From contig CAZFLM010000014.1 of the NCBI GenBank assembly GCA_964519955.1, positions 40,673 to 104,672 on the forward strand: a stretch of DNA of 64,000 nucleotides. The letters are read 5' to 3'. Below are positions 1 to 64,000 of the stretch, in pieces; within the stretch, counting starts at the first letter, position 1; every line of letters begins with the position of its first letter. This stretch comes from an uncultured Chthonomonadaceae bacterium (GTDB taxonomy: Bacteria; Armatimonadota; Chthonomonadetes; Chthonomonadales; CAJBBX01). The position numbers and the translations under genes were made by a program. The notes under the pieces were generated by a model that did no database searches, was not told the DNA's origin, and was given only the letters and a program-made list of their open reading frames with translations.

Positions 1-7752: not shown

Positions 7753-8016
7753 CTAGGTCCAGTCCCGCGTGCTCGCACGTTCCCGCAGCTGGCGCGCGAA
7801 CCGCGGGCTGTCGGGCCGATCCGCGAACACCCCGAGTAGGCCCTCGCGCTCCCAGGTGGCGACGGCTTCGGCCGGACTGCCGGGCGGCAGCGGCGGCTCA
7901 GCCTCGCGCTCGTTGCTCAGCATCCTCAGGAACGCCGCATCGTCGAGGCCGCGCCGCGCGGCCTTGCTGCGCAACCGCGACTGCTCTTCGGCGGTCAGTT
8001 CAAGGACGAGCTTCAT
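7753..8016 (-). CDS. vapB: Type II antitoxin (RHH/VapB-like)
   Basis: I chose the start ATG at 8016 (MKLVLELTAEEQSRLRSKAARRGLDDAAFLRML), with GGGAG upstream. The track ORF starts 14 codons earlier. It is paired with the PIN gene. Confidence 0.55.
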   Translation of the reverse strand: MKLVLELTAEEQSRLRSKAARRGLDDAAFLRMLSNEREAEPPLPPGSPAEAVATWEREGLLGVFADRPDSPRFARQLRERASTRDWT

Positions 8017-8098
8017 ACCAGGCTCCCAGCCCCCGTTGCCCAGAGGGGACACCCACACTATACATCACCCGCCGCCGGATGGCAGCGCCAGCGACCCC

Positions 8099-9406
8099 CT
8101 ACCCCTTGATCCCCGTCAGCGTCACGCCCTGGATGAAGTAGCGCTGGGTCATGAAGAAGATGACGAGCACGGGGAGCATCATCATCGTGCTGGCGGCCAT
8201 CAGGAGGCCCGGCTCGCCGCCGTGCGCGGTCTGGAAGAGCTGCAGCGCGTAGGCCATGGGCATCCTATCCGGCGAGCTGAGGTAGATGAGGGGGCCCATG
8301 AAGTTGTTCCAGGAGCCCATGAACGTCATGATCGTGAGCGCTGCCAGCGCCGGCTTGATGAGCGGCAGCATGATGCGCCAGTAGATGCACATGTAGGAGC
8401 AGCCGTCGATCTTGGCCGCGTCCTCCAGGTCGTTGGGGATCGTCAGGAAGAACTGGCGCAGCAGGAACACGTTGAACGCGCTGCCGAAGAACGCGGGCAC
8501 CCACAGCGGCTTGAGCGTGTCGATCCAGCCGATGGCGCGGAAGATGAGGAAGACCGGCATCATCGTCACCGCGCCGGGCAGCATCATCGTGGCGAGGAGC
8601 ACCACGAACAGCGCGTCGCGCCCCGGCCAGCGGAGCCGCGCGAACCCGAAGGCCACCATCGAGCTGGAGAGGATCGTGCCGATGATGGTCAGGAGGCAGA
8701 TGATGAGCGTGTTGCTGACGTAGACCAGGCCGCTCTTCGTCTCGGGCGGCAGGAACGCCAGCGCGTCGGGGTAGTTCTTCCAGACCGGGCCGACGCGCTT
8801 GATCTTCTTCATCGCCGAGCGCGGCACCTCGAACTCGCGGCCGGCCAGGTCGCGCGGCTCGGTGACGCGCAGAATGTTGGTGCCGGTCTCCTTCTCCTGC
8901 ATCACCGCCACGGTGACCGGGCGCCCTTCGAAGGTGGCCGTCGCCAGCCCGACCTCCTTGCCGGCGATCATCACCTTCGCCTGCTGGCGCGGCACCCAGA
9001 CCGGCGGGAACTGGCTCATGTCCTCGTCTTCCTTCAGCGAGGTCACGACCAGCCAGGCGAACGGGACGAGGAAGATGGCGGAGCCGGTAAGCAGCGCGAG
9101 GTGCAGCGTGACCTGCCGGCCGGACTCGCGCGCGCCCTTGCGGGTCCGCCAGTCGGCGGTCGGCCGGATGCGCACGAGGTAGACGAGCCCCGCGACGACG
9201 AGGACGCCAACCGCCCAGGCAAGCGTCGCCGTCATCCGGCCGAGGTTGACCGCCGACGAGCCCACGCAGACACCGGCAACCAGCGCCAGGAGCAGCGCCA
9301 GGTCACCCCAGCGCCGCGCGCGCCAGCAGAGAGCCGCCACCACCGCGGCACAGCCAACCGCCGCGTAGAGCGCCAACACGGTCCCAAGGGCCAACCACAC
9401 GCTCAT
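8099..9406 (-). CDS. Carbohydrate ABC transporter permease (MalG/CUT1 type) with extra N-terminal TM helices and a large periplasmic loop
   Basis: 435 aa. Shows FLVPFAWLVVTSLKEDEDM... and the EAA-loop region DLEDAAKIDGCSYMCIYWRIMLPLIKPAL. Confidence 0.8.
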   Translation of the reverse strand: MSVWLALGTVLALYAAVGCAAVVAALCWRARRWGDLALLLALVAGVCVGSSAVNLGRMTATLAWAVGVLVVAGLVYLVRIRPTADWRTRKGARESGRQVTLHLALLTGSAIFLVPFAWLVVTSLKEDEDMSQFPPVWVPRQQAKVMIAGKEVGLATATFEGRPVTVAVMQEKETGTNILRVTEPRDLAGREFEVPRSAMKKIKRVGPVWKNYPDALAFLPPETKSGLVYVSNTLIICLLTIIGTILSSSMVAFGFARLRWPGRDALFVVLLATMMLPGAVTMMPVFLIFRAIGWIDTLKPLWVPAFFGSAFNVFLLRQFFLTIPNDLEDAAKIDGCSYMCIYWRIMLPLIKPALAALTIMTFMGSWNNFMGPLIYLSSPDRMPMAYALQLFQTAHGGEPGLLMAASTMMMLPVLVIFFMTQRYFIQGVTLTGIKG

Positions 9407-9443
9407 CCGCGCACCGCCTCAACCGCCCCAATGCAGGAAACAA

Positions 9444-10457
9444 TCACCGCGCGCCAACCTCGCTATCGGATTCCTCGTCCACGCCGTACTGCTGGGCCAC
9501 GAGCGCGCTCACGCGAGCCTGCGCCTCGTTGCGCCGCCCCTCCATCCGCACCACCGCCTCGACCCGGGCATGCCGCGACAACTGCTGCACGACCGCCACG
9601 TCGCCCTCCGTGGCCTCCAGCGCGGTCACGATCGCCGTGTTGCGCAGGCGGTGCGGGCTGAGCGTCTGCGGGAGGCCGGCCGCCGCCACGTAGTCGTTCA
9701 CGACCTTGTACAGCCCGTCGCCGGTGATGCCCTTGCCCTTGCCCGCCGGGTGGCACGCCTGGAACAGCACCGCGTCCTCGTCCTCGGCGTGCGGCGCGTC
9801 GCGCAGGTAGTCGGTGATGGCGGCGGCCGCGTGCGGCGTCAGCGACACCGCCTCCAGATTGCCGTCGCGCCCGCGGTTGCGCACCGCCAGCGTGCCGTCC
9901 GCCACGCAGAAGTCCCCCACCCGCAACGCACGGACCTCGGCGCTGCGCAGGGCGTTCTCCAGCAGCAGCAGCAGCAGCGCGTAGTCCCGCCTCCCCTTCA
10001 GCGTCGCGCGGTCCGGCTGGCGCAGCAGTTGCCGCACGTCGCCGGCCGGCAGGCGCTCGGGCGAGCGATAGGACACCGTCTTCACGCCCGGAACCGACCG
10101 CGTCACCCGCGCCTCGGTGATGCCCAGGCCGCGCGCGTGGTCGACCAGCGCCTTCACCGCGGCCAGGCGCCGGTTGATCGTGGCATCCGACATGCCGCGC
10201 GCCGCCAACTCGCTCTTGTACACCGCCAGCGAGAACTCGATGCGCTCCGGCGGGAGCTGAAGGTACTCGCGCGCCAGCTCCGGCGTGGGGTCGACACCGT
10301 AGCGCGACCGGAAGAAGTCGTTGAGGTCGCCCCGGTAGGCGCGGCGGGTATGTACGTTGGGCCGCGAGTCCAGCAGCGACTCGATCACGTCGCCGATGGC
10401 GCCCGCGGACGGGACCTCGGTCTCGGGGGCAGCCGATGACTTGCGAGGATCGCTCAT
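9444..10457 (-). CDS. Tyrosine-recombinase (phage integrase family)-like protein, apparently lacking the nucleophilic Tyr
   Basis: This is the C-terminal 337 codons of the 807-aa track ORF. The start ATG 10457 overlaps the upstream stop (ATGA). It has a SAM-like N-domain (TRRAYRGDLNDFF), box I (ENALRSAEVRALRVGDF) and box II (SPHRLRNTAIV...LSRHARVEAVVRMEG). Nine residues after the last His, where Tyr is expected, there is a Met. Confidence 0.7.
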   Translation of the reverse strand: MSDPRKSSAAPETEVPSAGAIGDVIESLLDSRPNVHTRRAYRGDLNDFFRSRYGVDPTPELAREYLQLPPERIEFSLAVYKSELAARGMSDATINRRLAAVKALVDHARGLGITEARVTRSVPGVKTVSYRSPERLPAGDVRQLLRQPDRATLKGRRDYALLLLLLENALRSAEVRALRVGDFCVADGTLAVRNRGRDGNLEAVSLTPHAAAAITDYLRDAPHAEDEDAVLFQACHPAGKGKGITGDGLYKVVNDYVAAAGLPQTLSPHRLRNTAIVTALEATEGDVAVVQQLSRHARVEAVVRMEGRRNEAQARVSALVAQQYGVDEESDSEVGAR

Positions 10458-12931
10458 TTCTTCTCCGCCTCGTAGTGGACCCATCGCGGGGCGAGCTTGA
10501 GTTGCACAAGCGTGAGCGCCAGGATGATGACGAACAGCACCCAGGCCAGCGCCGACGCGTAGCCCATCTTGAAGTACTTGAAGGCGTTGTTGAAGAGGTA
10601 CATCACCGGCACGAGCAGGCTGTCGACCGGACCGACGGACGACCCGCCGCCGCCCTGCCCGCTGAGCACGTAGACTCGGTCGAACTCCTGCAGCGCGCCG
10701 ATGGTGCCCATGATTAGGTTGAAGAAGATGTACGGCGAGAGCATCGGGATGGTCACGTGGCGGAACTTCACCCACCAGCCGGCTCCGTCGATGTCCGCCG
10801 CCTCGTAGAGGTGCTGCGGGATGCCCTGCAGGCCCGCCAGCCAGAGGATCATGCCGCCGCCCGCGCCCCACAGCCCCTGGATGATGAGGCCCGGCTTGGC
10901 CCACTCGGCCGCGCCGAACCAGCCCGGCGGGTCGACCCCGAACCAGGCGCTCAGCGTCATCTTCCAGGCCGCGTTCAGCAGGCCGCGGTTGGGGTCGCCA
11001 TTGAGCACCCAGGCCCACAGCACGGCGCTCGCGATAACGGGCACGATGGACGGGATGTAGAAGCAGGTGCGGTAGACGCTCATCCCGCCGACCTTGGCGT
11101 TCAGCAGCATCGCGATGGCCAGGCCGGTGACGATACCCAGCGGGATGCCGATGCCGGCCAGGTACGCGACGTTGCCGAGGCTCTTGGTCAGGTAGTAGCT
11201 GTCCGGCCCAAGCAGTTCCGTGTAGTTGTGGATGCCCACGTAGCGCGGCGCGTGCAGCACGTCGTAGTCGCAGAAGCTGAGGAAGATCGACGTGACGATG
11301 GGGCCCACGGTCAGTGCGACGAAGCCGAAGAGCCAGGGGCTGACGAACATGTAGCCCGCCCACGCCTCGGCCCGGGTCACGCGGCCCATGCGGCGGATGT
11401 GCAAGAACCGCCAGAACCCCAGACCCAGGATCGCCAGACCGCAGAGCACCGCGATGCCGATGGGGATGCGCTGATCCAGGAGCGGGAAGGTCTCGCGGGC
11501 GAACGCCTTCTCGAGTTCGCTCTGGACGACGCGCGTGCCCTCGGTCATGGCCACCTTCGCCGTCTTGCCGGTGTCCTTGTGGTGCGTGGCCTGGTCGAAC
11601 GCGCGCACGTGCTCGTCCCACAGGCGTTGGCCGACGAACGTGACGGGGCGGAACTTCGCGCTCTCCATCATGTCCATGAACTGCCGCAGCGGCTTGCGGT
11701 ACTTCTCTGCGCGCGGCGCGAACTCGGCGAAGACCACGTCGTTCACGCGGCGGTTGGCGGAGATGCTGGGCACGTACAGGCGGCCCTTGGACTCGTAGTA
11801 GGCCTTCTGGGCGCGGCTCTCGATGCGAGCGGCCTCGGGGCTGCCCATCCACTTGATGAACGCCCACGCCTCCTTCGGGTGCGTCGCGCCGCGCGGGATG
11901 GCGTACGAGAAGCCGCCCGCCCAGGTAATGAACGGCGCCTGGCCGTGGAACCGCCCGGGCTTGCCGCCGGTCGTCTGCTCCAGGCGCTCCGTGGGCACGG
12001 GCGCCGGCGCCACCGCGAAGTCCAGCTCCGGGCCGTAGCGTGCGATGCCCTCCAGGACCCAGTTGCCATCGACCTTCATGGCGACCTTGCCGGTCAGGAA
12101 GGGGTCCAGCTCGGCCGACTGGAAGCCGGAGGCGAAGGCGTCGACCTTGGTCACGCCGCCCAGCAGGTCGTAGACGCTGACCATGAAGTCCAGCGCGGCC
12201 ACGCTCTGCGGGTTATCCATCGTGCACTTGCGGCCGTCCGGCGACATGAACTCGCCGTCGTTCTGCCAGCTATAGATATAGAGCCACGAGTTCCCGAAGT
12301 TGGGGATGAAGCCGATGCGCTTGAAGTCGCCGCCCTCGTTCACGGTGAGCTTCTTCGTGACGTCCTTCAGCTCGTCCCAGGTCTGAGGCGGCTTGTCCGG
12401 ATCGAGGCCGACTTCGCGGAACAGCTTGCGGTTGTAGAACAGCATGCGGCAGTCGGTCGAGCTGGGGATGGCGTAGACGCGGCCCTTGTAGTTCGCTTCG
12501 GCCCAGCATGCCGTGTAGTAGTCCTCGGGGCGGATGGCGTCCGGCGAGCCCTTGTCGGCGGCGATCATCGGGTCCAGCGGCATGAAGGTGTCGCGCGAGG
12601 CCCAGTCGCCGATGGTGAAGCGGTCCTGCCAGATGACGTCCGGCGGCACCTTGCCCACGATGGCGGTCATGAGCTTCTGTGGGTTCATGCCGCCCGCGCC
12701 CATCGAGAGCACGTTCACCTTCACGTGCGGGTTGCGTTTCTCGAACTCCCGCACCTTCGCCTCGAGCCCCTTGCTCTCCTGGCCGTACTGGAGGCCCCAA
12801 ACGACAAGCCTGACGTCGCCCTCGGCGAGCCGGCTTTCGCCGCAGCCGAACACGAGGGGCAGGATAAGGACAAGCGCGAGTGCCATGAACAGGCGCCGCG
12901 CGAGCGGGAGGTGCGGTCGATAGGGAGTCAT
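10454..12931 (-). CDS. Fused extracellular solute-binding lipoprotein + MalF-type ABC permease (CUT1 sugar family)
   Basis: 825 aa in one frame. It has a lipoprotein signal (LPLVFGCGES), about 460 aa of SBP-like sequence, and then TM helices with the permease core (EAADIDGAGWWVKFRHVTIPMLSP). Confidence 0.8.
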   Translation of the reverse strand: MTPYRPHLPLARRLFMALALVLILPLVFGCGESRLAEGDVRLVVWGLQYGQESKGLEAKVREFEKRNPHVKVNVLSMGAGGMNPQKLMTAIVGKVPPDVIWQDRFTIGDWASRDTFMPLDPMIAADKGSPDAIRPEDYYTACWAEANYKGRVYAIPSSTDCRMLFYNRKLFREVGLDPDKPPQTWDELKDVTKKLTVNEGGDFKRIGFIPNFGNSWLYIYSWQNDGEFMSPDGRKCTMDNPQSVAALDFMVSVYDLLGGVTKVDAFASGFQSAELDPFLTGKVAMKVDGNWVLEGIARYGPELDFAVAPAPVPTERLEQTTGGKPGRFHGQAPFITWAGGFSYAIPRGATHPKEAWAFIKWMGSPEAARIESRAQKAYYESKGRLYVPSISANRRVNDVVFAEFAPRAEKYRKPLRQFMDMMESAKFRPVTFVGQRLWDEHVRAFDQATHHKDTGKTAKVAMTEGTRVVQSELEKAFARETFPLLDQRIPIGIAVLCGLAILGLGFWRFLHIRRMGRVTRAEAWAGYMFVSPWLFGFVALTVGPIVTSIFLSFCDYDVLHAPRYVGIHNYTELLGPDSYYLTKSLGNVAYLAGIGIPLGIVTGLAIAMLLNAKVGGMSVYRTCFYIPSIVPVIASAVLWAWVLNGDPNRGLLNAAWKMTLSAWFGVDPPGWFGAAEWAKPGLIIQGLWGAGGGMILWLAGLQGIPQHLYEAADIDGAGWWVKFRHVTIPMLSPYIFFNLIMGTIGALQEFDRVYVLSGQGGGGSSVGPVDSLLVPVMYLFNNAFKYFKMGYASALAWVLFVIILALTLVQLKLAPRWVHYEAEKK

Positions 12932-13113
12932 GGGTGATTCGAGTTCCGTCGCCGAGTCTGGGTCTCGGTCTTGGGGATGGCCCGGCCGTGTGTTATTCTA
13001 GCGAACTTGCGAGGTCCTGTCAATGCGCGGCGCTCACGCAGGCGTCGTTCCAGCTCGATACGGGTTCAGGACAGCCCTCAGAGCAGGGCATCCCTGGCGA
13101 GCATCGCGTCACT

Positions 13114-13129
13114 TGGCACGCAATGTGCA
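13114..13129 (+). promoter_or_regulatory. Sigma-54 (-24/-12) promoter for the PEP-CTERM protein gene
   Basis: TGGCACGCAATGTGCA matches TGGCACG-N4-TTGCA with one mismatch and correct spacing. It lies about 90 nt upstream of the ATG at 13219. Confidence 0.55.
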
Positions 13130-13218
13130 ATAGTGTCCCTGAGACCCGGCGATGCCGCCCGGTCTGCCGTACAAGACGCCCATCGACGCCATATCGCTTC
13201 CCGCCAACGGAGAACCGT

Positions 13219-13884
13219 ATGAAGTACGCGCGAATCGCTGCTGCAGCCTCGGCGCTCTGCTGCCTGCTGGCCCTCGGGGCGCCCCGGGCCAACGCCGCCG
13301 ACGCCATTCCGTACCCGTATGCCGGCAACTACAACGACGCCGTCTACACCTTCACGGCCACGAGTTCCGGCGATATCGTCGCCTACCTCGTCGGCGGGCA
13401 CGATGCCGGGTACTCGAATGAGCTCGGCCTGCTGATCAACGGGGTGCTCTCGCCGGCCGGATATGGCCTCGAGAACCACTCCGACTACGGCACGTCGTTC
13501 AACCTCGGTTACGCCAACGCCGGCGATGTCCTCGTGTTCGTGCTCCACAATCTGGACCCGCTCGGCATGAACGCCTACTCGGACCCGAGCATGAACGTGG
13601 GGTACGACCTCCCGGGCATCGACACCCACAACCACGTCTACTCGACCGAGTACACCGCCACCGATCCGGTGTTCGTCTACGGCAGCGTCGTGGTTCCGGC
13701 CGGAACGTATGTCGGGTTCGAGGACCTGCAGTTCCCGGACTCGAACTACAACTACGACGACGAGAGCTTCGTCTTCACCAACGTCCGGGTTGGCACCGGC
13801 GTCCCCGAGCCCGGCGTGCTGGCGCTGTTCGTCGCGGCGGGCGTTCCGCTGTCGGCATTCGCCATCCGCCGCCGCGCCCGGTAG
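13219..13884 (+). CDS. Secreted PEP-CTERM sorting-domain protein
   Basis: I chose the start ATG at 13219 (MKYARIAAAASALCCLLALGAPRANA signal peptide, GGAGAA RBS). The C-terminus VPEPGVLALFVAAGVPLSAFAIRRRAR has the PEP-CTERM layout: motif, TM helix, basic tail. Confidence 0.8.
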   Translation: MKYARIAAAASALCCLLALGAPRANAADAIPYPYAGNYNDAVYTFTATSSGDIVAYLVGGHDAGYSNELGLLINGVLSPAGYGLENHSDYGTSFNLGYANAGDVLVFVLHNLDPLGMNAYSDPSMNVGYDLPGIDTHNHVYSTEYTATDPVFVYGSVVVPAGTYVGFEDLQFPDSNYNYDDESFVFTNVRVGTGVPEPGVLALFVAAGVPLSAFAIRRRAR

Positions 13885-13911
13885 ATCCGCCCTTCGATCC
13901 GCACGACGTGT

Positions 13912-13947
13912 AACAGGCACGCGAGGCTCCGAGCCCGCGTGCCTGTT
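13912..13947. terminator. Bidirectional hairpin terminator between convergent genes
   Basis: A perfect 12-bp stem, AACAGGCACGCG / CGCGTGCCTGTT, with a 12-nt loop. Confidence 0.6.
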
Positions 13948-13982
13948 CGCATGTCGAAGTTGCCGCCAGCGCCCGCCGCCCC

Positions 13983-14846
13983 CTACTCCTCGTCGGCCTT
14001 CCCCAGCGAGGCGGGAGGCGTGGGCTTCAGCGCGAGCGCGGCGAGGATCGTGAAGACGTAGGGCATCATCCGCAGGAACTCGCCGGGGAGGCGCACGTTG
14101 CCCTGGAGCTGGAGCTGGAGCGCGTCGAAGAAGCCGAAGACCAGCGCCGCCGCCGCCGCGCCCAGTGGCGTCCACCGCCCGCAGATGACCGCCGCCAGCG
14201 CGATGAACCCGCGCCCGCTCACCATGTCGTCGCCGAAGCGCCCGACCTGCGAGAGCGACAGATACACCCCGCCGAGCCCGCCGAACGCTCCCGACAGCAG
14301 GAGGCCCGCCACGCGCAGCCGCATCGGCCGGAGCCCGGCCATCCGGGCGCTCTCCGGGTCCTCGCCCACCGCGCGCAGCCGCAGGCCGAACCGCGTGCGG
14401 TACAGCACGAAGTGGACCACGACCGGCGCCAGGAACGCCAGCAGGATGAACCAGCCGACCGGGATGACCGCCTCGACCCTGGCGTCGCGCGGCGGCTCGG
14501 CCTGGTTGAACACGCGCCGGAGCAGGAACGTGGTGGCCTGCAGCGCGAGGATGTTGATCGCCACGCCGCTGACGATGTGGTTCATCCGCAGACGCTGCGT
14601 GAGAACGTAGTGCAGCAGCCCGAGCAGCGCCCCGCAGCCCACTCCGGCCGCCGCGCCGATGAGCAGCCCGTACCCCTGCCCGACCCACATGCCCACGAAC
14701 GCGCCGACGAGCATGATGCCCTCGAGGGCGATGTTGACGACGCCGACGCGCTCCGAGAAGATGCCGCCGAGGGACGCGAAGATGAGCGGCACCGTCTGGC
14801 GCAGCGACGGGACGAGAAGCGGGATGGAGGCGAGCATCTCGATCAT
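13983..14846 (-). CDS. ABC transporter permease (BMP/nucleoside-simple sugar family, YufQ/NupQ-like)
   Basis: The start ATG 14846 (MIEMLASIPLLVPSLRQT...) overlaps the upstream stop (ATGA). The N-terminal 377 aa of the 664-aa track ORF are frame-shadow sequence. Confidence 0.8.
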   Translation of the reverse strand: MIEMLASIPLLVPSLRQTVPLIFASLGGIFSERVGVVNIALEGIMLVGAFVGMWVGQGYGLLIGAAAGVGCGALLGLLHYVLTQRLRMNHIVSGVAINILALQATTFLLRRVFNQAEPPRDARVEAVIPVGWFILLAFLAPVVVHFVLYRTRFGLRLRAVGEDPESARMAGLRPMRLRVAGLLLSGAFGGLGGVYLSLSQVGRFGDDMVSGRGFIALAAVICGRWTPLGAAAAALVFGFFDALQLQLQGNVRLPGEFLRMMPYVFTILAALALKPTPPASLGKADEE

Positions 14847-15916
14847 GACGCCCTCCTCCGCAGGTAGCGCGCGCCGACGGCCAGGATGACAACCGCCTGC
14901 ACGATGCCGGCGATCTGGCGCGGCGTGTCGGTGTACGCCTCCATCGTGATCGCGCCGCTGCTCAGGCCGCCGAACACGAGCGACGCCGCCGTCACGCCCA
15001 GCGGGCCGAGGTTGCCGAGAAGCGCCACGGCGATGCTGTCGAAGCCGTAGCCGGGCGAGAAAGCGTCGAAGAAGCGGTGGTGGTTGCCCAGCACCTCGAC
15101 GCTGCCCGCGAGCCCAGCCAGCGCGCCGGAGATGAGCATGGCCGAGACCAGCGTCCGCGCCACGGGCACCCCCGCCGTGCGGGCCGCGTCCGCGCCCAGG
15201 CCCACCGCGCGTATCTCGTAGCCCAGGGCCATGCGGCGGACCAGCACCGACACGCAGATGGCCGCGATAAGGGCCAGCCCGAAGCCCGCCGAGAACGCGG
15301 GCACGTGGGGGATCGACCAGAGCTGCGCGGTGGCGGCGACGAGCGGCGTGCGCGGGGCGTTGTTTGGGTTGGTGGCGGCTGGCTCCATCAGCGGGTTGGT
15401 GACGAGGTAGTGGCAGAGGTGGATCGCGATGTAGTTCATCATGATCGTGACGATCACTTCGTGCGTCCCGCGCCACGCCTTCAGCAGCCCCGGCAGCAAT
15501 GCCCAGAGCGCCCCACCCGCCATTCCCGCCAGCAGCGCGAGCGGCAGGTGCACGAACATGGGCAGCCCCTTCAGCGAGTAGCCGACCCACGCCGACGCGA
15601 GCCCGCCGACGAGGAGCTGCCCCTCCACCCCAATGTTGAACAGGCCCGCGCGAAGGGCCACGGCCACCGCCAGCCCGCTGAACAATAGCGGCGTCGCCTT
15701 GCCGAGCGTACGGTACATCTCGTTCGTCAGGTGCAGCTCGTGCTTCTCGACGAGCGTGGCCATCAGTTTCGGGAGGTCGCCGAACGCGCCGCGGGCCAGC
15801 GCCGCGAACGACTCGAGCGGGTTCCCGCCGGTCGCCAATATGACGAGCGCGGCGACGCCCAGCGCCAGGACCAGCGCGCCGAGGGACCTGCCGACCGCAA
15901 GGAGGCGTTCGCGCAT
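14843..15916 (-). CDS. ABC transporter permease (BMP family, YufP/NupP-like)
   Basis: 357-aa multi-TM protein. MRERLLAVGRSLGALVLALGVAALVILATGGNPLESF... is typical of this family. Confidence 0.8.
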   Translation of the reverse strand: MRERLLAVGRSLGALVLALGVAALVILATGGNPLESFAALARGAFGDLPKLMATLVEKHELHLTNEMYRTLGKATPLLFSGLAVAVALRAGLFNIGVEGQLLVGGLASAWVGYSLKGLPMFVHLPLALLAGMAGGALWALLPGLLKAWRGTHEVIVTIMMNYIAIHLCHYLVTNPLMEPAATNPNNAPRTPLVAATAQLWSIPHVPAFSAGFGLALIAAICVSVLVRRMALGYEIRAVGLGADAARTAGVPVARTLVSAMLISGALAGLAGSVEVLGNHHRFFDAFSPGYGFDSIAVALLGNLGPLGVTAASLVFGGLSSGAITMEAYTDTPRQIAGIVQAVVILAVGARYLRRRAS

Positions 15917-15986
15917 GGCTAGCCCAACCTGCCCAGGAGTTGTACCGGACGGGCACGGAGGCCCATCCCACCACCACGCTCGTGCA

Positions 15987-17645
15987 TCACTCGGGTTGCC
16001 CTTCGGCCAGCGCGCCGACCATCATCCGGCCGATGCGGTCCAGTGAGGCCTGCGCGCGCGGCAGCGTGCCGACCACCGAGCCGTTGTACATGACGGCGAC
16101 GACGTCCGCCAGGTCGAGCACCTCGTCGAGGTCGAGCGAGAAGACCAGGGCGCTCATCCCGCGGCGGCAGGCGTCGCGGATCATGCCGTACACGAACTGC
16201 GTCGCCGCCACGTCGAGCCCGCGCGTCGGCTGCATCGCGACGAGCACCCGCGGCTGCCCGGCCAGCGCCCGCGCGACCAGCACCTTCTGCTGGTTCCCGC
16301 CGGAGAGCGCCGACGCCAACACGTCGCCGGCCGGGGCGCGGACGCGGTACGTCCGTATGGCCTCCTCGCCGCGCTCCTCCACGGTGCCGAGGTCGAGGAA
16401 GCGGCCACCGCCGTGCGCGGGCACGCGCTGCCTCCCGAGCAGCAGGTTCTCGGCGAGCGTGAAGTCGAGGATGAGACCGTCGCGCAGGCGGTCCTCCGGC
16501 ACATATGCGACCGTCCGCGCCAACCTGCGGCCAGCGGACCACCCCGTCACGTCTTCGCCGTCGACCCACACGCTGCCGGACTGCGCGGGCCGCAGCCCCA
16601 CGATGGCCTCCGCCAGCTCGCGCTGCCCACTTCCGTCCACGCCGGCGACGCCCACGATCTGCCCCGGCAGCACGGACAGCGTGACGTCGCGCGCCGCGGG
16701 AGCCCGGCGCTCGTTCAGCACGGTCAGGCCGCGCACCTCCAGCAGCGGCAGCCTCGGCGCGACGACTGGTTCACCCTCGGGGCCGGGCGCGACGGGCGTC
16801 TTGCGCGCCGACCACGCGGGCGGGAACTGCAGCGTCGGCTCGGCGCCGCCGGGAGCCGGCCCGACCGCGCTGGCCGCCATCGGGGTCACGAGGCCGAGCC
16901 CGGCAGCCGGCGCGCCGCTCTTCTCGCCCATCATGTACGCCAACAGTTCGTCGGGGTAGGTGTCCGCCGTCGCCAACTCCGCCACGGACCGCCCGCCGCG
17001 CAGCACCGTGACGCGCGACGTGTGCGCCACGACCTCTCGGAGCTTGTGCGTGATCAGCAGGACGGTGCGCCCATCCGCGACCATGGAGTGCAGGATGGCG
17101 AACAGCGCGTCGGCCTCCTGCGGCCCGAGCGTGGCGGTCGGCTCGTCGAGGATGACGATCTCGGCGCGGCGGAAGAGTGCCTTGACGATCTCGGCCTTCT
17201 GGAGGGCGGCGACGGACAGGGTCCCGGCGGGCGCATCCCACGGCAGCTCGACGCCCAGGCGCCCGCCGATCTCGGCGAGTTGGTCGCGCGCCTCGTTGCG
17301 CCGCAGCACCCCGGTCCGGGCGACCTCAGCACCCAGCGTGATGTTGTCGAGCACGGAGAGCGCGGGGATCATCGTCGTGTGCTGCGTCACCATACCCAGG
17401 CCGAGGGCGATGGCGCGCGCGGGGCTCTGGACGCGCACGTCGGTGTCGCGGAGGCGGATGCGACCGGAGTCGGGCTGGTGGCGACCGTACAGCACGTTCA
17501 TCAGCGTCGACTTGCCCGCGCCGTTCTCGCCGATGACCGCGTGGATCGAGCCACCCCACACGTTGAGCGACACGTTGTCGTTCGCCACCACGTGGCCGGG
17601 GAAGGTCTTGAAGATCCCTGACATCTGGATGATGGGGGTCGCCAT
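15987..17645 (-). CDS. ABC transporter ATP-binding protein with two nucleotide-binding domains
   Basis: 552 aa. Walker A motifs are GENGAGKSTL and GVDGSGQREL, with two signature/Walker B regions. Confidence 0.88.
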   Translation of the reverse strand: MATPIIQMSGIFKTFPGHVVANDNVSLNVWGGSIHAVIGENGAGKSTLMNVLYGRHQPDSGRIRLRDTDVRVQSPARAIALGLGMVTQHTTMIPALSVLDNITLGAEVARTGVLRRNEARDQLAEIGGRLGVELPWDAPAGTLSVAALQKAEIVKALFRRAEIVILDEPTATLGPQEADALFAILHSMVADGRTVLLITHKLREVVAHTSRVTVLRGGRSVAELATADTYPDELLAYMMGEKSGAPAAGLGLVTPMAASAVGPAPGGAEPTLQFPPAWSARKTPVAPGPEGEPVVAPRLPLLEVRGLTVLNERRAPAARDVTLSVLPGQIVGVAGVDGSGQRELAEAIVGLRPAQSGSVWVDGEDVTGWSAGRRLARTVAYVPEDRLRDGLILDFTLAENLLLGRQRVPAHGGGRFLDLGTVEERGEEAIRTYRVRAPAGDVLASALSGGNQQKVLVARALAGQPRVLVAMQPTRGLDVAATQFVYGMIRDACRRGMSALVFSLDLDEVLDLADVVAVMYNGSVVGTLPRAQASLDRIGRMMVGALAEGQPE

Positions 17646-17737
17646 AGCAGTGCCTGTGAGCCGCGAGATGTGCCGCGATCGGGCCGTCCGCCATTGTAGC
17701 GCTGCCTCCCGCGGCGTGTCAACGCGCGCCCGTCACG

Positions 17738-17767
17738 TTGACGCCCCGAGCGGAATACGGTTATAAT
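17738..17767 (+). promoter_or_regulatory. Sigma-70-type promoter of ileS (TTGACG-18 nt-TATAAT)
   Basis: The hexamers are read directly at 17738-17743 and 17762-17767. They are conspicuous in 70% GC DNA and precede a leader of about 175 nt. Confidence 0.5.
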
Positions 17768-17948
17768 GTGCCACCGTACCGACCGACCCCGTCCGCCAAC
17801 GGGGTCGGTTCGGCATGGCGAGGCAGCGCCGCACGCCGCACCTCCTGCAGTGGCCCCTAATCGGCACACGACCCGCGCCAGGCGCACCTGGCGTCGAGAT
17901 ACCCGCGCCCAGCGCTGCGGGATAGCCACACCGGCTCGCGAGAAGACA

Positions 17949-20735
17949 ATGGACTACAAACAGACGCTGAGCATCACCCTCAACGACAAAGACCCCCGCG
18001 CGATGGCGCAGAGGGCCAACCTGCCGGCTCGCGAACCGGAGATTCAGCAGTACTGGGAAGGCATCGACCTGTACGCCGCCAGCCTGGCGAAGCCCGCGCC
18101 GAAGGGTGACTTCATCCTGCACGACGGGCCGCCCTACTCCAACGGCAACATCCATCTCGGGCACGCGCTCAACAAGATCGCCAAGGACATCATCATCAAG
18201 TACAAGACGATGGCCGGCTATCGCGCGCCGTACGTGCCGGGCTGGGACAACCACGGGATGCCCATCGAGAACGAGGTTGCCCGCGAGTTCCGCGCCAAGC
18301 ACGAGAAGCCCGACCGCATCGCCATGCGCAAGCGCTGCCGCGAGTACGCCGCCGGGTTCGTGGGCGTCCAGCGCGAGCAGTTCAAGCGCCTGGGCGTGCG
18401 CGGCGACTGGGAGCACCCGTACACGACGATGAGCCACGAGTTCGAAGCCAAGATCGTCGAGGTGTTCGCCGACCTCGCCGCGAAGGGCTACGTGTACCGC
18501 GGCCTCAAGCCGGTACTCTGGTGCGCCTCCTGCGAGACCGCCCTGGCCGACGCCGAGGTGGAGTACGAGCCGCACACGTCCAACAGCATCCACGTCCGGT
18601 TCCCGGTGACGGCCGACCCGAATGGCGTGTTCGGCGCGAGCCTCGAGAACGCCCACGTCCTGATCTGGACGACGACGCCCTGGACCATCCCGGCGAACCT
18701 GGCCCTGGCCGTGCACCCGGACGCGGAGTACGTCGTGGTGTCCGCCGGCGACGCGCGCTACCTGATGGCGGCGCCGCTTGTCGAGAAGACGCTGCAGGCC
18801 ATGGGCGCGCCGGCGGTCGACCTCGAGTCGCTCCCGCGCACCAAGGGCTCCGACCTTGGCGGCATCGTCGCGCAGCACCCGCTCTTCGACCGCCCGTCGC
18901 CCGTCGTCTTCGCGAACTACGTGACGATGGAAGACGGCACCGGCGTGGTGCACACGGCGCCCGGGCATGGTAAGGAGGACTTCGAGACCGGCCAGCGCGA
19001 AGGGCTCGACGTGCTCTGTCCCGTCGACCAGTCCGGCACGCTCACCGCGCAGGCCGGCGAGCAGTTCCAGGGCGCGCGCATCCTGGGAGGCGACGCGGAC
19101 AAGCGCGTCATCGAGGCGCTGCGCGAGGCCGGGCACCTCATGGCGCTCGGCGCGATCGAGCACAGCTACCCGCACTGCTGGCGCTGCCACAAGCCGCTGC
19201 TCTTCCGCGCCACCGTCCAGTGGTTCATGAACATCGACCACGAGGGGCACCGCGAGAAGTCGCTCGAGGCCATCGACCAGGTGCGCTGGTACCCGCCGGT
19301 GAGCAAGAACCGCATCACGTCGATGGTCGGCGGGCGGCCGGACTGGTGCCTGAGCCGCCAGCGCGCGTGGGGCGTCGGCATCCCGGCGTTCTACTGCCGC
19401 GACTGCGGCAAGGAGATCCTCCAGCGCGAGGCCCTGGGCGCGGTGCACGACCTCGTCTCCCGCGAAGGCGCCGACGCGTGGTACGAGCGCCCGGCGTCCG
19501 AGATCCTGCCGGCCGGGTTCGCGTGCCCGCACTGCGGCGGCTCGTCGTTCGAGAAGGAGACCGACATCCTGGATGTCTGGTTCGACTCCGGCTCGACGCA
19601 TCTGGCTGTGCTGGACAGCGGCGTGTGGCCCGACCTGAGCTGGCCGGCCGACCTGTACCTGGAGGGCTCCGACCAGCATCGGGGGTGGTTCAACTCGTCG
19701 CTCATGGTCTCCGTTGGCACGCGCGGCTGCGCCCCGTACGGCGCCGTGATCACGAATGGCTGGACGCTGGACAAGAACGGCCGGCCGATGCACAAGAGCC
19801 TGGGCAACGTGGTCTCCCCGCTCGACGTCATAAGGGAGCACGGCGCGGACGTGCTGCGCCTGTGGGTGGCCTCGACGGACTACTTCGAGGACGTCCGCTG
19901 CTCCGACGACGCGCTGAAGCAGGTCTCCGAGACCTACCGCCGCATCCGCAACACGTTCCGCTTCATGGTCAACAACCTGCACGAGTTCGACGCGGCCACG
20001 CAGTCGGTCCCGGACGCCGAGATGCACGACCTGGACCGCTGGATACTCGCGCGCCTCGGTTCGCTGATCGAGGCCTGCGCCGCGGGATACGAGGCGTACG
20101 AGTTCCACCGTATCTACCATGCGGTGAACGCGTTCTGCGCGAACGATCTGAGCGCGTTCTACCTGGACGTCATCAAGGACCGGCTCTACTGCTCCGCGCC
20201 GGGCTCGTCGGATCGACGGTCGGCCCAGACCGCGCTCTTCCAGCTCGCCTCCGCGATGGCTCGCCTGCTTGCGCCGATCCTGTCGCACACGGCCGAGGAG
20301 GTCTGGGAGCGCATGGGCCTGCGGAGCCAGGCGCCAAGCGTCCAACTCGCCAACTTCCCGGAGCCGGGCGCGCCCCGCACCGGCGTCGAAGCGCGCTGGG
20401 AGCCGGTGCTGACGCTGCGCGAGGCCGTGAACGTTGCCGTGGAGGCCGCAAAGCAGGAGAAGGTGTTCACGAACCCGCTGGAGGCCGAGGTGCTGGTGCG
20501 CGCGCCGCAGTCGACGGTGGACGCGCTTCAGCCGGTGCTCGCCGACCTGCCAGCGGTGCTCAAGGTCTCGCAGGTACGCCTGGAAGCGGGCGATGGCGAC
20601 CAGGTCCAGGTGACGGCCCAGCCGGCGGCGGGCGAGAAGTGCGTGCGCTGCTGGCTCGTGAAGCCCAACGTGGGCGTCAACGCTGACCACCCGGGCCTCT
20701 GCCCGCGCTGCACGGAAGTCGTTCTGTCCCTATAG
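17949..20735 (+). CDS. ileS: Isoleucine--tRNA ligase
   Basis: I chose the start ATG at 17949 (MDYKQTLSITL...). Shows HDGPPYSNGNIHLGHALNK (HIGH), KMHKSLGN (KMSKS) and a C-terminal Zn-ribbon (CVRCW...CPRC). Confidence 0.95.
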   Translation: MDYKQTLSITLNDKDPRAMAQRANLPAREPEIQQYWEGIDLYAASLAKPAPKGDFILHDGPPYSNGNIHLGHALNKIAKDIIIKYKTMAGYRAPYVPGWDNHGMPIENEVAREFRAKHEKPDRIAMRKRCREYAAGFVGVQREQFKRLGVRGDWEHPYTTMSHEFEAKIVEVFADLAAKGYVYRGLKPVLWCASCETALADAEVEYEPHTSNSIHVRFPVTADPNGVFGASLENAHVLIWTTTPWTIPANLALAVHPDAEYVVVSAGDARYLMAAPLVEKTLQAMGAPAVDLESLPRTKGSDLGGIVAQHPLFDRPSPVVFANYVTMEDGTGVVHTAPGHGKEDFETGQREGLDVLCPVDQSGTLTAQAGEQFQGARILGGDADKRVIEALREAGHLMALGAIEHSYPHCWRCHKPLLFRATVQWFMNIDHEGHREKSLEAIDQVRWYPPVSKNRITSMVGGRPDWCLSRQRAWGVGIPAFYCRDCGKEILQREALGAVHDLVSREGADAWYERPASEILPAGFACPHCGGSSFEKETDILDVWFDSGSTHLAVLDSGVWPDLSWPADLYLEGSDQHRGWFNSSLMVSVGTRGCAPYGAVITNGWTLDKNGRPMHKSLGNVVSPLDVIREHGADVLRLWVASTDYFEDVRCSDDALKQVSETYRRIRNTFRFMVNNLHEFDAATQSVPDAEMHDLDRWILARLGSLIEACAAGYEAYEFHRIYHAVNAFCANDLSAFYLDVIKDRLYCSAPGSSDRRSAQTALFQLASAMARLLAPILSHTAEEVWERMGLRSQAPSVQLANFPEPGAPRTGVEARWEPVLTLREAVNVAVEAAKQEKVFTNPLEAEVLVRAPQSTVDALQPVLADLPAVLKVSQVRLEAGDGDQVQVTAQPAAGEKCVRCWLVKPNVGVNADHPGLCPRCTEVVLSL

Positions 20736-20834
20736 CTCGTCTCGACGACCCGGCCAGGCTCGCGCCGAGCACTTCGAGCCCGGCCCTGGCACAGCCCATC
20801 GATGGATGACGATCCCGCCTCAGGGAGAGACGCC

Positions 20835-21200
20835 ATGACGAAGGCACAGCTCGACAAGATGAAGACGCGTCTGGTGCAGGAGAAGGCCCGGCTGGAGGCC
20901 GACCGCGCCAGCCTGCTGGAACACGAGGGGATGGCGTCGGAGTTGGGCGAGCTGGCCAGCGTCGACGTGAACCACCCGGCGGACGTCGGCACCGAGATGT
21001 TCGAGCGGGAACGCCAGCAAGCCCTGAACGAGAACCTGACCCAACTCATCAAGCAGGTGAACAACGCCTTGGCGAAGATCGCGGCCGGCACGTACGGCGT
21101 CTGCGACAACTGCAGCGCCGCGATCCCGGATGCCCGCATGAACGCGCTGCCCTACGCTACCTACTGCATCGCCTGCCAGAGCCGATTGGAGAGTGCGTGA
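20835..21200 (+). CDS. DksA/TraR-family C4 zinc-finger protein
   Basis: I chose the start ATG at 20835 (AGGGAGAGA RBS). A coiled-coil region is followed by CDNCSAAIPDARMNALPYATYCIACQ. Confidence 0.75.
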   Translation: MTKAQLDKMKTRLVQEKARLEADRASLLEHEGMASELGELASVDVNHPADVGTEMFERERQQALNENLTQLIKQVNNALAKIAAGTYGVCDNCSAAIPDARMNALPYATYCIACQSRLESA

Positions 21201-21691
21201 AGCCCCGCATCTTCTACCTCATTGCTATCGTCATCGTCCTCTGCGATCAGTTGACGAAGCACATGGTCATCCGAGTCTTCCCGGTCGGTGACAGCCGCCG
21301 CATCCTCGGGCCGATCCTCTCGCTCACGCACACGCGCAACACGGGTGGCGCCTTCAGCCTCCTGCAGGCGCGCGTGCCGGTGTTCCTCGTCGTCGGGATC
21401 ATCGCGGTCGCGGCCATGCTCGTCGCGTACCATCGCATGCGCGAGTCGGACCTCGGCATCTCGGCTGCGTTGGCGCTCGCGTTAGGCGGGGCGATCGGCA
21501 ACCTCATCGATCGCATCCGGTTCGGCTACGTCGTCGACTTCTTCGACATCCACGTCTGGCCGATCTTCAACATCGCGGACTCGGCCATCACCGTCGCGAT
21601 TTGCCTGCTCGCCTGGCGCTTCCTCATGCCGCACAAGCGCCGCGACGAGCGCGCCGATCCAACCGAGCAACCAGAAGGCGACCCTACCTAG
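21197..21691 (+). CDS. lspA: Lipoprotein signal peptidase II
   Basis: 164 aa. The GTG start overlaps the upstream stop (GTGA). Shows DQLTKHMV, NTGGAFS and FNIADSAI motifs. Confidence 0.9.
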   Translation: MKPRIFYLIAIVIVLCDQLTKHMVIRVFPVGDSRRILGPILSLTHTRNTGGAFSLLQARVPVFLVVGIIAVAAMLVAYHRMRESDLGISAALALALGGAIGNLIDRIRFGYVVDFFDIHVWPIFNIADSAITVAICLLAWRFLMPHKRRDERADPTEQPEGDPT

Positions 21692-21695
21692 GCCC

Positions 21696-22535
21696 ATGCT
21701 ACCTGAGCTTTTCCACATAGGGCCTCTGCCCATCCGCTCGTACGGCGTCACGGTCCTGATCGCGTTCCTGATTGCGCTCGCCTATGCCACTCACCGCGTC
21801 AAGCGCGCCATGGCCGGCCGCGACCCGGCCGAACCGGGCCTCATCACCCCCGACCACGTGTTCGACATGTCGATCATCGGGCTGTTCATCGGCATCCTCG
21901 GCACGCGCACGGTGTACGTGGTGCTGGACTGGCCCGAGTTCGCCGGACACCCGCTCGACGTGTTCAAGATCTGGTCCGGCGGCCTCTCCATCCATGGCGC
22001 CCTCATCTTCGGCGTGCCGTGGGTGGCATGGTATAGCCGGCGGCACCGCCTCAGCTTCCTGCAGTTCGCCGACTTCGCCGCGCCGGCGTTCGCCATCGGC
22101 CACGGCATCGGCCGCATCGGCTGCTTCCTGAACGGATGCTGCTACGGGGCGGCGTGCAACCTGCCGTGGGCGGTTCGGTTCCTGCGCGAGGGGCACCCCG
22201 GCGAACTCACACCGCCAAGCCACCCGGTCCAGCTCTACTCGGCGCTGTTCAACCTCAGCTTCTTCGTGCTGCTCGACCGCGTCTCGCGGAAGCCGCACCG
22301 GCGCGGGTCCATCACGCTCGCCTATCTGGCGCTCTTCCTCAGCGCGCGGTTTGTCGAGGAGATCTTCCGCCACGGGGCCACGGCCGACACGTTCGTCCTC
22401 GGCCTGACCCACGCGCAGACCTTCACCTTGGTCGGCCTGCCCATCATCGCACTGATCTACTGGCGCCTGCGCAACACCGCCGTCATCGACCCACAGCCCG
22501 CCCCCGCCGCGGAGGCCACAACCGAACAGCCATGA
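21696..22535 (+). CDS. lgt: Phosphatidylglycerol--prolipoprotein diacylglyceryl transferase
   Basis: 279 aa. Shows IRSYGVTVLIAFL, GGLSIHGAL and GRIGCFLNGCCYG. Confidence 0.9.
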   Translation: MLPELFHIGPLPIRSYGVTVLIAFLIALAYATHRVKRAMAGRDPAEPGLITPDHVFDMSIIGLFIGILGTRTVYVVLDWPEFAGHPLDVFKIWSGGLSIHGALIFGVPWVAWYSRRHRLSFLQFADFAAPAFAIGHGIGRIGCFLNGCCYGAACNLPWAVRFLREGHPGELTPPSHPVQLYSALFNLSFFVLLDRVSRKPHRRGSITLAYLALFLSARFVEEIFRHGATADTFVLGLTHAQTFTLVGLPIIALIYWRLRNTAVIDPQPAPAAEATTEQP

Positions 22536-23956
22536 CCGCACCCCTTCCCCTGAAGCCGGCGCCGGCCTTCCCCACCGAGTTGGTCCGCGCGCTGCGCAAG
22601 GCCCTGGGCGCCGACGCGGTGCTGACGGGCGGCCCGGAGCTGGCGGCGTACGACTGCGACGCGTACCCGGTCGCGCACAGCGCCCCCACGATGGTCGTGC
22701 TGCCCGAGAGCACCGCGCAGGTGGCCGAGATCGTGCGGCTCTGCAACCAATTCGGCGTCCTCTACATCCCGCGCGGCGCGGGCACCGGCCTCTCCGGCGG
22801 CGCGACGCCCATCTACGGCGGCGTCGTCATCTCGTTGGCGCGCATGAACCGGATACTGGAGATCGACCCGGTGGGCCGGCGCATCCGCGCGCAGGCCGGC
22901 GCCATCAGCCTGGGGCTCAGCAAGGCGGTCGAGAGCTTCGGCCTGCACTACGCCCCGGATCCGTCGAGCCAGGGGGTGTGCACCGTCGGCGGGAACGTGG
23001 CCGAGAACTCCGGGGGCGCCCACACGCTCAAGTACGGCGTCACCACCAACCACACCGTCGGCCTCACGATGGTCCTCCCAAGCGGCGAGGTCGTGGAGCT
23101 TGGTTCCGAGGTGGAGGACACGGCGGGGCTCGACCTGGTCGGCTTCGTGTGCGGCTCCGAGGGCACGCTGGGCATCGTGACGGAGGTCGTGGCCCGCCTC
23201 ACGCCCCTGCCGCGCACCTACCGCACGCTCCTGGCGATCTTCGAGACGCTGGACGACACGACGCGCGCGGTCGCCGACATCATCGCGTCCGGCATCATCC
23301 CCTGCGCGCTGGAGATGATCGACCAGAACATCCTGCGCTACATCGAGGAGGCGTACCACCTCGGCTTCCCGCCCGACTGCAGCGCGGTGCTGCTGATCGA
23401 GCTGGACGGCTTCGAGGCAGGCATCGACGCCGACACCGACGCCGTCCGCGCGCTCTGCACTAAGAACAAGGCGCGCGAGGTCCGCACCGCCGCCAATGCT
23501 CAGGAGCGCGACCGGCTCTGGCTGGCCCGCAAGCGCGGCATCGGCGTCATGGGCCGCCACCGGCCGAGCCACGTCACGCAGGACGGCGTCATCCCCCGCA
23601 GCAAGCTGCCGGAGGTCCTCGCGGAGGTGTCGGAGATCGCGGCGCGACACGGGGTGACCGTCTGCAACATCTTCCATGCGGGCGACGGCAACCTGCACCC
23701 GGCGATGGTCTTCGACGAGCGCGACCCGGAGGAAGTGCGCCGCATCACCGAGGCGGGCGAGGAGATCCTGAGGCTCTGCGTCCGCGTCGGCGGCACCATC
23801 ACCGGGGAGCACGGCGTGGGGATCGAGAAGCTGGCGTCGATGGGCCTGGTCTACTCCCAGGACGACCTCGGCGCGATGGCGAAGCTGCGCGGCGTGTTCG
23901 ACCCGTCCGGGCTCTGCAACCCGGGCAAGCTCATCCCCGCACCGGTGGCATCATGA
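22532..23956 (+). CDS. glcD: FAD-linked oxidase, glycolate oxidase subunit GlcD-like
   Basis: The start ATG 22532 overlaps the lgt stop (ATGA). Shows the FAD-binding region PRGAGTGLSGGA and the C-terminal GEHGVGIEK. Confidence 0.8.
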   Translation: MTAPLPLKPAPAFPTELVRALRKALGADAVLTGGPELAAYDCDAYPVAHSAPTMVVLPESTAQVAEIVRLCNQFGVLYIPRGAGTGLSGGATPIYGGVVISLARMNRILEIDPVGRRIRAQAGAISLGLSKAVESFGLHYAPDPSSQGVCTVGGNVAENSGGAHTLKYGVTTNHTVGLTMVLPSGEVVELGSEVEDTAGLDLVGFVCGSEGTLGIVTEVVARLTPLPRTYRTLLAIFETLDDTTRAVADIIASGIIPCALEMIDQNILRYIEEAYHLGFPPDCSAVLLIELDGFEAGIDADTDAVRALCTKNKAREVRTAANAQERDRLWLARKRGIGVMGRHRPSHVTQDGVIPRSKLPEVLAEVSEIAARHGVTVCNIFHAGDGNLHPAMVFDERDPEEVRRITEAGEEILRLCVRVGGTITGEHGVGIEKLASMGLVYSQDDLGAMAKLRGVFDPSGLCNPGKLIPAPVAS

Positions 23957-25158
23957 CGAGCATCGCTCCCGCCTTCCTTGACCCGACACCCGCCGAAGCG
24001 CTCGATGGCGTCGCGCCGCTCCATGCCGCCGCGCCGACGACGGTCGAGGAGATCGCCGACCTCGTCCGCTGGGCGCGCGCGGAGCGCATCGCGCTGGTTC
24101 CGGCCGGCGGCGGCACGGAGCGCCCGTTCGGCAACCTGCTCTCGGCGTCGCGCTGGGTCTCGCTGCGGTCCGAGGGCCGCGCGGGCATCGTCTCGTTCGA
24201 GCGCGCCGACATGGTGGCCACGGTCCGCCCCGGCACCACTCTCGCGCAGTTGCAGGCCGAGCTGGGCGAAGCGGGCCAGTTCTACCCCAACGACTCGCCG
24301 CTGCCCGAGCGCGCCACCATCGGGGGCATTGTCGCGGCCAACCGCCAGGGCCTGCTGCGCCCGCTCTATGGCACGCCCCGCGACCGCGTGCTGGGTCTCG
24401 GCGTCGTCACCGGCGAGGGCGTGGCGATCCGCGGCGGTGGGCGCACCGTGAAGAACGTCGCGGGCTACGACATGTGCAAACTCTTCACCGGCTCGCGCGG
24501 CGCTCTGGGCTACCTCACGGAGGTCACGCTGCGCTGCGATCCGCTGCCGGCCGCGCGCCTCCACGTGGTCTACCGCGCCGCCGACATCCGGCAGGCGGTT
24601 CAGGGCGGCCTCGCCATCCACATGGCCCACCTGCAGCCGGCCTACCTCGTCGCGGCGAACCGCCCCTACCCGCTTCTGGCGATCGGCATCTGGGGCGCGC
24701 AAGCCACGGTGGACTGGCAGGCGGCGCGCATCGCGGAGGAGCTGAAGGCGGCGGGCCTGGAGCCGGCCGACGGCGGCCCATCGCCGCAGGACCTGGCGAA
24801 CCGCACCTGCCCGAGCGCGATCGACGCGCCGATGGCGGGCCGGGCCGCTGTGCCCGTGGCCAAGTTGCTTGATATCGTGGCGCGCCTGGAGGGCTCCGGG
24901 GCCGCGCTGGACGTGCAGGTGGCGAACGGCATCATCCACTTTGCGCTCGACACGGCGTTCTGGGCGAACCTGGAGGGCATCGCCGGCCTGCTGCCGCGCT
25001 CCGCCAACTTGGCGTGGACGCGCTTGCCGGCCGAGCTGAAGCGGGACATCGACGTGTGGGGAGGCATCCGCTCCGCCGCCCACCTGATGCGGGGCATCAA
25101 GGACGCGCTCGATCCGGACGGTGTGTTCGCGCCCGGCCGCGTCGCGGGGAGGCTCTGA
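23953..25158 (+). CDS. glcE: FAD-binding oxidoreductase, glycolate oxidase subunit GlcE-like
   Basis: 401 aa, with an ATGA overlap to glcD. Shows VPAGGGTE...VKNVAGYDMCKLFTGSRGALG. Confidence 0.75.
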   Translation: MTSIAPAFLDPTPAEALDGVAPLHAAAPTTVEEIADLVRWARAERIALVPAGGGTERPFGNLLSASRWVSLRSEGRAGIVSFERADMVATVRPGTTLAQLQAELGEAGQFYPNDSPLPERATIGGIVAANRQGLLRPLYGTPRDRVLGLGVVTGEGVAIRGGGRTVKNVAGYDMCKLFTGSRGALGYLTEVTLRCDPLPAARLHVVYRAADIRQAVQGGLAIHMAHLQPAYLVAANRPYPLLAIGIWGAQATVDWQAARIAEELKAAGLEPADGGPSPQDLANRTCPSAIDAPMAGRAAVPVAKLLDIVARLEGSGAALDVQVANGIIHFALDTAFWANLEGIAGLLPRSANLAWTRLPAELKRDIDVWGGIRSAAHLMRGIKDALDPDGVFAPGRVAGRL

Positions 25159-25165
25159 CACGCCC

Positions 25166-26434
25166 ATGCTCGACGCCATCCAGGACAAGCTGCTGAAGTG
25201 CGTGCGCTGCGGGTTCTGCCAGGAAGCCTGCCCCACGTACCGCCTGACCGGAAACGAAGCCGCCTCGCCGCGCGGCCGCGTCTACCTGATGCGCCTCGTG
25301 GCCGAGGGCTCGATGGAGCTGAACCAGGACGTCCTGGCCACGATCGACTCGTGCCTCGGCTGCCGCGCTTGCGAGACCGCCTGCCCCTCCGCGGTGCCCT
25401 ACTCCTCGATCCTGGAGCACTTCCGCGAGCATATCGAGGGCAGCGGCGTGCGCAGCGTGCTCAACCGGACGGCGCGCGGCGGACTGATGGCCGCGCTGAC
25501 CAACCCGACGCTCTTCTCCGGCGCGATGGTGGCCAGCAAGCTCGGCGCGATGGTCGGCATCCCCGCCGACGCCATGCCCGGCCCGATCGCGTCCGTGCTG
25601 ACCGACGGCGCATCCAGCAAGGTCTCGCTGCCCGCCATGTCGAGCCGCACGACGCCCGGCAAGCTCCCGCCCGTGAGCCCGGCCATCGGCGAGCGCCGCG
25701 CCACGGTGGCCATTCTGCCGGGCTGCGTCATGCGCGTGCTCTACCACGAGACGAACCTGGCGACGGTGCGCGTGCTGCAGCGCAACGGCTGCGACGTGCT
25801 CGCCCCGCGCGACCTCGGGTGCTGCGGCGCGCTCCACGCCCATGCGGGGCAGCTCGAGACGGCGCGCAGCATGGCCCGGGCCGTCATCGACACGATGGAG
25901 AAGTACGAGTACGACGCGTTCGTGGTGAACTCGGCGGGCTGCGGCTCGACGCTGAAGGAGTACGGCGAGCTGCTGGCGGGCGACCGAGCGTACGCGGACC
26001 GGGCCAAGGCGTTCTCCGCGCGGGTGCGCGACGTGTCGGAGTACCTGATGGACCTGGGCCTGCGCGCGCCGGCAGGGCCGTGGGACGCGGTGGTCGCCTA
26101 CCACGACGCCTGCCACCTGGCCCACGCACAGGGCATCGTCTCGCCGCCGCGCCGGCTGCTGCAGTCGGTGCCGGGTCTGCAGCTCGCCCACCTGCCCGAG
26201 TCGGACACCTGCTGCGGCAGTGCCGGCATCTACAACCTGACTCAGCCTCGGATGGCCGGGCGCCTGCTGGAGCGCAAGGTCGACTTCATCGCGGGCACCG
26301 GCGCTTCGGTGCTGGCGACGGGCAACCCCGGCTGCATGGCGTGGATCAAGCGCGGGCTGGATCAGCGTGGGCTCGACATCCGCGTGATGCACCCGATCGA
26401 GATCCTCGACGCGGCATACGCCGTCTCCGGCTGA
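25166..26434 (+). CDS. glcF: (Fe-S)-binding protein, glycolate oxidase subunit GlcF-like
   Basis: I chose the start ATG at 25166 (MLDAIQDKLLKCVRCGFCQEACPTY). A second cluster, CLGCRACETACPS, and CCG domains follow. Confidence 0.8.
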   Translation: MLDAIQDKLLKCVRCGFCQEACPTYRLTGNEAASPRGRVYLMRLVAEGSMELNQDVLATIDSCLGCRACETACPSAVPYSSILEHFREHIEGSGVRSVLNRTARGGLMAALTNPTLFSGAMVASKLGAMVGIPADAMPGPIASVLTDGASSKVSLPAMSSRTTPGKLPPVSPAIGERRATVAILPGCVMRVLYHETNLATVRVLQRNGCDVLAPRDLGCCGALHAHAGQLETARSMARAVIDTMEKYEYDAFVVNSAGCGSTLKEYGELLAGDRAYADRAKAFSARVRDVSEYLMDLGLRAPAGPWDAVVAYHDACHLAHAQGIVSPPRRLLQSVPGLQLAHLPESDTCCGSAGIYNLTQPRMAGRLLERKVDFIAGTGASVLATGNPGCMAWIKRGLDQRGLDIRVMHPIEILDAAYAVSG

Positions 26435-26456
26435 TGCATCGCGCGGCACACACATC

Positions 26457-26489
26457 AACGCCTCCGGGGCTCGGGCCCGCGGAGGCGTT
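26457..26489 (+). terminator. Rho-independent terminator after glcF
   Basis: A 10-bp stem, AACGCCTCCG / CGGAGGCGTT, extended by GGGC/GCCC and followed by GTTCTAT. Confidence 0.6.
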
Positions 26490-26520
26490 GTTCTATAGGA
26501 TAAGGTTGAGAAGTGCTGGA

Positions 26521-27570
26521 CTAGACCTGTGCAACCACCGCCGTGCGGGTGCCCCCCGGGGCGCCTGAACACTCGAGCCTGCAGAACATATCGACCACCG
26601 CCGGGTCCCACTGCCTCCCGGCGCCTTCGTGAAGCCGGGCGATGCCTTCGGCGGCGGGCAGGGCCGGGCTGTACGTCCGCTCGTTGGTCATCGCGTCGTA
26701 TGCGTCGCAGACCGACAGGATGCGCGCCGAGAGCGGGATGGCGTCTCCGAGCAGCCCGTCGGGGTAGCCTGTCCCGTCCCACCGTTCGTGATGATGCCGG
26801 ATCGCCGCGACCACCAGCGGCGAGAGGGCGACCGGGTCCACGATGCGGGCCGACTCGGCCGGGTGCGAGCGGATCTGGTCGAACTCGTCGTGGTCGAGCT
26901 TGCCGGACTTCTCCAGGATGGTGCTGTCGACCGCGATCTTGCCGATGTCGTGCAGCAGGCCGGCCACGTACATGGCCTGCACGTCGTCCGGCCCCATGCC
27001 CATCGAGGTCGCCACATCGGCAGCCCGCAGGGCGACACGCTCGGAGTGCGCCCTCGTCTGCGGGTGCTTCGTATCGAGCACCATCGCCAGCGACGAGACG
27101 ACACCGTTGACCATGCCCTCGTAGCGCAGCGCCAGGTGCTCGAGGCGCTTCGTCTTGTACTGCTCGGCCTCGCGCTGACGGAGCGCTTCGATGCGCCGCT
27201 CGTGCGCGACCTCCATGCGGTCTCGCAGCTCGTCCATGGAGAACGGCTTGGTGAGGAAATCGCACGCGCCTGCTCGGAAGGCCCGCGTGACCATGCCGAC
27301 ATCGGCCGCGCCCGTGAGGAGGAGTACGAAGGTATCGGGGTAGTGCGCGCGCACTTGCTCGAGCAGGTCGAGGCCGGACATGCCCGGCATGCGCACATCG
27401 GAGAGCACAAACGCGCAGGGCCGCTTGGCCAGCTCGGCGAGCGCCTCGGGCCCATTGTGCGCAGCGTAGCACGTGAAGCGATCAGCCTCCAGCGCCGCGC
27501 AGAGAAGCTCAGTAATGACCGGCTCGTCGTCGACGACCACAACAGCGCGATCTTCGCTGCTTGCCATCAT
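26521..27570 (-). CDS. Response regulator with receiver domain fused to an HD-GYP phosphodiesterase domain
   Basis: 349 aa. REC motifs are VVVVDDEP and FVLSDVRMPGMSG. HD-GYP motifs are LLHDIGK and HHERWDGTGYPDGL. Confidence 0.85.
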   Translation of the reverse strand: MMASSEDRAVVVVDDEPVITELLCAALEADRFTCYAAHNGPEALAELAKRPCAFVLSDVRMPGMSGLDLLEQVRAHYPDTFVLLLTGAADVGMVTRAFRAGACDFLTKPFSMDELRDRMEVAHERRIEALRQREAEQYKTKRLEHLALRYEGMVNGVVSSLAMVLDTKHPQTRAHSERVALRAADVATSMGMGPDDVQAMYVAGLLHDIGKIAVDSTILEKSGKLDHDEFDQIRSHPAESARIVDPVALSPLVVAAIRHHHERWDGTGYPDGLLGDAIPLSARILSVCDAYDAMTNERTYSPALPAAEGIARLHEGAGRQWDPAVVDMFCRLECSGAPGGTRTAVVAQV

Positions 27571-27813
27571 GCCTCACCTCGGGGGGTACACGTACTACTC
27601 ACGGGGCATCCGGGCCATGTGGGTCGGCATCGTGACGGAGGAGACGGCTTGACCTTAATAGTGAACTATAGCACAACTACCGGCATCCCGCAAGGGTGGA
27701 TTCTGCCCCCTGCGCAGATCGCACCATTTTTGGTGGCACCCCTGCGGGCAGGCGCTCCGTAGCCATCCCGCCCTCCGATGGAGTAGAATAGGGCCTAGCA
27801 CCCGGAGGAACAG

Positions 27814-28257
27814 ATGGATATCGCAATCGGATCGGACCACGCCGGATTTCACCTGAAGAGCAGGCTCCGCGACCTGCTGCGAGCCGAAGGCCACAACGTC
27901 ATCGACGTCGGCGCCACGAGCACCGAGCCCAGCGACTACCCGGACTACGCCGAGAGCGTCGCCCGCACCGTCGCCGACGGCAAGGCGCAGCGCGGCATCA
28001 TGGTCTGCGGCACCGGAGCGGGTAGCTGCATGGCCGCCAACAAGGTCGACGGCGTCCGCGCCGCCATGGTGTTCGACCCCGTCACCGCCCGCCTGACGCG
28101 CGAGCATAACGACGCGAACGTGCTCTGCCTCGGCGAGCGCATCTCCGGAGTCGAGATGGTCGAGGAGATCGTGCGCGTCTTCATCGGCACGCCGTTCTCC
28201 GGTTCCGAGCGCCATATTCGCCGGATCGCCAAGATCGCCGCTATCGAGGCCGGCTAG
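27814..28257 (+). CDS. rpiB: Ribose-5-phosphate isomerase B
   Basis: 147 aa. Shows [15 protein letters not shown]...[17 protein letters not shown]. Confidence 0.88.
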
Positions 28258-28384
28258 CCATCCGTTCGAGCGGGCGCGCCGGATGCGACGCCGGACGCCC
28301 GCTTCGCACCGCCAGCACAGCCAGACGCGGTACGCCCCCGCGGCACCACTGCGATGGGGCCTGCCGCCCACGAGGAGCGCCCCA

Positions 28385-29644
28385 TTGACCACGCCTAGAA
28401 CCGCGCCGCTCATCGATGCCGACCCGCAGATCGCCCAGGCCATACGCGACGAACAGGAGCGGCTTGAGCACAACATCGAGTTGATCGCCTCCGAGAACGT
28501 CGTCTCCCGGGCCGTGCTCGAGGCGATGGGCTCCGTGCTCACCAACAAGTACGCCGAGGGCTACCCGCGCAAGCGGTACTACGGCGGCTGCGAGAACATG
28601 GACGTCGTGGAGGACCTCGCTCGCGACCGCGCGAAGAAGCTCTTCGGCGCCGGGCACGCGAACGTGCAGCCGCACTCCGGCGCGCAGGCCAACCAGGCGA
28701 TCTATAGCATTACGCTGCAGCCGGGCGACACGTTCCTGGCGATGAGCCTCTCCGAAGGCGGCCACCTCACCCACGGCTCGCCCGTCAACTTCTCCGGCAC
28801 GCTGTACAAGCCCGTCCACTACGGTGTCGATCCCGACACGGGCCTGATCGACTACGACGCCGTGCAGCAGTTGGCCGACGAGCACAAGCCGAAGCTCATC
28901 GTCGCGGGCGCGAGCTGCTACGCGCGGGTGATCGACTTCGCGCGATTCCGGGCCATCGCCGACAGCGTGGGCGCGAAGCTGATGGTCGACATGGCCCACA
29001 TCGCCGGGCTCGTCGCCACGGGCGAGCACCCCTCCCCCGTACCCATCGCCGACTACACCACGACCACGACGCACAAGACCCTGCGGGGCCCGCGCGGCGG
29101 CCTTATCCTGACCAGCGAGGGGAACGGCCCGGCCATCGACAAGGCGGTCTTCCCCGGCATGCAGGGCGGCCCGCTGATGCATGTCATCGCCGCGAAGGCG
29201 GTGTGCTTCGCCGAGGCGCTGCAGCCCTCCTTCGCCGACTACCAGGCGCAGATCCGCCGCAACGCCGCAGCCCTGGCAGCCGCCCTCCTCGACCTGGGCT
29301 GGCGCCTCGTCTCCGGCGGCACGGACAACCACCTGGTCTGGTGCGACATGCGGCCGAAGGGCATCACCGGGCGCAAGTCTGAGACCACGCTCGACAAGGC
29401 GGGCATCACGGTGAACCGCAACATGATCCCCGGCGACCCGGAGAAGCCCTGGGTTGCCAGCGGCATCCGCCTCGGTACGCCGGCGGTCACCACGCGTGGC
29501 TTCAAGGAGGCCGAGATGCGCACCGTCGCCGAGCTGCTCGACCGGGCGGTGACCCAGGCCGACGACGCAGCCGCCATCGAGGCAGTGCGCGCCGACGTCC
29601 GCGCGCTGACCGCGCGCTTCCCGCTCGACGCCGGGCTGCTGTAG
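28385..29644 (+). CDS. glyA: Serine hydroxymethyltransferase
   Basis: I chose the start TTG at 28385 (GAGGAG RBS 7 nt upstream); the track ORF starts 34 codons earlier. Shows [30 protein letters not shown] and [14 protein letters not shown]. Confidence 0.92.
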
Positions 29645-29657
29645 GGAGCCGGGCGGC

Positions 29658-30917
29658 ATGACGCAGCGCGAGCGGTTCCTCGCCGTCGTGCGAGGCGAAC
29701 GACCCGATCGCATGCCCTTCCACTTCGGCGGGCCGCGCGCGTCCACGTTCGCCGCCTGGCGGAAGCAGGGGCTCTCCGACGAGCAGGCCTCCCGCTGGGG
29801 CGAGTTCATCGGCGGCGACGGCATGACGGGGCTCGGCAAGTTCGACTGCGGGCCGCTGCCGCGCTTCGAGGAGCGCATCATCGAGGAGCGCGGCAACGTT
29901 CGCATCTGGCAGGACCACTGGGGCGTGAGGCGCCTCGACGCGGTCCACCAGCCGACGCCCGGCTTCGCGACGCGGCAGTACCTGGAGTTCCCGGTGCGCG
30001 ACGCCGCCACGTTCGCCGCCATGCGCGAGCGGTTCGACCCGCGCACGCCGGAGCGCACCACGCCGGTGTCGGGCGAGAACGAGCGCGAGACGTGCAACCC
30101 GGACGGCTACCGCGTCTACCAGTCGACGGTGTGCTGGCGCGACCGCGTGGAGGCGTGCAACGCGTCGGAGGCGCCGGTGGCGCTGAGCTTCCCCGGGCTC
30201 TGGTGGACGGCGCGCGACTGGTGCGGCTTCGAGGGGCTCTGCGCGCTCTGCGCCGACAACCCGACGCTCGTCGCGGAGATGATGGAGTTCTGGACCGACT
30301 TCCTGCTCGCCCTGCTGGACGAGCCGCTGCGGGCAGTCCACGTGGACTACGTGGTCATCAACGAGGACATGGCGTACAAGCACGCGGCGATGCTCTCGCC
30401 CGCCATGATGCGCCGGTACATGCTGCCGAACTACCGCAGACTCTACGCGCGGCTGAAGGAGCGCGGCGTGGCCTGCGTGGCCATGGACTCGGACGGGCAC
30501 AACAGCCAGATACTGGATGTGTTCTACCCGGACGCCATCGACGGCATCGAGCCGATGGAGATCGCGGCGAACAACGACCCGGAGCGCTACCTCGCCGAGC
30601 ACCCCGACGTGTTCATCTCCGGCGGCATCGACAAGCGCGAGCTGACGCGGGACAAGGCCGCGGTGCGCGCCGAGGTGACGAAACGCTACGCGACAGCCCG
30701 TCGGTTCCCGCGCTACATCCCGACGGTCGACCACGGCGTGCCGCCGGACGTGCCGCTGCGCAACTTCCTCTACCTGGTCGAGCTGATCAAGGGGTTCGCG
30801 CAGGGAGAGGACCTGGACCGCTACGAGCCGCCGTGCGTGCTGGAGCAGCATCTCGGGCCGATCGAGGAGATGTTCGACCCGATGCGAGCGATCGAACAGG
30901 CCATGCCGATCGTCTAG
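29658..30917 (+). CDS. Uroporphyrinogen-decarboxylase (URO-D) superfamily protein of unknown specificity
   Basis: 419 aa. The [21 protein letters not shown]... N-terminus and overall layout resemble the URO-D-like family. The assignment is from memory of the family, not from a search. Confidence 0.5.
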
Positions 30918-30963
30918 CATCTTGGGGCCCGAGCCACCAAGACCCTAACGGAGAACGATACCC

Positions 30964-31422
30964 TTGTCGAACAGCCGACCATCCTGGGACGAGTACTTCA
31001 TGCAGATTGCGCGGGACGTCTCGACTCGCGCCACGTGCGAGCGCCGGCTCGTGGGCGCCGTCGTCGTCCTCGAGAAGCGCATCCTGACGACCGGCTACAA
31101 CGGCGCGCCGCACGGTCTGCCGCACTGCACCGAGGTCGGCTGCAAGATCCAGGACGGCCACTGCATCCGCACGCTGCACGCGGAGCAGAACGCCATCGTC
31201 CAGGGCGCCCTGAACGGCATCACGCTGCGCGGGTCCACCCTCTACGTCACGTGCCAGCCCTGCAACAACTGCGCGAAGATGATCATCAACGCGGGCATCG
31301 TCCGCGTGGTGTTCGACGGCGACTACCCCGACGAGTTCGCGATGGAGCTGTTCGAGCAGGCCGGCACCGAGCTGATCCGGCTGCGCAGCGGCGGCGACGG
31401 GGCTGTGGAGCGCATTCGATGA
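30964..31422 (+). CDS. dCMP deaminase (cytidine/deoxycytidylate deaminase family)
   Basis: 152 aa with a TTG start and a GGAGAA RBS. Shows SWDEYFMQIA, HAEQNAI and CQPCNNCAKMII zinc motifs. Confidence 0.85.
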   Translation: MSNSRPSWDEYFMQIARDVSTRATCERRLVGAVVVLEKRILTTGYNGAPHGLPHCTEVGCKIQDGHCIRTLHAEQNAIVQGALNGITLRGSTLYVTCQPCNNCAKMIINAGIVRVVFDGDYPDEFAMELFEQAGTELIRLRSGGDGAVERIR

Positions 31423-32429
31423 TCGGCATGACGGTCGCCTTCGTGGTCGCGCTCACCCTCACGTGGTGGCTGACCCCGAGCGTCCTTTGCCTGGCCAAGC
31501 GCCACGGGGCGATGGCCGTGCCCCGCAGCCGCGACGTCCACGAGACCCCGACGCCGCGATGGGGCGGCATCGCGATCTACGCGGGCGTTGTGACAGCCAT
31601 CGTCCTGACGGTCACCTGGCGGCACTTCTACCCCAACGTATCGGACGCCAACGGCTGGACGTGGCGCCTGCTGGGCGTGCTTCTGGCGGCGACGTTCATC
31701 GCGGCGGTGGGCATGGTCGACGACGTGAAGGATCTGCGCGCCATCTACCAGGCGGCAGCCATCCTCGCGGCGGGCGGCATCCTGCTCGCGTTCGGCGTGC
31801 GCATCGAGGGCATGACGAACCCGTTCATCGCCACGTCGAACGCGGTGTACAACCCGGCCCGCTGGATCCCCTTCGCGCCGGCCCTGAGCATCGTGGGCAC
31901 GCTGTTCTGGGTCTTCCTCGTCACGAAGACCGTCGACGCGATCGACGGCCTCGATGGGCTGGCTGCGGGCGTGTGCGCCATCTCGTCGGGCACGCTGGCG
32001 CTGATGGCGGCTGCCTCGCACCAGCCGGAGGGCCCGACCATCGCGCTCATGGCCTCCTCCGTGGCAGGCGGGTGCATCGGGTTCCTGCGGCACAACCGCT
32101 ACCCGGCGCGCATCTTCATGAGCACGGTCGGGGCGCAGTTCCTGGGGCTGATGCTCGCCGCGATGTCGATCATGGGCACGTTCAAGATCGCCGCGGCCAT
32201 CTCGGTGCTCGTTCCGGTGCTCGTGCTCGGCGTACCCATCTTCGACTACTTCGTGGTGCTGGCCAAGCGGCTGGCGTGCCGGGCGCCGCTCACTGCGGCC
32301 GATCGCCGCCACTTCCACCACCGCCTGATGGACCGCGGCCTGAGCCAGAGCCAGGCGGTGTGGGTGATTTACGCCTGCACCGCGGCGCTCTGCACGGTCG
32401 CGTTTCTGATATTCCGGGCGATGCACTAG
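31419..32429 (+). CDS. Glycosyltransferase family 4 polyprenyl-phosphate sugar-1-phosphate transferase (WecA/TagO/MraY-like)
   Basis: The start ATG 31419 overlaps the upstream stop (ATGA). Multi-TM protein with VDDVKDL and DAIDGLDGLAAG motifs. Confidence 0.8.
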   Translation: MIGMTVAFVVALTLTWWLTPSVLCLAKRHGAMAVPRSRDVHETPTPRWGGIAIYAGVVTAIVLTVTWRHFYPNVSDANGWTWRLLGVLLAATFIAAVGMVDDVKDLRAIYQAAAILAAGGILLAFGVRIEGMTNPFIATSNAVYNPARWIPFAPALSIVGTLFWVFLVTKTVDAIDGLDGLAAGVCAISSGTLALMAAASHQPEGPTIALMASSVAGGCIGFLRHNRYPARIFMSTVGAQFLGLMLAAMSIMGTFKIAAAISVLVPVLVLGVPIFDYFVVLAKRLACRAPLTAADRRHFHHRLMDRGLSQSQAVWVIYACTAALCTVAFLIFRAMH

Positions 32430-32550
32430 AAGCCGAACGCCCGTCCGGCACGTAGTGCTGGTAACCGCCCGCCCCGCGCCGCGGATCGAGGCGGACCGAT
32501 CGCGGCCACGGCCCAGGCCGTCACGCGCGCCCTTGCCCCGGAGGATATGC

Positions 32551-33879
32551 ATGTCGACGGACACGCCGCCCAAGCCCCCCTACTGGTCCCGAGAGATCAT
32601 CCTGAGCATGCTGCCCGAGGCCATACGCATCTGGCTCTCGGAGTCGCTGCGCTTCTCGGTGCGAGTGGGCCTGGTGGTGGCTTCCATCGCCGGTTCAGCG
32701 TACGCGCTCGGGCGCCTGCGTTCGGTGCTCGCGACGCTCCTTGTGTCGGCCGTTTTCGCGTACATCATGCGCCCGATGGCCGCGTGGCTCTGCCGCCGCA
32801 AAGGCATGCGCGATGTCCACGACGCGATCGCCTCCGTCTTCAGCGGCATGGCCGCGGCGGTGAAGGCCTGCCTGGTCTACCCCATCGTCCGCCTGGTGCG
32901 CAGAGGGTGGACGCCTCCGGCGAGGCCGGCGGGCCCGGTGCGCGTGTCCGCCTACACGCACCGCGTGCTGGCCACGTTCTACGTGCTGGTGCTCGTGTTC
33001 GTGGCGGGCTACTACTCGGTACGGTGGACGGTGAACCCGTTCGTACAGGAGATCAAGCAAGTCGCAGACAACTGGGGCACGCGCAACGACGCGGATCTGA
33101 GGCTGAAGGCGACGCAGGGCGCGAAGGACTTCACGGACTGGTACGAAGCTCACGTCAGCCAGGATGTGCGTGACCAGATCGACGCGCAGCTCAAGCAACA
33201 GCAGGCGGACGACACGCTGCCGCGGCGCGTGGCCACCTGGGCAAGCGGCCTCGTCGGCCAACTCGGTCCTATCAGCCGGTACATCGTCGAGATCGTGCTC
33301 TTCCCGGTGCTCGCGTTCTACTTCGCGCTCGACAGCCGCAAGATCAAGCACGAGTTCGTGGGGACGCTGTCGCGCCGGCGCCGCCGCGAAGCGATGCGCA
33401 TCATCCACGAGTTCAACGGGATCATGTACAGCTTCGTGGTGGGCCAGGCCATCCTGTGCGCCATCGCGGGCGTGGTGGTCGGCGTCGGGCTTGCCGCGCT
33501 CGGCGTCAAGTACTCCCTGACGCTCGGCCTGCTGGCGGGCTTCACGCGGGCCATTCCGATCGTGGGCCCGATCATCGGCGGCATCCCGATCATCGCGCTG
33601 GTGCTCGCCACGAAGGGTCTCGGCGTCGCGCTGGCGGTGCTGGGGTTCTTCACGTTCCTGCACTTCGCCGAGAGCAAGTTCCTCATGCCCTACCTGATCG
33701 GCGACCGCATGAACCTGCACCCGGTCGTGGTGATCGTGGTCCTGCTGATCGGCGAGGAGTTCGGGGGCCTGCTGGGTATGTTCTTCGCTCCGCCGGTGGC
33801 CGCGCTGATCCGCGTGCTGGTGCGCCGCTACTGGCTGCGTGCGCCGCGCGAGTTCGGCGGCCACGGGCACGGGCACTAG
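32551..33879 (+). CDS. AI-2E family transporter (PerM/UPF0118)
   Basis: I chose the start ATG at 32551 (GGAGGA RBS). Shows FVVGQAILCAIAGVVVGVGL...IPIVGPIIGGIPIIAL. Confidence 0.75.
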   Translation: MSTDTPPKPPYWSREIILSMLPEAIRIWLSESLRFSVRVGLVVASIAGSAYALGRLRSVLATLLVSAVFAYIMRPMAAWLCRRKGMRDVHDAIASVFSGMAAAVKACLVYPIVRLVRRGWTPPARPAGPVRVSAYTHRVLATFYVLVLVFVAGYYSVRWTVNPFVQEIKQVADNWGTRNDADLRLKATQGAKDFTDWYEAHVSQDVRDQIDAQLKQQQADDTLPRRVATWASGLVGQLGPISRYIVEIVLFPVLAFYFALDSRKIKHEFVGTLSRRRRREAMRIIHEFNGIMYSFVVGQAILCAIAGVVVGVGLAALGVKYSLTLGLLAGFTRAIPIVGPIIGGIPIIALVLATKGLGVALAVLGFFTFLHFAESKFLMPYLIGDRMNLHPVVVIVVLLIGEEFGGLLGMFFAPPVAALIRVLVRRYWLRAPREFGGHGHGH

Positions 33880-33901
33880 CGGCGGCGGCACCGCAGATGC
33901 C

Positions 33902-33937
33902 GGAGGGGCGGCCGCGCAGCGCGCGTGCCGCCCCTCC
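33902..33937. terminator. Bidirectional hairpin terminator between convergent genes
   Basis: A perfect 11-bp stem, GGAGGGGCGGC / GCCGCCCCTCC, with a self-complementary CG-rich loop region. Confidence 0.6.
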
Positions 33938-33960
33938 TCTCATTGAGCCGTCTGCCAGCT

Positions 33961-34776
33961 CTAGTTGGCGGGAGGAGCCCCACCGCGTCCGCCGCCGCCG
34001 GGTCCACCGGGGCCACCGGCGCCGCCGCGGCGCCCGCCGCCGAAGCCACCCATGCCCATGTTCTCCGGGAACTTGAACGGCGTGCCCTGCATCTCCTTGA
34101 ACTTCTTCTGCTGCTCGGCCGTCAGGACCGCCAGCACCTTCGCGTCGGTCGCCTTCTGGAACTCCTGCATCTTCTTGCGGGACTCCTGGCGCTCGGCGTC
34201 GGTCATGTTCTGCATCGCCTGGAACCCGCCCTGCGGCATCATGCCTTGGGCCTCCTGCATGCGTGCCCGCTGGACCTCACGGATCTGCTTGGTCTGCTCG
34301 TCCGTGATCTTCAGGGCGTCGACCACATCCTTGCGGCTGAGAGCCTGGGTACCGGCCTGCTGCAGCTCGAGTTCCTTGTACCGTTTGATCTGTGTGCTGT
34401 CCAGGATATCGGCGACTGCCTTGTCCTGGATCTCCTGCATCTTGGCCCGCATCTTCTGCATCTCGGCCGGGTCGGGCTGCTGGCCCTGCTGCCCCTGGAA
34501 GCTCTGCATGAGTTCCTGGCGCGCCTTCTGGACCTCTTGCTGCTTCGGCTCGACCTTGGCGATCTGCGGGTCCGTCATCTTCAGCTCGGCCTGAACCTCC
34601 TTGCTACGCAGCATGGAGAGCCCGCCGCCGCGCATCCCCATCATTCCGCCCTGTCCGCGCCGGCCACCACCCGCGCCACCGGGACCACCAGGACCGCCCG
34701 GCCCCTGCGCGGTGGCGGCGAGCGCAGAACCCACCAGCAGCGCAGTCGCACACGCCGCCAACAGTGTTCGCTTCAT
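33961..34776 (-). CDS. Secreted LTXXQ-repeat protein (Spy/CpxP-like periplasmic family) with Gly/Arg-rich termini
   Basis: I chose the start ATG at 34776 (GGGAGGAAG RBS; signal peptide MKRTLLAACATALLVGSALAATAQG). Four LTXXQ-like motifs are present: LKMTDPQ, ILDSTQ, LKITDEQ, VLTAEQ. Confidence 0.65.
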   Translation of the reverse strand: MKRTLLAACATALLVGSALAATAQGPGGPGGPGGAGGGRRGQGGMMGMRGGGLSMLRSKEVQAELKMTDPQIAKVEPKQQEVQKARQELMQSFQGQQGQQPDPAEMQKMRAKMQEIQDKAVADILDSTQIKRYKELELQQAGTQALSRKDVVDALKITDEQTKQIREVQRARMQEAQGMMPQGGFQAMQNMTDAERQESRKKMQEFQKATDAKVLAVLTAEQQKKFKEMQGTPFKFPENMGMGGFGGGRRGGAGGPGGPGGGGRGGAPPAN

Positions 34777-34989
34777 TGGTCTTCCTCCCTGATGCTCGAT
34801 GCCCGGGTCGCGCAGGCAGGTCGCTCGGCTTCGCGACGTGCGCGGCGGCGAACGGCCCATGGAAGGCGGACCGCGCGCATTCACGGACGAGTGGCGACCC
34901 CGGATTTCGGCACTATCGCAGATATGACCCGCTCGCCAGGCACGCGGTAACACGCCCGGCCCTGTGAAGGATGCAGCAGGAACACGAAA

Positions 34990-35027
34990 GAGAGCGCGCC
35001 CCGCCGCGTATCGCGAGGCGCGCTCTC
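34990..35027 (-). terminator. Rho-independent terminator after the pilin-like/small-TM module
   Basis: An 11-bp stem, GAGAGCGCGCC / GGCGCGCTCTC. On the minus strand it is followed by CTTTCGTGTT. Confidence 0.6.
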
Positions 35028-35045
35028 ATGCCGACCATGCGGCGC

Positions 35046-35258
35046 TTACGGCTTGGCGCCGGGGGTGGCGTCCACCGGCAGACGCCGGCGTCCCACGTTG
35101 CCCTTCCGCAGCTCGTCCTGGAAGTTGTACATCCCCGGCCGCACCGCGATGTCCTTGTCGACCGTCGGCGGCGCCGACCTGCCCACCAGCTTCCAGCCCG
35201 CGACGCACACCACGACGAGCAGCACGATCACGATGGCGGCAGGCGCCCACTTAGGCAT
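35046..35258 (-). CDS. Small single-pass membrane protein (module partner of the prepilin-like gene)
   Basis: I chose the start ATG at 35258 (MPKWAPAAIVIVLLVVVCVAGWKLV...; GGGAGGAGG about 10 nt upstream). The layout is paralogous to the ORF at 36282-36500. Confidence 0.45.
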   Translation of the reverse strand: MPKWAPAAIVIVLLVVVCVAGWKLVGRSAPPTVDKDIAVRPGMYNFQDELRKGNVGRRRLPVDATPGAKP

Positions 35259-35304
35259 GTCCGCCACACCTCCTCCCTAGCCGCACTGCGCGGCAGCAGC
35301 GCAG

Positions 35305-36108
35305 CTAGTCGCGCAGACCCCACGAACCGTCAGCGCGCTTGTACGGAATGCCCCACAGCTCGTCGCGGCCCTGGTATGGCCCGGCATCCGCCACCAACCA
35401 GTCCAGGATGGCCTTGCCATCCAACTGGTTGCCACCAAGCTGGACGCCGGCGGAGTTGAGGAGCGGCCTCGCGTGCACGGCCTTGGCGTGTCCGTCTGCC
35501 CAGGCAGCGTTCACGGTCATGTTGTGCCGAACTTGTATCGGGGAATCGAAGAGGCCGAAGCCGGCGCTTCCGCCAGGCAGCGTCACCGTGGAGTCGGACC
35601 AGGCCGACGTCTCCGCCGGGAACTCGACGTCCGCCATGGACTTCACAGGCCGGTCGGTCTCGCCCGGGAACAGCGCGTTCGGATCGCCGTTGTCGATCAG
35701 CGCGTAGTTCGGCTGGTAGCTCACGACGCTAACGGGCGGACTGGCAACGCACGGCGCCGGGAGACCGATGACGCTCATGCCCACGATGAAGTCGAGCTTG
35801 GTCGAGTCGGAGGGGCAGAGCATGACCTGCGAGTTCTTCTGGTAGGGCTGGATCTCTTGCATCGCGGTCATGATGCAAGGGGTGGTCTGTACGGCGAGGT
35901 AGATGTTAATAGGGTAGCACTCGTCGTAGTCCTGAACGTACATGACGAGCGCCGTGCCGGTCTGCTTCAGGTTGCTCAGACAGGAGGCAGAACGCGCTTT
36001 CTCACGCGCCTGGGCGAACACAGGGAACAGGATCGCCGCAAGTATAGCGATGATGGCGATCACGACGAGCAATTCGATCAACGTAAAGCCGCGTCTGGAT
36101 AGCCTCAT
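35305..36108 (-). CDS. Prepilin-type N-terminal cleavage/methylation domain protein (DUF1559 / H-X9-DG-like pseudopilin family)
   Basis: 267 aa. Shows [39 protein letters not shown] and the C-terminal [11 protein letters not shown]. An AAGGAGAGAAGG RBS precedes it. Confidence 0.85.
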
Positions 36109-36281
36109 TGCCTTCTCTCCTTGTCGATTGGCACACGCACCGACCGGTCACGCCCCAGGGGCTGGCTGGCGTCACGCTGCCGTCGAGGTCACTCTTGCCT
36201 TGGTATTGCCTCCTTGATCAGAAGAACAGAAGCCCCCGGCCGAGCGCCTGCCCGGCCGGAAGCCCTGGTACGACCCATACC

Positions 36282-36500
36282 CTACCTACTGCCTACACCG
36301 TTCTCGCGGATGTGCTGCCGCAGCTTCTCCTGGTCGATTACGACAGTGCCACTCGTCGGGCCTTGGGACTCCTGATGCCGCCAACTGGCCCACTTGTACA
36401 GGCCGATCAGCAGCAGCACCGCAACTGCCACGCCCAGCAACACCGGCGGTTTGGCCCACTTCTCGATCGGGCTCTCTTGGCGTCGTGATTGGGTTCGCAA
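36282..36500 (-). CDS. Small single-pass membrane protein (second copy of the module partner)
   Basis: 72 aa with a TTG start 9 nt after the upstream stop. Shows ...IEKWAKPPVLLGVAVAVLLLIGLYKW..., the same KWA + TM layout as 35046-35258. Confidence 0.4.
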   Translation of the reverse strand: MRTQSRRQESPIEKWAKPPVLLGVAVAVLLLIGLYKWASWRHQESQGPTSGTVVIDQEKLRQHIRENGVGSR

Positions 36501-36509
36501 GGTAGCCCT

Positions 36510-37340
36510 CTACGGATTGCTGCGATACCAGCTACCGTCGGCGTTTTGATGGGCGATGCCCCACAGCTCGTACCGCTCGCGGTACGGCCCCGCGTCGCTC
36601 ACCTTGTACAGCTTCAGCACCTGCCCGTCGAGGCCGGCGCACGTGTAGGCAACACCGGAGCTGTCGACGACTGCCCTGGTATGCACGGGCTTGGCATGGC
36701 CGTCGCAGAAGTTGGCGTTGGTCACACCCGAGTGCAGGCCGCTGATCGGGGACTGGAACGTCGAGCAGGAGAAGTCGGACGGCTTGCGAACCGGCATCAG
36801 CGAGGGAACGCCGTCGGAGATGAGCGCCGTCTCCACGCCGAACTCGATCGATGCCACCTTCTTCGCCGCGCGGCTGTCGTCGGTGCCGAAGATGTTGCTC
36901 GGCGAGCCGTTGTCGACGACCGCGAAGTTGAAGTTGTAGGACAGGTAGCGGACGGGCGGGCTGCTGGTGCACAGGCCCGGGAGGCCCGTAGCCGCCGAGA
37001 TGTTCGCCCAACCCGCCACGAAGTCGACGGCTCGCGGGCTGGAGGGGCACTGCATCACGTTCGCGTTCTTCTGGTACGGCGAGATCTCATGGTAGAACGT
37101 CATCGTGCAGGGCGACGAGCCGAGCGCCATGTAGAGGTTGATGGGAAACGTCTCGTCATAGTCCTGCGTGTACATCAGCGTGGCGAGGGAGGACTGCTTG
37201 AGGTTGCTCAGACAGGAGATCGCCCGCGCTTTCTCTCTGGCCTGTGCGAACACGGGGAATAGAATCGCCGCCAAAATGGCAATGATGGCGATCACGACGA
37301 GCAGTTCGATCAGCGTAAAGCCACGTCTGGATAGCTTCAT
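36510..37340 (-). CDS. Prepilin-type N-terminal cleavage/methylation domain protein (DUF1559-like), paralogue of 35305-36108
   Basis: I chose the start ATG at 37340 ([39 protein letters not shown]; AAGGAGA RBS). The C-terminus has FCDGHAKPV ... [23 protein letters not shown]. Confidence 0.85.
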
Positions 37341-37655
37341 TACCCTCTGTCTCCTTGTTGGCCGGCGGACGAACACGTCCCTATGCGCCTTCGCCCCTGG
37401 TTCCGGCTTCGTTGCCGTCGCACTAGCGGGAATACGTCGGATCCCTCCATCACGAAGAAGCGGGCAACCACCACCGCGCCACAGTCGGCGCGCAACCGAT
37501 CACCACGCACGCGAATGGTGCCCTCGGTCCATTCTAGCAAGGCGACTGACCGGTGTCAAGGAGCAACCGCGGACCCCGGTAACAAGAACGGGTACCGAAC
37601 GCCACAGGCGCCCGATACCCGCATCAGTCCTTTGTCGCTTTGGGCGACCGACCAC

Positions 37656-38522
37656 CTATGCGCCGCCCTCGGCTCCCAACACCAGGTTGTCGATGAGCCG
37701 GGTCTGGCCCACGAACGCGGCAACCGCGAGCAGCGCGCCGTCGTCGCCCACCGCGGCGAGCGGCGCAAGGGTCTCCGGGTGCACGACCTCCCAGTACTGC
37801 ACGTGCACGCCGGCCGTCGCGAGGATGCACGCGATCCCTGCCTCACGGATCGCCTTCGCGGAGCGCTCGCCCGCCTGCCACGCGTCGCGCGCGGCCCGCA
37901 GGCTGCGGCTGAGCACCAGGGCGCGGGCGCGCTCGTCCGGCGACAGGTACACGTTCCGCGAGCTGAGCGCCAGACCGTCGGCCTCGCGCACGATCGGGCA
38001 GACGACCATCTCGACCGGCACGTTGAGGTCGCGCACCATGCGCTTGAGCACCGCGCACTGCTGCGCGTCCTTCTGCCCGAAGTAGGCGCGGTCCGGCTGC
38101 ACCAGGTTGAACAGCTTCAGCACGACCGTCGTCACGCCGCGGAAGTGCCCGGGGCGATACTGGCCGCAGAGCCCCTGGGAGACGCTCTCCTCGACGACGT
38201 ACGTCGATGCGCCCTCGGGGTACATCGCCACCGGCTCCGGCGCGAACACGGCACCCACCCCGGCACCCGACAGCAGCTCGACGTCACGCTCGAACGGGCG
38301 CGGGTACTTCGCCAGGTCCTCGGTGGGCCCGAACTGGATCGGGTTCACGAAGATGCTCGCCACGGTCACGTCGCACTGCGCCACGGAGGCGCGCGCCAGC
38401 GAGAGGTGCCCCTCGTGGATCGCGCCCATCGTGGGCACCAGGCCTACCGTCTGCCCCTTGTCCAGGCCGCGGCGCCACTCGCGCAGCTCGCCCACCGTCC
38501 TCAGTATCCGGATCTCACCCAT
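37656..38522 (-). CDS. panC: Pantoate--beta-alanine ligase
   Basis: 288 aa. Shows VPTMGAIHEGHLSL and IFVNPIQF. Confidence 0.92.
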   Translation of the reverse strand: MGEIRILRTVGELREWRRGLDKGQTVGLVPTMGAIHEGHLSLARASVAQCDVTVASIFVNPIQFGPTEDLAKYPRPFERDVELLSGAGVGAVFAPEPVAMYPEGASTYVVEESVSQGLCGQYRPGHFRGVTTVVLKLFNLVQPDRAYFGQKDAQQCAVLKRMVRDLNVPVEMVVCPIVREADGLALSSRNVYLSPDERARALVLSRSLRAARDAWQAGERSAKAIREAGIACILATAGVHVQYWEVVHPETLAPLAAVGDDGALLAVAAFVGQTRLIDNLVLGAEGGA

Positions 38523-39753
38523 TGCGCCAACTCGCTATCGTACTCAGGATCTGCTTCGCCACCTCGGCCTTCGACGCCGGCCCCAACTCGACCTCAGCGC
38601 CCCGCGACGAGAACAGCACTCCGGCGTTCGCGTCGCCGCCGAAGCCGCTCTCGACACTCTCGCCCAGCCTCGCCACCCGGTTCACGAAGAGGTAGTCCAG
38701 CTTCTTGGCGATCATCTTCGCGCGGCCCGCAGCCACCACGTCGTCGGTCTCTGCGGCGAACCCACAGAACCACTGCCCGGGCCGTGCCTCGCCGCGCACC
38801 GAGCGCAGCACGTCGGCCGACGGCACCAGCCATAGCGCCGTCTCGTCGTCCGCCCGCTTCAGCTTGCCCACCGAACTCTCCGCCACCCGGTAGTCCAGCA
38901 CCGCCGCGCAGGCGATGACGCCATCCACCTCCGGCAGCAGGCTCAGCGCGGCGTCGCGCATCTCCTCGGCGGTGTTCACCTCGGTCACAGACAGCCTGCC
39001 GTGCGCGCAGGCCGGAATGCTCGGCCGGACGACGCCCTTGTCGACGCCCTGCACGCACCGCACATCGGCGCCCCGGAGGGCGGCCTGCTCCGCGATGGCC
39101 GCGCCCATCTTGCCGGTCGATCGGTTGGTCAGGTAGCGCACCGCGTCGATGGCGCTCGTCGTAGGGCCTGAGGTGACCAGCAGCTTCCACCCAGCCAGGT
39201 CGGCGGGCGTCATCACCGCCTCGATGGCGGCCACGATGTCCTCCGGCGCCGCCAGCTTTCCCTCGCCCAACTCGCCGCACGCCAGCACGCCGGACGCGGG
39301 CTCAACGATCGCCACGCCGCGGCTCTTGAGCGTCGCCACGTGCTGCTGCGTGATCGGCTGGGCCCACATCACCTTGTTCATCGCCGGCGCCACGAGCAGC
39401 TTCGCCGTCGTCGCCAGCGCCACGGTGCTGAGCAGGTCGTCCGCCAGGCCCAGCGCGAGCTTCGCGATCGCCTTGGCCGTCGCGGGCGCCACCACCAGGA
39501 TGTCCGCCCACCTCGCCAGCGTGATGTGCTCCGTGCCCGGCGCATCCGGGTCGAACATGCCGGTCCGCACCGGGTGCCCGCTCAGCGTCTCCAGGACCTC
39601 ACGCGTGACGAAGTGGGAGGCGTTCTCGGTCATGACGCAGCGCACGTCGTGGCCGCGCTTGCGCAGGAGCGAGACGATGTCGGCGGCCTTGTAGCCGGCG
39701 ATGCTGCCGGTGACGCCGAGAAGCACCTTCAGCCCGGCCTCGGGATCAGGCAT
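38515..39753 (-). CDS. coaBC: Bifunctional phosphopantothenoylcysteine decarboxylase / phosphopantothenate--cysteine ligase
   Basis: 412 aa. Shows the flavoprotein N-domain LLGVTGSIAGYKAADIV and the DFP C-domain. Confidence 0.9.
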   Translation of the reverse strand: MPDPEAGLKVLLGVTGSIAGYKAADIVSLLRKRGHDVRCVMTENASHFVTREVLETLSGHPVRTGMFDPDAPGTEHITLARWADILVVAPATAKAIAKLALGLADDLLSTVALATTAKLLVAPAMNKVMWAQPITQQHVATLKSRGVAIVEPASGVLACGELGEGKLAAPEDIVAAIEAVMTPADLAGWKLLVTSGPTTSAIDAVRYLTNRSTGKMGAAIAEQAALRGADVRCVQGVDKGVVRPSIPACAHGRLSVTEVNTAEEMRDAALSLLPEVDGVIACAAVLDYRVAESSVGKLKRADDETALWLVPSADVLRSVRGEARPGQWFCGFAAETDDVVAAGRAKMIAKKLDYLFVNRVARLGESVESGFGGDANAGVLFSSRGAEVELGPASKAEVAKQILSTIASWRNG

Positions 39754-40528
39754 TCAGTTCTCCGTATCGCACCAGGCCGCGCAGCGTCAGGTCGGGCTCG
39801 ACGCGGAAGCGCTCCGACGGGCGCAGCAGGGCCATGCAGCCGCCCGTGGCGAACATGGTCGCGTTGGCGAACTCAGGCGGCGCGTCCGCGAGCAGGCGGT
39901 CCACCATTCCCTCGATCAGCGCCTCGTACCCGAGCAGGACGCCGCTCTGGATCTGGGTGTCGGTGGTGTTGCCCACCGCGCTCGGCGGCGGCACCAGGTC
40001 GACACCGTAGAGCCGCGCAGCCCGCTCCTTCAGCGCGCGCCAGCTCACCATCACGCCCGGCGTGATCGCGCCGCCCAGGTACGCCGGTCGCGAGTCGATG
40101 AGGCAGAAGGTGGTGGCTGTGCCTGCGTCCACGATCAGGAACGGGGGCTTCGCGAGACCCATGGCGCCCGCCACGTTCGCCAGGCGGTCCGCGCCGAGCT
40201 GCTCCGGGTTCGGGAGCGCCAGGTCAAACTCGCGCATGGCGCGATGGTCCACGATCAGCGTGGGAGTGGGCCGGAACGCGCTCACGACGATGCGCTCCAG
40301 CGTGGGCACCACGGACGCGCAGATGACGCGCTCGACGGTCTCGACGACATCCGGCACGGCGATGCCGTCGCGCGCCGAAGCGAACAGGCCGGACATGCGC
40401 GCGCGGTACTCGTCGCAGGTCAGGTCGGCGCCGGTGTGGAAGCGGACGCGCGAGACGATGCGTCCGTCCTCCGCGAGACCGGCCACGGTGTTCGAGTTAC
40501 CGATGTCCAGCAGCAGCCAGCGAGCCAT
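39746..40528 (-). CDS. coaX: Type III pantothenate kinase
   Basis: 260 aa. Shows LLLDIGNSNTV and DAGTATTF. Confidence 0.88.
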   Translation of the reverse strand: MARWLLLDIGNSNTVAGLAEDGRIVSRVRFHTGADLTCDEYRARMSGLFASARDGIAVPDVVETVERVICASVVPTLERIVVSAFRPTPTLIVDHRAMREFDLALPNPEQLGADRLANVAGAMGLAKPPFLIVDAGTATTFCLIDSRPAYLGGAITPGVMVSWRALKERAARLYGVDLVPPPSAVGNTTDTQIQSGVLLGYEALIEGMVDRLLADAPPEFANATMFATGGCMALLRPSERFRVEPDLTLRGLVRYGELNA

Positions 40529-40531
40529 CCC

Positions 40532-41329
<798 letters not shown>

Positions 41330-41385
41330 GGCGCCTCGCTTCCGCGTTGGCCCGCGGCAGGTGCGGCCCGCGGGCCCAGAGAGAC

Positions 41386-41419
41386 GAGCGGGCGGAGACT
41401 CGATCGTCGCCGCCCGCTC
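41386..41419 (-). terminator. Hairpin (terminator/attenuator) between fba and the pan/coa operon
   Basis: A 10-bp stem, GAGCGGGCGG / CCGCCCGCTC. A second 9-bp hairpin lies at 41349-41376. Confidence 0.45.
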
Positions 41420-41459
41420 ATTTCGTAACCGATGTCCGGGCTGTGCCGGTGGCCGAGCC

Positions 41460-42419
41460 CTACTTCAGGGCCGCAACCGCGTGCGCTCGCGCAGCGTCGA
41501 GTTCGCCCGCGGAACCCAGCAGCTCGTTGCGGCTGGCGATGAACTTGGCGTACTCGGCCTGGAACACCTTGCCGGGCGGGCGCAGGTCGAAGTTGGCGGG
41601 CGTATCGCGGAAGGCCTCGCGATGGACGCGGCACCAGACCAGGCGGCCGTCGGTGTCGATGTTGATCTTGCAGACGCCGCGCTTGGCCGCGGGCAGGTAC
41701 TCGTTGGCGTCGACGCCCTTGGCGCCCTTCAGATCGCCGCCGGCCGCGTTGATGCGCGCGACCTCGTCCTGCGGCACCGAGGACGAACCATGCATGACGA
41801 GCGGGTACTTGGGCAGGCGCTCAGCGATCTTCTCGATCACCTCGAAGTGCAGGCCCTGGCCGCCGGTGAACTTGAACGCGCCGTGGCTGGTGCCGATGGC
41901 GCAGGCGAGGCTGTCGCAGCCGGTCTTCTTGACGAACTCCTCGGCCTCGGCGGGATCGGTCAGGCGGGCGTCCTTCTCATCGACGCTCACGTGCTCCTCG
42001 ACGCCGCCCAACTGGCCGAGCTCGGCCTCGACGCTGATGCCCTTGGGGTGCGCCGCGTCGACCACGCGCTTCGTGACCGCGATGTTCTCCTCGAACGACA
42101 GGTGCGAACCGTCGATCATCACGGACGAGTAGAAGCCGCTCTCAATGCAGTCGTAGCAGGTCTGCTCATCGCCGTGGTCCAGGTGAACCGCGAAGAGCGA
42201 ATCGGGCCAGATCTGGTCGGCCGTGCGGATGATGGCCTCGAGCATCCGCTTGTCCGTGTAGGACCGGGCGCCCTTGCTGATCTGGATGATGAACGGAGCC
42301 TTGGACTCCTCGTTGCCCCGGAAGAGCCCCATCGCCTGCTCGAGGTTATTGATGTTGTACGCTCCCAGGGCGTACTTCCCGTAGGCATGCTCGAAAAGCA
42401 CGCGGGTTGGCACAATCAT
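41460..42419 (-). CDS. fba: Class II fructose-bisphosphate aldolase
   Basis: I chose the start ATG at 42419 (MIVPTRVLFEHAYGKYALGAYNINNLEQ...). Shows HLDHG and GTSHGAFKF. The N-terminal 173 aa of the track ORF were rejected. Confidence 0.9.
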   Translation of the reverse strand: MIVPTRVLFEHAYGKYALGAYNINNLEQAMGLFRGNEESKAPFIIQISKGARSYTDKRMLEAIIRTADQIWPDSLFAVHLDHGDEQTCYDCIESGFYSSVMIDGSHLSFEENIAVTKRVVDAAHPKGISVEAELGQLGGVEEHVSVDEKDARLTDPAEAEEFVKKTGCDSLACAIGTSHGAFKFTGGQGLHFEVIEKIAERLPKYPLVMHGSSSVPQDEVARINAAGGDLKGAKGVDANEYLPAAKRGVCKINIDTDGRLVWCRVHREAFRDTPANFDLRPPGKVFQAEYAKFIASRNELLGSAGELDAARAHAVAALK

Positions 42420-42530
42420 GCTGGCGGTCCTTTCACAGCCCGACCGCGTCGTCCTCAAGGTGTGGCTCGACGCCGGGCGATAGCTTCTCCGTGGCCGGCG
42501 CACGCACGCGCCGCCCTGGTATCCTTCCAC

Positions 42531-42536
42531 ATTATA
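42531..42536 (-). promoter_or_regulatory. Candidate -10 box (TATAAT on the minus strand) upstream of fba
   Basis: A perfect TATAAT about 110 nt upstream of the fba ATG. I see no convincing -35 element. Confidence 0.3.
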
Positions 42537-42735
42537 CCTGTCAGCTACAACAGGTCCGGTTCCTTCGCACTCGCGCGATGGTGAACCCTTCCGCACCCGC
42601 CTGCAACTAACACCACCGGAGAGCACCCGCGGCGGGGCTGCCCCGCACACCGTAACGGAGCAGCCCTGTCCAGCGTCGAATCCCGGGACGGACGCCGTGT
42701 CCGCCCGACGCACCGCCGCCCACGGAGGTGGGACC

Positions 42736-45174
42736 ATGCAGCTACCGACATCCGTCCGCGCAATCCTGCGCATCGCCCCCCTGTTCTTGCTCGCCGTCTG
42801 CGCGGCTGCCGCGAGCGGCCAGGGCATGCTCGTTCCGCGCCCCGACGTGCGCGAATGGCCCTTCTCCATCAAGCGCGTCCAGGTGACCTCTACCATCCGC
42901 GACGCCCTGGTCGAGACCGCGGTCGAGCAGGTCTTCGGCAACGAGTCCGAGCGCGAGCAGGAAGGGACCTACCTCTTCCCTCTGCCGGAGGGCGCCACCG
43001 TCACCTCGTTCACGCTGAAGGCAGGCGACCGCACCATCGAGGGGCGCGTTCTGCCGAAGAACGAGGCGCGCGGCATCTACGAGTCGATCGTGCGCCAGCG
43101 CCGGGATCCCGCGCTGCTCGAGTACACCGGCGGCGGGGTCTTTCGCGCCTCGGTCTTCCCCATCCCGCCGCACGCCGACCGCACCCTCACCCTCCGCTAC
43201 ACGCAGGTGCTGAAGATGGAGGGCGGGATGCACAAGTTCGAGTACCCGCTGAGCACCGGGCGTTTCTCGACCAAGCCGGCGGCCTCTTCGTCGGTCTCGG
43301 TGAAGCTGCGCACGACCAGCCCGATCAAGACCGTCTACTCGCCGACGCACGATGTCTCGGTGCGGCGCGACGACGAGCGGTCCGCCTCGGCGAGCTGGGA
43401 GGCGCACGGGGAGTTCCCGGACCGCGACTTCGCGCTGTACTACTCGACGAGCGGCGACGACGTGGGCCTGAGCCTGATCACCTATGACGGCGGCGCGGGC
43501 GACCCATGCTTTATGCTCATCGCGTCGCCCCGGGTCAGCGTGCCGAAGGAGAAGACGCTCCCACGCGAGATCGTCTTCGTCCTGGACCGCACCGGCTCGA
43601 TGGCGGAAGGCAAGAAGCTCGTCCAGGCGAAGAAGGCGCTGGACTACTGCCTGGATCGCCTCAACCCGAACGACCGCTTCGGGTTGATCACGTTCAACGA
43701 GAGCACCGACCGGCTGGCCAAGGAGCTGCTGCCGGCAACGCAGCAGAATGTGGACAAGGCGCACCGGTTCATCGCGGACCTGGAGCCGGCGGGGTCGACG
43801 AACATCGGCGAGGCGCTGAAGGCGGCCATCGAGGCGCTGCGCGGCGAGAGCGGCGTCGAGAAGATGGTGATCTTCCTGACGGACGGCCTCCCCACCGTTG
43901 GCGAGACGGACGTGAACGTCATCCTGGACACGGTGAAGCGGCTGAACGGCGACCGTGAGCTGGCAAGCGCCCGGGCAGGCATCCCCTACGGCGCCGCCGG
44001 GGTCCACGCGCGCGTCTTCACGTTCGGCGTGGGCCATGACGTCAACGTGCCGTTCCTCGATCGGCTGGCGGCCGACACGCGCGCCGATGCGGACTATGTG
44101 CGCCCAGAGGAGAGCATCGAGGGCATCGTGTCGAGCTTCTACGCGAAGGTCTCGTCGCCGATCCTCGGGCGTCTGGCGCTCGCGTTCGACGGCGTCGACA
44201 CGTACGACGTGTTCCCCAAGTCGCTGCCCGACCTGTTCAAGGGGAGCCAACTCATCGTCACCGGCAGGTACCGGGGCTCGATCGGCTCCATCCGCCTGAC
44301 GGGCAACGCCATGGGGCATCCGGCAACGTACCGGATGGAGAAGGCGTTCGGCGAGGACGCGGCGCGGAGCCCGCTCGTGTCACGCATCTGGGCCGCACGC
44401 AAGATCGGCTACCTGCTGGACGAGGTGCGGCTGCACAGCAACCGCGAGGTGATCGACGAGATCGTGCGGCTGTCCAAGGAGTACGGCATCATCACGCCCT
44501 ACACGTCGTTCCTGGCGGACGAGCGGCGCGATGTCGCCCTGAAGGAGCGCTACCTCGGCGGAGACAGCTACTCGTACGACCTGGTGCCACTCCACAAGAG
44601 CATCGACGCGGTGCACGGCGCATTCGGCAACCTCCTTGGCTCGAGCGCACTGTCCGGGTCCGGAGCGATCGACCAGTCGCTGGGCCGCCGCGGCTACCAG
44701 GACGCGACCCGCGCCCCCGCGCAGGGCCAGGGCGGCATGGGCGGCTACGGCGGCGGGCTCGGCGGGTTCGGCGGGGCGGCAGCGAAGACGGCGCCCGCCG
44801 GGCAGGGCCGAGGCGGCTGGGCGCTCGACTACGGCGGAGTGACGGGCGGGCAGCAGGGGCAGGCAGCGCCCGGTACGCCGGGCTACCGCCAGATGCAGCA
44901 GGCGTCCACCGTCCAGTCCATCGGCAGCCGGGTCTTCTTCCGGCGCGGCCAGGTGTGGTTCGACAACGCCTACCGCTCCGAGCAGAAGGTGGTCAAAGTG
45001 GAAGCGCTCAGCGACGCCCACTTCCAGCTCCTGAAGGCGCTGCCCGAGCTGAGCCGCTACGCCAACGTGGGCGACGAGGTCGTCTACAGCTTCGGCCGCA
45101 CCGCGTTCCAGATCGGCCAATCCGGCCAGAAGAAGCTCAGCGACGCGGAGGTGCGGGAGCTGACCGCGAAGTAG
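42736..45174 (+). CDS. Secreted VIT-domain + von Willebrand factor A (VWA) domain protein with a Gly-rich C-terminal region
   Basis: I chose the start ATG at 42736 (signal peptide MQLPTSVRAILRIAPLFLLAVCAAAASGQG; GGAGGTGGG RBS). Shows VIT (EGTYLFPLPEGATVTSFTLK), the VWA MIDAS motif (VFVLDRTGSM) and GQGGMGGYGGGLGGFGG. Confidence 0.85.
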   Translation: MQLPTSVRAILRIAPLFLLAVCAAAASGQGMLVPRPDVREWPFSIKRVQVTSTIRDALVETAVEQVFGNESEREQEGTYLFPLPEGATVTSFTLKAGDRTIEGRVLPKNEARGIYESIVRQRRDPALLEYTGGGVFRASVFPIPPHADRTLTLRYTQVLKMEGGMHKFEYPLSTGRFSTKPAASSSVSVKLRTTSPIKTVYSPTHDVSVRRDDERSASASWEAHGEFPDRDFALYYSTSGDDVGLSLITYDGGAGDPCFMLIASPRVSVPKEKTLPREIVFVLDRTGSMAEGKKLVQAKKALDYCLDRLNPNDRFGLITFNESTDRLAKELLPATQQNVDKAHRFIADLEPAGSTNIGEALKAAIEALRGESGVEKMVIFLTDGLPTVGETDVNVILDTVKRLNGDRELASARAGIPYGAAGVHARVFTFGVGHDVNVPFLDRLAADTRADADYVRPEESIEGIVSSFYAKVSSPILGRLALAFDGVDTYDVFPKSLPDLFKGSQLIVTGRYRGSIGSIRLTGNAMGHPATYRMEKAFGEDAARSPLVSRIWAARKIGYLLDEVRLHSNREVIDEIVRLSKEYGIITPYTSFLADERRDVALKERYLGGDSYSYDLVPLHKSIDAVHGAFGNLLGSSALSGSGAIDQSLGRRGYQDATRAPAQGQGGMGGYGGGLGGFGGAAAKTAPAGQGRGGWALDYGGVTGGQQGQAAPGTPGYRQMQQASTVQSIGSRVFFRRGQVWFDNAYRSEQKVVKVEALSDAHFQLLKALPELSRYANVGDEVVYSFGRTAFQIGQSGQKKLSDAEVRELTAK

Positions 45175-45200
45175 CTGGGAAAGAAGCCAGAAGTCAAAAG

Positions 45201-45240
45201 TCAGAAGCCAGAAGGGGCACGCCGCCCTTCTGGCTTCTGG
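45201..45240. terminator. Strong bidirectional hairpin between convergent genes, embedded in heptamer repeats
   Basis: A perfect 14-bp stem, AGAAGCCAGAAGGG / CCCTTCTGGCTTCT (45203-45216 and 45225-45238), extendable to 16 bp, with an 8-nt loop. Confidence 0.65.
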
Positions 45241-45279
45241 CCCGTTGCTTCTGGCCTCTTGCTTCTTGCTTCTTCCCGC

Positions 45280-46380
45280 CTACGGCGCCTCCGCCAGCGT
45301 CAGGTCGCCCTTCAGGCGGTCGCCTTCGCGTAGGATCACGATGGCTACCTTCTGGCCGATCTTGAGCTTCTCGGTGGCGTGGCGGAGGTCGTCGTCGGTG
45401 GCGAGCTTCTTGCCGTCGAACTCGACCACGATGTCGCCGGGCGAGATGCCGGCTTGATCGGCCGGGCTGCCGGGCACCACGCCCTGCACGAACGCGCCGT
45501 CTGTCGACTCAGCGCCGAAGCGGGCCATGATGTACTGCGTCACCGGCGTCGTGTACATGCCGGTCCACGGGCGGCGGATCTTGCCGTTCTTGCGCAGCTC
45601 GTCGGCGATGCGTGTGGCCACGTCCACCGGGATGGCGAACCCGACCCCGTTTGCGCTCTCCGCCACGAGGGTGTTGATGCCGATGAGCTTGCCCTCGCGG
45701 TCCACCAGCGCGCCGCCGGAGTTGCCGGGGTTGATCGCGCAGTCGGTCTGGATCAGGTTCTCGTAGACGCGATCGTTCACGCGGACCGGGCGGCCGAGGG
45801 CGCTGACGATGCCCTGGGTCACGGTGAAGCGCAGGCCCAGCGGGCTGCCGATGGCCACGGCGATTTGGCCTGGCACGAGGGTCTTGGCGGTGCCGATGCT
45901 GGCCACGGGCAGGTTGTCGCCCTTGATGCGCACCACGGCGATGTCCGTCGACCTGTCCGCGCCCACCACCTTGCCCTCGACCTTCTGGCCGGACTGCAGG
46001 GTGACGATGATACGGTCCGCGCCCTCGACGACATGCTGATTGGTGACGACGTCGCCCTCGGAGTTGATGATGACGCCCGATCCGGAGCCCGCTGCCACGC
46101 GTTGCGTCGGCCCGAGGAACTCCTCGCCGAAGATCGTGACGCGCCGCGTGCGGACCTTCCGCTCCGTGTCGATGTTGACGACGGCTCGCCCGCCGATGCG
46201 CGCCGCCCGCGCGTAGATCTCCTCGTTCGGCAGCGCCGGCCCCTCGGACAGCGCGCGCTCGGCCCGCTGCGCGTCGGCGTCCGGCTCCCGCCATGCGATG
46301 TGGATGTTCGGCAGCACCCAGATGCCAACCGCGAGAGCTGCCGCCATCGACACGACCCATCGACCCGTTCTTCTGCTCAT
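45280..46380 (-). CDS. htrA: HtrA/DegP-family S1C serine protease with a PDZ domain
   Basis: I chose the start ATG at 46380 (GGAGGGGAG RBS; N-terminal TM). Shows VVTNQHVV, DIAVVRI and NPGNSGGALVD (catalytic triad context), with a C-terminal PDZ domain. Confidence 0.88.
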   Translation of the reverse strand: MSRRTGRWVVSMAAALAVGIWVLPNIHIAWREPDADAQRAERALSEGPALPNEEIYARAARIGGRAVVNIDTERKVRTRRVTIFGEEFLGPTQRVAAGSGSGVIINSEGDVVTNQHVVEGADRIIVTLQSGQKVEGKVVGADRSTDIAVVRIKGDNLPVASIGTAKTLVPGQIAVAIGSPLGLRFTVTQGIVSALGRPVRVNDRVYENLIQTDCAINPGNSGGALVDREGKLIGINTLVAESANGVGFAIPVDVATRIADELRKNGKIRRPWTGMYTTPVTQYIMARFGAESTDGAFVQGVVPGSPADQAGISPGDIVVEFDGKKLATDDDLRHATEKLKIGQKVAIVILREGDRLKGDLTLAEAP

Positions 46381-46413
46381 CTCACTCCCCTCCGACGCAC
46401 GATCCGCCCTGAA

Positions 46414-46442
46414 TGGACGCACCCAATGCGACCGAGTATAAT
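46414..46442 (+). promoter_or_regulatory. Sigma-70-type promoter (TGGACG-17 nt-TATAAT) upstream of folK and the GspF-like cluster
   Basis: The hexamers are at 46414-46419 and 46437-46442, about 90 nt upstream of the folK ATG. Confidence 0.45.
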
Positions 46443-46532
46443 GGCGAGGCGGCGCATCGAAACCGCTGCCGATATGCCGCCGTAGTCCCTACGTCTCCCG
46501 TCTACTCCCTGGGCATCGATCGAGGACAGCCA

Positions 46533-47063
46533 ATGACCGCTGCGTACCTCAGCCTGGGCTCGAACCTCGGCGACCGAGTCGAGAACCTGCGAGCCGCCGT
46601 CAGGGCTCTCGATGGGCCGCAGTCCCGCCTCGTCGCGCTCTCTCCCATCTACGAGACGAAGCACGTCGGCGACACCGCGAATCCCGTTCCCGACTACCTG
46701 AATTGTGCCGCGCGCGTGGAGACCGACCTCGCGCCGCGCGACCTGCTGCATTATACTCGGGCCATCGAGGACGCTCTCGGTAGGGAGCGGCCGTCGCGCT
46801 GGGCGCCGCGCACCCTCGACATCGACCTGCTGCTCGTCGGCGACGAGGTGGTGGACGAGGCGGACCTGCAGGTGCCCCACCCCCGGCTGGCCGAGCGCGC
46901 CTTCGTGCTGATGCCGCTCGTCGACATCGCGCCCGACCTGCGCCTGCCTGACGGGCGCAGAGCTGCGGACCTGGCCGCCGACCCCACCGTGCTCGCCCAG
47001 GCCATCCGCCGCCGTTCGCTGCCCGACTGGCCGGCCACCGCGTCGCCCGGCCACACGGAGTAA
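46533..47063 (+). CDS. folK: 2-amino-4-hydroxy-6-hydroxymethyldihydropteridine diphosphokinase
   Basis: I chose the start ATG at 46533 (MTAAYLSLGSNLGDR). Shows RTLDIDLLL and VPHPRLAERAFVLMPL. Confidence 0.88.
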   Translation: MTAAYLSLGSNLGDRVENLRAAVRALDGPQSRLVALSPIYETKHVGDTANPVPDYLNCAARVETDLAPRDLLHYTRAIEDALGRERPSRWAPRTLDIDLLLVGDEVVDEADLQVPHPRLAERAFVLMPLVDIAPDLRLPDGRRAADLAADPTVLAQAIRRRSLPDWPATASPGHTE

Positions 47064-47070
47064 CCGACCG

Positions 47071-48330
47071 ATGCCCTTCTTCCACTACGAGGCCGTCGAC
47101 AGCGGCGGCAAGCAGATCTCGGGCACGATGAACGCGACGGCAGAGTCGGATGTCACGACGAATCTGACGGAGCGCGGTTTCACCCAGGTGACGATCTTCC
47201 CGCCGCGCGGCGCCGCCAACGGCACCGCGAGCAGCCCATCCAACCGGTCGATGAGCATGAAGGCCCAGCCGCAGGCCGCGCCTGTCGCAGCGCCGCGGTC
47301 GCCGGACGAGCCGCGCAAGATGACCGCGAAGCCGAAGGACAGCGCGCTCTTCTACCGCCAGCTCGCCGCCCTCGTGCGCTCAGGCATCTCCATCTTCCAA
47401 GCGCTCGACAACCTGGGCCCACGCACCACGCAGCCCGCCTACCGCTTCGCCGCGAGGGAGATGGCGGACGCCACGCGCAACGGCGGCCCGATGTCGGAGG
47501 TGATGGCACGCCACCCGTCGCTCTTCCCCGACCACGTGGTGGCCGCGGTGAAGGCCGGCGAGACCGGCGGCTTCATCGAGGTCGTTCTGGACGAGATCGG
47601 CTACGAGTACGAGCAGCACACCGCCTTCTACAAGGGCATGGCGATTCCCACAATCCTGGTGATCCAACAGCTCTTCGCGATCGCCGTTGCCCAGCCGCTG
47701 TTCCCGACGCTGTTCCCGCTCTTCCAGGTCGCCAACTACCTGATCGCCGTCGGGCGGAACACCGTCATCGTGTGCGCACTCATCTACCTGGCGCGCCTCT
47801 ACACCAGGTGGCTCTGCAGACCCGAGAACGAACAGAGGCGCCATCGAATGCTCCTCAAAGCGCCCATCTTTGGCGATCTGGCGCGCCAGAGGGCGCTTGC
47901 AGCCTTCGTCAGGATGATGCGCCGCCTCTACGGCGCGGGGATCGGCCCGATCGGTACCTGGGAGGGCGCAATGCATGTGCCGGGCAACGCCATCATCCGG
48001 GACAAGCTCGTGGACGCATACGGCCTCGTCCGCAGCGGAGTGCCGATCCACGAAGCGTTCTCGACCACCGGCCTCTTCGCGAACGAGATGGAGCAACTCC
48101 TGGCCACGGGCTTCGTGACCGGCGAGGTCGTCGAGACGTTGGACCGCGTGGCCGAGTACTACCAGGACAACGTGGACCGAGCGTTCAGGAACGCGCGGTT
48201 CACCATGTGGCGCATCGCCATCTGCACCATGATCATCCTCATCGGAGCGACGCTGATCTTGATGACCAAGACGTACTTCGAGGGGATCTTCAAGACGGTC
48301 GAGGACTGGTTCCCCGAAATGAAGGGTTAA
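47071..48330 (+). CDS. Type II secretion system F family (GspF/PilC-like) platform protein, paralogue 1
   Basis: 419 aa. PilC-type N-terminus MPFFHYEAVDSGGKQISGTMNA..., two T2SSF-like repeats (LFYRQLAALVRSGISIFQAL...; LAAFVRMMRRLYGAGIGPI...) and TM helices. Confidence 0.8.
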   Translation: MPFFHYEAVDSGGKQISGTMNATAESDVTTNLTERGFTQVTIFPPRGAANGTASSPSNRSMSMKAQPQAAPVAAPRSPDEPRKMTAKPKDSALFYRQLAALVRSGISIFQALDNLGPRTTQPAYRFAAREMADATRNGGPMSEVMARHPSLFPDHVVAAVKAGETGGFIEVVLDEIGYEYEQHTAFYKGMAIPTILVIQQLFAIAVAQPLFPTLFPLFQVANYLIAVGRNTVIVCALIYLARLYTRWLCRPENEQRRHRMLLKAPIFGDLARQRALAAFVRMMRRLYGAGIGPIGTWEGAMHVPGNAIIRDKLVDAYGLVRSGVPIHEAFSTTGLFANEMEQLLATGFVTGEVVETLDRVAEYYQDNVDRAFRNARFTMWRIAICTMIILIGATLILMTKTYFEGIFKTVEDWFPEMKG

Positions 48331-48350
48331 CGCCGGAGCGCGCCTCTCAC

Positions 48351-49553
48351 ATGCCGCAGTTCATCTACGTGGCGAAGGGACGAGACGGAGGCACGGTGTC
48401 CGGCTCCGCCGAGGCGCCGAACTCCGCGCTCGCGCTCGGCCGCCTGCGCGAGCAGGGGCTGAACGTCGAGACCATCCGCTGCGCGCGCCCGGAGAACGTA
48501 GGCTCCGCCTGGCTGGAGGCCCTCCGGCGCGAGGTGATCTGGCCGGTGCGCTACCGCGTGCGGCCGGACGAGGTCGGCGTCTTCCTCCGCATCCTGCGCC
48601 TCTGCTGGAAGCACAACCTGCCCATCCAGGAGGCGCTCGGCCACCTCGCGCGCTGCACGCGGAACCGGCACATGGCCGACGTGCTGCAGGATGCCTACCA
48701 GTATGTATCGGAGGGCGGCCGCCTCTCGGTGCTGATGGCTGCGCGCCCCTGGGTCTTCCGCCCCGAGCAGATCGAGATGGTGGCGTCGGCTGAGGAGGTG
48801 GGCGGTCTCGAGCGCGCGCTCGACGAGCTGATCGTCCGCGTCGACGTCGACCTGGAGCTGCGCCGGTTCCTCTTCCCGCTGACCGTGACGTGGTGGGTCA
48901 TGCTTGCCATCGCCTGCCTGACCCTCGGGCAGAGCGGGTTGACGCTGCGCATGCCCGCCGCCGCACGCATCTACCTCCATGGCTTCGGCCTGGCCGACGT
49001 CCTCGACACGCTCGGCTTCACGCTGCTCGTCGCCGGGCTCGTCTGCGCAGTCATCGCCGCGTTCAGGGTGGCAGCATCCTTCAACCCCTCGGTTGCCCGT
49101 GCCTGGGCGATCCTGCGCCGCACCATCCCTCTGCTCGGCGGCATTCAGCGCTCCTTCACCGCCGCACGCTTCTGCCGCACCTTCGCCTGCACGTTCGGCT
49201 CCGGCCTCACCCTGGGTCCGGCGATTCGCGCGGCGGGGCGCTCGTCCGGCGACGCCGAGCTGGAGGACGCCGCACAGCGAGTTGCGGTCGACACAGGCTA
49301 TGGCGCTCCTCTCGCACATTCCTTCGCCCGCACGAAGCGCTTCCCGCCGGAGGTCATCAGCTACCTGCAGACAGGCGAGGTGTCCGGGCGCGTCGACGAG
49401 CTGATGAACCACGTGGCCGAGCAACTCGAGCGCGACGCGATGTTCCAGATACACAGGCTCACCATCGGTGTGGCGTTTGTGGTGGTAATGTCGCTGCTCG
49501 GACGGTGCATGGTGGCGGTCGGGATGCCCGCGTCGCCGCACCGGCCCGTATAA
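48351..49553 (+). CDS. GspF/PilC-like platform protein, paralogue 2
   Basis: I chose the start ATG at 48351 (MPQFIYVAKGRDGGTVSGSAEAPNSALALGRLREQGLNVETI). Two T2SSF-like repeats are present. The upstream part of the track ORF was rejected. Confidence 0.75.
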   Translation: MPQFIYVAKGRDGGTVSGSAEAPNSALALGRLREQGLNVETIRCARPENVGSAWLEALRREVIWPVRYRVRPDEVGVFLRILRLCWKHNLPIQEALGHLARCTRNRHMADVLQDAYQYVSEGGRLSVLMAARPWVFRPEQIEMVASAEEVGGLERALDELIVRVDVDLELRRFLFPLTVTWWVMLAIACLTLGQSGLTLRMPAAARIYLHGFGLADVLDTLGFTLLVAGLVCAVIAAFRVAASFNPSVARAWAILRRTIPLLGGIQRSFTAARFCRTFACTFGSGLTLGPAIRAAGRSSGDAELEDAAQRVAVDTGYGAPLAHSFARTKRFPPEVISYLQTGEVSGRVDELMNHVAEQLERDAMFQIHRLTIGVAFVVVMSLLGRCMVAVGMPASPHRPV

Positions 49554-49773
49554 CGGCGGCCAGCCGCACTCGCACCGTCGCTCCCCTACTGCCGCGCCCC
49601 GCACCTGCCGAGCATCCCAGTAGGGCGCATCCGCATTTGTACCAGGCGCCTCACCGGCGCGCGGCAGGAACTCGCCCCCAGAGCCGCTAACTGGTGAGCG
49701 TCCACGTTGAGTGTAGGCCCCGCACGTTTGGTGAGCCGGCAGCAGACAGGGCCGCAGATAGGCAGAGGTCACC

Positions 49774-51039
49774 ATGCCCGACTTCGCATACATCGCCAAA
49801 GACCGCACCGGACGCGTCGTCCAGGGCACCATCCAGGCCGACAACTCGGCGCTCGCCATGGGCCGGGTGCGCGAGATGGGCTACGAGGTGGAACGCCTGC
49901 GCATCGTGGCCCCAAGCCGCCGGAACGTGGGCCTCGCCCGGCGCTTCGCGGAGAGCTTCGTCTATCCGGTGGTCTCCGGCGTGCCGCTGAAGGTGCTGGC
50001 CATCTTCTACCGCCAGCTCGCGACCATGATCAACGCGGGAATTCCGCTGTACCAGGCGCTGACGACGCTGCAGCACCAGACGCGCAACGCGAAGCTCGCG
50101 GCCATCACCGAGGATGCCAGCCGCCACGTGCTGGAAGGCGGCCCGCTCTCGGAGGTGATGGACCGCTACAACTGGGTGTTCAACGAGCTGCAGGTCGAGA
50201 TGATCCGCGCGGCGGAACACGGCGGCATGCTCGACCAGATGCTCAACCGCATCGCCGACTACCTGGAGCAGGAGCTGGCGCTCCGCCGGCTCATCAGCCG
50301 CCTCACCATCTACCCGAAGATCGTCCTGTTCATCGCGATGATGATTCTGGGTAAGTCGTGCTTCACCGACTTCGAGCACCCATTCGTGCCGGCGCTCGCG
50401 CGCCTCGTCCTCGGCCAGATCGGCAAGGACGCGTACACCCCGGTCGACTACTTCTGGGACACCGCCGGGTTCCTGGCGATCCTCGGGCTCTGCGTCTTCG
50501 CCGTGGTCGCGTTCTGCCGCCTCACCCTGTTCCAGAGCGACGCCGCGCGGATGGGCTACGAGCGCTTCAAGCACGCCATACCGGGCTTCGGCACGGTGTC
50601 GCGGCAGTTCGCGCTCGCCAAGTTCGGGCGGGCGTTCGGCGCGCTCTACGCCGGGGGCCTGCCGCTGAACACCGCCATCGGCATCGCGGGCCGGGCGAGC
50701 GGCAGCAAGGTCATCGGCCAGGCGACGCAGCGGGCCGTTCGGGCCGCCGACCGCGGCGCGACGCTCTCACAGGCGTTCCGCGAGACGCAGGCGTTCCCGC
50801 ACATGGTCCTCGACATGCTGGAGACCGGCGAGCGCACGGGCAATGTGGACGCGATGATGCACAAGGTCGCCGAGTACCTGGAGGGCGAGGCCGAGTCGAA
50901 GGCGCACATCTACTCCAACATCTTCGCGGTCGTCGTCGGCCTGATCGTTGCGATGCTCGTGGGCTATGCCATCATCCGGTTCTACATGGGCTTCGCGGGC
51001 GGCGTCGGCCAGGCAGTGAACGCCGGAGAGGGTGAGTAA
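49774..51039 (+). CDS. GspF/PilC-like platform protein, paralogue 3
   Basis: 421 aa. Shows [42 protein letters not shown] and [19 protein letters not shown]..., with two T2SSF-like repeats. Confidence 0.8.
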
Positions 51040-51042
51040 GCT

Positions 51043-52188
51043 GTGGCGCACGCACTGAGACTCAGGAAGCCCGAGATCACCGGGCCCATCCGACCGCCGC
51101 GCGCTGCGACGATTCCCCGCGCGATGTGGTCGGTGTTCGTGTCGCGCGGGCTGAGGCCGGCAGCTCCTGGCGTACGTCTGTCCGAGATCGCCGCGCTGCT
51201 TCGGTCGCTCGCCACGCTCGTCGGCGCCGGCATCCCGCTGTACCAGGCGCTGGACACGGCCTCGCGGCAGAACCACGCGCCGGTCGTCGCCGAGGCGCTG
51301 CGCCGGGCGGCCGACCGGGTGCTGGAAGGCGGCCGCATGTCGGAGGTGCTGGCGCGCTACCCGCACGTCTTCAGCGTGCTGCACGTCGAGATGCTGCGCT
51401 TCGCGGAAGAGGCCGGCAAGATCGACACGATCCTGGCGCTGCTGGCCGACTACGCGGAGCAGGAAGTGCGCCTCCGGCAGCTCGTCAGCCGCCTCACGAT
51501 CTACCCGAAGCTGCTGGCGTTCGTGGCCTACATGATCATCGGAAGCGGCTTCTACAACGGCTCCGCGTTCTTTGCCATCTCCCTCTGGGTCATCTCCGGC
51601 GACACGAACCGCTACCTGATGGACACGCTCGGCGTGCTGGCCGTGTTCGCGGTCCTGGTGTTCCTTGCGGTGGCCGTGTTCCGCGTTCTGCTGTTCTCGC
51701 GCCCGGCGGTCGCCCGAGCGTACGAGCAGCTCAAGATGGCCCTGCCCGGCGTGGGCGGCTGCTCGCGGCGATTCGCGTTCGCGCGGTTCGGCCGGGCGCT
51801 GGGCGCCACCTACGAGGCGGGCATCCCGATCTTCAGCGCCATCCGCATCGCCGGCGACGCCTGCGGGAACGCCACCATCCGGCAGGCGATGCAGGACATC
51901 GTGACCTACGTCGAGCGCGGAGCGACTCTCTCGCAGGCGTTCGGCGCGACGGGCGTGTTCCCCGGGATGGTGCTGCAGATGCTGGGTACCGGCGAGCAGA
52001 CGGGGAACGTGGACGCGATGATGTACAAGGTGGCCGAGTACCTGGAGGGGGAGGCAGAGACCAAGGCACACGTGAACGCCTTCATCTTCAGCGTGTCGCT
52101 CTACGCACTCCTCGCGCTGATCATCGCGTCGCAGATCATCGCCGCGTGGGGGCGCTATGCCGCCGGCGTCTCCGGGATGATGCAGTGA
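51043..52188 (+). CDS. GspF/PilC-like platform protein, paralogue 4 (lacks the PilC-type N-terminal domain)
   Basis: 381 aa. The GTG start is 3 nt after the paralogue 3 stop (the start is uncertain). [19 protein letters not shown]... and [23 protein letters not shown] are closely similar to paralogue 3. Confidence 0.75.
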
Positions 52189-53372
52189 CCGGGCGCAACC
52201 TCTACGAGGTACTGGGGCTGGGAACCAGGGCCACGACGGACGAGATCCGCTCGCGGTACCGCGAACTGGCACGCCGCTATCACCCCGACGTCGCGAAGGC
52301 GCCGGATGCGGCGGAGAAGTTCAAGGAGATCAACCACGCGAACCAGATCCTCTCGGACCCCAAGCGGCGCGCGGCCTACGACGCTGAGCTGAAGCTTGCC
52401 GAGGCCCGGCGCGCGCGCCACGCGGCTGCGGCACAGCCCCGCCCCGGGCCGCCGCAGGGCCCACCGCCGCAGGGCGGACCGCAGCGGCCGACCTCGCCGC
52501 GCCCATCGCGTCCGGCGCCGACGGTGGCGCAGCAGATCGACGCGATCATGAACGAGGCGCACGGGCGGTTCCGCCGCATGCGGTTCCGCGAGGCCGAGGC
52601 CTACTGCCGGCAGGCGCTGCGCGTGGACCGCCAGTGCGGCGCTGCGTACGAGCTGCTAGGGGACATCCATCGGGCGCGGGGCCGGGCCGACGAGGCTCTG
52701 GCGATGTACAGCTTCGTGCTGCAGCTCGACCCGAACAATCACGGCGCGCGGGCGAAGTTCGACCGTATGGCAGGGAAGCCCGACCCTCCGCGGCGAACCG
52801 CAACAGGATCGGGCTCCCACACTACCAGACCCGCACCATCCCGCGACCCGCTGCGGGCGATCTCGCCCACGCGCGCCGCAGTGACAGCCATCGGATCGGC
52901 GGTCTTGTTGTTCCTCGTGATCGTCGTTGCGCGAGACGGCGGAGGTACACCGTCATGGCTACCGCTCGAGTGGAGCGGGCTCACCATATTCGCGCTGGCC
53001 ACCTCGGGACTTTTGAGCGGCCTGCTCCTCGCACTGAACGATGTCGTCCAGGGCGCCCAAGCCGAGTTCGCAGTATCCTCGTCCCGTAACGCCGTCGGTC
53101 GTCGAGTATTGCCTCTCGGGATCGCCCTGACCGGGTTCTCCCTCGTGTGGTTCTACGCCGCCTTCGCCGTGTTCATGATGGTCGCCTTCGCGCAGGAGAC
53201 GGTTTCCCGGTCCATCCTGCGCGCATTCGCCGCGAGCTTCGGGCTGGTGGCCTTGTTCGCGCTGGTGAGAATCGACAGCGCATTCCCGCTGCTCGTATGT
53301 GGCGGCAACCTGGTCTTCCCCGCCTTCATCGTGGGCTGGATCGCGGGGGACGCGTTCCGCGATCGCTCCTAG
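52185..53372 (+). CDS. J-domain (DnaJ-like) + TPR-like + C-terminal multi-TM membrane protein
   Basis: The GTG start 52185 overlaps the paralogue 4 stop (GTGA). The J-domain is [32 protein letters not shown]...[12 protein letters not shown]-rich linker, a TPR-like helical segment and about 5 predicted TM helices follow. The upstream 353 aa of the track ORF were rejected. Confidence 0.75.
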
Positions 53373-53420
53373 AGACGTAGCCCAAACCGTACCGGCCGGT
53401 GGCAGGTCTCACGATGAGGC

Positions 53421-53450
53421 CGACAAGGGCCGCACGTCCTCCCCTTGTCG
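53421..53450. terminator. Bidirectional hairpin between the J-domain gene and cspA
   Basis: A 9-bp stem, CGACAAGGG / CCCTTGTCG, with a 12-nt loop. Confidence 0.5.
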
Positions 53451-53506
53451 TCAAACAACGCATGCGCGATGCCGAGACACACGGCGATCACGCCCGTTCG
53501 GCGAAG

Positions 53507-53710
53507 CTAGGCGATCGGGGCGACGTTCGCAGCCTGCGGGCCCTTCGTGCCCTGCACAACCTCGAACTGCACCTTCTGGCCTTCGCTGAGGGTCTTGAAT
53601 CCATCGCCGGTGATCGCGGAGTAGTGAACGAAGATGTCCTTCATCCCCTCACACTCGATGAACCCGTAGCCCTTCGCCTCGTTGAACCACTTGACCTTAC
53701 CCTGCGGCAT
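53507..53710 (-). CDS. cspA: Cold-shock protein (CspA family)
   Basis: I chose the start ATG at 53710 (AAGGAGG RBS). The sequence is [33 protein letters not shown]... Confidence 0.92.
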
Positions 53711-53767
53711 AGCTTGTAGAACCTCCTTGACATTCCCGACGGCCACTCCTGTGTGTGGCGTCGGGGC

Positions 53768-53797
53768 ACTATACCACGGGTTATTTAGCCGTGTCAA
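53768..53797 (-). promoter_or_regulatory. Sigma-70-type promoter of cspA (TTGACA-18 nt-TATAGT)
   Basis: The hexamers are read on the minus strand at 53797-53792 and 53773-53768. AT-rich DNA lies upstream, and the roughly 50-nt leader contains a hairpin. Confidence 0.6.
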
Positions 53798-53873
53798 GCG
53801 TCCACACGCACATTTTAGGAGTCACATTCCTAATTGTGTTGCTACCGCCGCCGACCAGGCAAATCCGCGAGCG

Positions 53874-54545
53874 TCAAGGCTCCTCGAGGCTCAGTACGGC
53901 GGCCAGACGCTCCGGATCGTCGCAGACCAACTCCGGCTGCTCCGCCAGCAGCACCGGCCGCGGCGCCGCGCCCCAGGTGACCGCGCAGCGGCGCACCCCG
54001 GCGCCCTCGCCCGCCTGCATGTCGTGAACCGTGTCGCCGATGAACACCGCCTCGCCGGGCGCCACGCCGCAGCGCTCGGTAGCCACCACCACGCTCTCGG
54101 GGTCCGGCTTCGGGCGCGCGACGTCGTCCGCCGTCACCACGTGGTCGACGAAGTCGGCGATGCCCAGGCGCGGCAGCGTGTTGCGGATCTCCGCGTGGTT
54201 CTTCGAGGTGACGAGCGCCGTGGGGATGCCCAGGCGGTGCCCAAGGCGCAGCACCTCGACCGCGGGCTCGATGATGCGCTCGTGGTGGCGGCGCTCCTCG
54301 TAGTAGCGCACGAACTCGCCTTCCATCTCGGCCTGGTCGACGCCGAACTGGTCGAGTTCGCCGAAGATGCGCACCTGGTCCTTCAGTGGCATGCCGATGA
54401 GCGCGCGGATCTCGTCGCGAGGAAGGGTGCGGCCGATGAACGTGCGGTACGCGTGGTCAAGCGCCGCGACGATGAGGTCGGTCGTGTCGATGAGAGTCCC
54501 GTCGATATCCCAGAGCAGGGCGCGGGGTCGCTGCGCCCCCCTCAC
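53874..54545 (-). CDS. HAD-superfamily hydrolase (phosphoglycolate phosphatase-like)
   Basis: The GTG start 54545 overlaps the purM stop (GTGA). Shows LLWDIDGTLIDT (motif I), VTSK and FIGDTVHDMQAG. Confidence 0.75.
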   Translation of the reverse strand: MRGAQRPRALLWDIDGTLIDTTDLIVAALDHAYRTFIGRTLPRDEIRALIGMPLKDQVRIFGELDQFGVDQAEMEGEFVRYYEERRHHERIIEPAVEVLRLGHRLGIPTALVTSKNHAEIRNTLPRLGIADFVDHVVTADDVARPKPDPESVVVATERCGVAPGEAVFIGDTVHDMQAGEGAGVRRCAVTWGAAPRPVLLAEQPELVCDDPERLAAVLSLEEP

Positions 54546-55585
54546 AGGATGTTCACGTCGTGGCCGCCGCGGCACACCTCGCCGATCACGCCTGCGGCCT
54601 CGCCGGCCTCGTTCAGGCGCGCAACCACATCCTCGGCCGCGGTGCGCTCGACGACGAGGACGAGCCCGATGCCCATGTTGAACGTGCGGAACATCTCGGT
54701 ATCTGGCACCTGCCCCAGGTCCTGGATGAGCCCGAAGATGGGCGGCACCGCCCACTGGCTTCGCTCCAGCGTGACGCTGCACTCGGCCGGCAGGATGCGC
54801 GGGATGTTGTCGTAGAACCCGCCGCCGGTGATGTGCGCGATGCCCTTGACCACGCCGGAGGGCAGCAGCGGCAGCACGGCGGGCGCGTAGCAGCGGTGCG
54901 GGGCCAGCAGCGCCTCGGCGAGGGTCGCGCCGCCCAGGGCCGCCGGAGTGGCATCGACGCCCAACCCCGTCGCCTCGAACAGCACGTGGCGGGCCAGCGA
55001 GTAGCCGTTCGTGTGCAGCCCGGCGGACGCAATGCCCACCACCAGATCGTCCGGCATGATGAGGTGGCCGTCGACGACTTGCGCGCGGTCGACGATCCCG
55101 ACGATGGTGCCCGCCAGGTCATACTCGCCCTCGGGATACAGGCCCGGCATCTCGGCGGTTTCGCCGCCCAGCAGCGCACAGCCCGCGGCGCGGCAGCCGG
55201 CGGCAACGCCCGCCACCACCTGCTCGCACACCTCGGGGTCGAGCTTGCCCGTCGCGAAGTAGTCGAGGAAGAAGAGCGGCCGCGCGCCCTGCACGAGGAT
55301 GTCGTTGACGCAGTGCAAGACGAGGTCGGCGCCCACGGTGTCGTGCTTGCCGGCCATCGAGGCGACCTTGACCTTGGTGCCCACGCCGTCGATGCTGGCG
55401 ACGAAGACCGGGTCTTCCATGCCGCGCATGTCAGGCGCGAACATGCCGCCGAACGCGCCCACGTCGGTCAGCACGCACGGGTTGAACGTGGAGCGCACAT
55501 GCTCCTTCATTCGGAGAACGGCGCTGTTCATCGCGTCGATGTCGACGCCGGCGTCGCGGTAGGTTGTCGGCTGTCCTGTGGTCAA
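54542..55585 (-). CDS. purM: Phosphoribosylformylglycinamidine cyclo-ligase
   Basis: I chose the start TTG at 55585 (GGGAGGGG RBS). Shows TYRDAGVDID, DGVGTKV and the typical C-terminal domain. The upstream 260 aa of the track ORF were rejected. Confidence 0.9.
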   Translation of the reverse strand: MTTGQPTTYRDAGVDIDAMNSAVLRMKEHVRSTFNPCVLTDVGAFGGMFAPDMRGMEDPVFVASIDGVGTKVKVASMAGKHDTVGADLVLHCVNDILVQGARPLFFLDYFATGKLDPEVCEQVVAGVAAGCRAAGCALLGGETAEMPGLYPEGEYDLAGTIVGIVDRAQVVDGHLIMPDDLVVGIASAGLHTNGYSLARHVLFEATGLGVDATPAALGGATLAEALLAPHRCYAPAVLPLLPSGVVKGIAHITGGGFYDNIPRILPAECSVTLERSQWAVPPIFGLIQDLGQVPDTEMFRTFNMGIGLVLVVERTAAEDVVARLNEAGEAAGVIGEVCRGGHDVNIL

Positions 55586-55726
55586 TGTCCCCTCCCGGCT
55601 GGCCCCCAAAGATACTCCACACACGCAGACGAGGATCGACAGCCGCAGCCCGATCACACGAGCCGCGGCGGCTCGATCCTCATGTTGATCACTCGCGAGT
55701 AGTCCGCCCGCGGCAGCGCCGCTGAG

Positions 55727-55820
55727 ACGCAGGCGCCCCGCCCATCCCGTAGAGCGCCGCGGTGGGGCAGACGCCCCCATCCGGTACAGCGCCCTGGTGG
55801 GGCGGGCGTCCTTGCCCGCC
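55727..55820. repeat. GC-rich REP-like hairpin repeats (same family as 58970-59160)
   Basis: CCCATCC cores at 55741 and 55776 in inverted orientation, plus the hairpin GGCGGGC-gtcctt-GCCCGCC at 55801-55820, immediately after a minus-strand stop codon. Confidence 0.5.
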
Positions 55821-55833
55821 AGATACCCACTGA

Positions 55834-56568
55834 CTACGGCGCGCTGCCGATCGGCTGGCGGAAGGTCAGGCCATCGGCCAGCGATCCCTCGAACCGTCCG
55901 ACGATGGAGGACCCTCGCGTGATGGTCCCGCTCACCTCGCCGCTCGACTCGATGCGCAGCCGGCCGACATTGCCGCGGTTGTCGGAGAGCGACGCCGTGC
56001 CGTAGACGCGCGTGGTCGGTCCGACGACCTGCAGCAGGTTGCTCGCGAACTCCATGTCCGACTCGATGCTGGCCGAGTAGCCGTTCTCGAAGCGGATGGC
56101 CACCGTGTCCGGCGTGCGCATGTGCACCTTGGGCGCCGCGAACTTCGACGAGCTGAGCCGGCGGCTCCCCGTGACGCGAGCGGTGCCCGGCACCTCGACG
56201 TCGAACTGCCAGCGGCTCTCCGGCTCGTGCGCGGTGGTGATGACCGACGCCGTCGCCGCGCTCCGCTCGGACTGCACCTTGCGCTCGAACCCGATGGGGT
56301 CCAGAGACGGCGGCCCGCTGATGCCGGCCGCGGCCTGATGCGCCGTGTTCACCAGGTAGGCCGCGCACGCCGCCAGAGCCGCCTCGCTCTCTTTGTCCGC
56401 GTAGTTCGCGGCCTCGTCCAACCGGACGGTATCGAGCAGGGCCTCGCCCAGCTTCTGAGCCGCGTTGATGCGCTTGCTGCCCGCGTATCGCGCCGCGCCC
56501 GTCGCCAGGGCGGCGCCTCCCGCCACCACGGCCGCGCCCACGACGCGCCGCAGGATGCTGTTCAACAT
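55834..56568 (-). CDS. Hypothetical membrane-anchored/secreted protein inserted in the pur cluster
   Basis: 244 aa with a GGGAGG RBS. It has an N-terminal hydrophobic segment (VVGAAVVAGGAALATGAA), a helical part, then a beta-rich C-terminus. I recognise no family. Confidence 0.55.
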   Translation of the reverse strand: MLNSILRRVVGAAVVAGGAALATGAARYAGSKRINAAQKLGEALLDTVRLDEAANYADKESEAALAACAAYLVNTAHQAAAGISGPPSLDPIGFERKVQSERSAATASVITTAHEPESRWQFDVEVPGTARVTGSRRLSSSKFAAPKVHMRTPDTVAIRFENGYSASIESDMEFASNLLQVVGPTTRVYGTASLSDNRGNVGRLRIESSGEVSGTITRGSSIVGRFEGSLADGLTFRQPIGSAP

Positions 56569-56649
56569 GGTCGGACCTCCCGAAGTGGTTCGTCTGTCCT
56601 ACCTACGGGCAGGGAGGCGGGCAGGTTTCTCTGAGGCGGGCCATCGGGA

Positions 56650-56683
56650 CAAGTTGAAAGTGGCAAGTGGCAAGTTGAAAGTG
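56650..56683. repeat. Direct repeat CAAGTTGAAAGTG x2 separated by GCAAGTGG (heptamer-periodic)
   Basis: Read directly from the sequence. It lies 82-115 nt upstream of the start of the 244-aa gene and downstream of two purF-proximal hairpins. Confidence 0.45.
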
Positions 56684-56770
56684 CACGGCGCCAGTGGTCG
56701 CGTCCGGAGGACGCTTGGCCGGAGGCCCACCAGCCGCCGGTTTCAACCGGCGGGACAACCCCGCGATTCG

Positions 56771-58264
56771 CTAGGTGCCGGCTACCCCGGCGGGCTCGGG
56801 GGGCGTTGGGGGCGCCTCCTTCTCCAGCATCAGCTTGGACACCTTCAGGTGCTGCGGGATGCGGAGCGGGTACTTGCCGTCGAAGCACGCGCGGCAGAGC
56901 TTGTCCTTGCCGACGCCCACCGCGCGCACGACGCCCTCCAGCGACAGGTAGCCCAGCGAGGTTGCGCCGATCTGCTCGCGGATCTCCTCGATCGTGTGGC
57001 TGGACGCGATCAGCTCCTCCTGCGTCGCCATGTCGATGCCGTAGTGGCACGGATGGCGTACGGGCGGCGCGCTGATGCGCACGTGCACCTCCACGGCGCC
57101 GGCCTCGAAGAACATCCTGACGAGCTTGCCGGTCGTGGTGCCGCGCACGATCGAGTCATCCACCATCACCACGCGCCGACCGGAGAGGATCTCGCGGAGC
57201 GGGCTGTACTTCATCAGCACGCCGCGCTCCCGCATCTGCTGGCTCGGGCTGATGAAGGTGCGCGCGATGTAGCGGTTCTTGACCACGCCCTCGCTGTACG
57301 GGATGCGCGACGCTTCGGCGAAGCCCAGGGCGGCAGGAATGGCCGAATCCGGGATGGGCACCACGAGCGAGGCGCCCGGGCACGGATGCTCCTTGGCCAG
57401 CTCATGCCCCATCTTGCGGCGCGCCAGGTGCAGCGACTGGCCGAACATGTGGCTGTCGGGGCGCGCGAAGTAGATGAACTCGAAGACGCACATGGCGTTG
57501 CGCACCATGGGCGCTCCCTCGGCCTCGCGCAGCCCATTGCGGTCGATGATCACCATCTCGCCGGGCTCGACCTCGCGAACGAAGCGGGCGCCGATGGGGT
57601 TCAGGGCGCACGTCTCCGATGCCAGCACGTAGTGGCCGTCGGGCAGCATCCCCACGCAGAGCGGGCGGATGCCGTGCGGGTCGCGCACCCCCACGAGCTG
57701 CGTCGGGGTCATGATGAGCAGCGAGTAGGCGCCCGAGATGCGCTGCATGGTCGCGCGCACCGCATCCTCGATCGACCCGTCGAAGTTCCGCGCGATGAGC
57801 TGGGCGATCACCTCGCTGTCGTTCGTCGATTCGAACGAGACCTGCTCGGCGATCATCTGCTCGCGGATCTCTTCGGTGTTGATGAGGTTCCCGTTGTGCG
57901 CCACGGCGATGTCGCCGACGACCGAGGAGCAGTAGATGGGCTGGGCGTTGCGCTTGACGCTGGAGCCGGTCGTGGAGTAGCGCGTGTGGGCGATGGCGAT
58001 GCTGCCGGTCAGCTCCTGCAGGTTGCGCTCGTCGAAGACCTGGGTGACGAGGCCCATCTCCTTGTGGATGCGGATCCACTTGCCGTCGCTGACGGCGATG
58101 CCGGCGCTCTCCTGGCCGCGATGTTGGAGTGCGAACAGGCCGAAGTACGCGATGCGGGCCACTTCCTCGCCCGGGGCGTATACGCCGAAGAGGCCGCACT
58201 CTTCGTGCGGGGTATCGAGGCCCTCGAGGGCGTCTACTTTCGGGAGGATCGGATCCGCGCTCAT
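56771..58264 (-). CDS. purF: Amidophosphoribosyltransferase
   Basis: I chose the start ATG at 58264 (a propeptide, then CGLFGVYAP...). Shows ALQHRGQESAGI and the PRT motif VVMVDDSIVRGTT. Confidence 0.92.
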   Translation of the reverse strand: MSADPILPKVDALEGLDTPHEECGLFGVYAPGEEVARIAYFGLFALQHRGQESAGIAVSDGKWIRIHKEMGLVTQVFDERNLQELTGSIAIAHTRYSTTGSSVKRNAQPIYCSSVVGDIAVAHNGNLINTEEIREQMIAEQVSFESTNDSEVIAQLIARNFDGSIEDAVRATMQRISGAYSLLIMTPTQLVGVRDPHGIRPLCVGMLPDGHYVLASETCALNPIGARFVREVEPGEMVIIDRNGLREAEGAPMVRNAMCVFEFIYFARPDSHMFGQSLHLARRKMGHELAKEHPCPGASLVVPIPDSAIPAALGFAEASRIPYSEGVVKNRYIARTFISPSQQMRERGVLMKYSPLREILSGRRVVMVDDSIVRGTTTGKLVRMFFEAGAVEVHVRISAPPVRHPCHYGIDMATQEELIASSHTIEEIREQIGATSLGYLSLEGVVRAVGVGKDKLCRACFDGKYPLRIPQHLKVSKLMLEKEAPPTPPEPAGVAGT

Positions 58265-58283
58265 TGGCCTGTTCGATGCCCTT

Positions 58284-58769
58284 CTATCGCAGTAGGTCTC
58301 GCACATTCACGACCGGCGCGTCCGGCGACCAGAGCGTATCGCCGCGCCGCTCGTGCCAGAAGGTCAGCACCTGCACGATCAGCTTCCGCACCGCCCTGTC
58401 GGACAGGGCCTGCGGCTTCAGGATGATCTCGCCGCAGGACAGACCGTCGAGCGAGAGGACCTCCAGCCGCGCCTGGTGCCCGTCCATCTTCGCGTCCATC
58501 AACAGCTTCTTGATCCGCACGCACGCCTGCAGATCGCGGGTCGGGTTTCGGTACTGGTAGATCCGGTTCGCCAGCCGGTCCGTCTCGCCGACCACGTAGG
58601 TCTGCAGATCGCCCGGCTCGTTCTCGAACACGTTCCACCGGTAGATGGCCGGCCCATCCCACCGAGAGCGCAGGTAGTCCGTCGTCTCGTCCGGGTAGCG
58701 GTAGGGCTTCCCGGCGACGCTCTCGACCGGCTGCCACGAATGCGACAGGCTCAGCACCAGATCGGCCAT
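58284..58769 (-). CDS. GIY-YIG-like domain protein (tentative)
   Basis: I chose the start ATG at 58769 (AAGGGGA RBS). GPAIYRWNVFENEPGDLQTYVVGETDRLANRIYQYRNP resembles the GIY...YxG...R motif pattern. Pattern match only. Confidence 0.4.
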   Translation of the reverse strand: MADLVLSLSHSWQPVESVAGKPYRYPDETTDYLRSRWDGPAIYRWNVFENEPGDLQTYVVGETDRLANRIYQYRNPTRDLQACVRIKKLLMDAKMDGHQARLEVLSLDGLSCGEIILKPQALSDRAVRKLIVQVLTFWHERRGDTLWSPDAPVVNVRDLLR

Positions 58770-58865
58770 ATCGGTTCCCCTTGGGCCTATGAGGGCCCAC
58801 GGCGCAACAGCCCGCCGCTGCCCGACACGAGGCAGCGGCCGTCGGCCTGGCGTCACTTTCGGGCG

Positions 58866-58894
58866 ACCATATTGGATTAGAAACCCAACGTCAA
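58866..58894 (-). promoter_or_regulatory. Sigma-70-type promoter (TTGACG-17 nt-TATGGT) for the GIY-YIG-like gene
   Basis: The minus-strand hexamers are at 58894-58889 and 58871-58866, inside the only AT-rich patch of this spacer. Confidence 0.45.
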
Positions 58895-58969
58895 GAGCAG
58901 ATCCCTGACGGGATGACGGCCACCGGCGACGGCGACGGCACGGCCACGGCACGGTGCGACTCTAGCCGC

Positions 58970-59160
58970 GGCGACGCCCCTTGTCCCTGCCCGTCCCGTG
59001 CACCCCCCTAGTGGGATGGGCGGCCCTGCCCGTCCGGTGCGACAGCCACGGTAGGATGGGCCCCCGTGCCCGTCGCGTACAACCGCCCTGGCAGGATGGG
59101 CGTCCCTCCCGGTCCAGCGCACAACCGCCGTGGTGGGGACGGGCGTCCCTGCCCGTCCGG
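58970..59160. repeat. Tandem array of about five degenerate 40-bp GC-rich hairpin repeats (REP-like)
   Basis: GGATGGG cores at 59014, 59054 and 59094 (exact 40-bp period). The best unit is GGACGGGC-gtccct-GCCCGTCC at 59137-59158, just after the purL stop. Confidence 0.65.
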
Positions 59161-59167
59161 TGGAACC

Positions 59168-61441
59168 CTACGCCGGCGCCATGATCCGTCGAATCGTCGT
59201 ATTGTACGTGTCGGCCAGCTCCGCGACGGGCTCATCGACCATGTCCGCCCCGTCGAACGCGATGCGCAGCCGGTCCGAGCCCACGGTGCCGATCCACTCC
59301 GCGCGAACGCCGAATTGCTCGGCCAGCTTCTCCATCACCGGCACGGCGCGCTCGCCCTGCACCGTCACGACTACGCGCGACTGCGCCTCGCCGAAGAGCG
59401 CCGCGCACGCCGGCAGCCCGCCGAACCGATCCGACCGCAGCAGGACAGCCGCGCCCAGCCCCGACGCGATGGCCGACTCCGCGAGGCAGACCCCGAGGCC
59501 ACCATCGGCGCAGTCGTGCGCGGAGGCCAGCAGGCCCTGCTTGATGGCGGTGAGCACACACTCCTGCAGGCGCCGCTCGGCAGCCATGTCGATGCAGGGG
59601 GGCGTGCCGCTCTCCAGCCCCAGGATGGCCGAGAGGAACTCGCTGCCGCCCAGGCCGCCCGTCGGGTCATCGTCCGCGCGCAGGAGCACGATGGCATCGC
59701 CCTCGGCGCGGAACGCGCTGCCCATGCGCTTCTTCACGTCGTCCAGGATACCGAGCATACCGATGACGGGGGTCGGGTAGATCGGGCCATCCGGCGTCTC
59801 GTTGTAGAACGACACGTTGCCGGAGACGACCGGCGTGTCGAACGCCTCGGTCGCCGCCGCGATGCCCTCGACCGCCTTGCGGAACTGCCAGAAGCCGGTC
59901 GGCTTCTCGGGGTTCGCGAAGTTGAGGCAGTCCGTCACCGCCGCGGGGCGGGCGCCCACGCACACCACGTTGCGCGCTGCCTCTGCCACCGCGATCATGC
60001 CGCCCACGTACGGGTCCAGGTAGCAGTAGCGCCCATTCCCGTCCGTCTTCATCGCGATGCCCTTCTGCGTGCCACGCACCTTTAGCACCGCCGCATCGCC
60101 GCCGCCCGGGCCCAGCACCGTCTGCGTCTGCACCATCGAGTCGTACTGCTCGGTGACCCACTCCTTCGATGCGATGGTCGGGGAGGCCAGGAGCCGCCGC
60201 AGAACCACGCCCGGGCGCAGGTTGATCTCGCCTGCGTCCTCCGCATCGGCCAGGACCTTCAGCGGGTCCAGCGCGCGCACCTCGGCGATGTACTCCGGCT
60301 CGGCCGCGTCCAGGTGGTAGGTCGGGCACTCGTCGGTGAGCGACTTGGCCTGAACCTCGGCCACCACCTTGTCGCCCTCCTTCACCCGCACCAGCCCATC
60401 GTCGGTGACGAAGCCGACCACGACGGCCTTGAGGCCCCACTTCTTGAAGATGCCCGCGACCTTCTCCTCGGTGCCCTTCTCGCAGATGGCGAGCATCCGC
60501 TCCTGGCTCTCCGAGAGCATCACCTCGTACGAACTCATCCCGGTCTCGCGGCGCGGCACCTTGAGGATGTCTATCTCCATCCCCATGCCCGCCTTGGCGG
60601 CCGTCTCGCACGTGGAGCAGGTCAGGCCCGCGGCGCCCATGTCCTGGATGCCGACCACGTCACCCGACGCGAGCGCCTCCAGCGTGGCCTCGATGAGCAG
60701 CTTCTCCATGAAGGGGTCGCCCATCTGCACGTTCGGGCGCTTACTCTCCGAGTCGGGGCCAAGCTCGACGGACGCGAACGTCGCGCCGTGGATGCCGTCG
60801 CGGCCCGTGCTGGAGCCGACGTAGAGGACCGGATTGCCGATGCCCTTGGCGGCGGCGCTGGCGATGTTGTCCAGCTCCACGACGCCGGCGGCCATCGCGT
60901 TGACGAGCGGGTTGCCGCTGTAGCTCGGATTGAACACCACCTCACCCGCTACCGTGGGCACGCCAACGCAGTTGCCGTAGTGGGCGATGCCATCCACGAC
61001 GCCCTCGAAGAGGAAGCGGTTGCGGGAGGTCGTGGGGTCGTCGCCGACGATGGGTCCGAAGCGCAGGCTGTTGAGGTTGGCGATGGGCCGCGCGCCCATG
61101 GTGAAGATGTCGCGCAGGATGCCCCCCACTCCGGTCGCGGCGCCCTGGAAGGGCTCGACGGCGGACGGGTGGTTGTGGCTCTCCATCTTGAAGACGATAC
61201 CCAGCTTGTCGTCGAGCGGGATGACGCCGGCGTTCTCGAGGGCGCCTTGCTCCTGGGCCTCGCGGTACGTCTTGAAGAGCGCGAGGACGGGCCGAGAGTA
61301 CTTGTAGCCGCAGTGCTCGGACCACATGACGGCGTACATGCCCAGTTCCGTCTCGGTGGGTTCACGCCCCAGGATCTGTTCGATGGCCGCGTACTCGGCG
61401 TCGTTCAGGCCCATCTCGCGATAGACTTCGGGTCGGATCAC
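59168..61441 (-). CDS. purL: Phosphoribosylformylglycinamidine synthase subunit PurL
   Basis: I chose the start GTG at 61441 (GGAGA RBS 6 nt upstream); an ATG at 61414 is an alternative. Shows MWSEHCGYKYS and SHNHPSAVEPFQGAATGVGG. Confidence 0.92.
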   Translation of the reverse strand: MIRPEVYREMGLNDAEYAAIEQILGREPTETELGMYAVMWSEHCGYKYSRPVLALFKTYREAQEQGALENAGVIPLDDKLGIVFKMESHNHPSAVEPFQGAATGVGGILRDIFTMGARPIANLNSLRFGPIVGDDPTTSRNRFLFEGVVDGIAHYGNCVGVPTVAGEVVFNPSYSGNPLVNAMAAGVVELDNIASAAAKGIGNPVLYVGSSTGRDGIHGATFASVELGPDSESKRPNVQMGDPFMEKLLIEATLEALASGDVVGIQDMGAAGLTCSTCETAAKAGMGMEIDILKVPRRETGMSSYEVMLSESQERMLAICEKGTEEKVAGIFKKWGLKAVVVGFVTDDGLVRVKEGDKVVAEVQAKSLTDECPTYHLDAAEPEYIAEVRALDPLKVLADAEDAGEINLRPGVVLRRLLASPTIASKEWVTEQYDSMVQTQTVLGPGGGDAAVLKVRGTQKGIAMKTDGNGRYCYLDPYVGGMIAVAEAARNVVCVGARPAAVTDCLNFANPEKPTGFWQFRKAVEGIAAATEAFDTPVVSGNVSFYNETPDGPIYPTPVIGMLGILDDVKKRMGSAFRAEGDAIVLLRADDDPTGGLGGSEFLSAILGLESGTPPCIDMAAERRLQECVLTAIKQGLLASAHDCADGGLGVCLAESAIASGLGAAVLLRSDRFGGLPACAALFGEAQSRVVVTVQGERAVPVMEKLAEQFGVRAEWIGTVGSDRLRIAFDGADMVDEPVAELADTYNTTIRRIMAPA

Positions 61442-61599
61442 GGCATGTCTCCGATGTGAGGGGTAAGGTGGCGGCGCAGGGGTGGGCAGACACGGGAGGC
61501 CGGCCTGCAAACCGGCCGGTAACCGCTCTCCGGCGGACGCATTGAGGCCGTCGCGCCTGGGTCGTTCCTGAGATGGAGAAGCGGGCTAGTCACGTGTTT

Positions 61600-61629
61600 A
61601 GTATAGCCGATGGCTTCCGCGCCGGTCAA
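61600..61629 (-). promoter_or_regulatory. Sigma-70-type promoter of purL (TTGACC-18 nt-TATACT)
   Basis: The minus-strand hexamers are at 61629-61624 and 61605-61600. This predicts a structured leader of about 150 nt. Confidence 0.45.
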
Positions 61630-61690
61630 CCGCGAACGCCCGTTCGTCGCCCTCCGGACTGGCAGGCCGGCGGGCTATTATGAACGCATT

Positions 61691-61708
61691 CTCATATGTA
61701 GATATGAG
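61691..61708. promoter_or_regulatory. Perfect inverted repeat CTCATAT-gtag-ATATGAG in an AT-rich patch (candidate operator)
   Basis: Read directly from the sequence. It lies between the divergent purL and cca promoters. Confidence 0.35.
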
Positions 61709-61829
61709 CAGCCGAGCATATTGGACCGGCCTGCCGATGCGCGGAACTGGAACCGCGCGGATGCCCATCCCACGAGAGCACACGGACGCGCCGACAACTC
61801 CCCCACTCGACCGCCGCACGCCGGAACGC

Positions 61830-61835
61830 TATAAT
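61830..61835 (+). promoter_or_regulatory. TATAAT -10 box 6 nt upstream of the cca ATG (predicts a leaderless mRNA)
   Basis: gcTATAATggggatATG. There is no room for a Shine-Dalgarno-spaced leader. Confidence 0.4.
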
Positions 61836-61841
61836 GGGGAT

Positions 61842-63230
61842 ATGAGCGACGGCTTCGCATCGGCCCTGGAGCAGATACGCGGCGCGGCGCGGGGATCCGA
61901 GTTCGAGGGGCGCGTCTTCCTGGTTGGCGGCGCTCTGCGCGACCGCGCCCTCGGCCTGGCCCCGCGCGATGACATCGACCTCGTCGTCGAGGGCGATGCG
62001 CTTGCGCTCGCCCGGCTCCTGCACGATCGCGGCCTCTCCGCGCACGCACCGGTACTCTACCCGCGGTTCGGCACCGCCAAGCTGTCGGTTGACGGCTGCG
62101 ACGTCGAGTTGGCGTCGGCACGGGCTGAGAGTTATACCCCATCGAGCCGCAAGCCCTCGGTCCGCCGCGCCACGCTGGGCGACGACGTGCTGCGCCGCGA
62201 CTTCACCATCAACACGCTCGTCGAGAACCTGCACACGGGCGAGGAGATGGACCTCACCGGGCGCGCAAGGGCGGACCTGCGGGCCGGCATCGTCCGCACG
62301 CCGCTCGATCCCGTGGTCACGTTCCGCGACGACCCGCTGCGGATGCTGCGCGCGGTGCGCTTCGCCGTGCGCTTCGGCTTCGAGATCGAGGAGGCCACCT
62401 GGCAGGCAGTCATCGCGGAGTCCGGCCGGCTCGATCTGCTCGGCCCGCAGCCGCCGGTGGTCTCGGCGGAGCGCATTCGCGACGAGTTCGCCAAGACGCT
62501 CCTCAGCCCCGACCCGGCGCGCGGGATGGAGCTGCTGCGCGACGGCCATCTGCTGCGCCAGTTCGCGCCGGAGCTGCTGGAGATGGTCGGCGTCACCCAG
62601 AACGAGTGGCACTGCCACGACGTGTGGGACCACACGATGGCGGTGCTCCGGGCCGCCCCGCCGGATGCCCCTATCGAGGTGCGCCTGGCGCTGCTGCTGC
62701 ACGACGCCGGCAAGCCCCGGACCCGTTCCGAGGACCCGAAGGGCGTACACTTCTACGAGCACCAGCGCGTCAGCGAGGAGATCGCGCGCAGCCTGTTGCA
62801 CCGCCTCAAGTTCGCCAACCATGAGGTCGCGGAGGTGGCGGCGCTCGTCGGGCTGCACATGCGCTTCGGAGAGGCCAAACCCGAGTGGTCCGACGCGGCG
62901 ATCCGGCGCCTGATCCGCGACACGGCTCCGCACATCGACCGGCTGTTCACCGTCTCCGGGTGCGATATGGCCGGCATGGACCCGAACGCGCCGAAGACCG
63001 ACCTGGAGGCCCTGCGCCGGCGGCTGGACGACGTGGAGGCCGCGTCCCACGCATCGCGGATCGTCAGCCCCCTCGACGGCGTGGAGATCATGCGCATCCT
63101 CGGCATCCCGGGCGGCCCGCGGGTCGGCGAGGCGAAGGAGTTCCTCGTCAACGAGATCGTGGAGGGCCGCCTGCAGCCGGGCGACCAGGAGGCGGCGGAG
63201 CAGGTAGTGAGGAGGTGGGCCGGCCTATGA
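61842..63230 (+). CDS. cca: CCA-adding tRNA nucleotidyltransferase (PolyA-pol head domain + HD domain)
   Basis: I chose the start ATG at 61842. Shows VFLVGGALRDRALGLAPRDDIDLVV and the HD motif LLLHDAGKP. Confidence 0.85.
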   Translation: MSDGFASALEQIRGAARGSEFEGRVFLVGGALRDRALGLAPRDDIDLVVEGDALALARLLHDRGLSAHAPVLYPRFGTAKLSVDGCDVELASARAESYTPSSRKPSVRRATLGDDVLRRDFTINTLVENLHTGEEMDLTGRARADLRAGIVRTPLDPVVTFRDDPLRMLRAVRFAVRFGFEIEEATWQAVIAESGRLDLLGPQPPVVSAERIRDEFAKTLLSPDPARGMELLRDGHLLRQFAPELLEMVGVTQNEWHCHDVWDHTMAVLRAAPPDAPIEVRLALLLHDAGKPRTRSEDPKGVHFYEHQRVSEEIARSLLHRLKFANHEVAEVAALVGLHMRFGEAKPEWSDAAIRRLIRDTAPHIDRLFTVSGCDMAGMDPNAPKTDLEALRRRLDDVEAASHASRIVSPLDGVEIMRILGIPGGPRVGEAKEFLVNEIVEGRLQPGDQEAAEQVVRRWAGL

Positions 63231-64000
63231 TGGACCATGTGGTGCTGTGCGGCCTCGGCAAGGTGGGCTTCTCCGTCCTGGAGCTGCTCCACCGCCTCCG
63301 GCTCGATGTCGTGGTCGTCACGCGCGACGTCAACGTCGACTGGCTGCGCCGCGCCCAGACGATGGCCAAGCGCCTCATGCTCGCCGACGCCCGCGCCGAC
63401 GACGCGCTGCAGGGCGCCGACATCGAGAAGGCGCGCGCCCTCATCGTGGCGACCGACGACGACCTGATCAACCTCGAGATTGCGATGGACGCCCGCCGCC
63501 TGGCGCCGCACGTACCGGTGGTGGTCCGCCTCTTCGACATGCACCTCGCCCAGCGCGTGCAGCGCGATCTCGGGGTGCGGGCGGTGCTGAACTCGGCCAC
63601 GCTGGCTGCCCCGGCGTTCATCGCCGCCGCGCTGGGCGACCGGTTCGTGCGCGCCTTCGAGATCGGCGACGCCGACGTCGACATCATGGTGCACGAGGTG
63701 ACGCCCGAGGAGGAGCGGGCCGGCGCAACGCTCGAAGCGTTCTGCGCGGGGCATCGGGCCGCGCCCCTCGGTTTGCGCCGCGGTCCGGAGAGCGACGACC
63801 GCGAGGTGGCGCCCGCGATGCCCGTGCGTGCCGGTGACCAGATCTTCGCGGCGCTCGCCCGCAAGCAGGCGTCGGACGGCGGAACAGCCGCGCCCAGGCC
63901 GCGCAAGCGCCGCTTCTGGCAGCACCCGCCAGTCGAGCCGCTGCTCCTTGCCCGGCGGATCTGGAAGGCAACGTCGGCGCCGTTCCGGCTCATCATCATC
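63227..64000 (+). CDS. TrkA-N/RCK-domain protein (potassium channel/transport regulatory domain), 5' part; runs off window end
   Basis: Not in the ORF track because it has no stop in the window. My own translation from ATG 63227 (ATGA overlap with the cca stop): MMDHVVLCGLGKVGFSVLELLHRLRLDVVVVTRD...IVATDDDLINLEIAM... The GxGxxG Rossmann motif is typical of TrkA-N. Confidence 0.65.
   Translation, partial: MMDHVVLCGLGKVGFSVLELLHRLRLDVVVVTRDVNVDWLRRAQTMAKRLMLADARADDALQGADIEKARALIVATDDDLINLEIAMDARRLAPHVPVVVRLFDMHLAQRVQRDLGVRAVLNSATLAAPAFIAAALGDRFVRAFEIGDADVDIMVHEVTPEEERAGATLEAFCAGHRAAPLGLRRGPESDDREVAPAMPVRAGDQIFAALARKQASDGGTAAPRPRKRRFWQHPPVEPLLLARRIWKATSAPFRLIII

Follow-up and report, generated by a model that had tools for sequence, protein, structure and literature searches.

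A tyrosine recombinase homologue without catalytic Tyr and Lys, held in a sugar ABC transporter operon of Chthonomonadales, may serve a non-catalytic role

Several described systems resemble parts of the locus reported here. XerS/difSL of streptococci and XerH/difH of Helicobacter are simple two-domain tyrosine recombinases with a gene-linked site. The family treated below is built in the same way, and its catalytically intact members are accompanied by a single 28-bp site with an 11-6-11 layout, whose inner ends (...AAA-N6-TTAT...) are like those of dif. Nevertheless, the family departs from the single-recombinase Xer systems in several respects. Its members score 94-121 bits against Xer cut-offs of 330-335, the intact module includes an HTH_17 partner and shows no consistent GC-skew flip over flanks of approximately 8 kb, and in cyanobacteria the family is multi-copy and plasmid-borne. 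Moreover, the copy under study lacks the site, the catalytic Tyr and the catalytic Lys. Cre/loxP and the plasmid multimer-resolution modules also consist of a single recombinase whose site adjoins its gene, as in our intact relatives, and Cre structures rank near the top when our structure model is searched with Foldseek. The loxP site has a 13-8-13 layout, compared with 11-6-11 here. Unlike Cre/loxP, the copies in Chthonomonadales are chromosomal and operon-embedded, and the one under study is predicted to be inactive.

Two further bodies of work bear on this family. Prediction of dif failed in cyanobacteria in 2011 (PMC3025954), and a ‘Cyan’ subgroup of Xer-like simple tyrosine recombinases was later described as replacing Xer in Oscillatoriophycideae (Smyshlyaev et al. 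2021, PMC8138268). Many homologues of our protein are likewise cyanobacterial, and the intact module may correspond to this subgroup, whereas the protein under study falls in an Armatimonadota branch and appears catalytically dead. A precedent for the loss of catalysis is provided by TnsF of Tn6022-like Tn7 transposons, an inactive tyrosine recombinase derivative kept for DNA targeting whose active ancestor is still extant, as is the case for our protein (Faure et al. 2023, PMC10293859). However, TnsF has N-terminal zinc fingers, tandem CB domains, no catalytic pocket and Tn7 partners (PMC10293859), whereas our protein keeps the full fold, has no transposon genes nearby and does not otherwise qualify as TnsF-like. 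As outlined by Kojima and Jurka (2011, PMC3212892), Crypton-derived animal host genes also originate from mobile-element tyrosine recombinases; those outlined there differ in being eukaryotic and in their domain fusions. Finally, integrase/excisionase pairs offer a parallel to our intact relatives, in which the recombinase gene is likewise followed by one for an HTH_17 (TIGR01764) protein. The parallel is limited, as a single site lies between the two genes rather than attL and attR, there is no cargo, the position is fixed across the order, and the locus under study has no HTH gene. Our literature search found no description of a recombinase-plus-site module in cyanobacteria or Armatimonadota, nor of an operon-embedded module or a dead derivative of one.

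The locus lies in a 64-kb stretch of DNA, analysed at its full length and called the window below. Its features, named from profile matches and, for the recombinase gene, also from the family alignment and structure model, are as follows.

12995..13023, minus strand: putative sigma-70-type promoter, TTGACA-17-TAGAAT (11/12 matches), upstream of the fusion gene
10454..12931, minus strand: fusion of a sugar-type SBP and a MalF/UgpA-like permease, 825 aa
9444..10457, minus strand: gene of the tyrosine recombinase fold, 337 aa, without the catalytic Tyr and Lys
9873..9875, minus strand: codon CGC, Arg195 at the catalytic Lys position in the beta2-beta3 hairpin
9543..9545, minus strand: codon ATG, Met305 at the position of the nucleophilic Tyr in the 274-sequence alignment
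9407..9443, minus strand: spacer of 37 nt from the recombinase stop to the next permease gene
8099..9406, minus strand: MalG/UgpE-like permease, 435 aa, the second membrane component of the transporter

A preliminary description of this DNA, made from the letters alone, had placed a 337-aa phage-integrase-family gene between two permease genes, with an ATGA overlap upstream and a 37-nt gap downstream. The position and the junctions are confirmed, although the upstream gene encodes an SBP-permease fusion rather than a plain permease. Specifically, the recombinase ATG (10457-10455) overlaps the TGA of the fusion gene (10456-10454), and its stop codon (9446-9444) is separated by 37 nt from the next gene, which starts at 9406. 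The ATGA overlap is also kept in the sister lineage (P0002/L001), which carries the sole close relative of the window protein (68-73% identical), and start-stop overlaps are frequent in the loci of other Chthonomonadales. The fusion protein itself is 60-78% identical across Armatimonadota.

The promoter that precedes the fusion gene is also conserved in the sister, and no terminator-like site was found on the minus strand from this promoter to the end of the second permease gene. We infer that the recombinase and the transporter are co-transcribed and co-expressed. A search of the upstream region of the operon for a candidate operator revealed nothing conserved between the two lineages other than the promoter and a short leader block. 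The genes surrounding the recombinase encode an ABC transporter, a PIN/antitoxin pair and a PEP-CTERM protein. Nothing observed ties the recombinase functionally to sugar transport.

The window protein belongs to the tyrosine recombinase superfamily. It matches the Pfam Phage_integrase profile (PF00589) over profile positions 2-162 of 172 with E = 1.7e-16 and 60.9 bits against a cut-off of 27.1, and it carries the motifs that had been noted in the sequence, namely ALRSAEV (R171), HRLR (H269 and R272) and LSRHA (H296). It also matches PHROG integrase families, while the match to the SAM-like N-domain (Phage_int_SAM_1) is weak (4e-4). Among the NCBIfam models it comes closest to XerC, XerD and XerA, but the scores fall far below the cut-offs: TIGR02224 (XerC) and TIGR02225 (XerD) give 93.8 and 83.6 bits against equivalog cut-offs of 335 and 330. 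The intact relatives are likewise below these thresholds, at 110-121 bits.

The AlphaFold (AF2) model, with a mean pLDDT of 78.8, combines a helical N-domain with an alpha/beta C-domain. It is of low confidence only at the tails, in the interdomain linker and over residues 297-306, a stretch that includes position 305. When this model was searched with Foldseek, the best full-length matches were XerA, Cre and XerD, with E values down to 1e-8. The model thus has the two-domain architecture of a core-binding SAM-like domain and a catalytic domain, retains the C-terminal helix region at residues 309-324, and reveals no extra N-terminal domain. By these predictions, the recombinase fold is retained.

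In contrast to the fold, the full catalytic set is not retained. PDB and NCBIfam alignments end at residues 299-304, short of position 305, and because the alignments to solved Xer proteins stop there, we built our own family alignment with hmmalign (274 sequences). A search of 5.8 billion proteins yielded about 70 close family members, and genome and metagenome scans yielded 160 loci. In the alignment, Met305 occupies the nucleophile column within a gap-free region, in agreement with the earlier reading, and 256 of the 274 sequences have Tyr there. The complete series R-K-H-R-H-H-Y at positions 171/195/269/272/273/296/305 is present in 248 of 274. The window protein reads R-R-H-R-N-H-M (R171, R195, H269, R272, N273, H296, M305) and consequently lacks the full catalytic R-K-H-R-H/W-Y set, whereas the sister protein reads R-R-Q-R-D-H-M, having also lost the His of HxxR (H269Q). 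The preliminary description had proposed a check of the catalytic set by profile alignment. That alignment places no Tyr at the nucleophile position and reveals two further replacements that the description had missed: K195R, in a hairpin that reads GKGRGTQ in the family and NRGRDGN here (GKG to NRG), and Asn in place of H273.

These losses are shared rather than private to one genome. Codon 305 is ATG in both the window and the sister locus, and because the change from TAY to ATG requires substitutions at all three codon positions, the loss of the Tyr is judged to be old and shared. A conservation of at least 90% among 226 intact members holds for 83 columns; of these, the window protein keeps 61 and the sister 63, compared with a median of one change in the intact members. 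The 22 changes in the window protein are mostly common to the sister and are grouped in active-site motifs: R172, the I-x-G-K-G-x-G hairpin, H273/T277 and T-x3-Y-D-D-N. This pattern indicates that the active site is dismantled, while the conserved positions of the rest of the fold are largely kept. A frameshift hiding the Tyr was also considered and rejected, as the last 40 residues align to the family without a gap and codon 305 is an unambiguous ATG in both the window and the sister. Beyond the P0002/P0108 lineage, the metagenome and genome scans revealed no further Tyr-less relative closer than 50%, and the dead form was found in only two species-level lineages.

Could the protein nonetheless be active, with a different nucleophile such as Y323 or some unusual chemistry? 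The window copy still has R171, H269, R272 and H296, and Y323 is conserved in both the window and the sister. It is the nearest Tyr, lying 18 residues past M305 and 27 past H296, rather than the 29 previously given. Yet the column that holds Y323 is hydrophobic but variable across the family (L, F or Y), the catalytic Lys has been replaced as well, the whole YDDN motif is rewritten, the sister lacks the His of HxxR, and no cognate site exists in the 64-kb window. No family member is known to function without the Tyr. Given these facts, continued activity is very improbable, and the window protein would no longer be able to cut DNA.

The preliminary description considered a recombinase gene to be unexpected within a transporter operon, but intact orthologues occupy exactly the same slot across Chthonomonadales. 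Relatives with 40-56% identity and the full R-K-H-R-H-Y set hold the same gene between the SBP-permease fusion and the second permease, in the order SBP-permease, recombinase, HTH_17, permease, TauE, FtsY (L002-6, L008, L010, L011, L013, L099 and L175). Four other loci (L007, L012, L086 and L090) have the recombinase, HTH and TauE genes without transporter genes. A truncated, decayed recombinase (P0054) lies directly before TauE-FtsY, with HxxR lost and no HTH gene. Recombinase identity tracks the identity of the flanking genes, with the recombinase evolving faster, which fits vertical inheritance of the whole locus. Similarly, a neighbour-joining tree nests the window clade beside intact, operon-embedded members. 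Because intact orthologues hold the same slot across the order, the placement appears to be ancestral and vertically inherited.

Outside the order the slot differs. In an Abditibacteriaceae genome it is empty and the two transporter genes are 7 nt apart, whereas in Capsulimonadales and Armatimonadaceae genomes an unrelated DUF6886 gene occupies it. It follows from the distribution inside and outside the order that the module entered the junction no later than the common ancestor of the sampled Chthonomonadales. The evidence points to an ancient rather than a recent insertion.

A recent arrival of an integrase-carrying mobile element would accord with the family relatives found on plasmids and ICE-like contigs, and with the empty junction in Abditibacteriaceae. 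The preliminary description had named a clean SBP-permease/permease junction with target-site duplications in relatives as the mark of such an event. A clean junction does exist, but only in Abditibacteriaceae and with no target-site duplication. Orthologues that are 40-56% identical are found in this slot and have diverged in step with the genes on either side, and both lineages have the ATGA overlap of this gene's start with the upstream stop. The base composition is also host-like (GC 73% in the gene, 69% in the window). Moreover, in agreement with the earlier reading, the search for att-like, inverted or direct repeats around the gene gave nothing but chance matches of low identity in GC-rich DNA. 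No transposon genes lie near the recombinase and no cargo genes were found at its locus, and its position is fixed across the order rather than patchy. A recent insertion is scarcely credible in light of these observations, and the locus does not have the character of an integrated mobile element.

The intact relatives reveal what the ancestral module contained. In every intact Chthonomonadales locus, the sequence CATTATCAA lies between the recombinase gene and the HTH gene, and it extends to a 28-bp imperfect dyad of 11-6-11 layout that is dif/lox-like. The site in L002, for example, is GCTATTGTAAA-GATACA-TTATCAATACC, and the general pattern of these 11-6-11 sites is GnTTnCGnAAA-N6-TTATCnnAAnC. 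There is one such core site per 15-20-kb locus in Chthonomonadales. In other groups, including many cyanobacterial loci, an anaerobic-digester group and the Firmicute Ammoniphilus, the same kind of site is located 10-100 nt upstream of the recombinase gene, as in GCTTGCGGAAA-N6-TTATCGCAAGC and GGTTACGATAA-N6-TTTCCATAACC. The two arms match each other at a mean of 6.7 of 11 positions, compared with 2.75 expected by chance, and the outer arm bases co-vary between loci. Such a pattern is what a core site bound by a homodimer would be predicted to display.

The HTH_17 partner is a protein of 142-186 aa with an excisionase-like N-terminus and a coiled coil, and it matches TIGR01764 (‘excisionase family’). 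Among the downstream neighbours of the family it occurs in 17 of 80 cases, mostly outside cyanobacteria. Many homologues of the window protein (36-41% identity) come from filamentous cyanobacteria, where they are multi-copy and occur also on plasmids, and the plasmid- or ICE-like Ammoniphilus contig additionally encodes a type IV coupling protein and MazF. Given the Ammoniphilus context and the plasmid-borne cyanobacterial copies, the module probably originated from a plasmid or mobile element, or from a Xer-like system.

The window lineage has lost both the site and the partner. The ancestral 28-bp site was not found in the 64-kb window, where the maximum score of the position weight matrix is 7.3 bits compared with 36 at true sites, and no HTH_17 homologue is present in the window either. 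The stretch that in intact relatives measures approximately 0.5-0.8 kb and holds the core site and the HTH_17 gene is reduced to a gap between the recombinase and permease genes of 37 nt in the window and 67 nt in the sister. The sister lineage is likewise without the core site and HTH gene, and the window locus has neither a core site nor an HTH_17 gene immediately downstream of the recombinase. From this comparison, the site and the HTH gene appear to have been deleted in the window lineage. A weak site match (10.6 bits) occurs in L001, 0.5 kb downstream of the second permease gene.

A protein that can no longer cut DNA might still act as a subunit. It would join an active tyrosine recombinase whose gene lies at another place in the genome, and would help in synapsis or regulation as the inactive pair of a Xer/Cre tetramer does. 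Tyrosine recombinases act as tetramers with half-of-the-sites activity, and the window protein retains both domains, most of the non-catalytic conserved positions and the C-terminal helix region noted above. However, the 64-kb window contains neither a second recombinase nor a cognate site. We judge a role as a non-catalytic subunit to be improbable, although less so than continued activity.

If the protein is inactive and its site is gone, why has the reading frame survived? The window and sister genes differ by no indels across 337 codons and contain no stop, and dN/dS between them is 0.26 by NG86 and 0.21 by LWL85, methods that were used because the maximum likelihood estimate from Biopython was unstable at this divergence (dS up to 31). 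By region, the ratio is 0.20 in the N-domain and 0.21 in the catalytic-fold domain, rising to 0.81 in the 22-residue N-terminal tail. For comparison, the neighbouring permease gives 0.20 and an intact recombinase pair gives 0.11-0.14. In a composition-matched neutral simulation at the observed nucleotide divergence of 28%, only 0.8% of replicates (0.008) remained free of stops, and the observed amino acid identity of 68% exceeds the 48% expected under neutrality. The selection estimate is one pairwise comparison, at a dS of about 0.9, since the dead form is represented by two species-level lineages only.

The timing of this constraint can be ordered relative to the loss of the active site. Because the loss of the Tyr and Lys is common to both lineages, it predates their split, and because the inactivating substitutions and the deletion are shared, the window-sister divergence postdates inactivation. 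The constraint measured across that divergence would likewise come after inactivation, since both lineages carry the inactivating changes. Thus, the open reading frame, which has neither a broken frame nor a dN/dS near 1 as a pseudogene would have, is by these comparisons under purifying selection after inactivation. Protein change in the dead form has nonetheless been somewhat faster than in the intact form: identity is 41-42%, compared with 50% for intact orthologues at equal divergence of the flanking genes. This raised rate would accord with partial relaxation, and also with rapid change on the stem after which constraint was restored.

The raised rate is one of several observations that could favor a non-functional relic. 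On such an account, the recombinase died with the loss of its site and partner, and its frame persists because stops are rare in GC-rich DNA and because of polarity on the permease gene. The module does erode elsewhere, as P0054 illustrates, amino acid change has accelerated in the window lineage, the N-terminal tail has a high dN/dS, and GC3 of the recombinase gene is 94%. Selection against polarity, however, would purge stops and frameshifts and leave dN unreduced, yet the low ratio holds in both folded domains. Likewise, a strong GC3 bias should depress dS and therefore inflate dN/dS rather than lower it, the protein identity is well above the neutral expectation, and the sharing of the inactivating changes places the constraint later than inactivation. 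A relic is unlikely in our estimation, although it is a weightier contender than the other alternatives. The preliminary description had left the choice between a domesticated DNA-binding fold and a decayed remnant. The shared loss of the Tyr and Lys, the dN/dS of about 0.2 and the absence of indels and stops favor the first over the second, with DNA binding itself inferred.

On balance we lean toward the view that this gene is a vertically inherited, catalytically dead orthologue of a site-specific recombination module, exapted and retained for a non-catalytic role. The ancestral module would have comprised a simple Xer/Cre-like tyrosine recombinase, an adjacent 28-bp 11-6-11 site, and an excisionase-like HTH_17/coiled-coil protein. 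Its entry into a sugar ABC operon, at the junction of the two membrane-component genes, would date to the common ancestor of the sampled Chthonomonadales or earlier. Along the stem that leads to the window lineage, the core site and HTH gene would then have been deleted, the active site rewritten (K195R and Y305M with the flanking GKG and YDDN motifs, and in the sister also H269Q), and the recombinase gene tightly coupled to the transporter genes. Afterwards, the N-terminal and catalytic-fold domains would both have been held by purifying selection.

As proposed, the present role of the protein would be sequence-specific DNA binding or bending, in a regulatory or architectural capacity, and its synthesis, driven by the operon promoter, would be tied to that of the transporter via translational coupling. 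This activity is the most likely one because both DNA-contacting domains are constrained and because TnsF provides a precedent (PMC10293859). The fuller proposal, that an Xer/Cre-type recombinase has become a chromosomal, non-catalytic, sequence-specific DNA-binding protein that is made with a sugar ABC transporter and perhaps controls it, is possible but doubtful.

If exaptation did occur, Chthonomonadales would offer a natural before-and-after pair, in which an active module and a dead but conserved protein occupy the same genomic slot. They would thereby provide a way to study how a recombinase becomes a non-catalytic protein, a transition so far documented mainly for transposon-borne TnsF and eukaryotic Crypton derivatives. 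The case would be one of host-side exaptation of a tyrosine recombinase, with the ancestral and derived states both observable in sister lineages.

The intact members carry implications of their own. The conserved site with co-varying arms, present in Armatimonadota, cyanobacteria and other groups, makes the biochemistry of the family directly testable. It may also bear on the dif/Xer question in cyanobacteria (PMC3025954, PMC8138268), as the ancestral recombinase and its 28-bp site may be the Xer/dif equivalent of Chthonomonadales and of many cyanobacteria. GC skew was used to look for a position of the site at the replication terminus, as for dif: among 12 relatives with flanks of approximately 8 kb, a flip at the site was seen only in the L011/L013 group, and eight other loci have none. 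Along the window itself, GC skew has no consistent switch.

The locus also carries a warning for annotation. Proteins of this kind are labelled ‘integrase/recombinase XerC’ and would be counted as markers of mobile elements or of Xer systems, and yet the one in the window is predicted to be recombination-incompetent. Another degenerate relative, P0059, is present on a short contig.

A 28-bp site, organized as an 11-6-11 imperfect dyad with co-varying arms, adjoins the recombinase gene at many loci across phyla. In Chthonomonadales the site lies downstream of the gene; in cyanobacteria, digester lineages and Ammoniphilus it lies upstream. Our literature search did not find a description of this site. 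This element may serve as the core site of 'Cyan'-type recombinases, the simple tyrosine recombinases proposed to replace Xer in some cyanobacteria.

28-bp sites at loci (L-numbers) from the genome and metagenome scans
L002, 9062-9089
L010, 10936-10963
L017, 9817-9844
L030, about 9877-9904
L093, about 1753-1780

Three copies of the site, at 1373 (-), 9817 (+) and 18532 (+), are present on the 32-kb contig of Ammoniphilus resinae (L017), which also carries the recombinase and HTH_17 genes, a second integrase, a type IV coupling protein and MazF. This contig resembles a plasmid or ICE bearing multiple recombination sites. At locus L111, the site lies 901 nt downstream of the recombinase gene, versus the usual 5-130 nt, because an ORF of about 280 aa (7926-8759) intervenes between the recombinase stop codon and the site. 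Its product is putatively SMI1/KNR4 (SUKH)-like, and a cassette-like insertion at the 28-bp site is a possible origin of the ORF. The second permease gene of the sister Tyr-less lineage (L001) is followed 0.5 kb downstream by a weak match to the site (GATAGCGGAAATGCCCACAATCAAGGAC, 10.6 bits) at 3647-3674, which could be either a relic or a chance occurrence.

In Pseudanabaena, a shorter second recombinase-like reading frame resides directly upstream of the family member, forming tandem paralogues (L026, L029, L035, L037, L039, L041, L043 and other Pseudanabaena loci). Matches in these loci are about 1.5 kb long because the recombinase-like frames stand in tandem.

In Capsulimonadales and Armatimonadaceae, a DUF6886 gene, which is unrelated to the recombinase and likewise exhibits start/stop overlap, occupies the slot that separates the SBP-permease fusion gene from the second permease gene. 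The same slot is empty in Abditibacteriaceae (L178).

DUF6886 genes in the slot
L177, 8466-9008
L179, 7420-8073

This junction seems to have accepted guest genes repeatedly. Two contigs (L174 and L176) derive from a single metagenome sample, 3300010938. One carries an unrelated 422-aa gene followed by recombinase-HTH-permease-TauE-FtsY, and the other carries the fusion gene alone, 77% identical to that of the window. If both contigs belong to one genome, then the operon is split exactly at the fusion-gene/recombinase junction.

Other genes in the window
4451-7025 (-), phage-tail-sheath-like gene and adjacent 293-aa gene
7375-8058 (-), PIN-domain toxin gene and small upstream partner
12934-13884 (+), secreted protein with a PEP-CTERM-like end (VPEPGVLALF...RRRAR)

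The PIN pair comprises a toxin of 124 aa and a partner of 101 aa whose match to NikA-like proteins is weak. It comes after the second permease gene, a position held by TauE-FtsY in relatives, and a promoter-like site is present at 8085-8057. The sheath-like protein (547 aa) matches Phage_sheath_1 and 1C, and its 293-aa neighbor has no Pfam match; the two genes may belong to a contractile injection system or have been left by a prophage. The PEP-CTERM-like protein gene is divergent from the transporter operon promoter.

Among PDB entries, chain 14 of 9i5v (401 aa), which bears the deposited name 'ribosome-associated translation inhibitor RaiA', shows an alignment with residues 50-277 of the window recombinase (E = 7e-7). 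Either this ribosome structure contains an Xer-like domain or the chain is oddly named.

Follow-up and report, generated by a model that had tools for sequence, protein, structure and literature searches.

The region under study, part of a window of 64 kb (the whole stretch of DNA that was analysed), consists of two paralogous two-gene operons, each ending in a hairpin of its own and each encoding a prepilin-type protein of the H-x9-DG family followed by a small single-pass membrane protein. The small open reading frames (ORFs) are genuine, conserved genes, and their conservation and genomic position support the view that each is dedicated to the pilin-like gene before it. Sister lineages have this gene pair in a tight operon with an amino acid permease. 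We put at about an even chance the reading that the pilin-like and the small protein form a 1:1, periplasm-facing complex in the inner membrane, possibly for amino acid capture or uptake.

Organization of the locus

The initial annotation had described a duplicated two-gene module, and the four minus-strand ORFs were all recovered at the positions it gave. These ORFs and the signals around them are, in the direction of transcription:

37622..37588, minus strand: terminator-like hairpin after panC, just upstream of the promoter candidate
37531..37559, minus strand: candidate sigma-70-like promoter upstream of pil2 (TTGACA, 17-nt spacer, TG-TAGAAT; consensus match only)
36510-37340, minus strand: pil2, ORF of 276 aa, prepilin-type, H-x9-DG family
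36282-36500, minus strand: sm2, ORF of 72 aa, single-pass membrane protein, TTG start
36230..36265, minus strand: terminator-like GC-rich hairpin closing pil2-sm2 (16 bp, 11 G-C, 4-nt loop, tail CTGTTCTTCT)
35305-36108, minus strand: pil1, ORF of 267 aa, prepilin-type, H-x9-DG family
35046-35258, minus strand: sm1, ORF of 70 aa, single-pass membrane protein, ATG start
34990..35027, minus strand: terminator-like hairpin closing pil1-sm1 (15 bp, 12 G-C, 8-nt loop, tail TTTCGTGTTC)

The promoter candidate matches 11 of 12 consensus positions and is the sole promoter-like site in 34800-37800; transcription from it would give pil2 a 5' UTR of ~190 nt. The Rfam scan of 34700-37800 returned nothing meaningful, and thus no known riboswitch or leader is present in this long 5' region. 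An AAGGAG Shine-Dalgarno sequence precedes both pil2 (37351-37356, 10 nt 5' of the ATG) and pil1 (36117-36122), and the similarity between the two upstream leaders, as first reported, holds for only ~25 nt around this ribosome-binding site and is lost beyond it. The TTG start of sm2 is preceded by a weak Shine-Dalgarno. For sm1, the ATG at 35258 is most likely the start, because it has a Shine-Dalgarno (GGAGGAGG, 35269-35276) 10 nt upstream and coincides with the start used by NCBI; the alternative GTG at 35267 would give 73 aa. With the ATG, the distance between pil1 and sm1 is 46 nt and not the 37 nt given initially, while the 9 nt between the pil2 stop and the sm2 start stand. The single hairpin that was thought to close the module pair had to be replaced by two, one after sm2 (36265..36230), whose tail CTGTTCTTCT is T-poor, and one after sm1 (35027..34990).

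Within the 64-kb window, pil1 and pil2 are the only prepilin-type genes. A simple pattern search of the window detected no motifs of prepilin peptidase (A24), T2SS/T4P ATPase, or secretin, as the initial annotation had stated for the adjacent genes; yet four tandem genes of the GspF/PilC-type platform protein (T2SSF) lie at 47071-52188 on the opposite strand, 10-15 kb from the modules. No such gene occurs near a pil-sm module in any other locus examined.

The pilin-like proteins

The two pilin-like proteins share 53% identity over their full length, 37 of the first 38 residues are identical, and the C-terminal block DAGPY..ELWGI..ADGSW is found in both, in agreement with what had been noticed at first. 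Their prepilin N-termini have the same build: a short basic leader (MRLSRRG/, the slash marking the cleavage site), the motif G/FTLIE with Glu at +5, and a hydrophobic helix of ~20 residues. Indeed, the Pfam N_methyl domain was recognized in both with E ~1e-9 (pil2 2.1e-9), scoring 37.5 bits in pil1 and 37.0 bits in pil2 (PF07963, cut-off 21.2), and TIGR02532 gave 35.8 and 36.4 bits, respectively (cut-off 16.3).

The label "DUF1559-type" can be retained in part. PF07596 (DUF1559/SBP_bac_10) scores above its gathering cut-off of 23.3 bits (28.6 bits in pil1 and 30.6 in pil2), but the match covers only profile positions 2-36 (pil1) and 2-37 (pil2) of 268, corresponding to residues 33-69, and leaves the head uncovered; moreover, the TIGR04294 H-X9-DG model reaches 17.5 bits in pil1 and 11.8 in pil2, below its curated cut-off of 19. 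The H-x9-DG-H motif itself is present near the C-terminal part of both proteins (H195 and D205-G206 in pil1), and among 117 homologues H195, D205, and H207 never vary and G206 hardly does. Four cysteines (C43, C78, C98, and C120) are nearly invariant in the same set, and two disulfides probably brace the periplasmic head. The invariant residues H195, D205, and H207, along with a QDYDE cluster, point to a possible site for a metal or ligand.

Models of secretion and pilus components matched poorly. The GspG model (TIGR01710), with its cut-off at 88.85, gave 37.7 and 33.9 bits, the other Gsp/Com/Pil equivalogs remained far under their cut-offs, with matches restricted to the N-terminal helix of pil1 and pil2, and the PDB sequence matches to the pilin-like protein end at about residue 70. 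The AlphaFold2 model of pil1 (mean pLDDT 95.4) comprises an alpha1 helix (residues 10-60) and a beta-rich head. The Foldseek search of this model against the PDB gave no match better than E = 0.38, and neither solved pilins nor binding proteins were retrieved. A periplasmic solute-binding fold, as hinted by the name SBP_bac_10, was considered and discarded, given the long helix with a beta-rich head in the model and a Foldseek output devoid of binding proteins. The tblastn search of a plasmid collection with pil1 produced no hits.

The small proteins

Both small ORFs have a coding-type GC content at the three codon positions (0.70/0.47/0.93 in sm1 and 0.64/0.45/0.77 in sm2) and are annotated by NCBI as hypothetical proteins (P0125 and P0127, respectively). 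The sm1 protein has PKW at its N-terminus, followed by a transmembrane (TM) helix and GWK; a linker then leads to the motif VRPGMYNFQDELRK, and the tail is basic. In its AlphaFold2 model, the TM helix (5-27) has pLDDT >90, and a short amphipathic tail helix (46-56) is predicted at low confidence.

The family profile search, which covered 1.84 billion representative proteins, retrieved at least 76 clusters at 50% identity, nearly all of 54-114 aa. The small proteins remained unmatched in Pfam-A and NCBIfam (best E-values 0.028-0.18, far below the curated cut-offs), and their database homologues carry no precomputed Pfam domains. What is conserved in the family is the predicted periplasmic tail motif GP.K.V[HR]PGMYD[LFI]R.E..K, borne by 61 of the 84 collected members, and not the TM helix; a metagenome scan with the sm1 motif led to three confirmed loci. 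We defined the sm1 type as proteins of 55-110 aa with one N-terminal TM helix and the pattern G-P-x-K-x-V-[HR]-P-G-M-Y-[DN]-[LFI]-R-x-E-x-x-K, encoded directly after an H-x9-DG prepilin gene. All these features are found in sm1, which reached 66 bits with an sm1-type HMM from which it had been left out.

Only the position and the architecture are found in sm2. Its leave-one-out scores were 10.6 bits (sm2-type HMM) and 13.8 bits (sm1-type HMM), the best of 400 composition-matched shuffles reaching 7.0 and 6.6 bits, respectively, and BLASTP detected no similarity between sm1 and sm2. Low profile scores of this kind mean that the homology of sm2 to the family is weak at the sequence level; the position of sm2 is that of the sm2-type genes in other loci (L006-L008 and L086-L088), and these data weakly support its being a divergent member of the family.

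The dN/dS ratio is below 1 for sm1-type pairs wherever dS could be computed; for sm2 against L006-L008 it ranges over 0.54-1.08, with some values near 1. The small proteins evolve faster than their partners, as seen between the window and locus L001 (~30% identity for the small protein vs 72% for the pilin-like one). Across genomes with GC3 of 0.40-0.93, the small genes keep their position and the proteins their length, TM helix, and tail pattern.

The hydrophobic stretch of the family is ~19 residues long and has aromatic flanks (Trp and GW[KR]), which suggests an anchor and not a cleaved signal peptide; a secreted peptide seems unlikely on this basis. The flank charge is +1.9 on the N-terminal side vs +0.65 on the C-terminal side, and the N-terminus is probably cytoplasmic, with a tail of 35-45 residues in the periplasm. 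A degenerate pilin seems unlikely too, the conserved Gly at -1 and the Glu at +5 being absent.

A further, looser group of small TM ORFs follows other paralogues of the pilin-like genes. These ORFs start with M-N-[LK]-+-x-[IV]-[SN]-P, and their likeness is limited to the N-terminus and the TM helix.

Gene pairing and age of the duplication

All the small genes examined are preceded, at a distance of 6-60 nt, by an N_methyl+SBP_bac_10 gene; the remaining neighbours vary. Applying one rule to pilin-like and control genes of 80 related loci, we found a small single-TM ORF within 120 nt downstream of 14/80 pilin-like genes (about 16-17.5%) and of 10/459 controls (2.2%). The recurrence that the initial annotation had proposed to test was thus observed in relatives, and the view of the small ORFs as real, conserved, and dedicated genes is borne out by their coding-type GC3, their annotation as proteins, the number of clusters, and their constant position after a pilin-like gene. 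About 85% of the pilin-like paralogues have no small partner. Five loci (L005 and L010-L013) encode the same C-terminal head extension without the small ORF, which indicates that the head is evidently able to function alone.

In the phylogenetic tree, pil1 falls in clade A (bootstrap 97), sister to clade B (100; A+B 99), and pil2 groups with L006/L007/L008 (100/100) in the sm2 clade (100). Orthologues of sm1 lie directly after pil1 orthologues in L001-L004, L009, L015, and L081/82, and the members of clade A have an sm1-type partner and no adjacent permease. The type of small protein tracks the pilin clade; as each clade retains its own partner type, the pair evolves as one unit. Both the pil1 and the pil2 clades are present in many Chthonomonadales MAGs, and pil1/sm1 was seen next to pil2/sm2 in this window alone. 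The module is duplicated, but the term "tandem duplication" suggests a local, recent event, whereas pil1/sm1 and pil2/sm2 belong to two old orthologous clades that occur in many genomes and have bootstraps of 97-100; the duplication is thus old.

Amino acid permease in the sister clade

In clade B, the pair is followed on the same strand by a gene for an amino acid permease of the CAT/APA family. This arrangement was found in nine distinct loci (L004, L009, L015, L084, L089, L091, L092, L094, and L095), with distances from the small gene to the permease between -11 and about +100 nt (among them -11, -4, +4, +6, and +16). No permease was found in the window by tblastn, and no permease link was seen in clade A or in the sm2 clade. 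The partner is kept without a nearby permease in the window, L001-L003, and L081; in the loci examined, the small gene never lies beside a permease without the pilin-like gene. Close permease homologues in other phyla, e.g., in the Acidobacteria locus L097, are devoid of such partners, and hence the pair is not an obligate transporter subunit. The permease synteny in sister lineages offers a functional lead, the first for a protein family of this size.

DISCUSSION

We propose that the pilin-like protein, with its basic leader, its G/FTLIE cleavage/methylation site, and its hydrophobic alpha1 helix, would be anchored in the inner membrane and would expose a beta-rich periplasmic head of ~200 residues. 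The partner (~70 residues with one TM helix and the tail motif V[RH]PGMYD.R.E in sm1, diverged in sm2) would be produced together with it in roughly equal amounts, leading to a specific inner-membrane complex. In such a complex, the TM helix of the partner may lie beside the alpha1 helix and its tail motif may dock on the head, and the partner would hold, orient, or couple the head on the periplasmic side of the membrane. Since the clade B pair opens a three-gene operon ending in a CAT/APA-family permease, the pair would most probably serve to capture amino acids, or amines or peptides related to them, or to hand them over to inner-membrane transporters; alternatively, it could regulate or stabilize these transporters. 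The two modules of the window would then be stand-alone versions serving transporters encoded elsewhere. Against a role in transport stand the head, which matches no known ligand-binding fold, and the window, which contains no permease. In a more specific version, the pilin-like protein and its bitopic partner would be the extracytoplasmic receptor half of an unrecognized type of binding-protein-assisted secondary transporter, in which a subunit with one TM helix would couple a pilin-anchored capture protein to a CAT/APC permease; we regard this version as improbable.

Other explanations place the small protein elsewhere. It could be an assembly or targeting adaptor of a type IV filament or of a T2SS-like machine, unrelated to transport, which, on binding the matching pseudopilin within the membrane, would either pass it on to a platform protein or bar it from the fibre, the four GspF/PilC paralogues being possible platforms. 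The prepilin motifs are complete and include Glu5, a hallmark of subunits that assemble into filaments, and Armatimonadota encode dozens of PulG-like proteins along with Pil machinery (PMC4072686). The T2SSF genes of the window and the persistence of the partner in the permease-free loci also fit an adaptor. However, 10 kb separates the module from the T2SSF genes, which are on the opposite strand, no counterpart was seen near the module in any other locus, only a minority of the paralogues have a partner, and the tight, repeated permease operon of clade B is left unaccounted for. Furthermore, we know of no T4P or T2SS component that resembles a 70-aa protein with a ~40-residue tail, GspL/M/C and PilN/O being much larger than 70 aa. 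Taken together, we consider an adaptor unlikely, while assigning it some weight.

Could the small protein instead be primarily an accessory TM subunit of the permease, comparable to MgtS or to the TM helix of 4F2hc? The linkage with the pilin-like gene would then be operon history, and the copies in the window would be relics that act on a permease encoded far away. In the nine loci, the small gene borders or overlaps the start of the permease gene, and the GkApcT-MgtS complex offers a structural precedent (PMC5803215). Nevertheless, the small gene stays with the pilin-like gene in all the permease-free loci, across three clades, is always accompanied by it when a permease is present, and has its conservation in the periplasmic tail motif and not in the TM helix, and the permease homologues of other phyla do without it; we hold such a subunit to be quite improbable. 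The small proteins might also be co-transcribed but functionally independent membrane peptides, sm2 being at the extreme a decaying or non-functional ORF. This would agree with the 10-14 bits of sm2 against the family profiles, its dN/dS values against L006-L008, its TTG start with a weak Shine-Dalgarno, and the much faster divergence of the small proteins compared with their pilin partners, but it is difficult to conciliate with the leave-one-out score of sm1, with an adjacency that is strict both ways, with the co-segregation of partner type and pilin clade, and with features conserved over such a range of GC3. Independent peptides thus appear very improbable to us.

The proposed pair can be compared with several known systems. 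The H-X9-DG/DUF1559 families (PF07596, TIGR04294) of Planctomycetota, Verrucomicrobiota, Lentisphaerota, and Armatimonadota share with pil1 and pil2 the prepilin N-terminus, the alpha1C stretch, which is the span of the PF07596 match, and the invariant H-x9-DG(H) hairpin near the C-terminal part. The pil1/pil2 subfamily differs from them in the restricted PF07596 match (positions 2-37 of 268) and the TIGR04294 score below cut-off, and it adds a C-terminal beta extension (GPY..ELWGI..DGSW) and a dedicated bitopic partner gene. Similarly, the T2SS pseudopilins GspG-K and the type IV minor pilins have the leader, the G/F site, Glu5, and the alpha1N helix with a beta-sheet head, whereas the pil genes lie outside any gsp/pil cluster and the head has no Foldseek match to a solved pilin. 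To our knowledge, no pilin or pseudopilin has a private 70-aa TM partner.

The clade B gene order (periplasmic protein, small membrane protein, large secondary transporter) mirrors the tripartite logic of the TRAP (DctP/Q/M) and TTT (TctC/B/A) transporters, a three-gene arrangement seen in clade B only and missing, for lack of a permease, from the window modules. There is no sequence or fold relationship with these systems and no homology to DctPQM/TctABC: here, the periplasmic component is pilin-anchored and has no Foldseek match to a periplasmic-binding-protein fold, the small protein has one TM helix and not four, and the transporter, from the APC/CAT superfamily, acts alone in other phyla. 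The idea of a pilin-type N-terminus that anchors or assembles a nutrient-capture protein at the membrane recalls the archaeal "bindosome" of Sulfolobus, whose sugar-binding proteins have class III (pilin-like) signal peptides. The bindosome proteins are, however, true solute-binding proteins of the ABC type and have an assembly system of their own (Bas), whereas the pil1 head matches no solute-binding fold and no ABC transporter is linked to it.

A further comparison is with MgtS-GkApcT and the 4F2hc/rBAT-LATs, in which an N-in single TM helix is associated with a CAT- or LAT-type permease; the MgtS helix packs on the CAT-family transporter, near TM5 (PMC5803215). In heteromeric amino acid transporters, the heavy-chain partner itself bears the extracytoplasmic domain (PMC5803215), whereas here this domain would come from the separate pilin-like protein. 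MgtS is 31 aa long, has no conserved tail, and is not homologous to the small protein.

The H-X9-DG/DUF1559 prepilin-type proteins, with 68-100 copies per genome, rank with the largest paralogue families of several poorly studied phyla, and no function has been assigned to them (PMC10632474; PMC8567305). Some are essential in Planctopirus (PMC10632474), and many of the N_methyl+SBP_bac_10 proteins of a planctomycete are expressed and fractionate with membranes (PMC8567305). The literature found on DUF1559, H-X9-DG, and SBP_bac_10 describes neither a small partner nor a permease operon, in line with the initial annotation, to which no dedicated small membrane partner was known, although faint precedent for partners exists. 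What is new is a small-protein family that comprises at least 76 clusters at 50% identity and is absent from Pfam and NCBIfam, a sub-lineage that always has a private, co-diverging one-TM partner whose periplasmic motif is sharp, and a sister lineage in which the pair shares a tight operon with a cationic amino acid/polyamine-type permease. If the pair were indeed the receptor half of a secondary transporter, a function would for the first time be assigned to the very large DUF1559/H-X9-DG expansions of Planctomycetota, Verrucomicrobiota, and Armatimonadota.

Two pilin-like genes, each followed by a small membrane-protein gene

The 64-kb window (69% G+C) contains only two prepilin-type genes, pil1 and pil2, each followed by a gene for a small protein with one transmembrane (TM) helix, sm1 and sm2. 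The nearest database relatives of the window genes belong to the Armatimonadota, order Chthonomonadales. The signals listed below were obtained by a consensus scan.

Genes and candidate signals of the two modules
37622..37588, minus strand: terminator-like hairpin after panC
37559..37531, minus strand: strong sigma-70-like promoter candidate upstream of pil2
36510-37340, minus strand: pil2, 276 aa
36282-36500, minus strand: sm2, 72 aa, TTG start 9 nt past the pil2 stop
36265..36230, minus strand: terminator-like hairpin after sm2
35305-36108, minus strand: pil1, 267 aa
35046-35258, minus strand: sm1, 70 aa
35027..34990, minus strand: terminator-like hairpin after sm1

The initial annotation described one hairpin closing the module pair: the hairpin after sm1 is present, but sm2 has its own too. 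Since a hairpin follows each pair, each pil-sm pair looks like a separate bicistronic unit. The start of sm1 had been placed at a GTG (35267, 73 aa); the Shine-Dalgarno sequence GGAGGAGG sits instead 10 nt before the ATG at 35258, where the NCBI protein P0125 begins. The reported similarity of the pil1 and pil2 leaders holds around the AAGGAG found 8-10 nt ahead of both ATGs, but not for the rest of the upstream regions. If the promoter-like site is real, the 5' leader of pil2 (37341-37530, minus strand) would be about 190 nt long; its resemblance to the region upstream of pil1 is confined to some 25 nt around the ribosome-binding site and to a short block, GCGACGGCA, located about 65 nt upstream. 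Neither this leader nor the module region as a whole matched Rfam.

The two pilin-like proteins are 53% identical overall, with 37 of the first 38 residues identical, and their prepilin N-termini are textbook. Their labelling as DUF1559-type is only partly apt: PF07596 (DUF1559/SBP_bac_10) matches above the gathering score, but the match spans positions 2-37 of the 268 in the profile. For the TIGR04294 H-X9-DG model, pil1 falls just under the cut-off and pil2 clearly under it. The motif itself is present, and among 117 homologues H195, D205 and H207 never vary and G206 hardly does. C43, C78, C98 and C120, also nearly invariant, probably form two disulfides, and an acidic QDYDE cluster lies at the end of alpha1. 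In the very confident AlphaFold2 model (mean pLDDT 95.4, pTM 0.87), residues 10-60 form a long alpha1 helix and the head is rich in beta structure; the turn that joins strands 198-203 and 208-215 contains the DG of the motif. Sequence matches in the PDB end at the N-terminal helix, and Foldseek gave no match to a solved structure with E under 0.38; no periplasmic solute-binding protein, as the Pfam name would suggest, was among its matches. Equivalog scores for GspG and the other named pseudopilins were all far under their cut-offs, so the two proteins are none of these. pil1 and pil2 belong to the known but uncharacterised prepilin expansions related to H-X9-DG/DUF1559, which count 68 paralogues in Planctopirus (two are essential; PMC10632474), 91-100 in Tuwongella, where membrane fractions contained many of them (PMC8567305), and 79 PulG-like genes in Fimbriimonas (PMC4072686).

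Evidence that the small ORFs are conserved genes

We found sm1 to be a real gene and sm2 very probably so, in line with the initial annotation, although the support is weaker for sm2. G+C by codon position (0.70/0.47/0.93 for sm1, 0.64/0.45/0.77 for sm2) follows the pattern of the real flanking genes, which is absent from overlapping alternative frames, and the source record annotates both ORFs as proteins (P0125 and P0127, respectively). Neither is matched by a Pfam or NCBIfam model. A profile built from eleven small ORFs matched 14 clusters in a word-indexed database; when 1.84 billion representative proteins were scanned in full with HMMER, 76 clusters came up at E <= 1e-3, nearly all of 54-114 aa. 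The motif G-P-x-K-x-V-[HR]-P-G-M-Y-[DN]-[LFI]-R-x-E-x-x-K, located 12-20 residues past the single N-terminal TM helix, is common to 61 of the 84 collected family members. Against a profile built without it, sm1 scores 66 bits; sm2 reaches just 10.6 bits with the sm2-type and 13.8 bits with the sm1-type profile, which is weak, although none of the 400 composition-matched shuffles scored above 7.0 bits. Where dS was computable, synonymous sites being saturated between genomes, dN/dS ran from 0.13 to 0.75 in sm1-type pairs and from 0.15 to 1.08 in sm2-type pairs. The protein pattern is retained across genomes with GC3 from 0.40 to 0.93, which is difficult to account for unless the protein is under selection.

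In the AlphaFold2 model of the small protein, the TM helix (5-27) is confident, the linker is disordered and the helix over the motif (46-56) has low confidence. The flanking charge, +1.9 before the TM helix and +0.65 after it, slightly favours an N-in/C-out orientation.

Specificity of the pairing

Across 80 loci from species-representative genomes, 17 of 110 pilin-like genes have a single-TM ORF of 35-130 aa starting no more than 120 nt downstream. In a stricter comparison, such an ORF followed 14/80 pilin-like genes vs 10/459 other genes. The small ORFs are concentrated among close relatives of pil1 and pil2: at loci at least 50% identical, all but L005 have one, homologous to sm1 in L001-L004, L009 and L015 and of the sm2 type in L006-L008. 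In the reverse test, starting from the small proteins, an N_methyl+SBP_bac_10 gene ends 6-60 nt upstream in every recovered locus, while the remaining neighbours differ. We consider it established that the two window modules are real and that each small gene is a dedicated, co-evolving partner of its pilin-like gene.

Different, loosely similar small one-TM ORFs follow more distant H-x9-DG paralogues; they start with M-N-[LK]-basic-x-[IV]-[SN]-P, and their polar tails are not conserved. The association of a pilin with a small TM partner thus seems broader than the sm1/sm2 family.

Loci with the second set of small ORFs
L001: 2460-3590
L003: 2671-3802 and 5157-6128
L006: 2941-3925
L030: 7478-8431
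L046
L052
L059: 2186-2473

Age and history of the duplication

The neighbour-joining tree of the pilin-like proteins resolves three clades: clade A (window pil1, L001-L003, L081; bootstrap 97/100) and clade B (L004, L009, L084, L089, L095; 100/100), both with sm1-type partners and joined with support 99/100, and the sm2 clade (window pil2, L006-L008; 100/100). The pilin clade predicts the small-protein type without exception, therefore the two-gene unit was duplicated at least twice, long before the species diverged, and each small partner has diverged together with its pilin since then. The sm1 and sm2 types show faint similarity at the profile level only, and none by BLASTP. The "tandem duplication" originally proposed describes the layout correctly but is misleading as to age. 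A pil2-type module directly beside a pil1-type module was seen in the window only; other genomes juxtapose different paralogous modules (e.g. three in L003, two in L001, two in L006). We also consider it established that the unit is old and mobile within Armatimonadota genomes.

MAFFT consistently laid the sm2-type proteins onto the leader, alpha1N and alpha1C region of the pilins, the aligned stretch being a basic N-terminus, a hydrophobic helix and an amphipathic polar stretch. This is probably mere compositional similarity; the small partners may be distantly derived from a truncated pilin N-terminus.

A permease follows the module in clade B

In clade B, sister of the pil1 clade, a CAT/APA-family permease on the same strand completes a tight three-gene arrangement. 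Its domains are AA_permease, AA_permease_2 and AA_permease_C, and its JGI annotation is APA-family basic amino-acid/polyamine antiporter. The pil-sm-permease order recurs in nine distinct loci (L004, L009, L015, L084/85, L089/90, L091, L092/93, L094, L095/96), with gaps to the permease from -11 to about +100 nt, several being overlaps or 4-16 nt; such short or overlapping gaps indicate a single operon. Expression of one pil-sm lineage would then be tightly coupled to that of an amino-acid permease. In metagenome Ga0209810 both forms occur, on separate contigs: a clade-A module that stands alone and a module linked to a permease.

The permease type is ordinary and widespread, with homologues about 60% identical in Binatia, Acidobacteria, Elusimicrobiota and other groups. 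The module is not an obligate transporter subunit: neither the window nor the clade A loci have such a permease, and in an Acidobacteria permease locus the upstream pil-sm pair is missing. One-TM partners of transporters have structural precedents: in GkApcT-MgtS a single N-in TM helix packs against a CAT-family transporter, and the 4F2hc and rBAT heavy chains are single-pass partners with extracytoplasmic domains (PMC5803215).

Other genes in the window

Four tandem GspF/PilC paralogues, platform proteins of type II secretion and type IV pili, match PF00482 (E 3e-29 to 2e-52) between 47071 and 52188 and are followed by a DnaJ/TPR-like ORF. Simple motif searches of the whole window gave no GspE/PilB ATPase, secretin or prepilin peptidase, extending to the full window what had been noted next to the modules; four consecutive platform genes without an ATPase are unusual. 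An ORF run at 1014-7025 (minus strand) looks, judging by eye from N-terminal sequences, like contractile-tail/injection-system genes. The gene just 3' of the sm1 terminator codes for a secreted protein of 330 aa that is rich in Gly, Gln and Met, contains GGPGGPGG repeats and has a sub-threshold match to Pfam LTXXQ (Spy/CpxP-like; 20.6 bits vs a cut-off of 24.3); it is not beside the module in the other loci examined.

Additional window features
47071-48330, plus strand: GspF/PilC paralogue 1 (PF00482)
48390-49553, plus strand: GspF/PilC paralogue 2 (PF00482)
49774-51039, plus strand: GspF/PilC paralogue 3 (PF00482)
51043-52188, plus strand: GspF/PilC paralogue 4 (PF00482)
33961-34953, minus strand: 330-aa secreted protein
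4451-6094, minus strand: sheath-like ORF, 547 aa, by eye
3932-4441, minus strand: tube-like ORF, 169 aa, by eye

Interpretation and significance

We infer that the pilin-like protein and its small partner associate as a 1:1 complex on the periplasmic side of the inner membrane, in which the conserved tail motif would contact the pilin head. The complex could serve transport, by capturing or handing over amino acids or amines or by stabilising or regulating a permease; this is the weakest step, drawn from synteny in the sister clade alone. In the main rival reading, the small protein would work in a type IV filament-like machine, in its assembly or in targeting, which would suit the intact pilin N-terminus, Glu5 included, and the four GspF/PilC paralogues 10-15 kb off, but leaves the permease operons unexplained.

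In the limited library searched, the literature described neither a defined small-partner family, nor its co-divergence with pilin clades, nor a pil-sm-permease operon; the sole earlier hint of partners that we found was one sentence to the effect that genes with signal peptides often flank those of Tuwongella (PMC8567305). The pil-sm modules do not yet reveal a new mechanism, but they offer a concrete, testable handle on a family long annotated as "function unknown".

Follow-up and report, generated by a model that had tools for sequence, protein, structure and literature searches.

Tandem GspF/PilC-family paralogues and a membrane J-domain protein encoded in a conserved Armatimonadota gene cluster

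The construction of the GspF/PilC platform and the way in which it couples the motor to the filament are under discussion, with dimer, trimer and ion-channel models being considered. The 64,000-nucleotide stretch of an uncultured Chthonomonadaceae genome analyzed here (hereafter, the window) contains four genes of this family in tandem, followed by a gene encoding a J-domain protein. The question is which part of this arrangement represents a conserved unit and what kind of machine such a unit could serve.

Gene content of the cluster and properties of the encoded proteins

All genes of the cluster are located on the forward strand. The first of them, the conserved folK gene (46533–47063; HPPK; PF01288, E = 1.8e-39; TIGR01498, E = 3.4e-41), is separated by a gap of 7 nt from the gene of the platform paralogue P1 (47071–48330, 419 aa; two T2SSF domains, E = 3.3e-29). 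Next to it is P2 (48351–49553, 400 aa; two T2SSF domains, E = 7.4e-30), after which the gene layout leaves a non-coding spacer of 220 nt (49554–49773) before P3 (49774–51039, 421 aa; T2SSF, E = 2.2e-52). The P4 gene (51043–52188; T2SSF, E = 2e-45) encodes 381 aa when read from a GTG codon and 354 aa in the public gene call, which starts at the ATG at position 51124. The last gene (52185–53372, 395 aa; DnaJ, E = 1.7e-23, and TPR families) encodes a putative J-domain/TPR/polytopic-membrane co-chaperone (hereafter, the J protein), and its GTG overlaps the TGA of P4 by 4 nt. The layout given in the first-pass annotation, namely four tandem T2SSF-type genes after folK and a J-domain/TPR gene overlapping the last stop codon, was confirmed, and the four platform genes are intact. 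A sigma-70-like promoter match (TGGACG-17-TATAAT, 10/12 positions, a match to the consensus only) was found on the same strand 5' of folK (46414–46442) and may mark the start of a transcript running from folK to the J gene. No terminator-like site was found between this match and position 53372, and folK, the platform genes and the J gene are probably co-transcribed.

The PF00482 (T2SSF) profile of Pfam matched twice in each of P1–P4 (E = 3e-29 to 2e-52; 102–177 bits at a cut-off of 25.2 bits), and the earlier assignment of all four proteins to this family thus stands above the profile threshold. The NCBIfam equivalog cut-offs for GspF (TIGR02120; best score 201, cut-off 424) and PilC (NF052606/NF052607; best score 207, cut-off 700) were not reached by any of P1–P4, so these proteins are assignable at the family level only. 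According to Kyte–Doolittle hydropathy, P1–P3 contain about three transmembrane (TM) regions each and P4 contains two regions above the threshold; the TMS1 region of P4 aligns with TMS1 of P3.

The J protein matches PF00226 over the whole domain (82.9 bits) and also has TPR matches. Its HPD motif (H32, P33, D34) is invariant in 44 homologues and is present in 138/140 family members. An AlphaFold model of the protein (pLDDT 86.9) and the hydropathy profile both indicate 5–6 membrane helices. The J domain of the model superposes on those of DnaJ and CbpA at ~1.1–1.7 Å, and the TPR block (residues 113–195) is similar to three-repeat consensus TPR proteins. For the membrane domain (pTM 0.84), no structural match was found in the PDB. 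Among the fetched matches, about 140 relatives share the same J/TPR/membrane architecture, and all the named ones belong to Armatimonadota.

Classes of the platform paralogues and conservation of the cluster

The Armatimonadota platform proteins form two deep clades, A and B, with P1 attributed to the A-type and P3 to the B-type. P1 groups with the first platform gene of every two-copy locus (A/B profile scores of 714 vs. 162) and shares merely 24–27% identity with P2, P3 and P4. The N-termini of the first three paralogues are alike (MPFFHYEA in P1, MPQFIYVA in P2 and MPDFAYIA in P3), and the resemblances noted by eye between P2 and P3 (about half of the N-terminal residues) and between P3 and P4 were borne out by measurement: 29 of the first 60 residues are identical in P2 and P3 (36% overall), and the identity of P3 and P4 is 48%. 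Serial duplication, as proposed in the first-pass annotation, accordingly fits P3 to P4 and probably P3 to P2, and does not extend to P1 with its separate deep clade.

P3 matches the Myxococcus PilC protein (3jc8) over its full length (E = 1.3e-38), and its orthologues with 57–74% identity were found in Chthonomonadales-like genomes; it is the best-conserved of the four platform proteins. P4 does not contain the N-terminal T2SSF_N domain. Its orthologues are common to close relatives only, being present in locus L084 and probably in L004, and the L084 protein is conserved with P4 from about residue 32 onward, with either the GTG or the ATG at 51124 as the start. P4 is an older, N-terminally truncated duplicate of the B-type gene. 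P2 is specific to this genome: its nearest relative is P3, the other homologues found have ≤27% identity, and it is missing from L084, the closest relative, whose P3 is 74% identical. Its codon bias is normal (GC3 0.90) and it lies on a long branch. P2 is probably a recent, fast-diverged, B-derived orphan with degenerate motifs. The 220-nt spacer is also missing in L084, where P1 and P3 abut, and contains no protein remnant, repeat or Rfam match.

Every GspF/PilC homologue of T2SS and T4aP was reported to retain a Tyr-Pro pair in TMS1 and a Glu/Gln-Pro pair in TMS3 (PMC10790770), and the canonical motifs are present in the Thiobacillus and planctomycete controls of our alignment. The TMS3 pair is missing in P1–P4 and in every Armatimonadota relative examined. 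The TMS1 pair was found within the B-type only, as YPK in P3 and P4; its position is occupied by A-I-P in P1 and by T-V-T-W in P2, although every other B-type protein has retained it. Neither motif is thus present in P1 and P2, and A-type proteins lack both. The incomplete channel pairs, like the scores below the equivalog cut-offs, count against the filament-platform reading of the locus given below.

To evaluate the conservation of the cluster, 35 J-bearing loci were surveyed. A T2SSF gene is located directly 5' of the J gene in 32 of them, down to 26% identity of the J protein, and the exact order folK – A-type – B-type – J was found in 22 loci; many loci are phylogenetically related, so that the independent events are fewer than these counts suggest. 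The A, B, J order holds in every two-copy locus, including loci outside the set used for building the profiles. The distance from the last platform stop codon to the YxxLG motif of the J domain is ≤38 nt in 17/29 loci and ≤101 nt in 27/29, and the 4-nt overlap recurs in the Fimbriimonadales locus L093. In 26/35 J-bearing loci, folK precedes the J gene on the same strand; platform genes separate the two in 24 of these, and in the other two folK and J are direct neighbours; a further locus (L001) has folK and a platform pair and no J gene, and in L105 the J gene stands alone, with no platform gene beside it. Complete T2SS/T4P operons with dispersed paralogues beside them were not encountered in the surveyed loci. 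The number of platform genes varies from one to four between lineages. Synteny of the J gene thus held up in the survey, and the four-paralogue set of the first-pass annotation is real in this genome and is not the conserved unit: on the evidence of gene order and paralogue class, that unit across Armatimonadota is a two-copy A/B + J cluster, and "four" is a local expansion by P2 and P4. The Chthonomonas genome was described as non-operonic (PMC4959169), and the conservation of the cluster stands out against this background of the phylum.

Absence of linked motor genes and possible function of the module

Pfam annotation of 40 window ORFs outside the cluster did not reveal a GspE/PilB/PilT ATPase, a secretin or a prepilin peptidase, and a GspE profile search of every ORF did not detect the ATPase either. 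A scan of 37 loci revealed no GspE-like gene at a distance of up to 8–10 kb, in contrast to the planctomycete homologues, which sit directly behind GspE and served as a positive control. Neither an ATPase nor a secretin or peptidase was found in ~525 kb of related loci, so the tie to a working filament machine is family membership alone. The missing ATPase is expected in this phylum: the Chthonomonas genome is non-operonic, and in Fimbriimonas (PMC4072686) PilB, C, D, Q and M and six PilT proteins are encoded at other genomic sites.

Two pseudopilin genes (N_methyl + DUF1559 in Pfam) are located on the opposite strand about 10 kb upstream of the cluster (35305–36147 and 36510–37499). The statement in the first-pass annotation that ATPase, pilin and secretin are absent therefore holds for the ATPase and secretin throughout the window and for pilins within the cluster only. 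The encoded pseudopilins are possible substrates of the platform. DUF1559-type genes occur within 8 kb in 11/32 loci, which is approximately the chance level for a family of ~80 copies per genome (PMC4072686), and the proposed link between the platform and the DUF1559 repertoire found no support beyond this.

These characteristics allow us to consider the locus as encoding, in its Armatimonadota form, the inner-membrane platform of a type IV filament machine (a type IV pilus or a T2SS-like system), consisting of a heteromeric A/B platform and a DnaK-recruiting J partner, with the motor and fibre genes elsewhere; we regard the chances for and against this reading as balanced. The loci in which the J gene occurs without a platform gene (L094, L105 and L108) or the platform pair without J (L001) speak against it. 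P1 (A) and P3 (B) would co-assemble in a manner comparable to the TadB/TadC heteromer or the PulF trimer, and the TMS1 Tyr-Pro would be contributed by B alone. The J protein would be placed beside the platform by its own membrane domain and may contact it physically, and its HPD motif would trigger ATP hydrolysis by DnaK at the cytoplasmic face. The TPR module probably holds a partner, with a cytoplasmic domain of the platform, the motor ATPase and a pilin precursor as candidates; in this way, DnaK would help assembly or regulate motor engagement, with pilus formation or secretion as the presumed output. As usual for such non-operonic genomes, the genes for the motor ATPases, the prepilin peptidase, the secretin and most of the pilins would lie elsewhere. 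In this genome, the B-type gene would have been duplicated twice, yielding P4 and P2.

Another explanation is that the J protein is a general quality-control co-chaperone for membrane proteins belonging to an ancient tilS-ftsH-folP-folK ... panBCD block, which the platform genes merely share. It agrees with locus L094, where the order is tilS-ftsH-TPR-folP-folK-(76-aa ORF)-J-panB-panC-panD with no platform gene or remnant, and with L108 (folK-J-panB-panC, also without a platform gene). The panB and panC genes follow the J gene in five lineages, and in the window the pan/coa genes are inverted and lie 5–9 kb upstream of folK. In addition, folK is conserved in the cluster despite having, to our knowledge, no role in pili. 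Since folK, and panB-panC in the five lineages, are equally conserved neighbours, the synteny of the platform and J genes is partly inherited. However, in three lineages (L088, L090 and L093) folK and pan were lost from the neighbourhood and the J gene stayed with the platform gene alone among otherwise unrelated neighbours, with a spacer of −4 to about +20 nt. The presence of a platform gene before J in all but three of the J-bearing loci and the rarity of any conserved cluster in this phylum also argue against this explanation, and lasting translational coupling to one membrane protein family would be surprising for a generalist co-chaperone. We consider this explanation rather unlikely.

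It is less probable still that each paralogue forms a homo-oligomer of its own that works with another motor ATPase or another set of pilins (e.g., extension vs. several PilT-type retraction motors, or distinct pseudopilin families), so that the genes make up a toolbox and not one complex. The very large number of pseudopilins and the several PilT paralogues in such genomes (PMC4072686), the low identity of P1 to the other three proteins, the variable copy number and the loci with a single B-type gene and J in Fimbriimonadales-like genomes are in favor of this; yet the order and pairing of A and B are fixed over a deep divergence, which an obligate pair fits better, and an A-type protein devoid of both channel motifs is less likely to be an autonomous canonical platform. 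The view that P2, and possibly P4, are non-functional or neutrally drifting, and that the four-copy feature has no meaning beyond the two-gene core, seems improbable. The uniqueness, long branch and lost TMS1 pair of P2, its arrival together with the spacer and the missing N-domain of P4 would agree with debris, whereas P2 is an intact full-length ORF with normal GC3, both T2SSF domains and predicted TM segments, P4 has an orthologue conserved in L084 and retains YPK, and the N-domain is dispensable in PulF (PMC10790770). Finally, the A/B + J platform could be driven or gated by Hsp70 (DnaK) and not solely by a GspE/PilB hexamer, with the loss of the TMS3 Glu-Pro reflecting changed energy coupling. 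The absence of a linked motor in the 37 loci and the translational coupling of the J gene to the platform are compatible with this, but the PilB and several PilT reported elsewhere in the Fimbriimonas genome make a conventional motor much more likely, and we regard Hsp70 drive as very improbable.

The apparently obligate pair of full-length, strongly diverged paralogues, only one of which has half of the proposed channel motif, is a test case for which platform features are required and for whether heteromeric platforms occur outside the Tad system. If functional, the membrane-anchored J protein, by its translational coupling to the platform, would carry the cyanobacterial observation of a dedicated Hsp70 system at the pilus base over to a second phylum and suggest the platform as the contact point. 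For Armatimonadota, whose surface machinery has hardly been studied and which have dozens of DUF1559 pseudopilins per genome, the module is also an entry point.

Comparison with known platforms and co-chaperones

Like GspF/PilC/PulF of T2SS and T4aP, the paralogues contain two T2SSF domains, and P1–P3 have the MPxFxY N-domain and, by hydropathy, about three TM segments. Unlike these systems, which have one such gene, the Armatimonadota loci may contain two to four full-length tandem paralogues, and no GspE/PilB gene adjoins them. Platform proteins oligomerise via Cyto1/Cyto2 and TMS1/TMS3, and a trimer of heterodimers was proposed for TadB/TadC (PMC10790770). TadB/TadC and archaeal Epd are similar to the A/B pair in that adjacent homologous platform genes are always paired and are thought to form a heteromeric ring. 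However, TadB and TadC are products of gene fission with one T2SSF domain each (PMC6668835), whereas both domains are present in every paralogue here, which points to an origin of the A/B pair from whole-gene duplication.

The coupling of a platform gene to a J-domain gene was not found described in the literature searched; this part of the novelty claim of the first-pass annotation stands, and the involvement of Hsp70 in type IV pili has a precedent (PMC9239167). DjlA-like proteins bring DnaK to membrane clients by means of an inner-membrane-tethered J domain, but in DjlA the TM segment stands at the N-terminus and the J domain at the C-terminus, whereas here the J domain is N-terminal and is followed by TPR and the 5–6 TM helices; the similarity is confined to the J domain (E = 0.004). 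In cyanobacteria, DnaK1/DnaJ3(TPR, Sll1384)/GrpE binds PilB and Hfq (McDonald et al. 2022, PMC9239167) and co-localises with the pilus motors (PMC9239167, PMC12288463). DnaJ3 likewise combines a J domain with TPR; it acts specifically for the type IV pilus machinery, and its chaperone genes (grpE, dnaK1) tend to adjoin pil genes. In contrast, the Armatimonadota J protein ends in a polytopic membrane domain, and the likeness concerns the J and TPR modules; its gene is coupled to platform genes and not to pilB, dnaK and grpE are not close to the cluster, and the output of the cyanobacterial system is polysaccharide, not pilus assembly. By functional analogy, the cyanobacterial DnaK1/DnaJ3(TPR) pair is the closest known counterpart of the J–platform coupling.

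Gene cluster in the window

The region at 46.4–53.4 kb contains six genes, all located on one strand. It begins with folK (46533–47063, Pfam HPPK), and 7 nt after it starts P1 (47071–48330), the first of four tandem paralogues of T2SSF-family (GspF/PilC) platform proteins, followed by P2 (48351–49553), a non-coding spacer of 220 nt, P3 (49774–51039) and P4 (51043–52188). The last gene (J gene, 52185–53372; Pfam DnaJ and TPR) encodes a J-domain/TPR/polytopic-membrane co-chaperone, with a 4-nt overlap between its GTG and the stop of P4. The T2SSF domain was found twice in each of P1–P4 using Pfam (E-values from 3e-29 to 2e-52), so all four proteins passed the profile check and the sub-threshold outcome feared in the first-pass annotation did not occur. 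Its description of four tandem platform genes with two T2SSF repeats each, closed by a J-domain/TPR gene overlapping the last stop, was confirmed. The nearest NCBIfam models were GspF and PilC, with scores far under the equivalog cut-offs, and the Myxococcus PilC from the PDB gave a full-length match to P3.

Codon bias was native in all six genes, including P2, and the GC content was uniform over the window (about 69%). A promoter-like site (consensus match) was found ahead of folK, and no terminator-like sites were found inside the cluster. Neither a coding remnant nor a repeat or an Rfam match was found in the 220-nt spacer; in the leader before the cluster, no riboswitch, c-di-GMP element or RNA-family match was found. 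The exact P4 sequence was located on short Logan contigs only. That the cluster derives from a prophage or another mobile element was rejected, considering the flat base composition and the flanking housekeeping genes, which are syntenic with relatives.

Another 40 ORFs of the window were annotated using Pfam and were mostly housekeeping, the neighbours including panC, coaBC, coaX, panB, fba, cspA, purM, purF, purL, ileS, lgt and glyA, as well as genes for a VIT-VWA protein, HtrA, a HAD hydrolase and ABC transporters. Genes for a T2SSE ATPase, a secretin or a prepilin peptidase were not found among these ORFs of the 64-kb window, and the GspE profile matched no ORF of the window. The earlier statement that no ATPase or secretin lies near the cluster was thus supported, while its statement that there is no pilin holds for the cluster but not for the window, where two N_methyl + DUF1559 pseudopilin genes are located at 35.3–37.5 kb.

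A contractile-injection-system run (PVC/eCIS or phage-tail-like) occupies positions 1014–7028 of the minus strand and encodes Pvc16_N, a T4 baseplate-like protein, a gp19 tail tube and a tail sheath. One 847-aa open frame (10454–12997, minus strand) combines a solute-binding domain (SBP_bac_1) with an ABC permease domain (BPD_transp_1) and may represent either a fusion of binding protein and permease or two genes sharing one frame. Just upstream of HtrA and folK (42697–45174, plus strand) is the gene of a large VIT-VWA protein, the C-terminal region of which is rich in Gly and Gln. The HtrA-type Trypsin-PDZ protease gene (45280–46422, minus strand) divergently adjoins folK, as it does in the closest related locus, L084; an HtrA-type gene lies 4–9 kb from the cluster in six loci (the window, L084, L085, L088, L097 and L098). 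In addition, the cold-shock gene and its leader (53461–53860, minus strand) matched the RNA family of the cspA thermoregulator, but below the threshold (29.8 bits vs. a gathering score of 78).

Relationships and motifs of the platform paralogues

The pairwise identity of P1 with P2, P3 and P4 was 24%, 26% and 27%, respectively. P2 was 36% identical to P3 overall and 33% identical to P4, and the identity between P3 and P4 reached 48%. A neighbour-joining tree that included the relatives contained two deep clades, namely A (P1 and the first platform gene, or F gene, of the relatives) and B (P3 and the second F gene). P4 was a sister duplicate within the B clade, and P2 formed a long branch at its base. 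In every two-F locus, separate A and B profiles assigned the first F gene to type A and the second to type B; about 20 of these loci were outside the profile-building set. The locus L084 contains P1, P3 and P4 in the order folK-P1-P3-P4-J, with P1 and P3 abutting and without P2; its P3 is 74% identical to that of the window. A word-based search of a 5.8-billion-protein collection revealed no P2 homologue with an identity of more than 27% besides its own entry, but it missed even P3 and is therefore insensitive below roughly 40%.

The tree clades, the A/B profiles and the missing P2 in L084 indicate an ancient A/B split, an older duplication at the lineage level that gave P4, and a recent origin of P2, which is diverging rapidly. 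At the N-terminal end, P2 and P3 share 29 of 60 residues (48%), in agreement with the earlier estimate of about half, and because of this similarity the origin of P2 by duplication of P3 is favoured, with horizontal acquisition as the less favoured alternative. The serial duplication proposed in the first-pass annotation thus fits P3 and P4 and probably P2, but not P1, which belongs to the separate deep clade.

The motifs of P1–P4 were compared with those of canonical controls, namely Thiobacillus PilC and planctomycete GspF. P3, P4 and every B-type relative keep the 'YPK' motif of TMS1, and the Glu/Gln-Pro motif of TMS3 was found in no B-type protein of this alignment. Both motifs are missing from the A-type proteins and P2. 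These departures indicate that the whole Armatimonadota family is a divergent T2SSF subfamily, as judged from the alignment. PulF forms a trimer and its N-domain is dispensable (Guilvout et al., PMC10790770); the missing N-domain of P4 does not disqualify it as a platform protein. In some Chthonomonadaceae-like lineages (loci L091/L092, proteins P0068–P0083), platform proteins of 484–560 aa were found, which is about 100–140 residues beyond P1 and P3.

Gene order in related loci

Homologues of P3 were found in Chthonomonadales-like and other Armatimonadota genomes. A scan of genome contigs with P3 peptide patterns recovered GspF mainly from planctomycetes, and no more than two Chthonomonas loci. 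Gene contexts were analyzed in the homologue loci and in 24 more loci from a metagenome scan, the patterns for which were built on a six-sequence alignment. Custom profiles for T2SSF, the C-terminal part of J, folK and GspE were used to score all ORFs of the loci, and Pfam spot checks agreed.

An F gene was located directly upstream of J in 32 of the 35 J-bearing loci, and the exact order folK-F-F-J was found in 22 of them, so the feared lack of J synteny did not occur. The conserved YxxLG motif of the J domain follows the stop codon of the last F gene within 38 nt in 17 of 29 loci and within 101 nt in 27; the 4-nt overlap of the window recurs in L093. There are four F genes in the window, three in L084 and three in L004, whose contig ends upstream. 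The order F-J without folK was found in the Fimbriimonadales-like loci L088 and L093, F-F-J without folK in L090, folK-J without an F gene in L094 and L108 (no F remnant was found in L094), J alone in L105 and folK-F-F without J in L001. No GspE-like ORF was found in any scored locus (about 525 kb in total), and paralogues dispersed beside complete T2SS/T4P operons, the other feared case, were not encountered; the planctomycete homologues used as a control have a T2SSE ATPase immediately upstream. The set of four paralogues with J exists in the window but is not the conserved unit. The object of interest is the conserved two-platform-plus-J module and not the count of four. In L090, an ExbB-ExbD-VWA-unknown run (3725–5173) lies directly ahead of F-F-J.

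The link of the cluster to DUF1559 pseudopilins, which the first-pass annotation had suggested it might serve, was rejected: in 11 of 32 loci a pseudopilin gene was located no more than 8 kb from the cluster, which is about the chance level, since there are roughly 80 copies per genome. In the deep-branching group L109–L120, folK-F-F-J is directly preceded, about 4–5 kb upstream of J, by a 188-aa gene and one or two genes of the pseudopilin family, all encoded on the strand of the cluster; this is one shared arrangement and not independent evidence.

When all neighbour ORFs were clustered, J was seen to be followed by panB and panC in five lineages (L094, L102, L106, L108 and L119). The order in L094 is tilS-ftsH-TPR-folP-folK-x-J-panB-panC-panD, and in the window panC-coaBC-coaX-panB (37656–41464, minus strand) is inverted and located 5–9 kb upstream of folK. 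The likely ancestral order is therefore folK-F-F-J-panB-panC within a cofactor/housekeeping block, which suggests that the platform and J genes lie within an ancient folate/pantothenate block. The folK-J-pan block is similar to the ftsH-fol...panCD-coaX region of Actinobacteria, in which folK and panC are also separated by uncharacterised membrane genes.

The J protein and a possible heteromeric platform

A search of 1.84 billion representative proteins with the TPR-plus-membrane part of the J protein gave 48 matches below 1e-30; about 110 of the best 150 matches had the same length and architecture. An upstream HPD motif was present in 138 of the 140 family sequences excised from the fetched matches; the named members among them belonged to Armatimonadota only. 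The AlphaFold model (44 homologues, mean pLDDT 86.9) contained a J domain with an invariant HPD (residues 1–82) followed by a Pro-rich linker, a block of three TPR repeats (residues 113–195) with a second linker after it, and a helical membrane domain (residues 227–393). Foldseek comparison of the model with the PDB returned only J-domain and TPR matches and none for the membrane domain. The J domain looks functional and is fused to TPR repeats and a membrane domain without a PDB fold match.

The genome of Chthonomonas calidirosea is disorganised and non-operonic (PMC4959169), and Fimbriimonas ginsengisoli encodes PilB, C, D, Q, M, six PilT and 79 pseudopilins (PMC4072686). Therefore, a platform gene without its ATPase is expected in Armatimonadota, and any conserved cluster is notable. 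The A-B-J module is conserved, ordered and widespread in the sampled Armatimonadota, with four F genes in this genome; the spacing between the last F and J is tight, no ATPase is linked and the channel motifs are divergent. In cyanobacteria, DnaK1, the TPR-containing DnaJ3 (Sll1384) and GrpE bind PilB and Hfq and co-localise with pilus motors, and motility is affected via polysaccharide output (PMC9239167, PMC12288463, PMC11407516). By analogy with this system, A and B would assemble into a heteromeric platform, beside which the J protein would dock and recruit DnaK. We give this model an even chance.

In view of the pan genes that follow J and the folK-J-pan order of L094, the conservation of the cluster may be partly historical rather than functional. 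The block is broken in several lineages, with J keeping F alone in three, keeping folK alone in two and standing alone in one. That inherited housekeeping synteny, without a specific F–J partnership, is the explanation appears rather unlikely to us. That A and B are alternative platforms that do not co-assemble seems quite improbable. A slim probability was assigned to the extra copies, P2 above all, being drifting duplicates, which would be compatible with the heteromeric platform.

In the papers covered by full-text searches, neither pilC nor gspF was described as coupled to a J-domain gene, in line with the earlier impression that the arrangement had not been described. The two-platform-plus-J module, for which a function is only proposed here, can be considered a variant of known platform systems. 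In a survey of the TFF superfamily, paired platform genes were described only for Tad/Epd, where they are single-domain fission products (PMC6668835).
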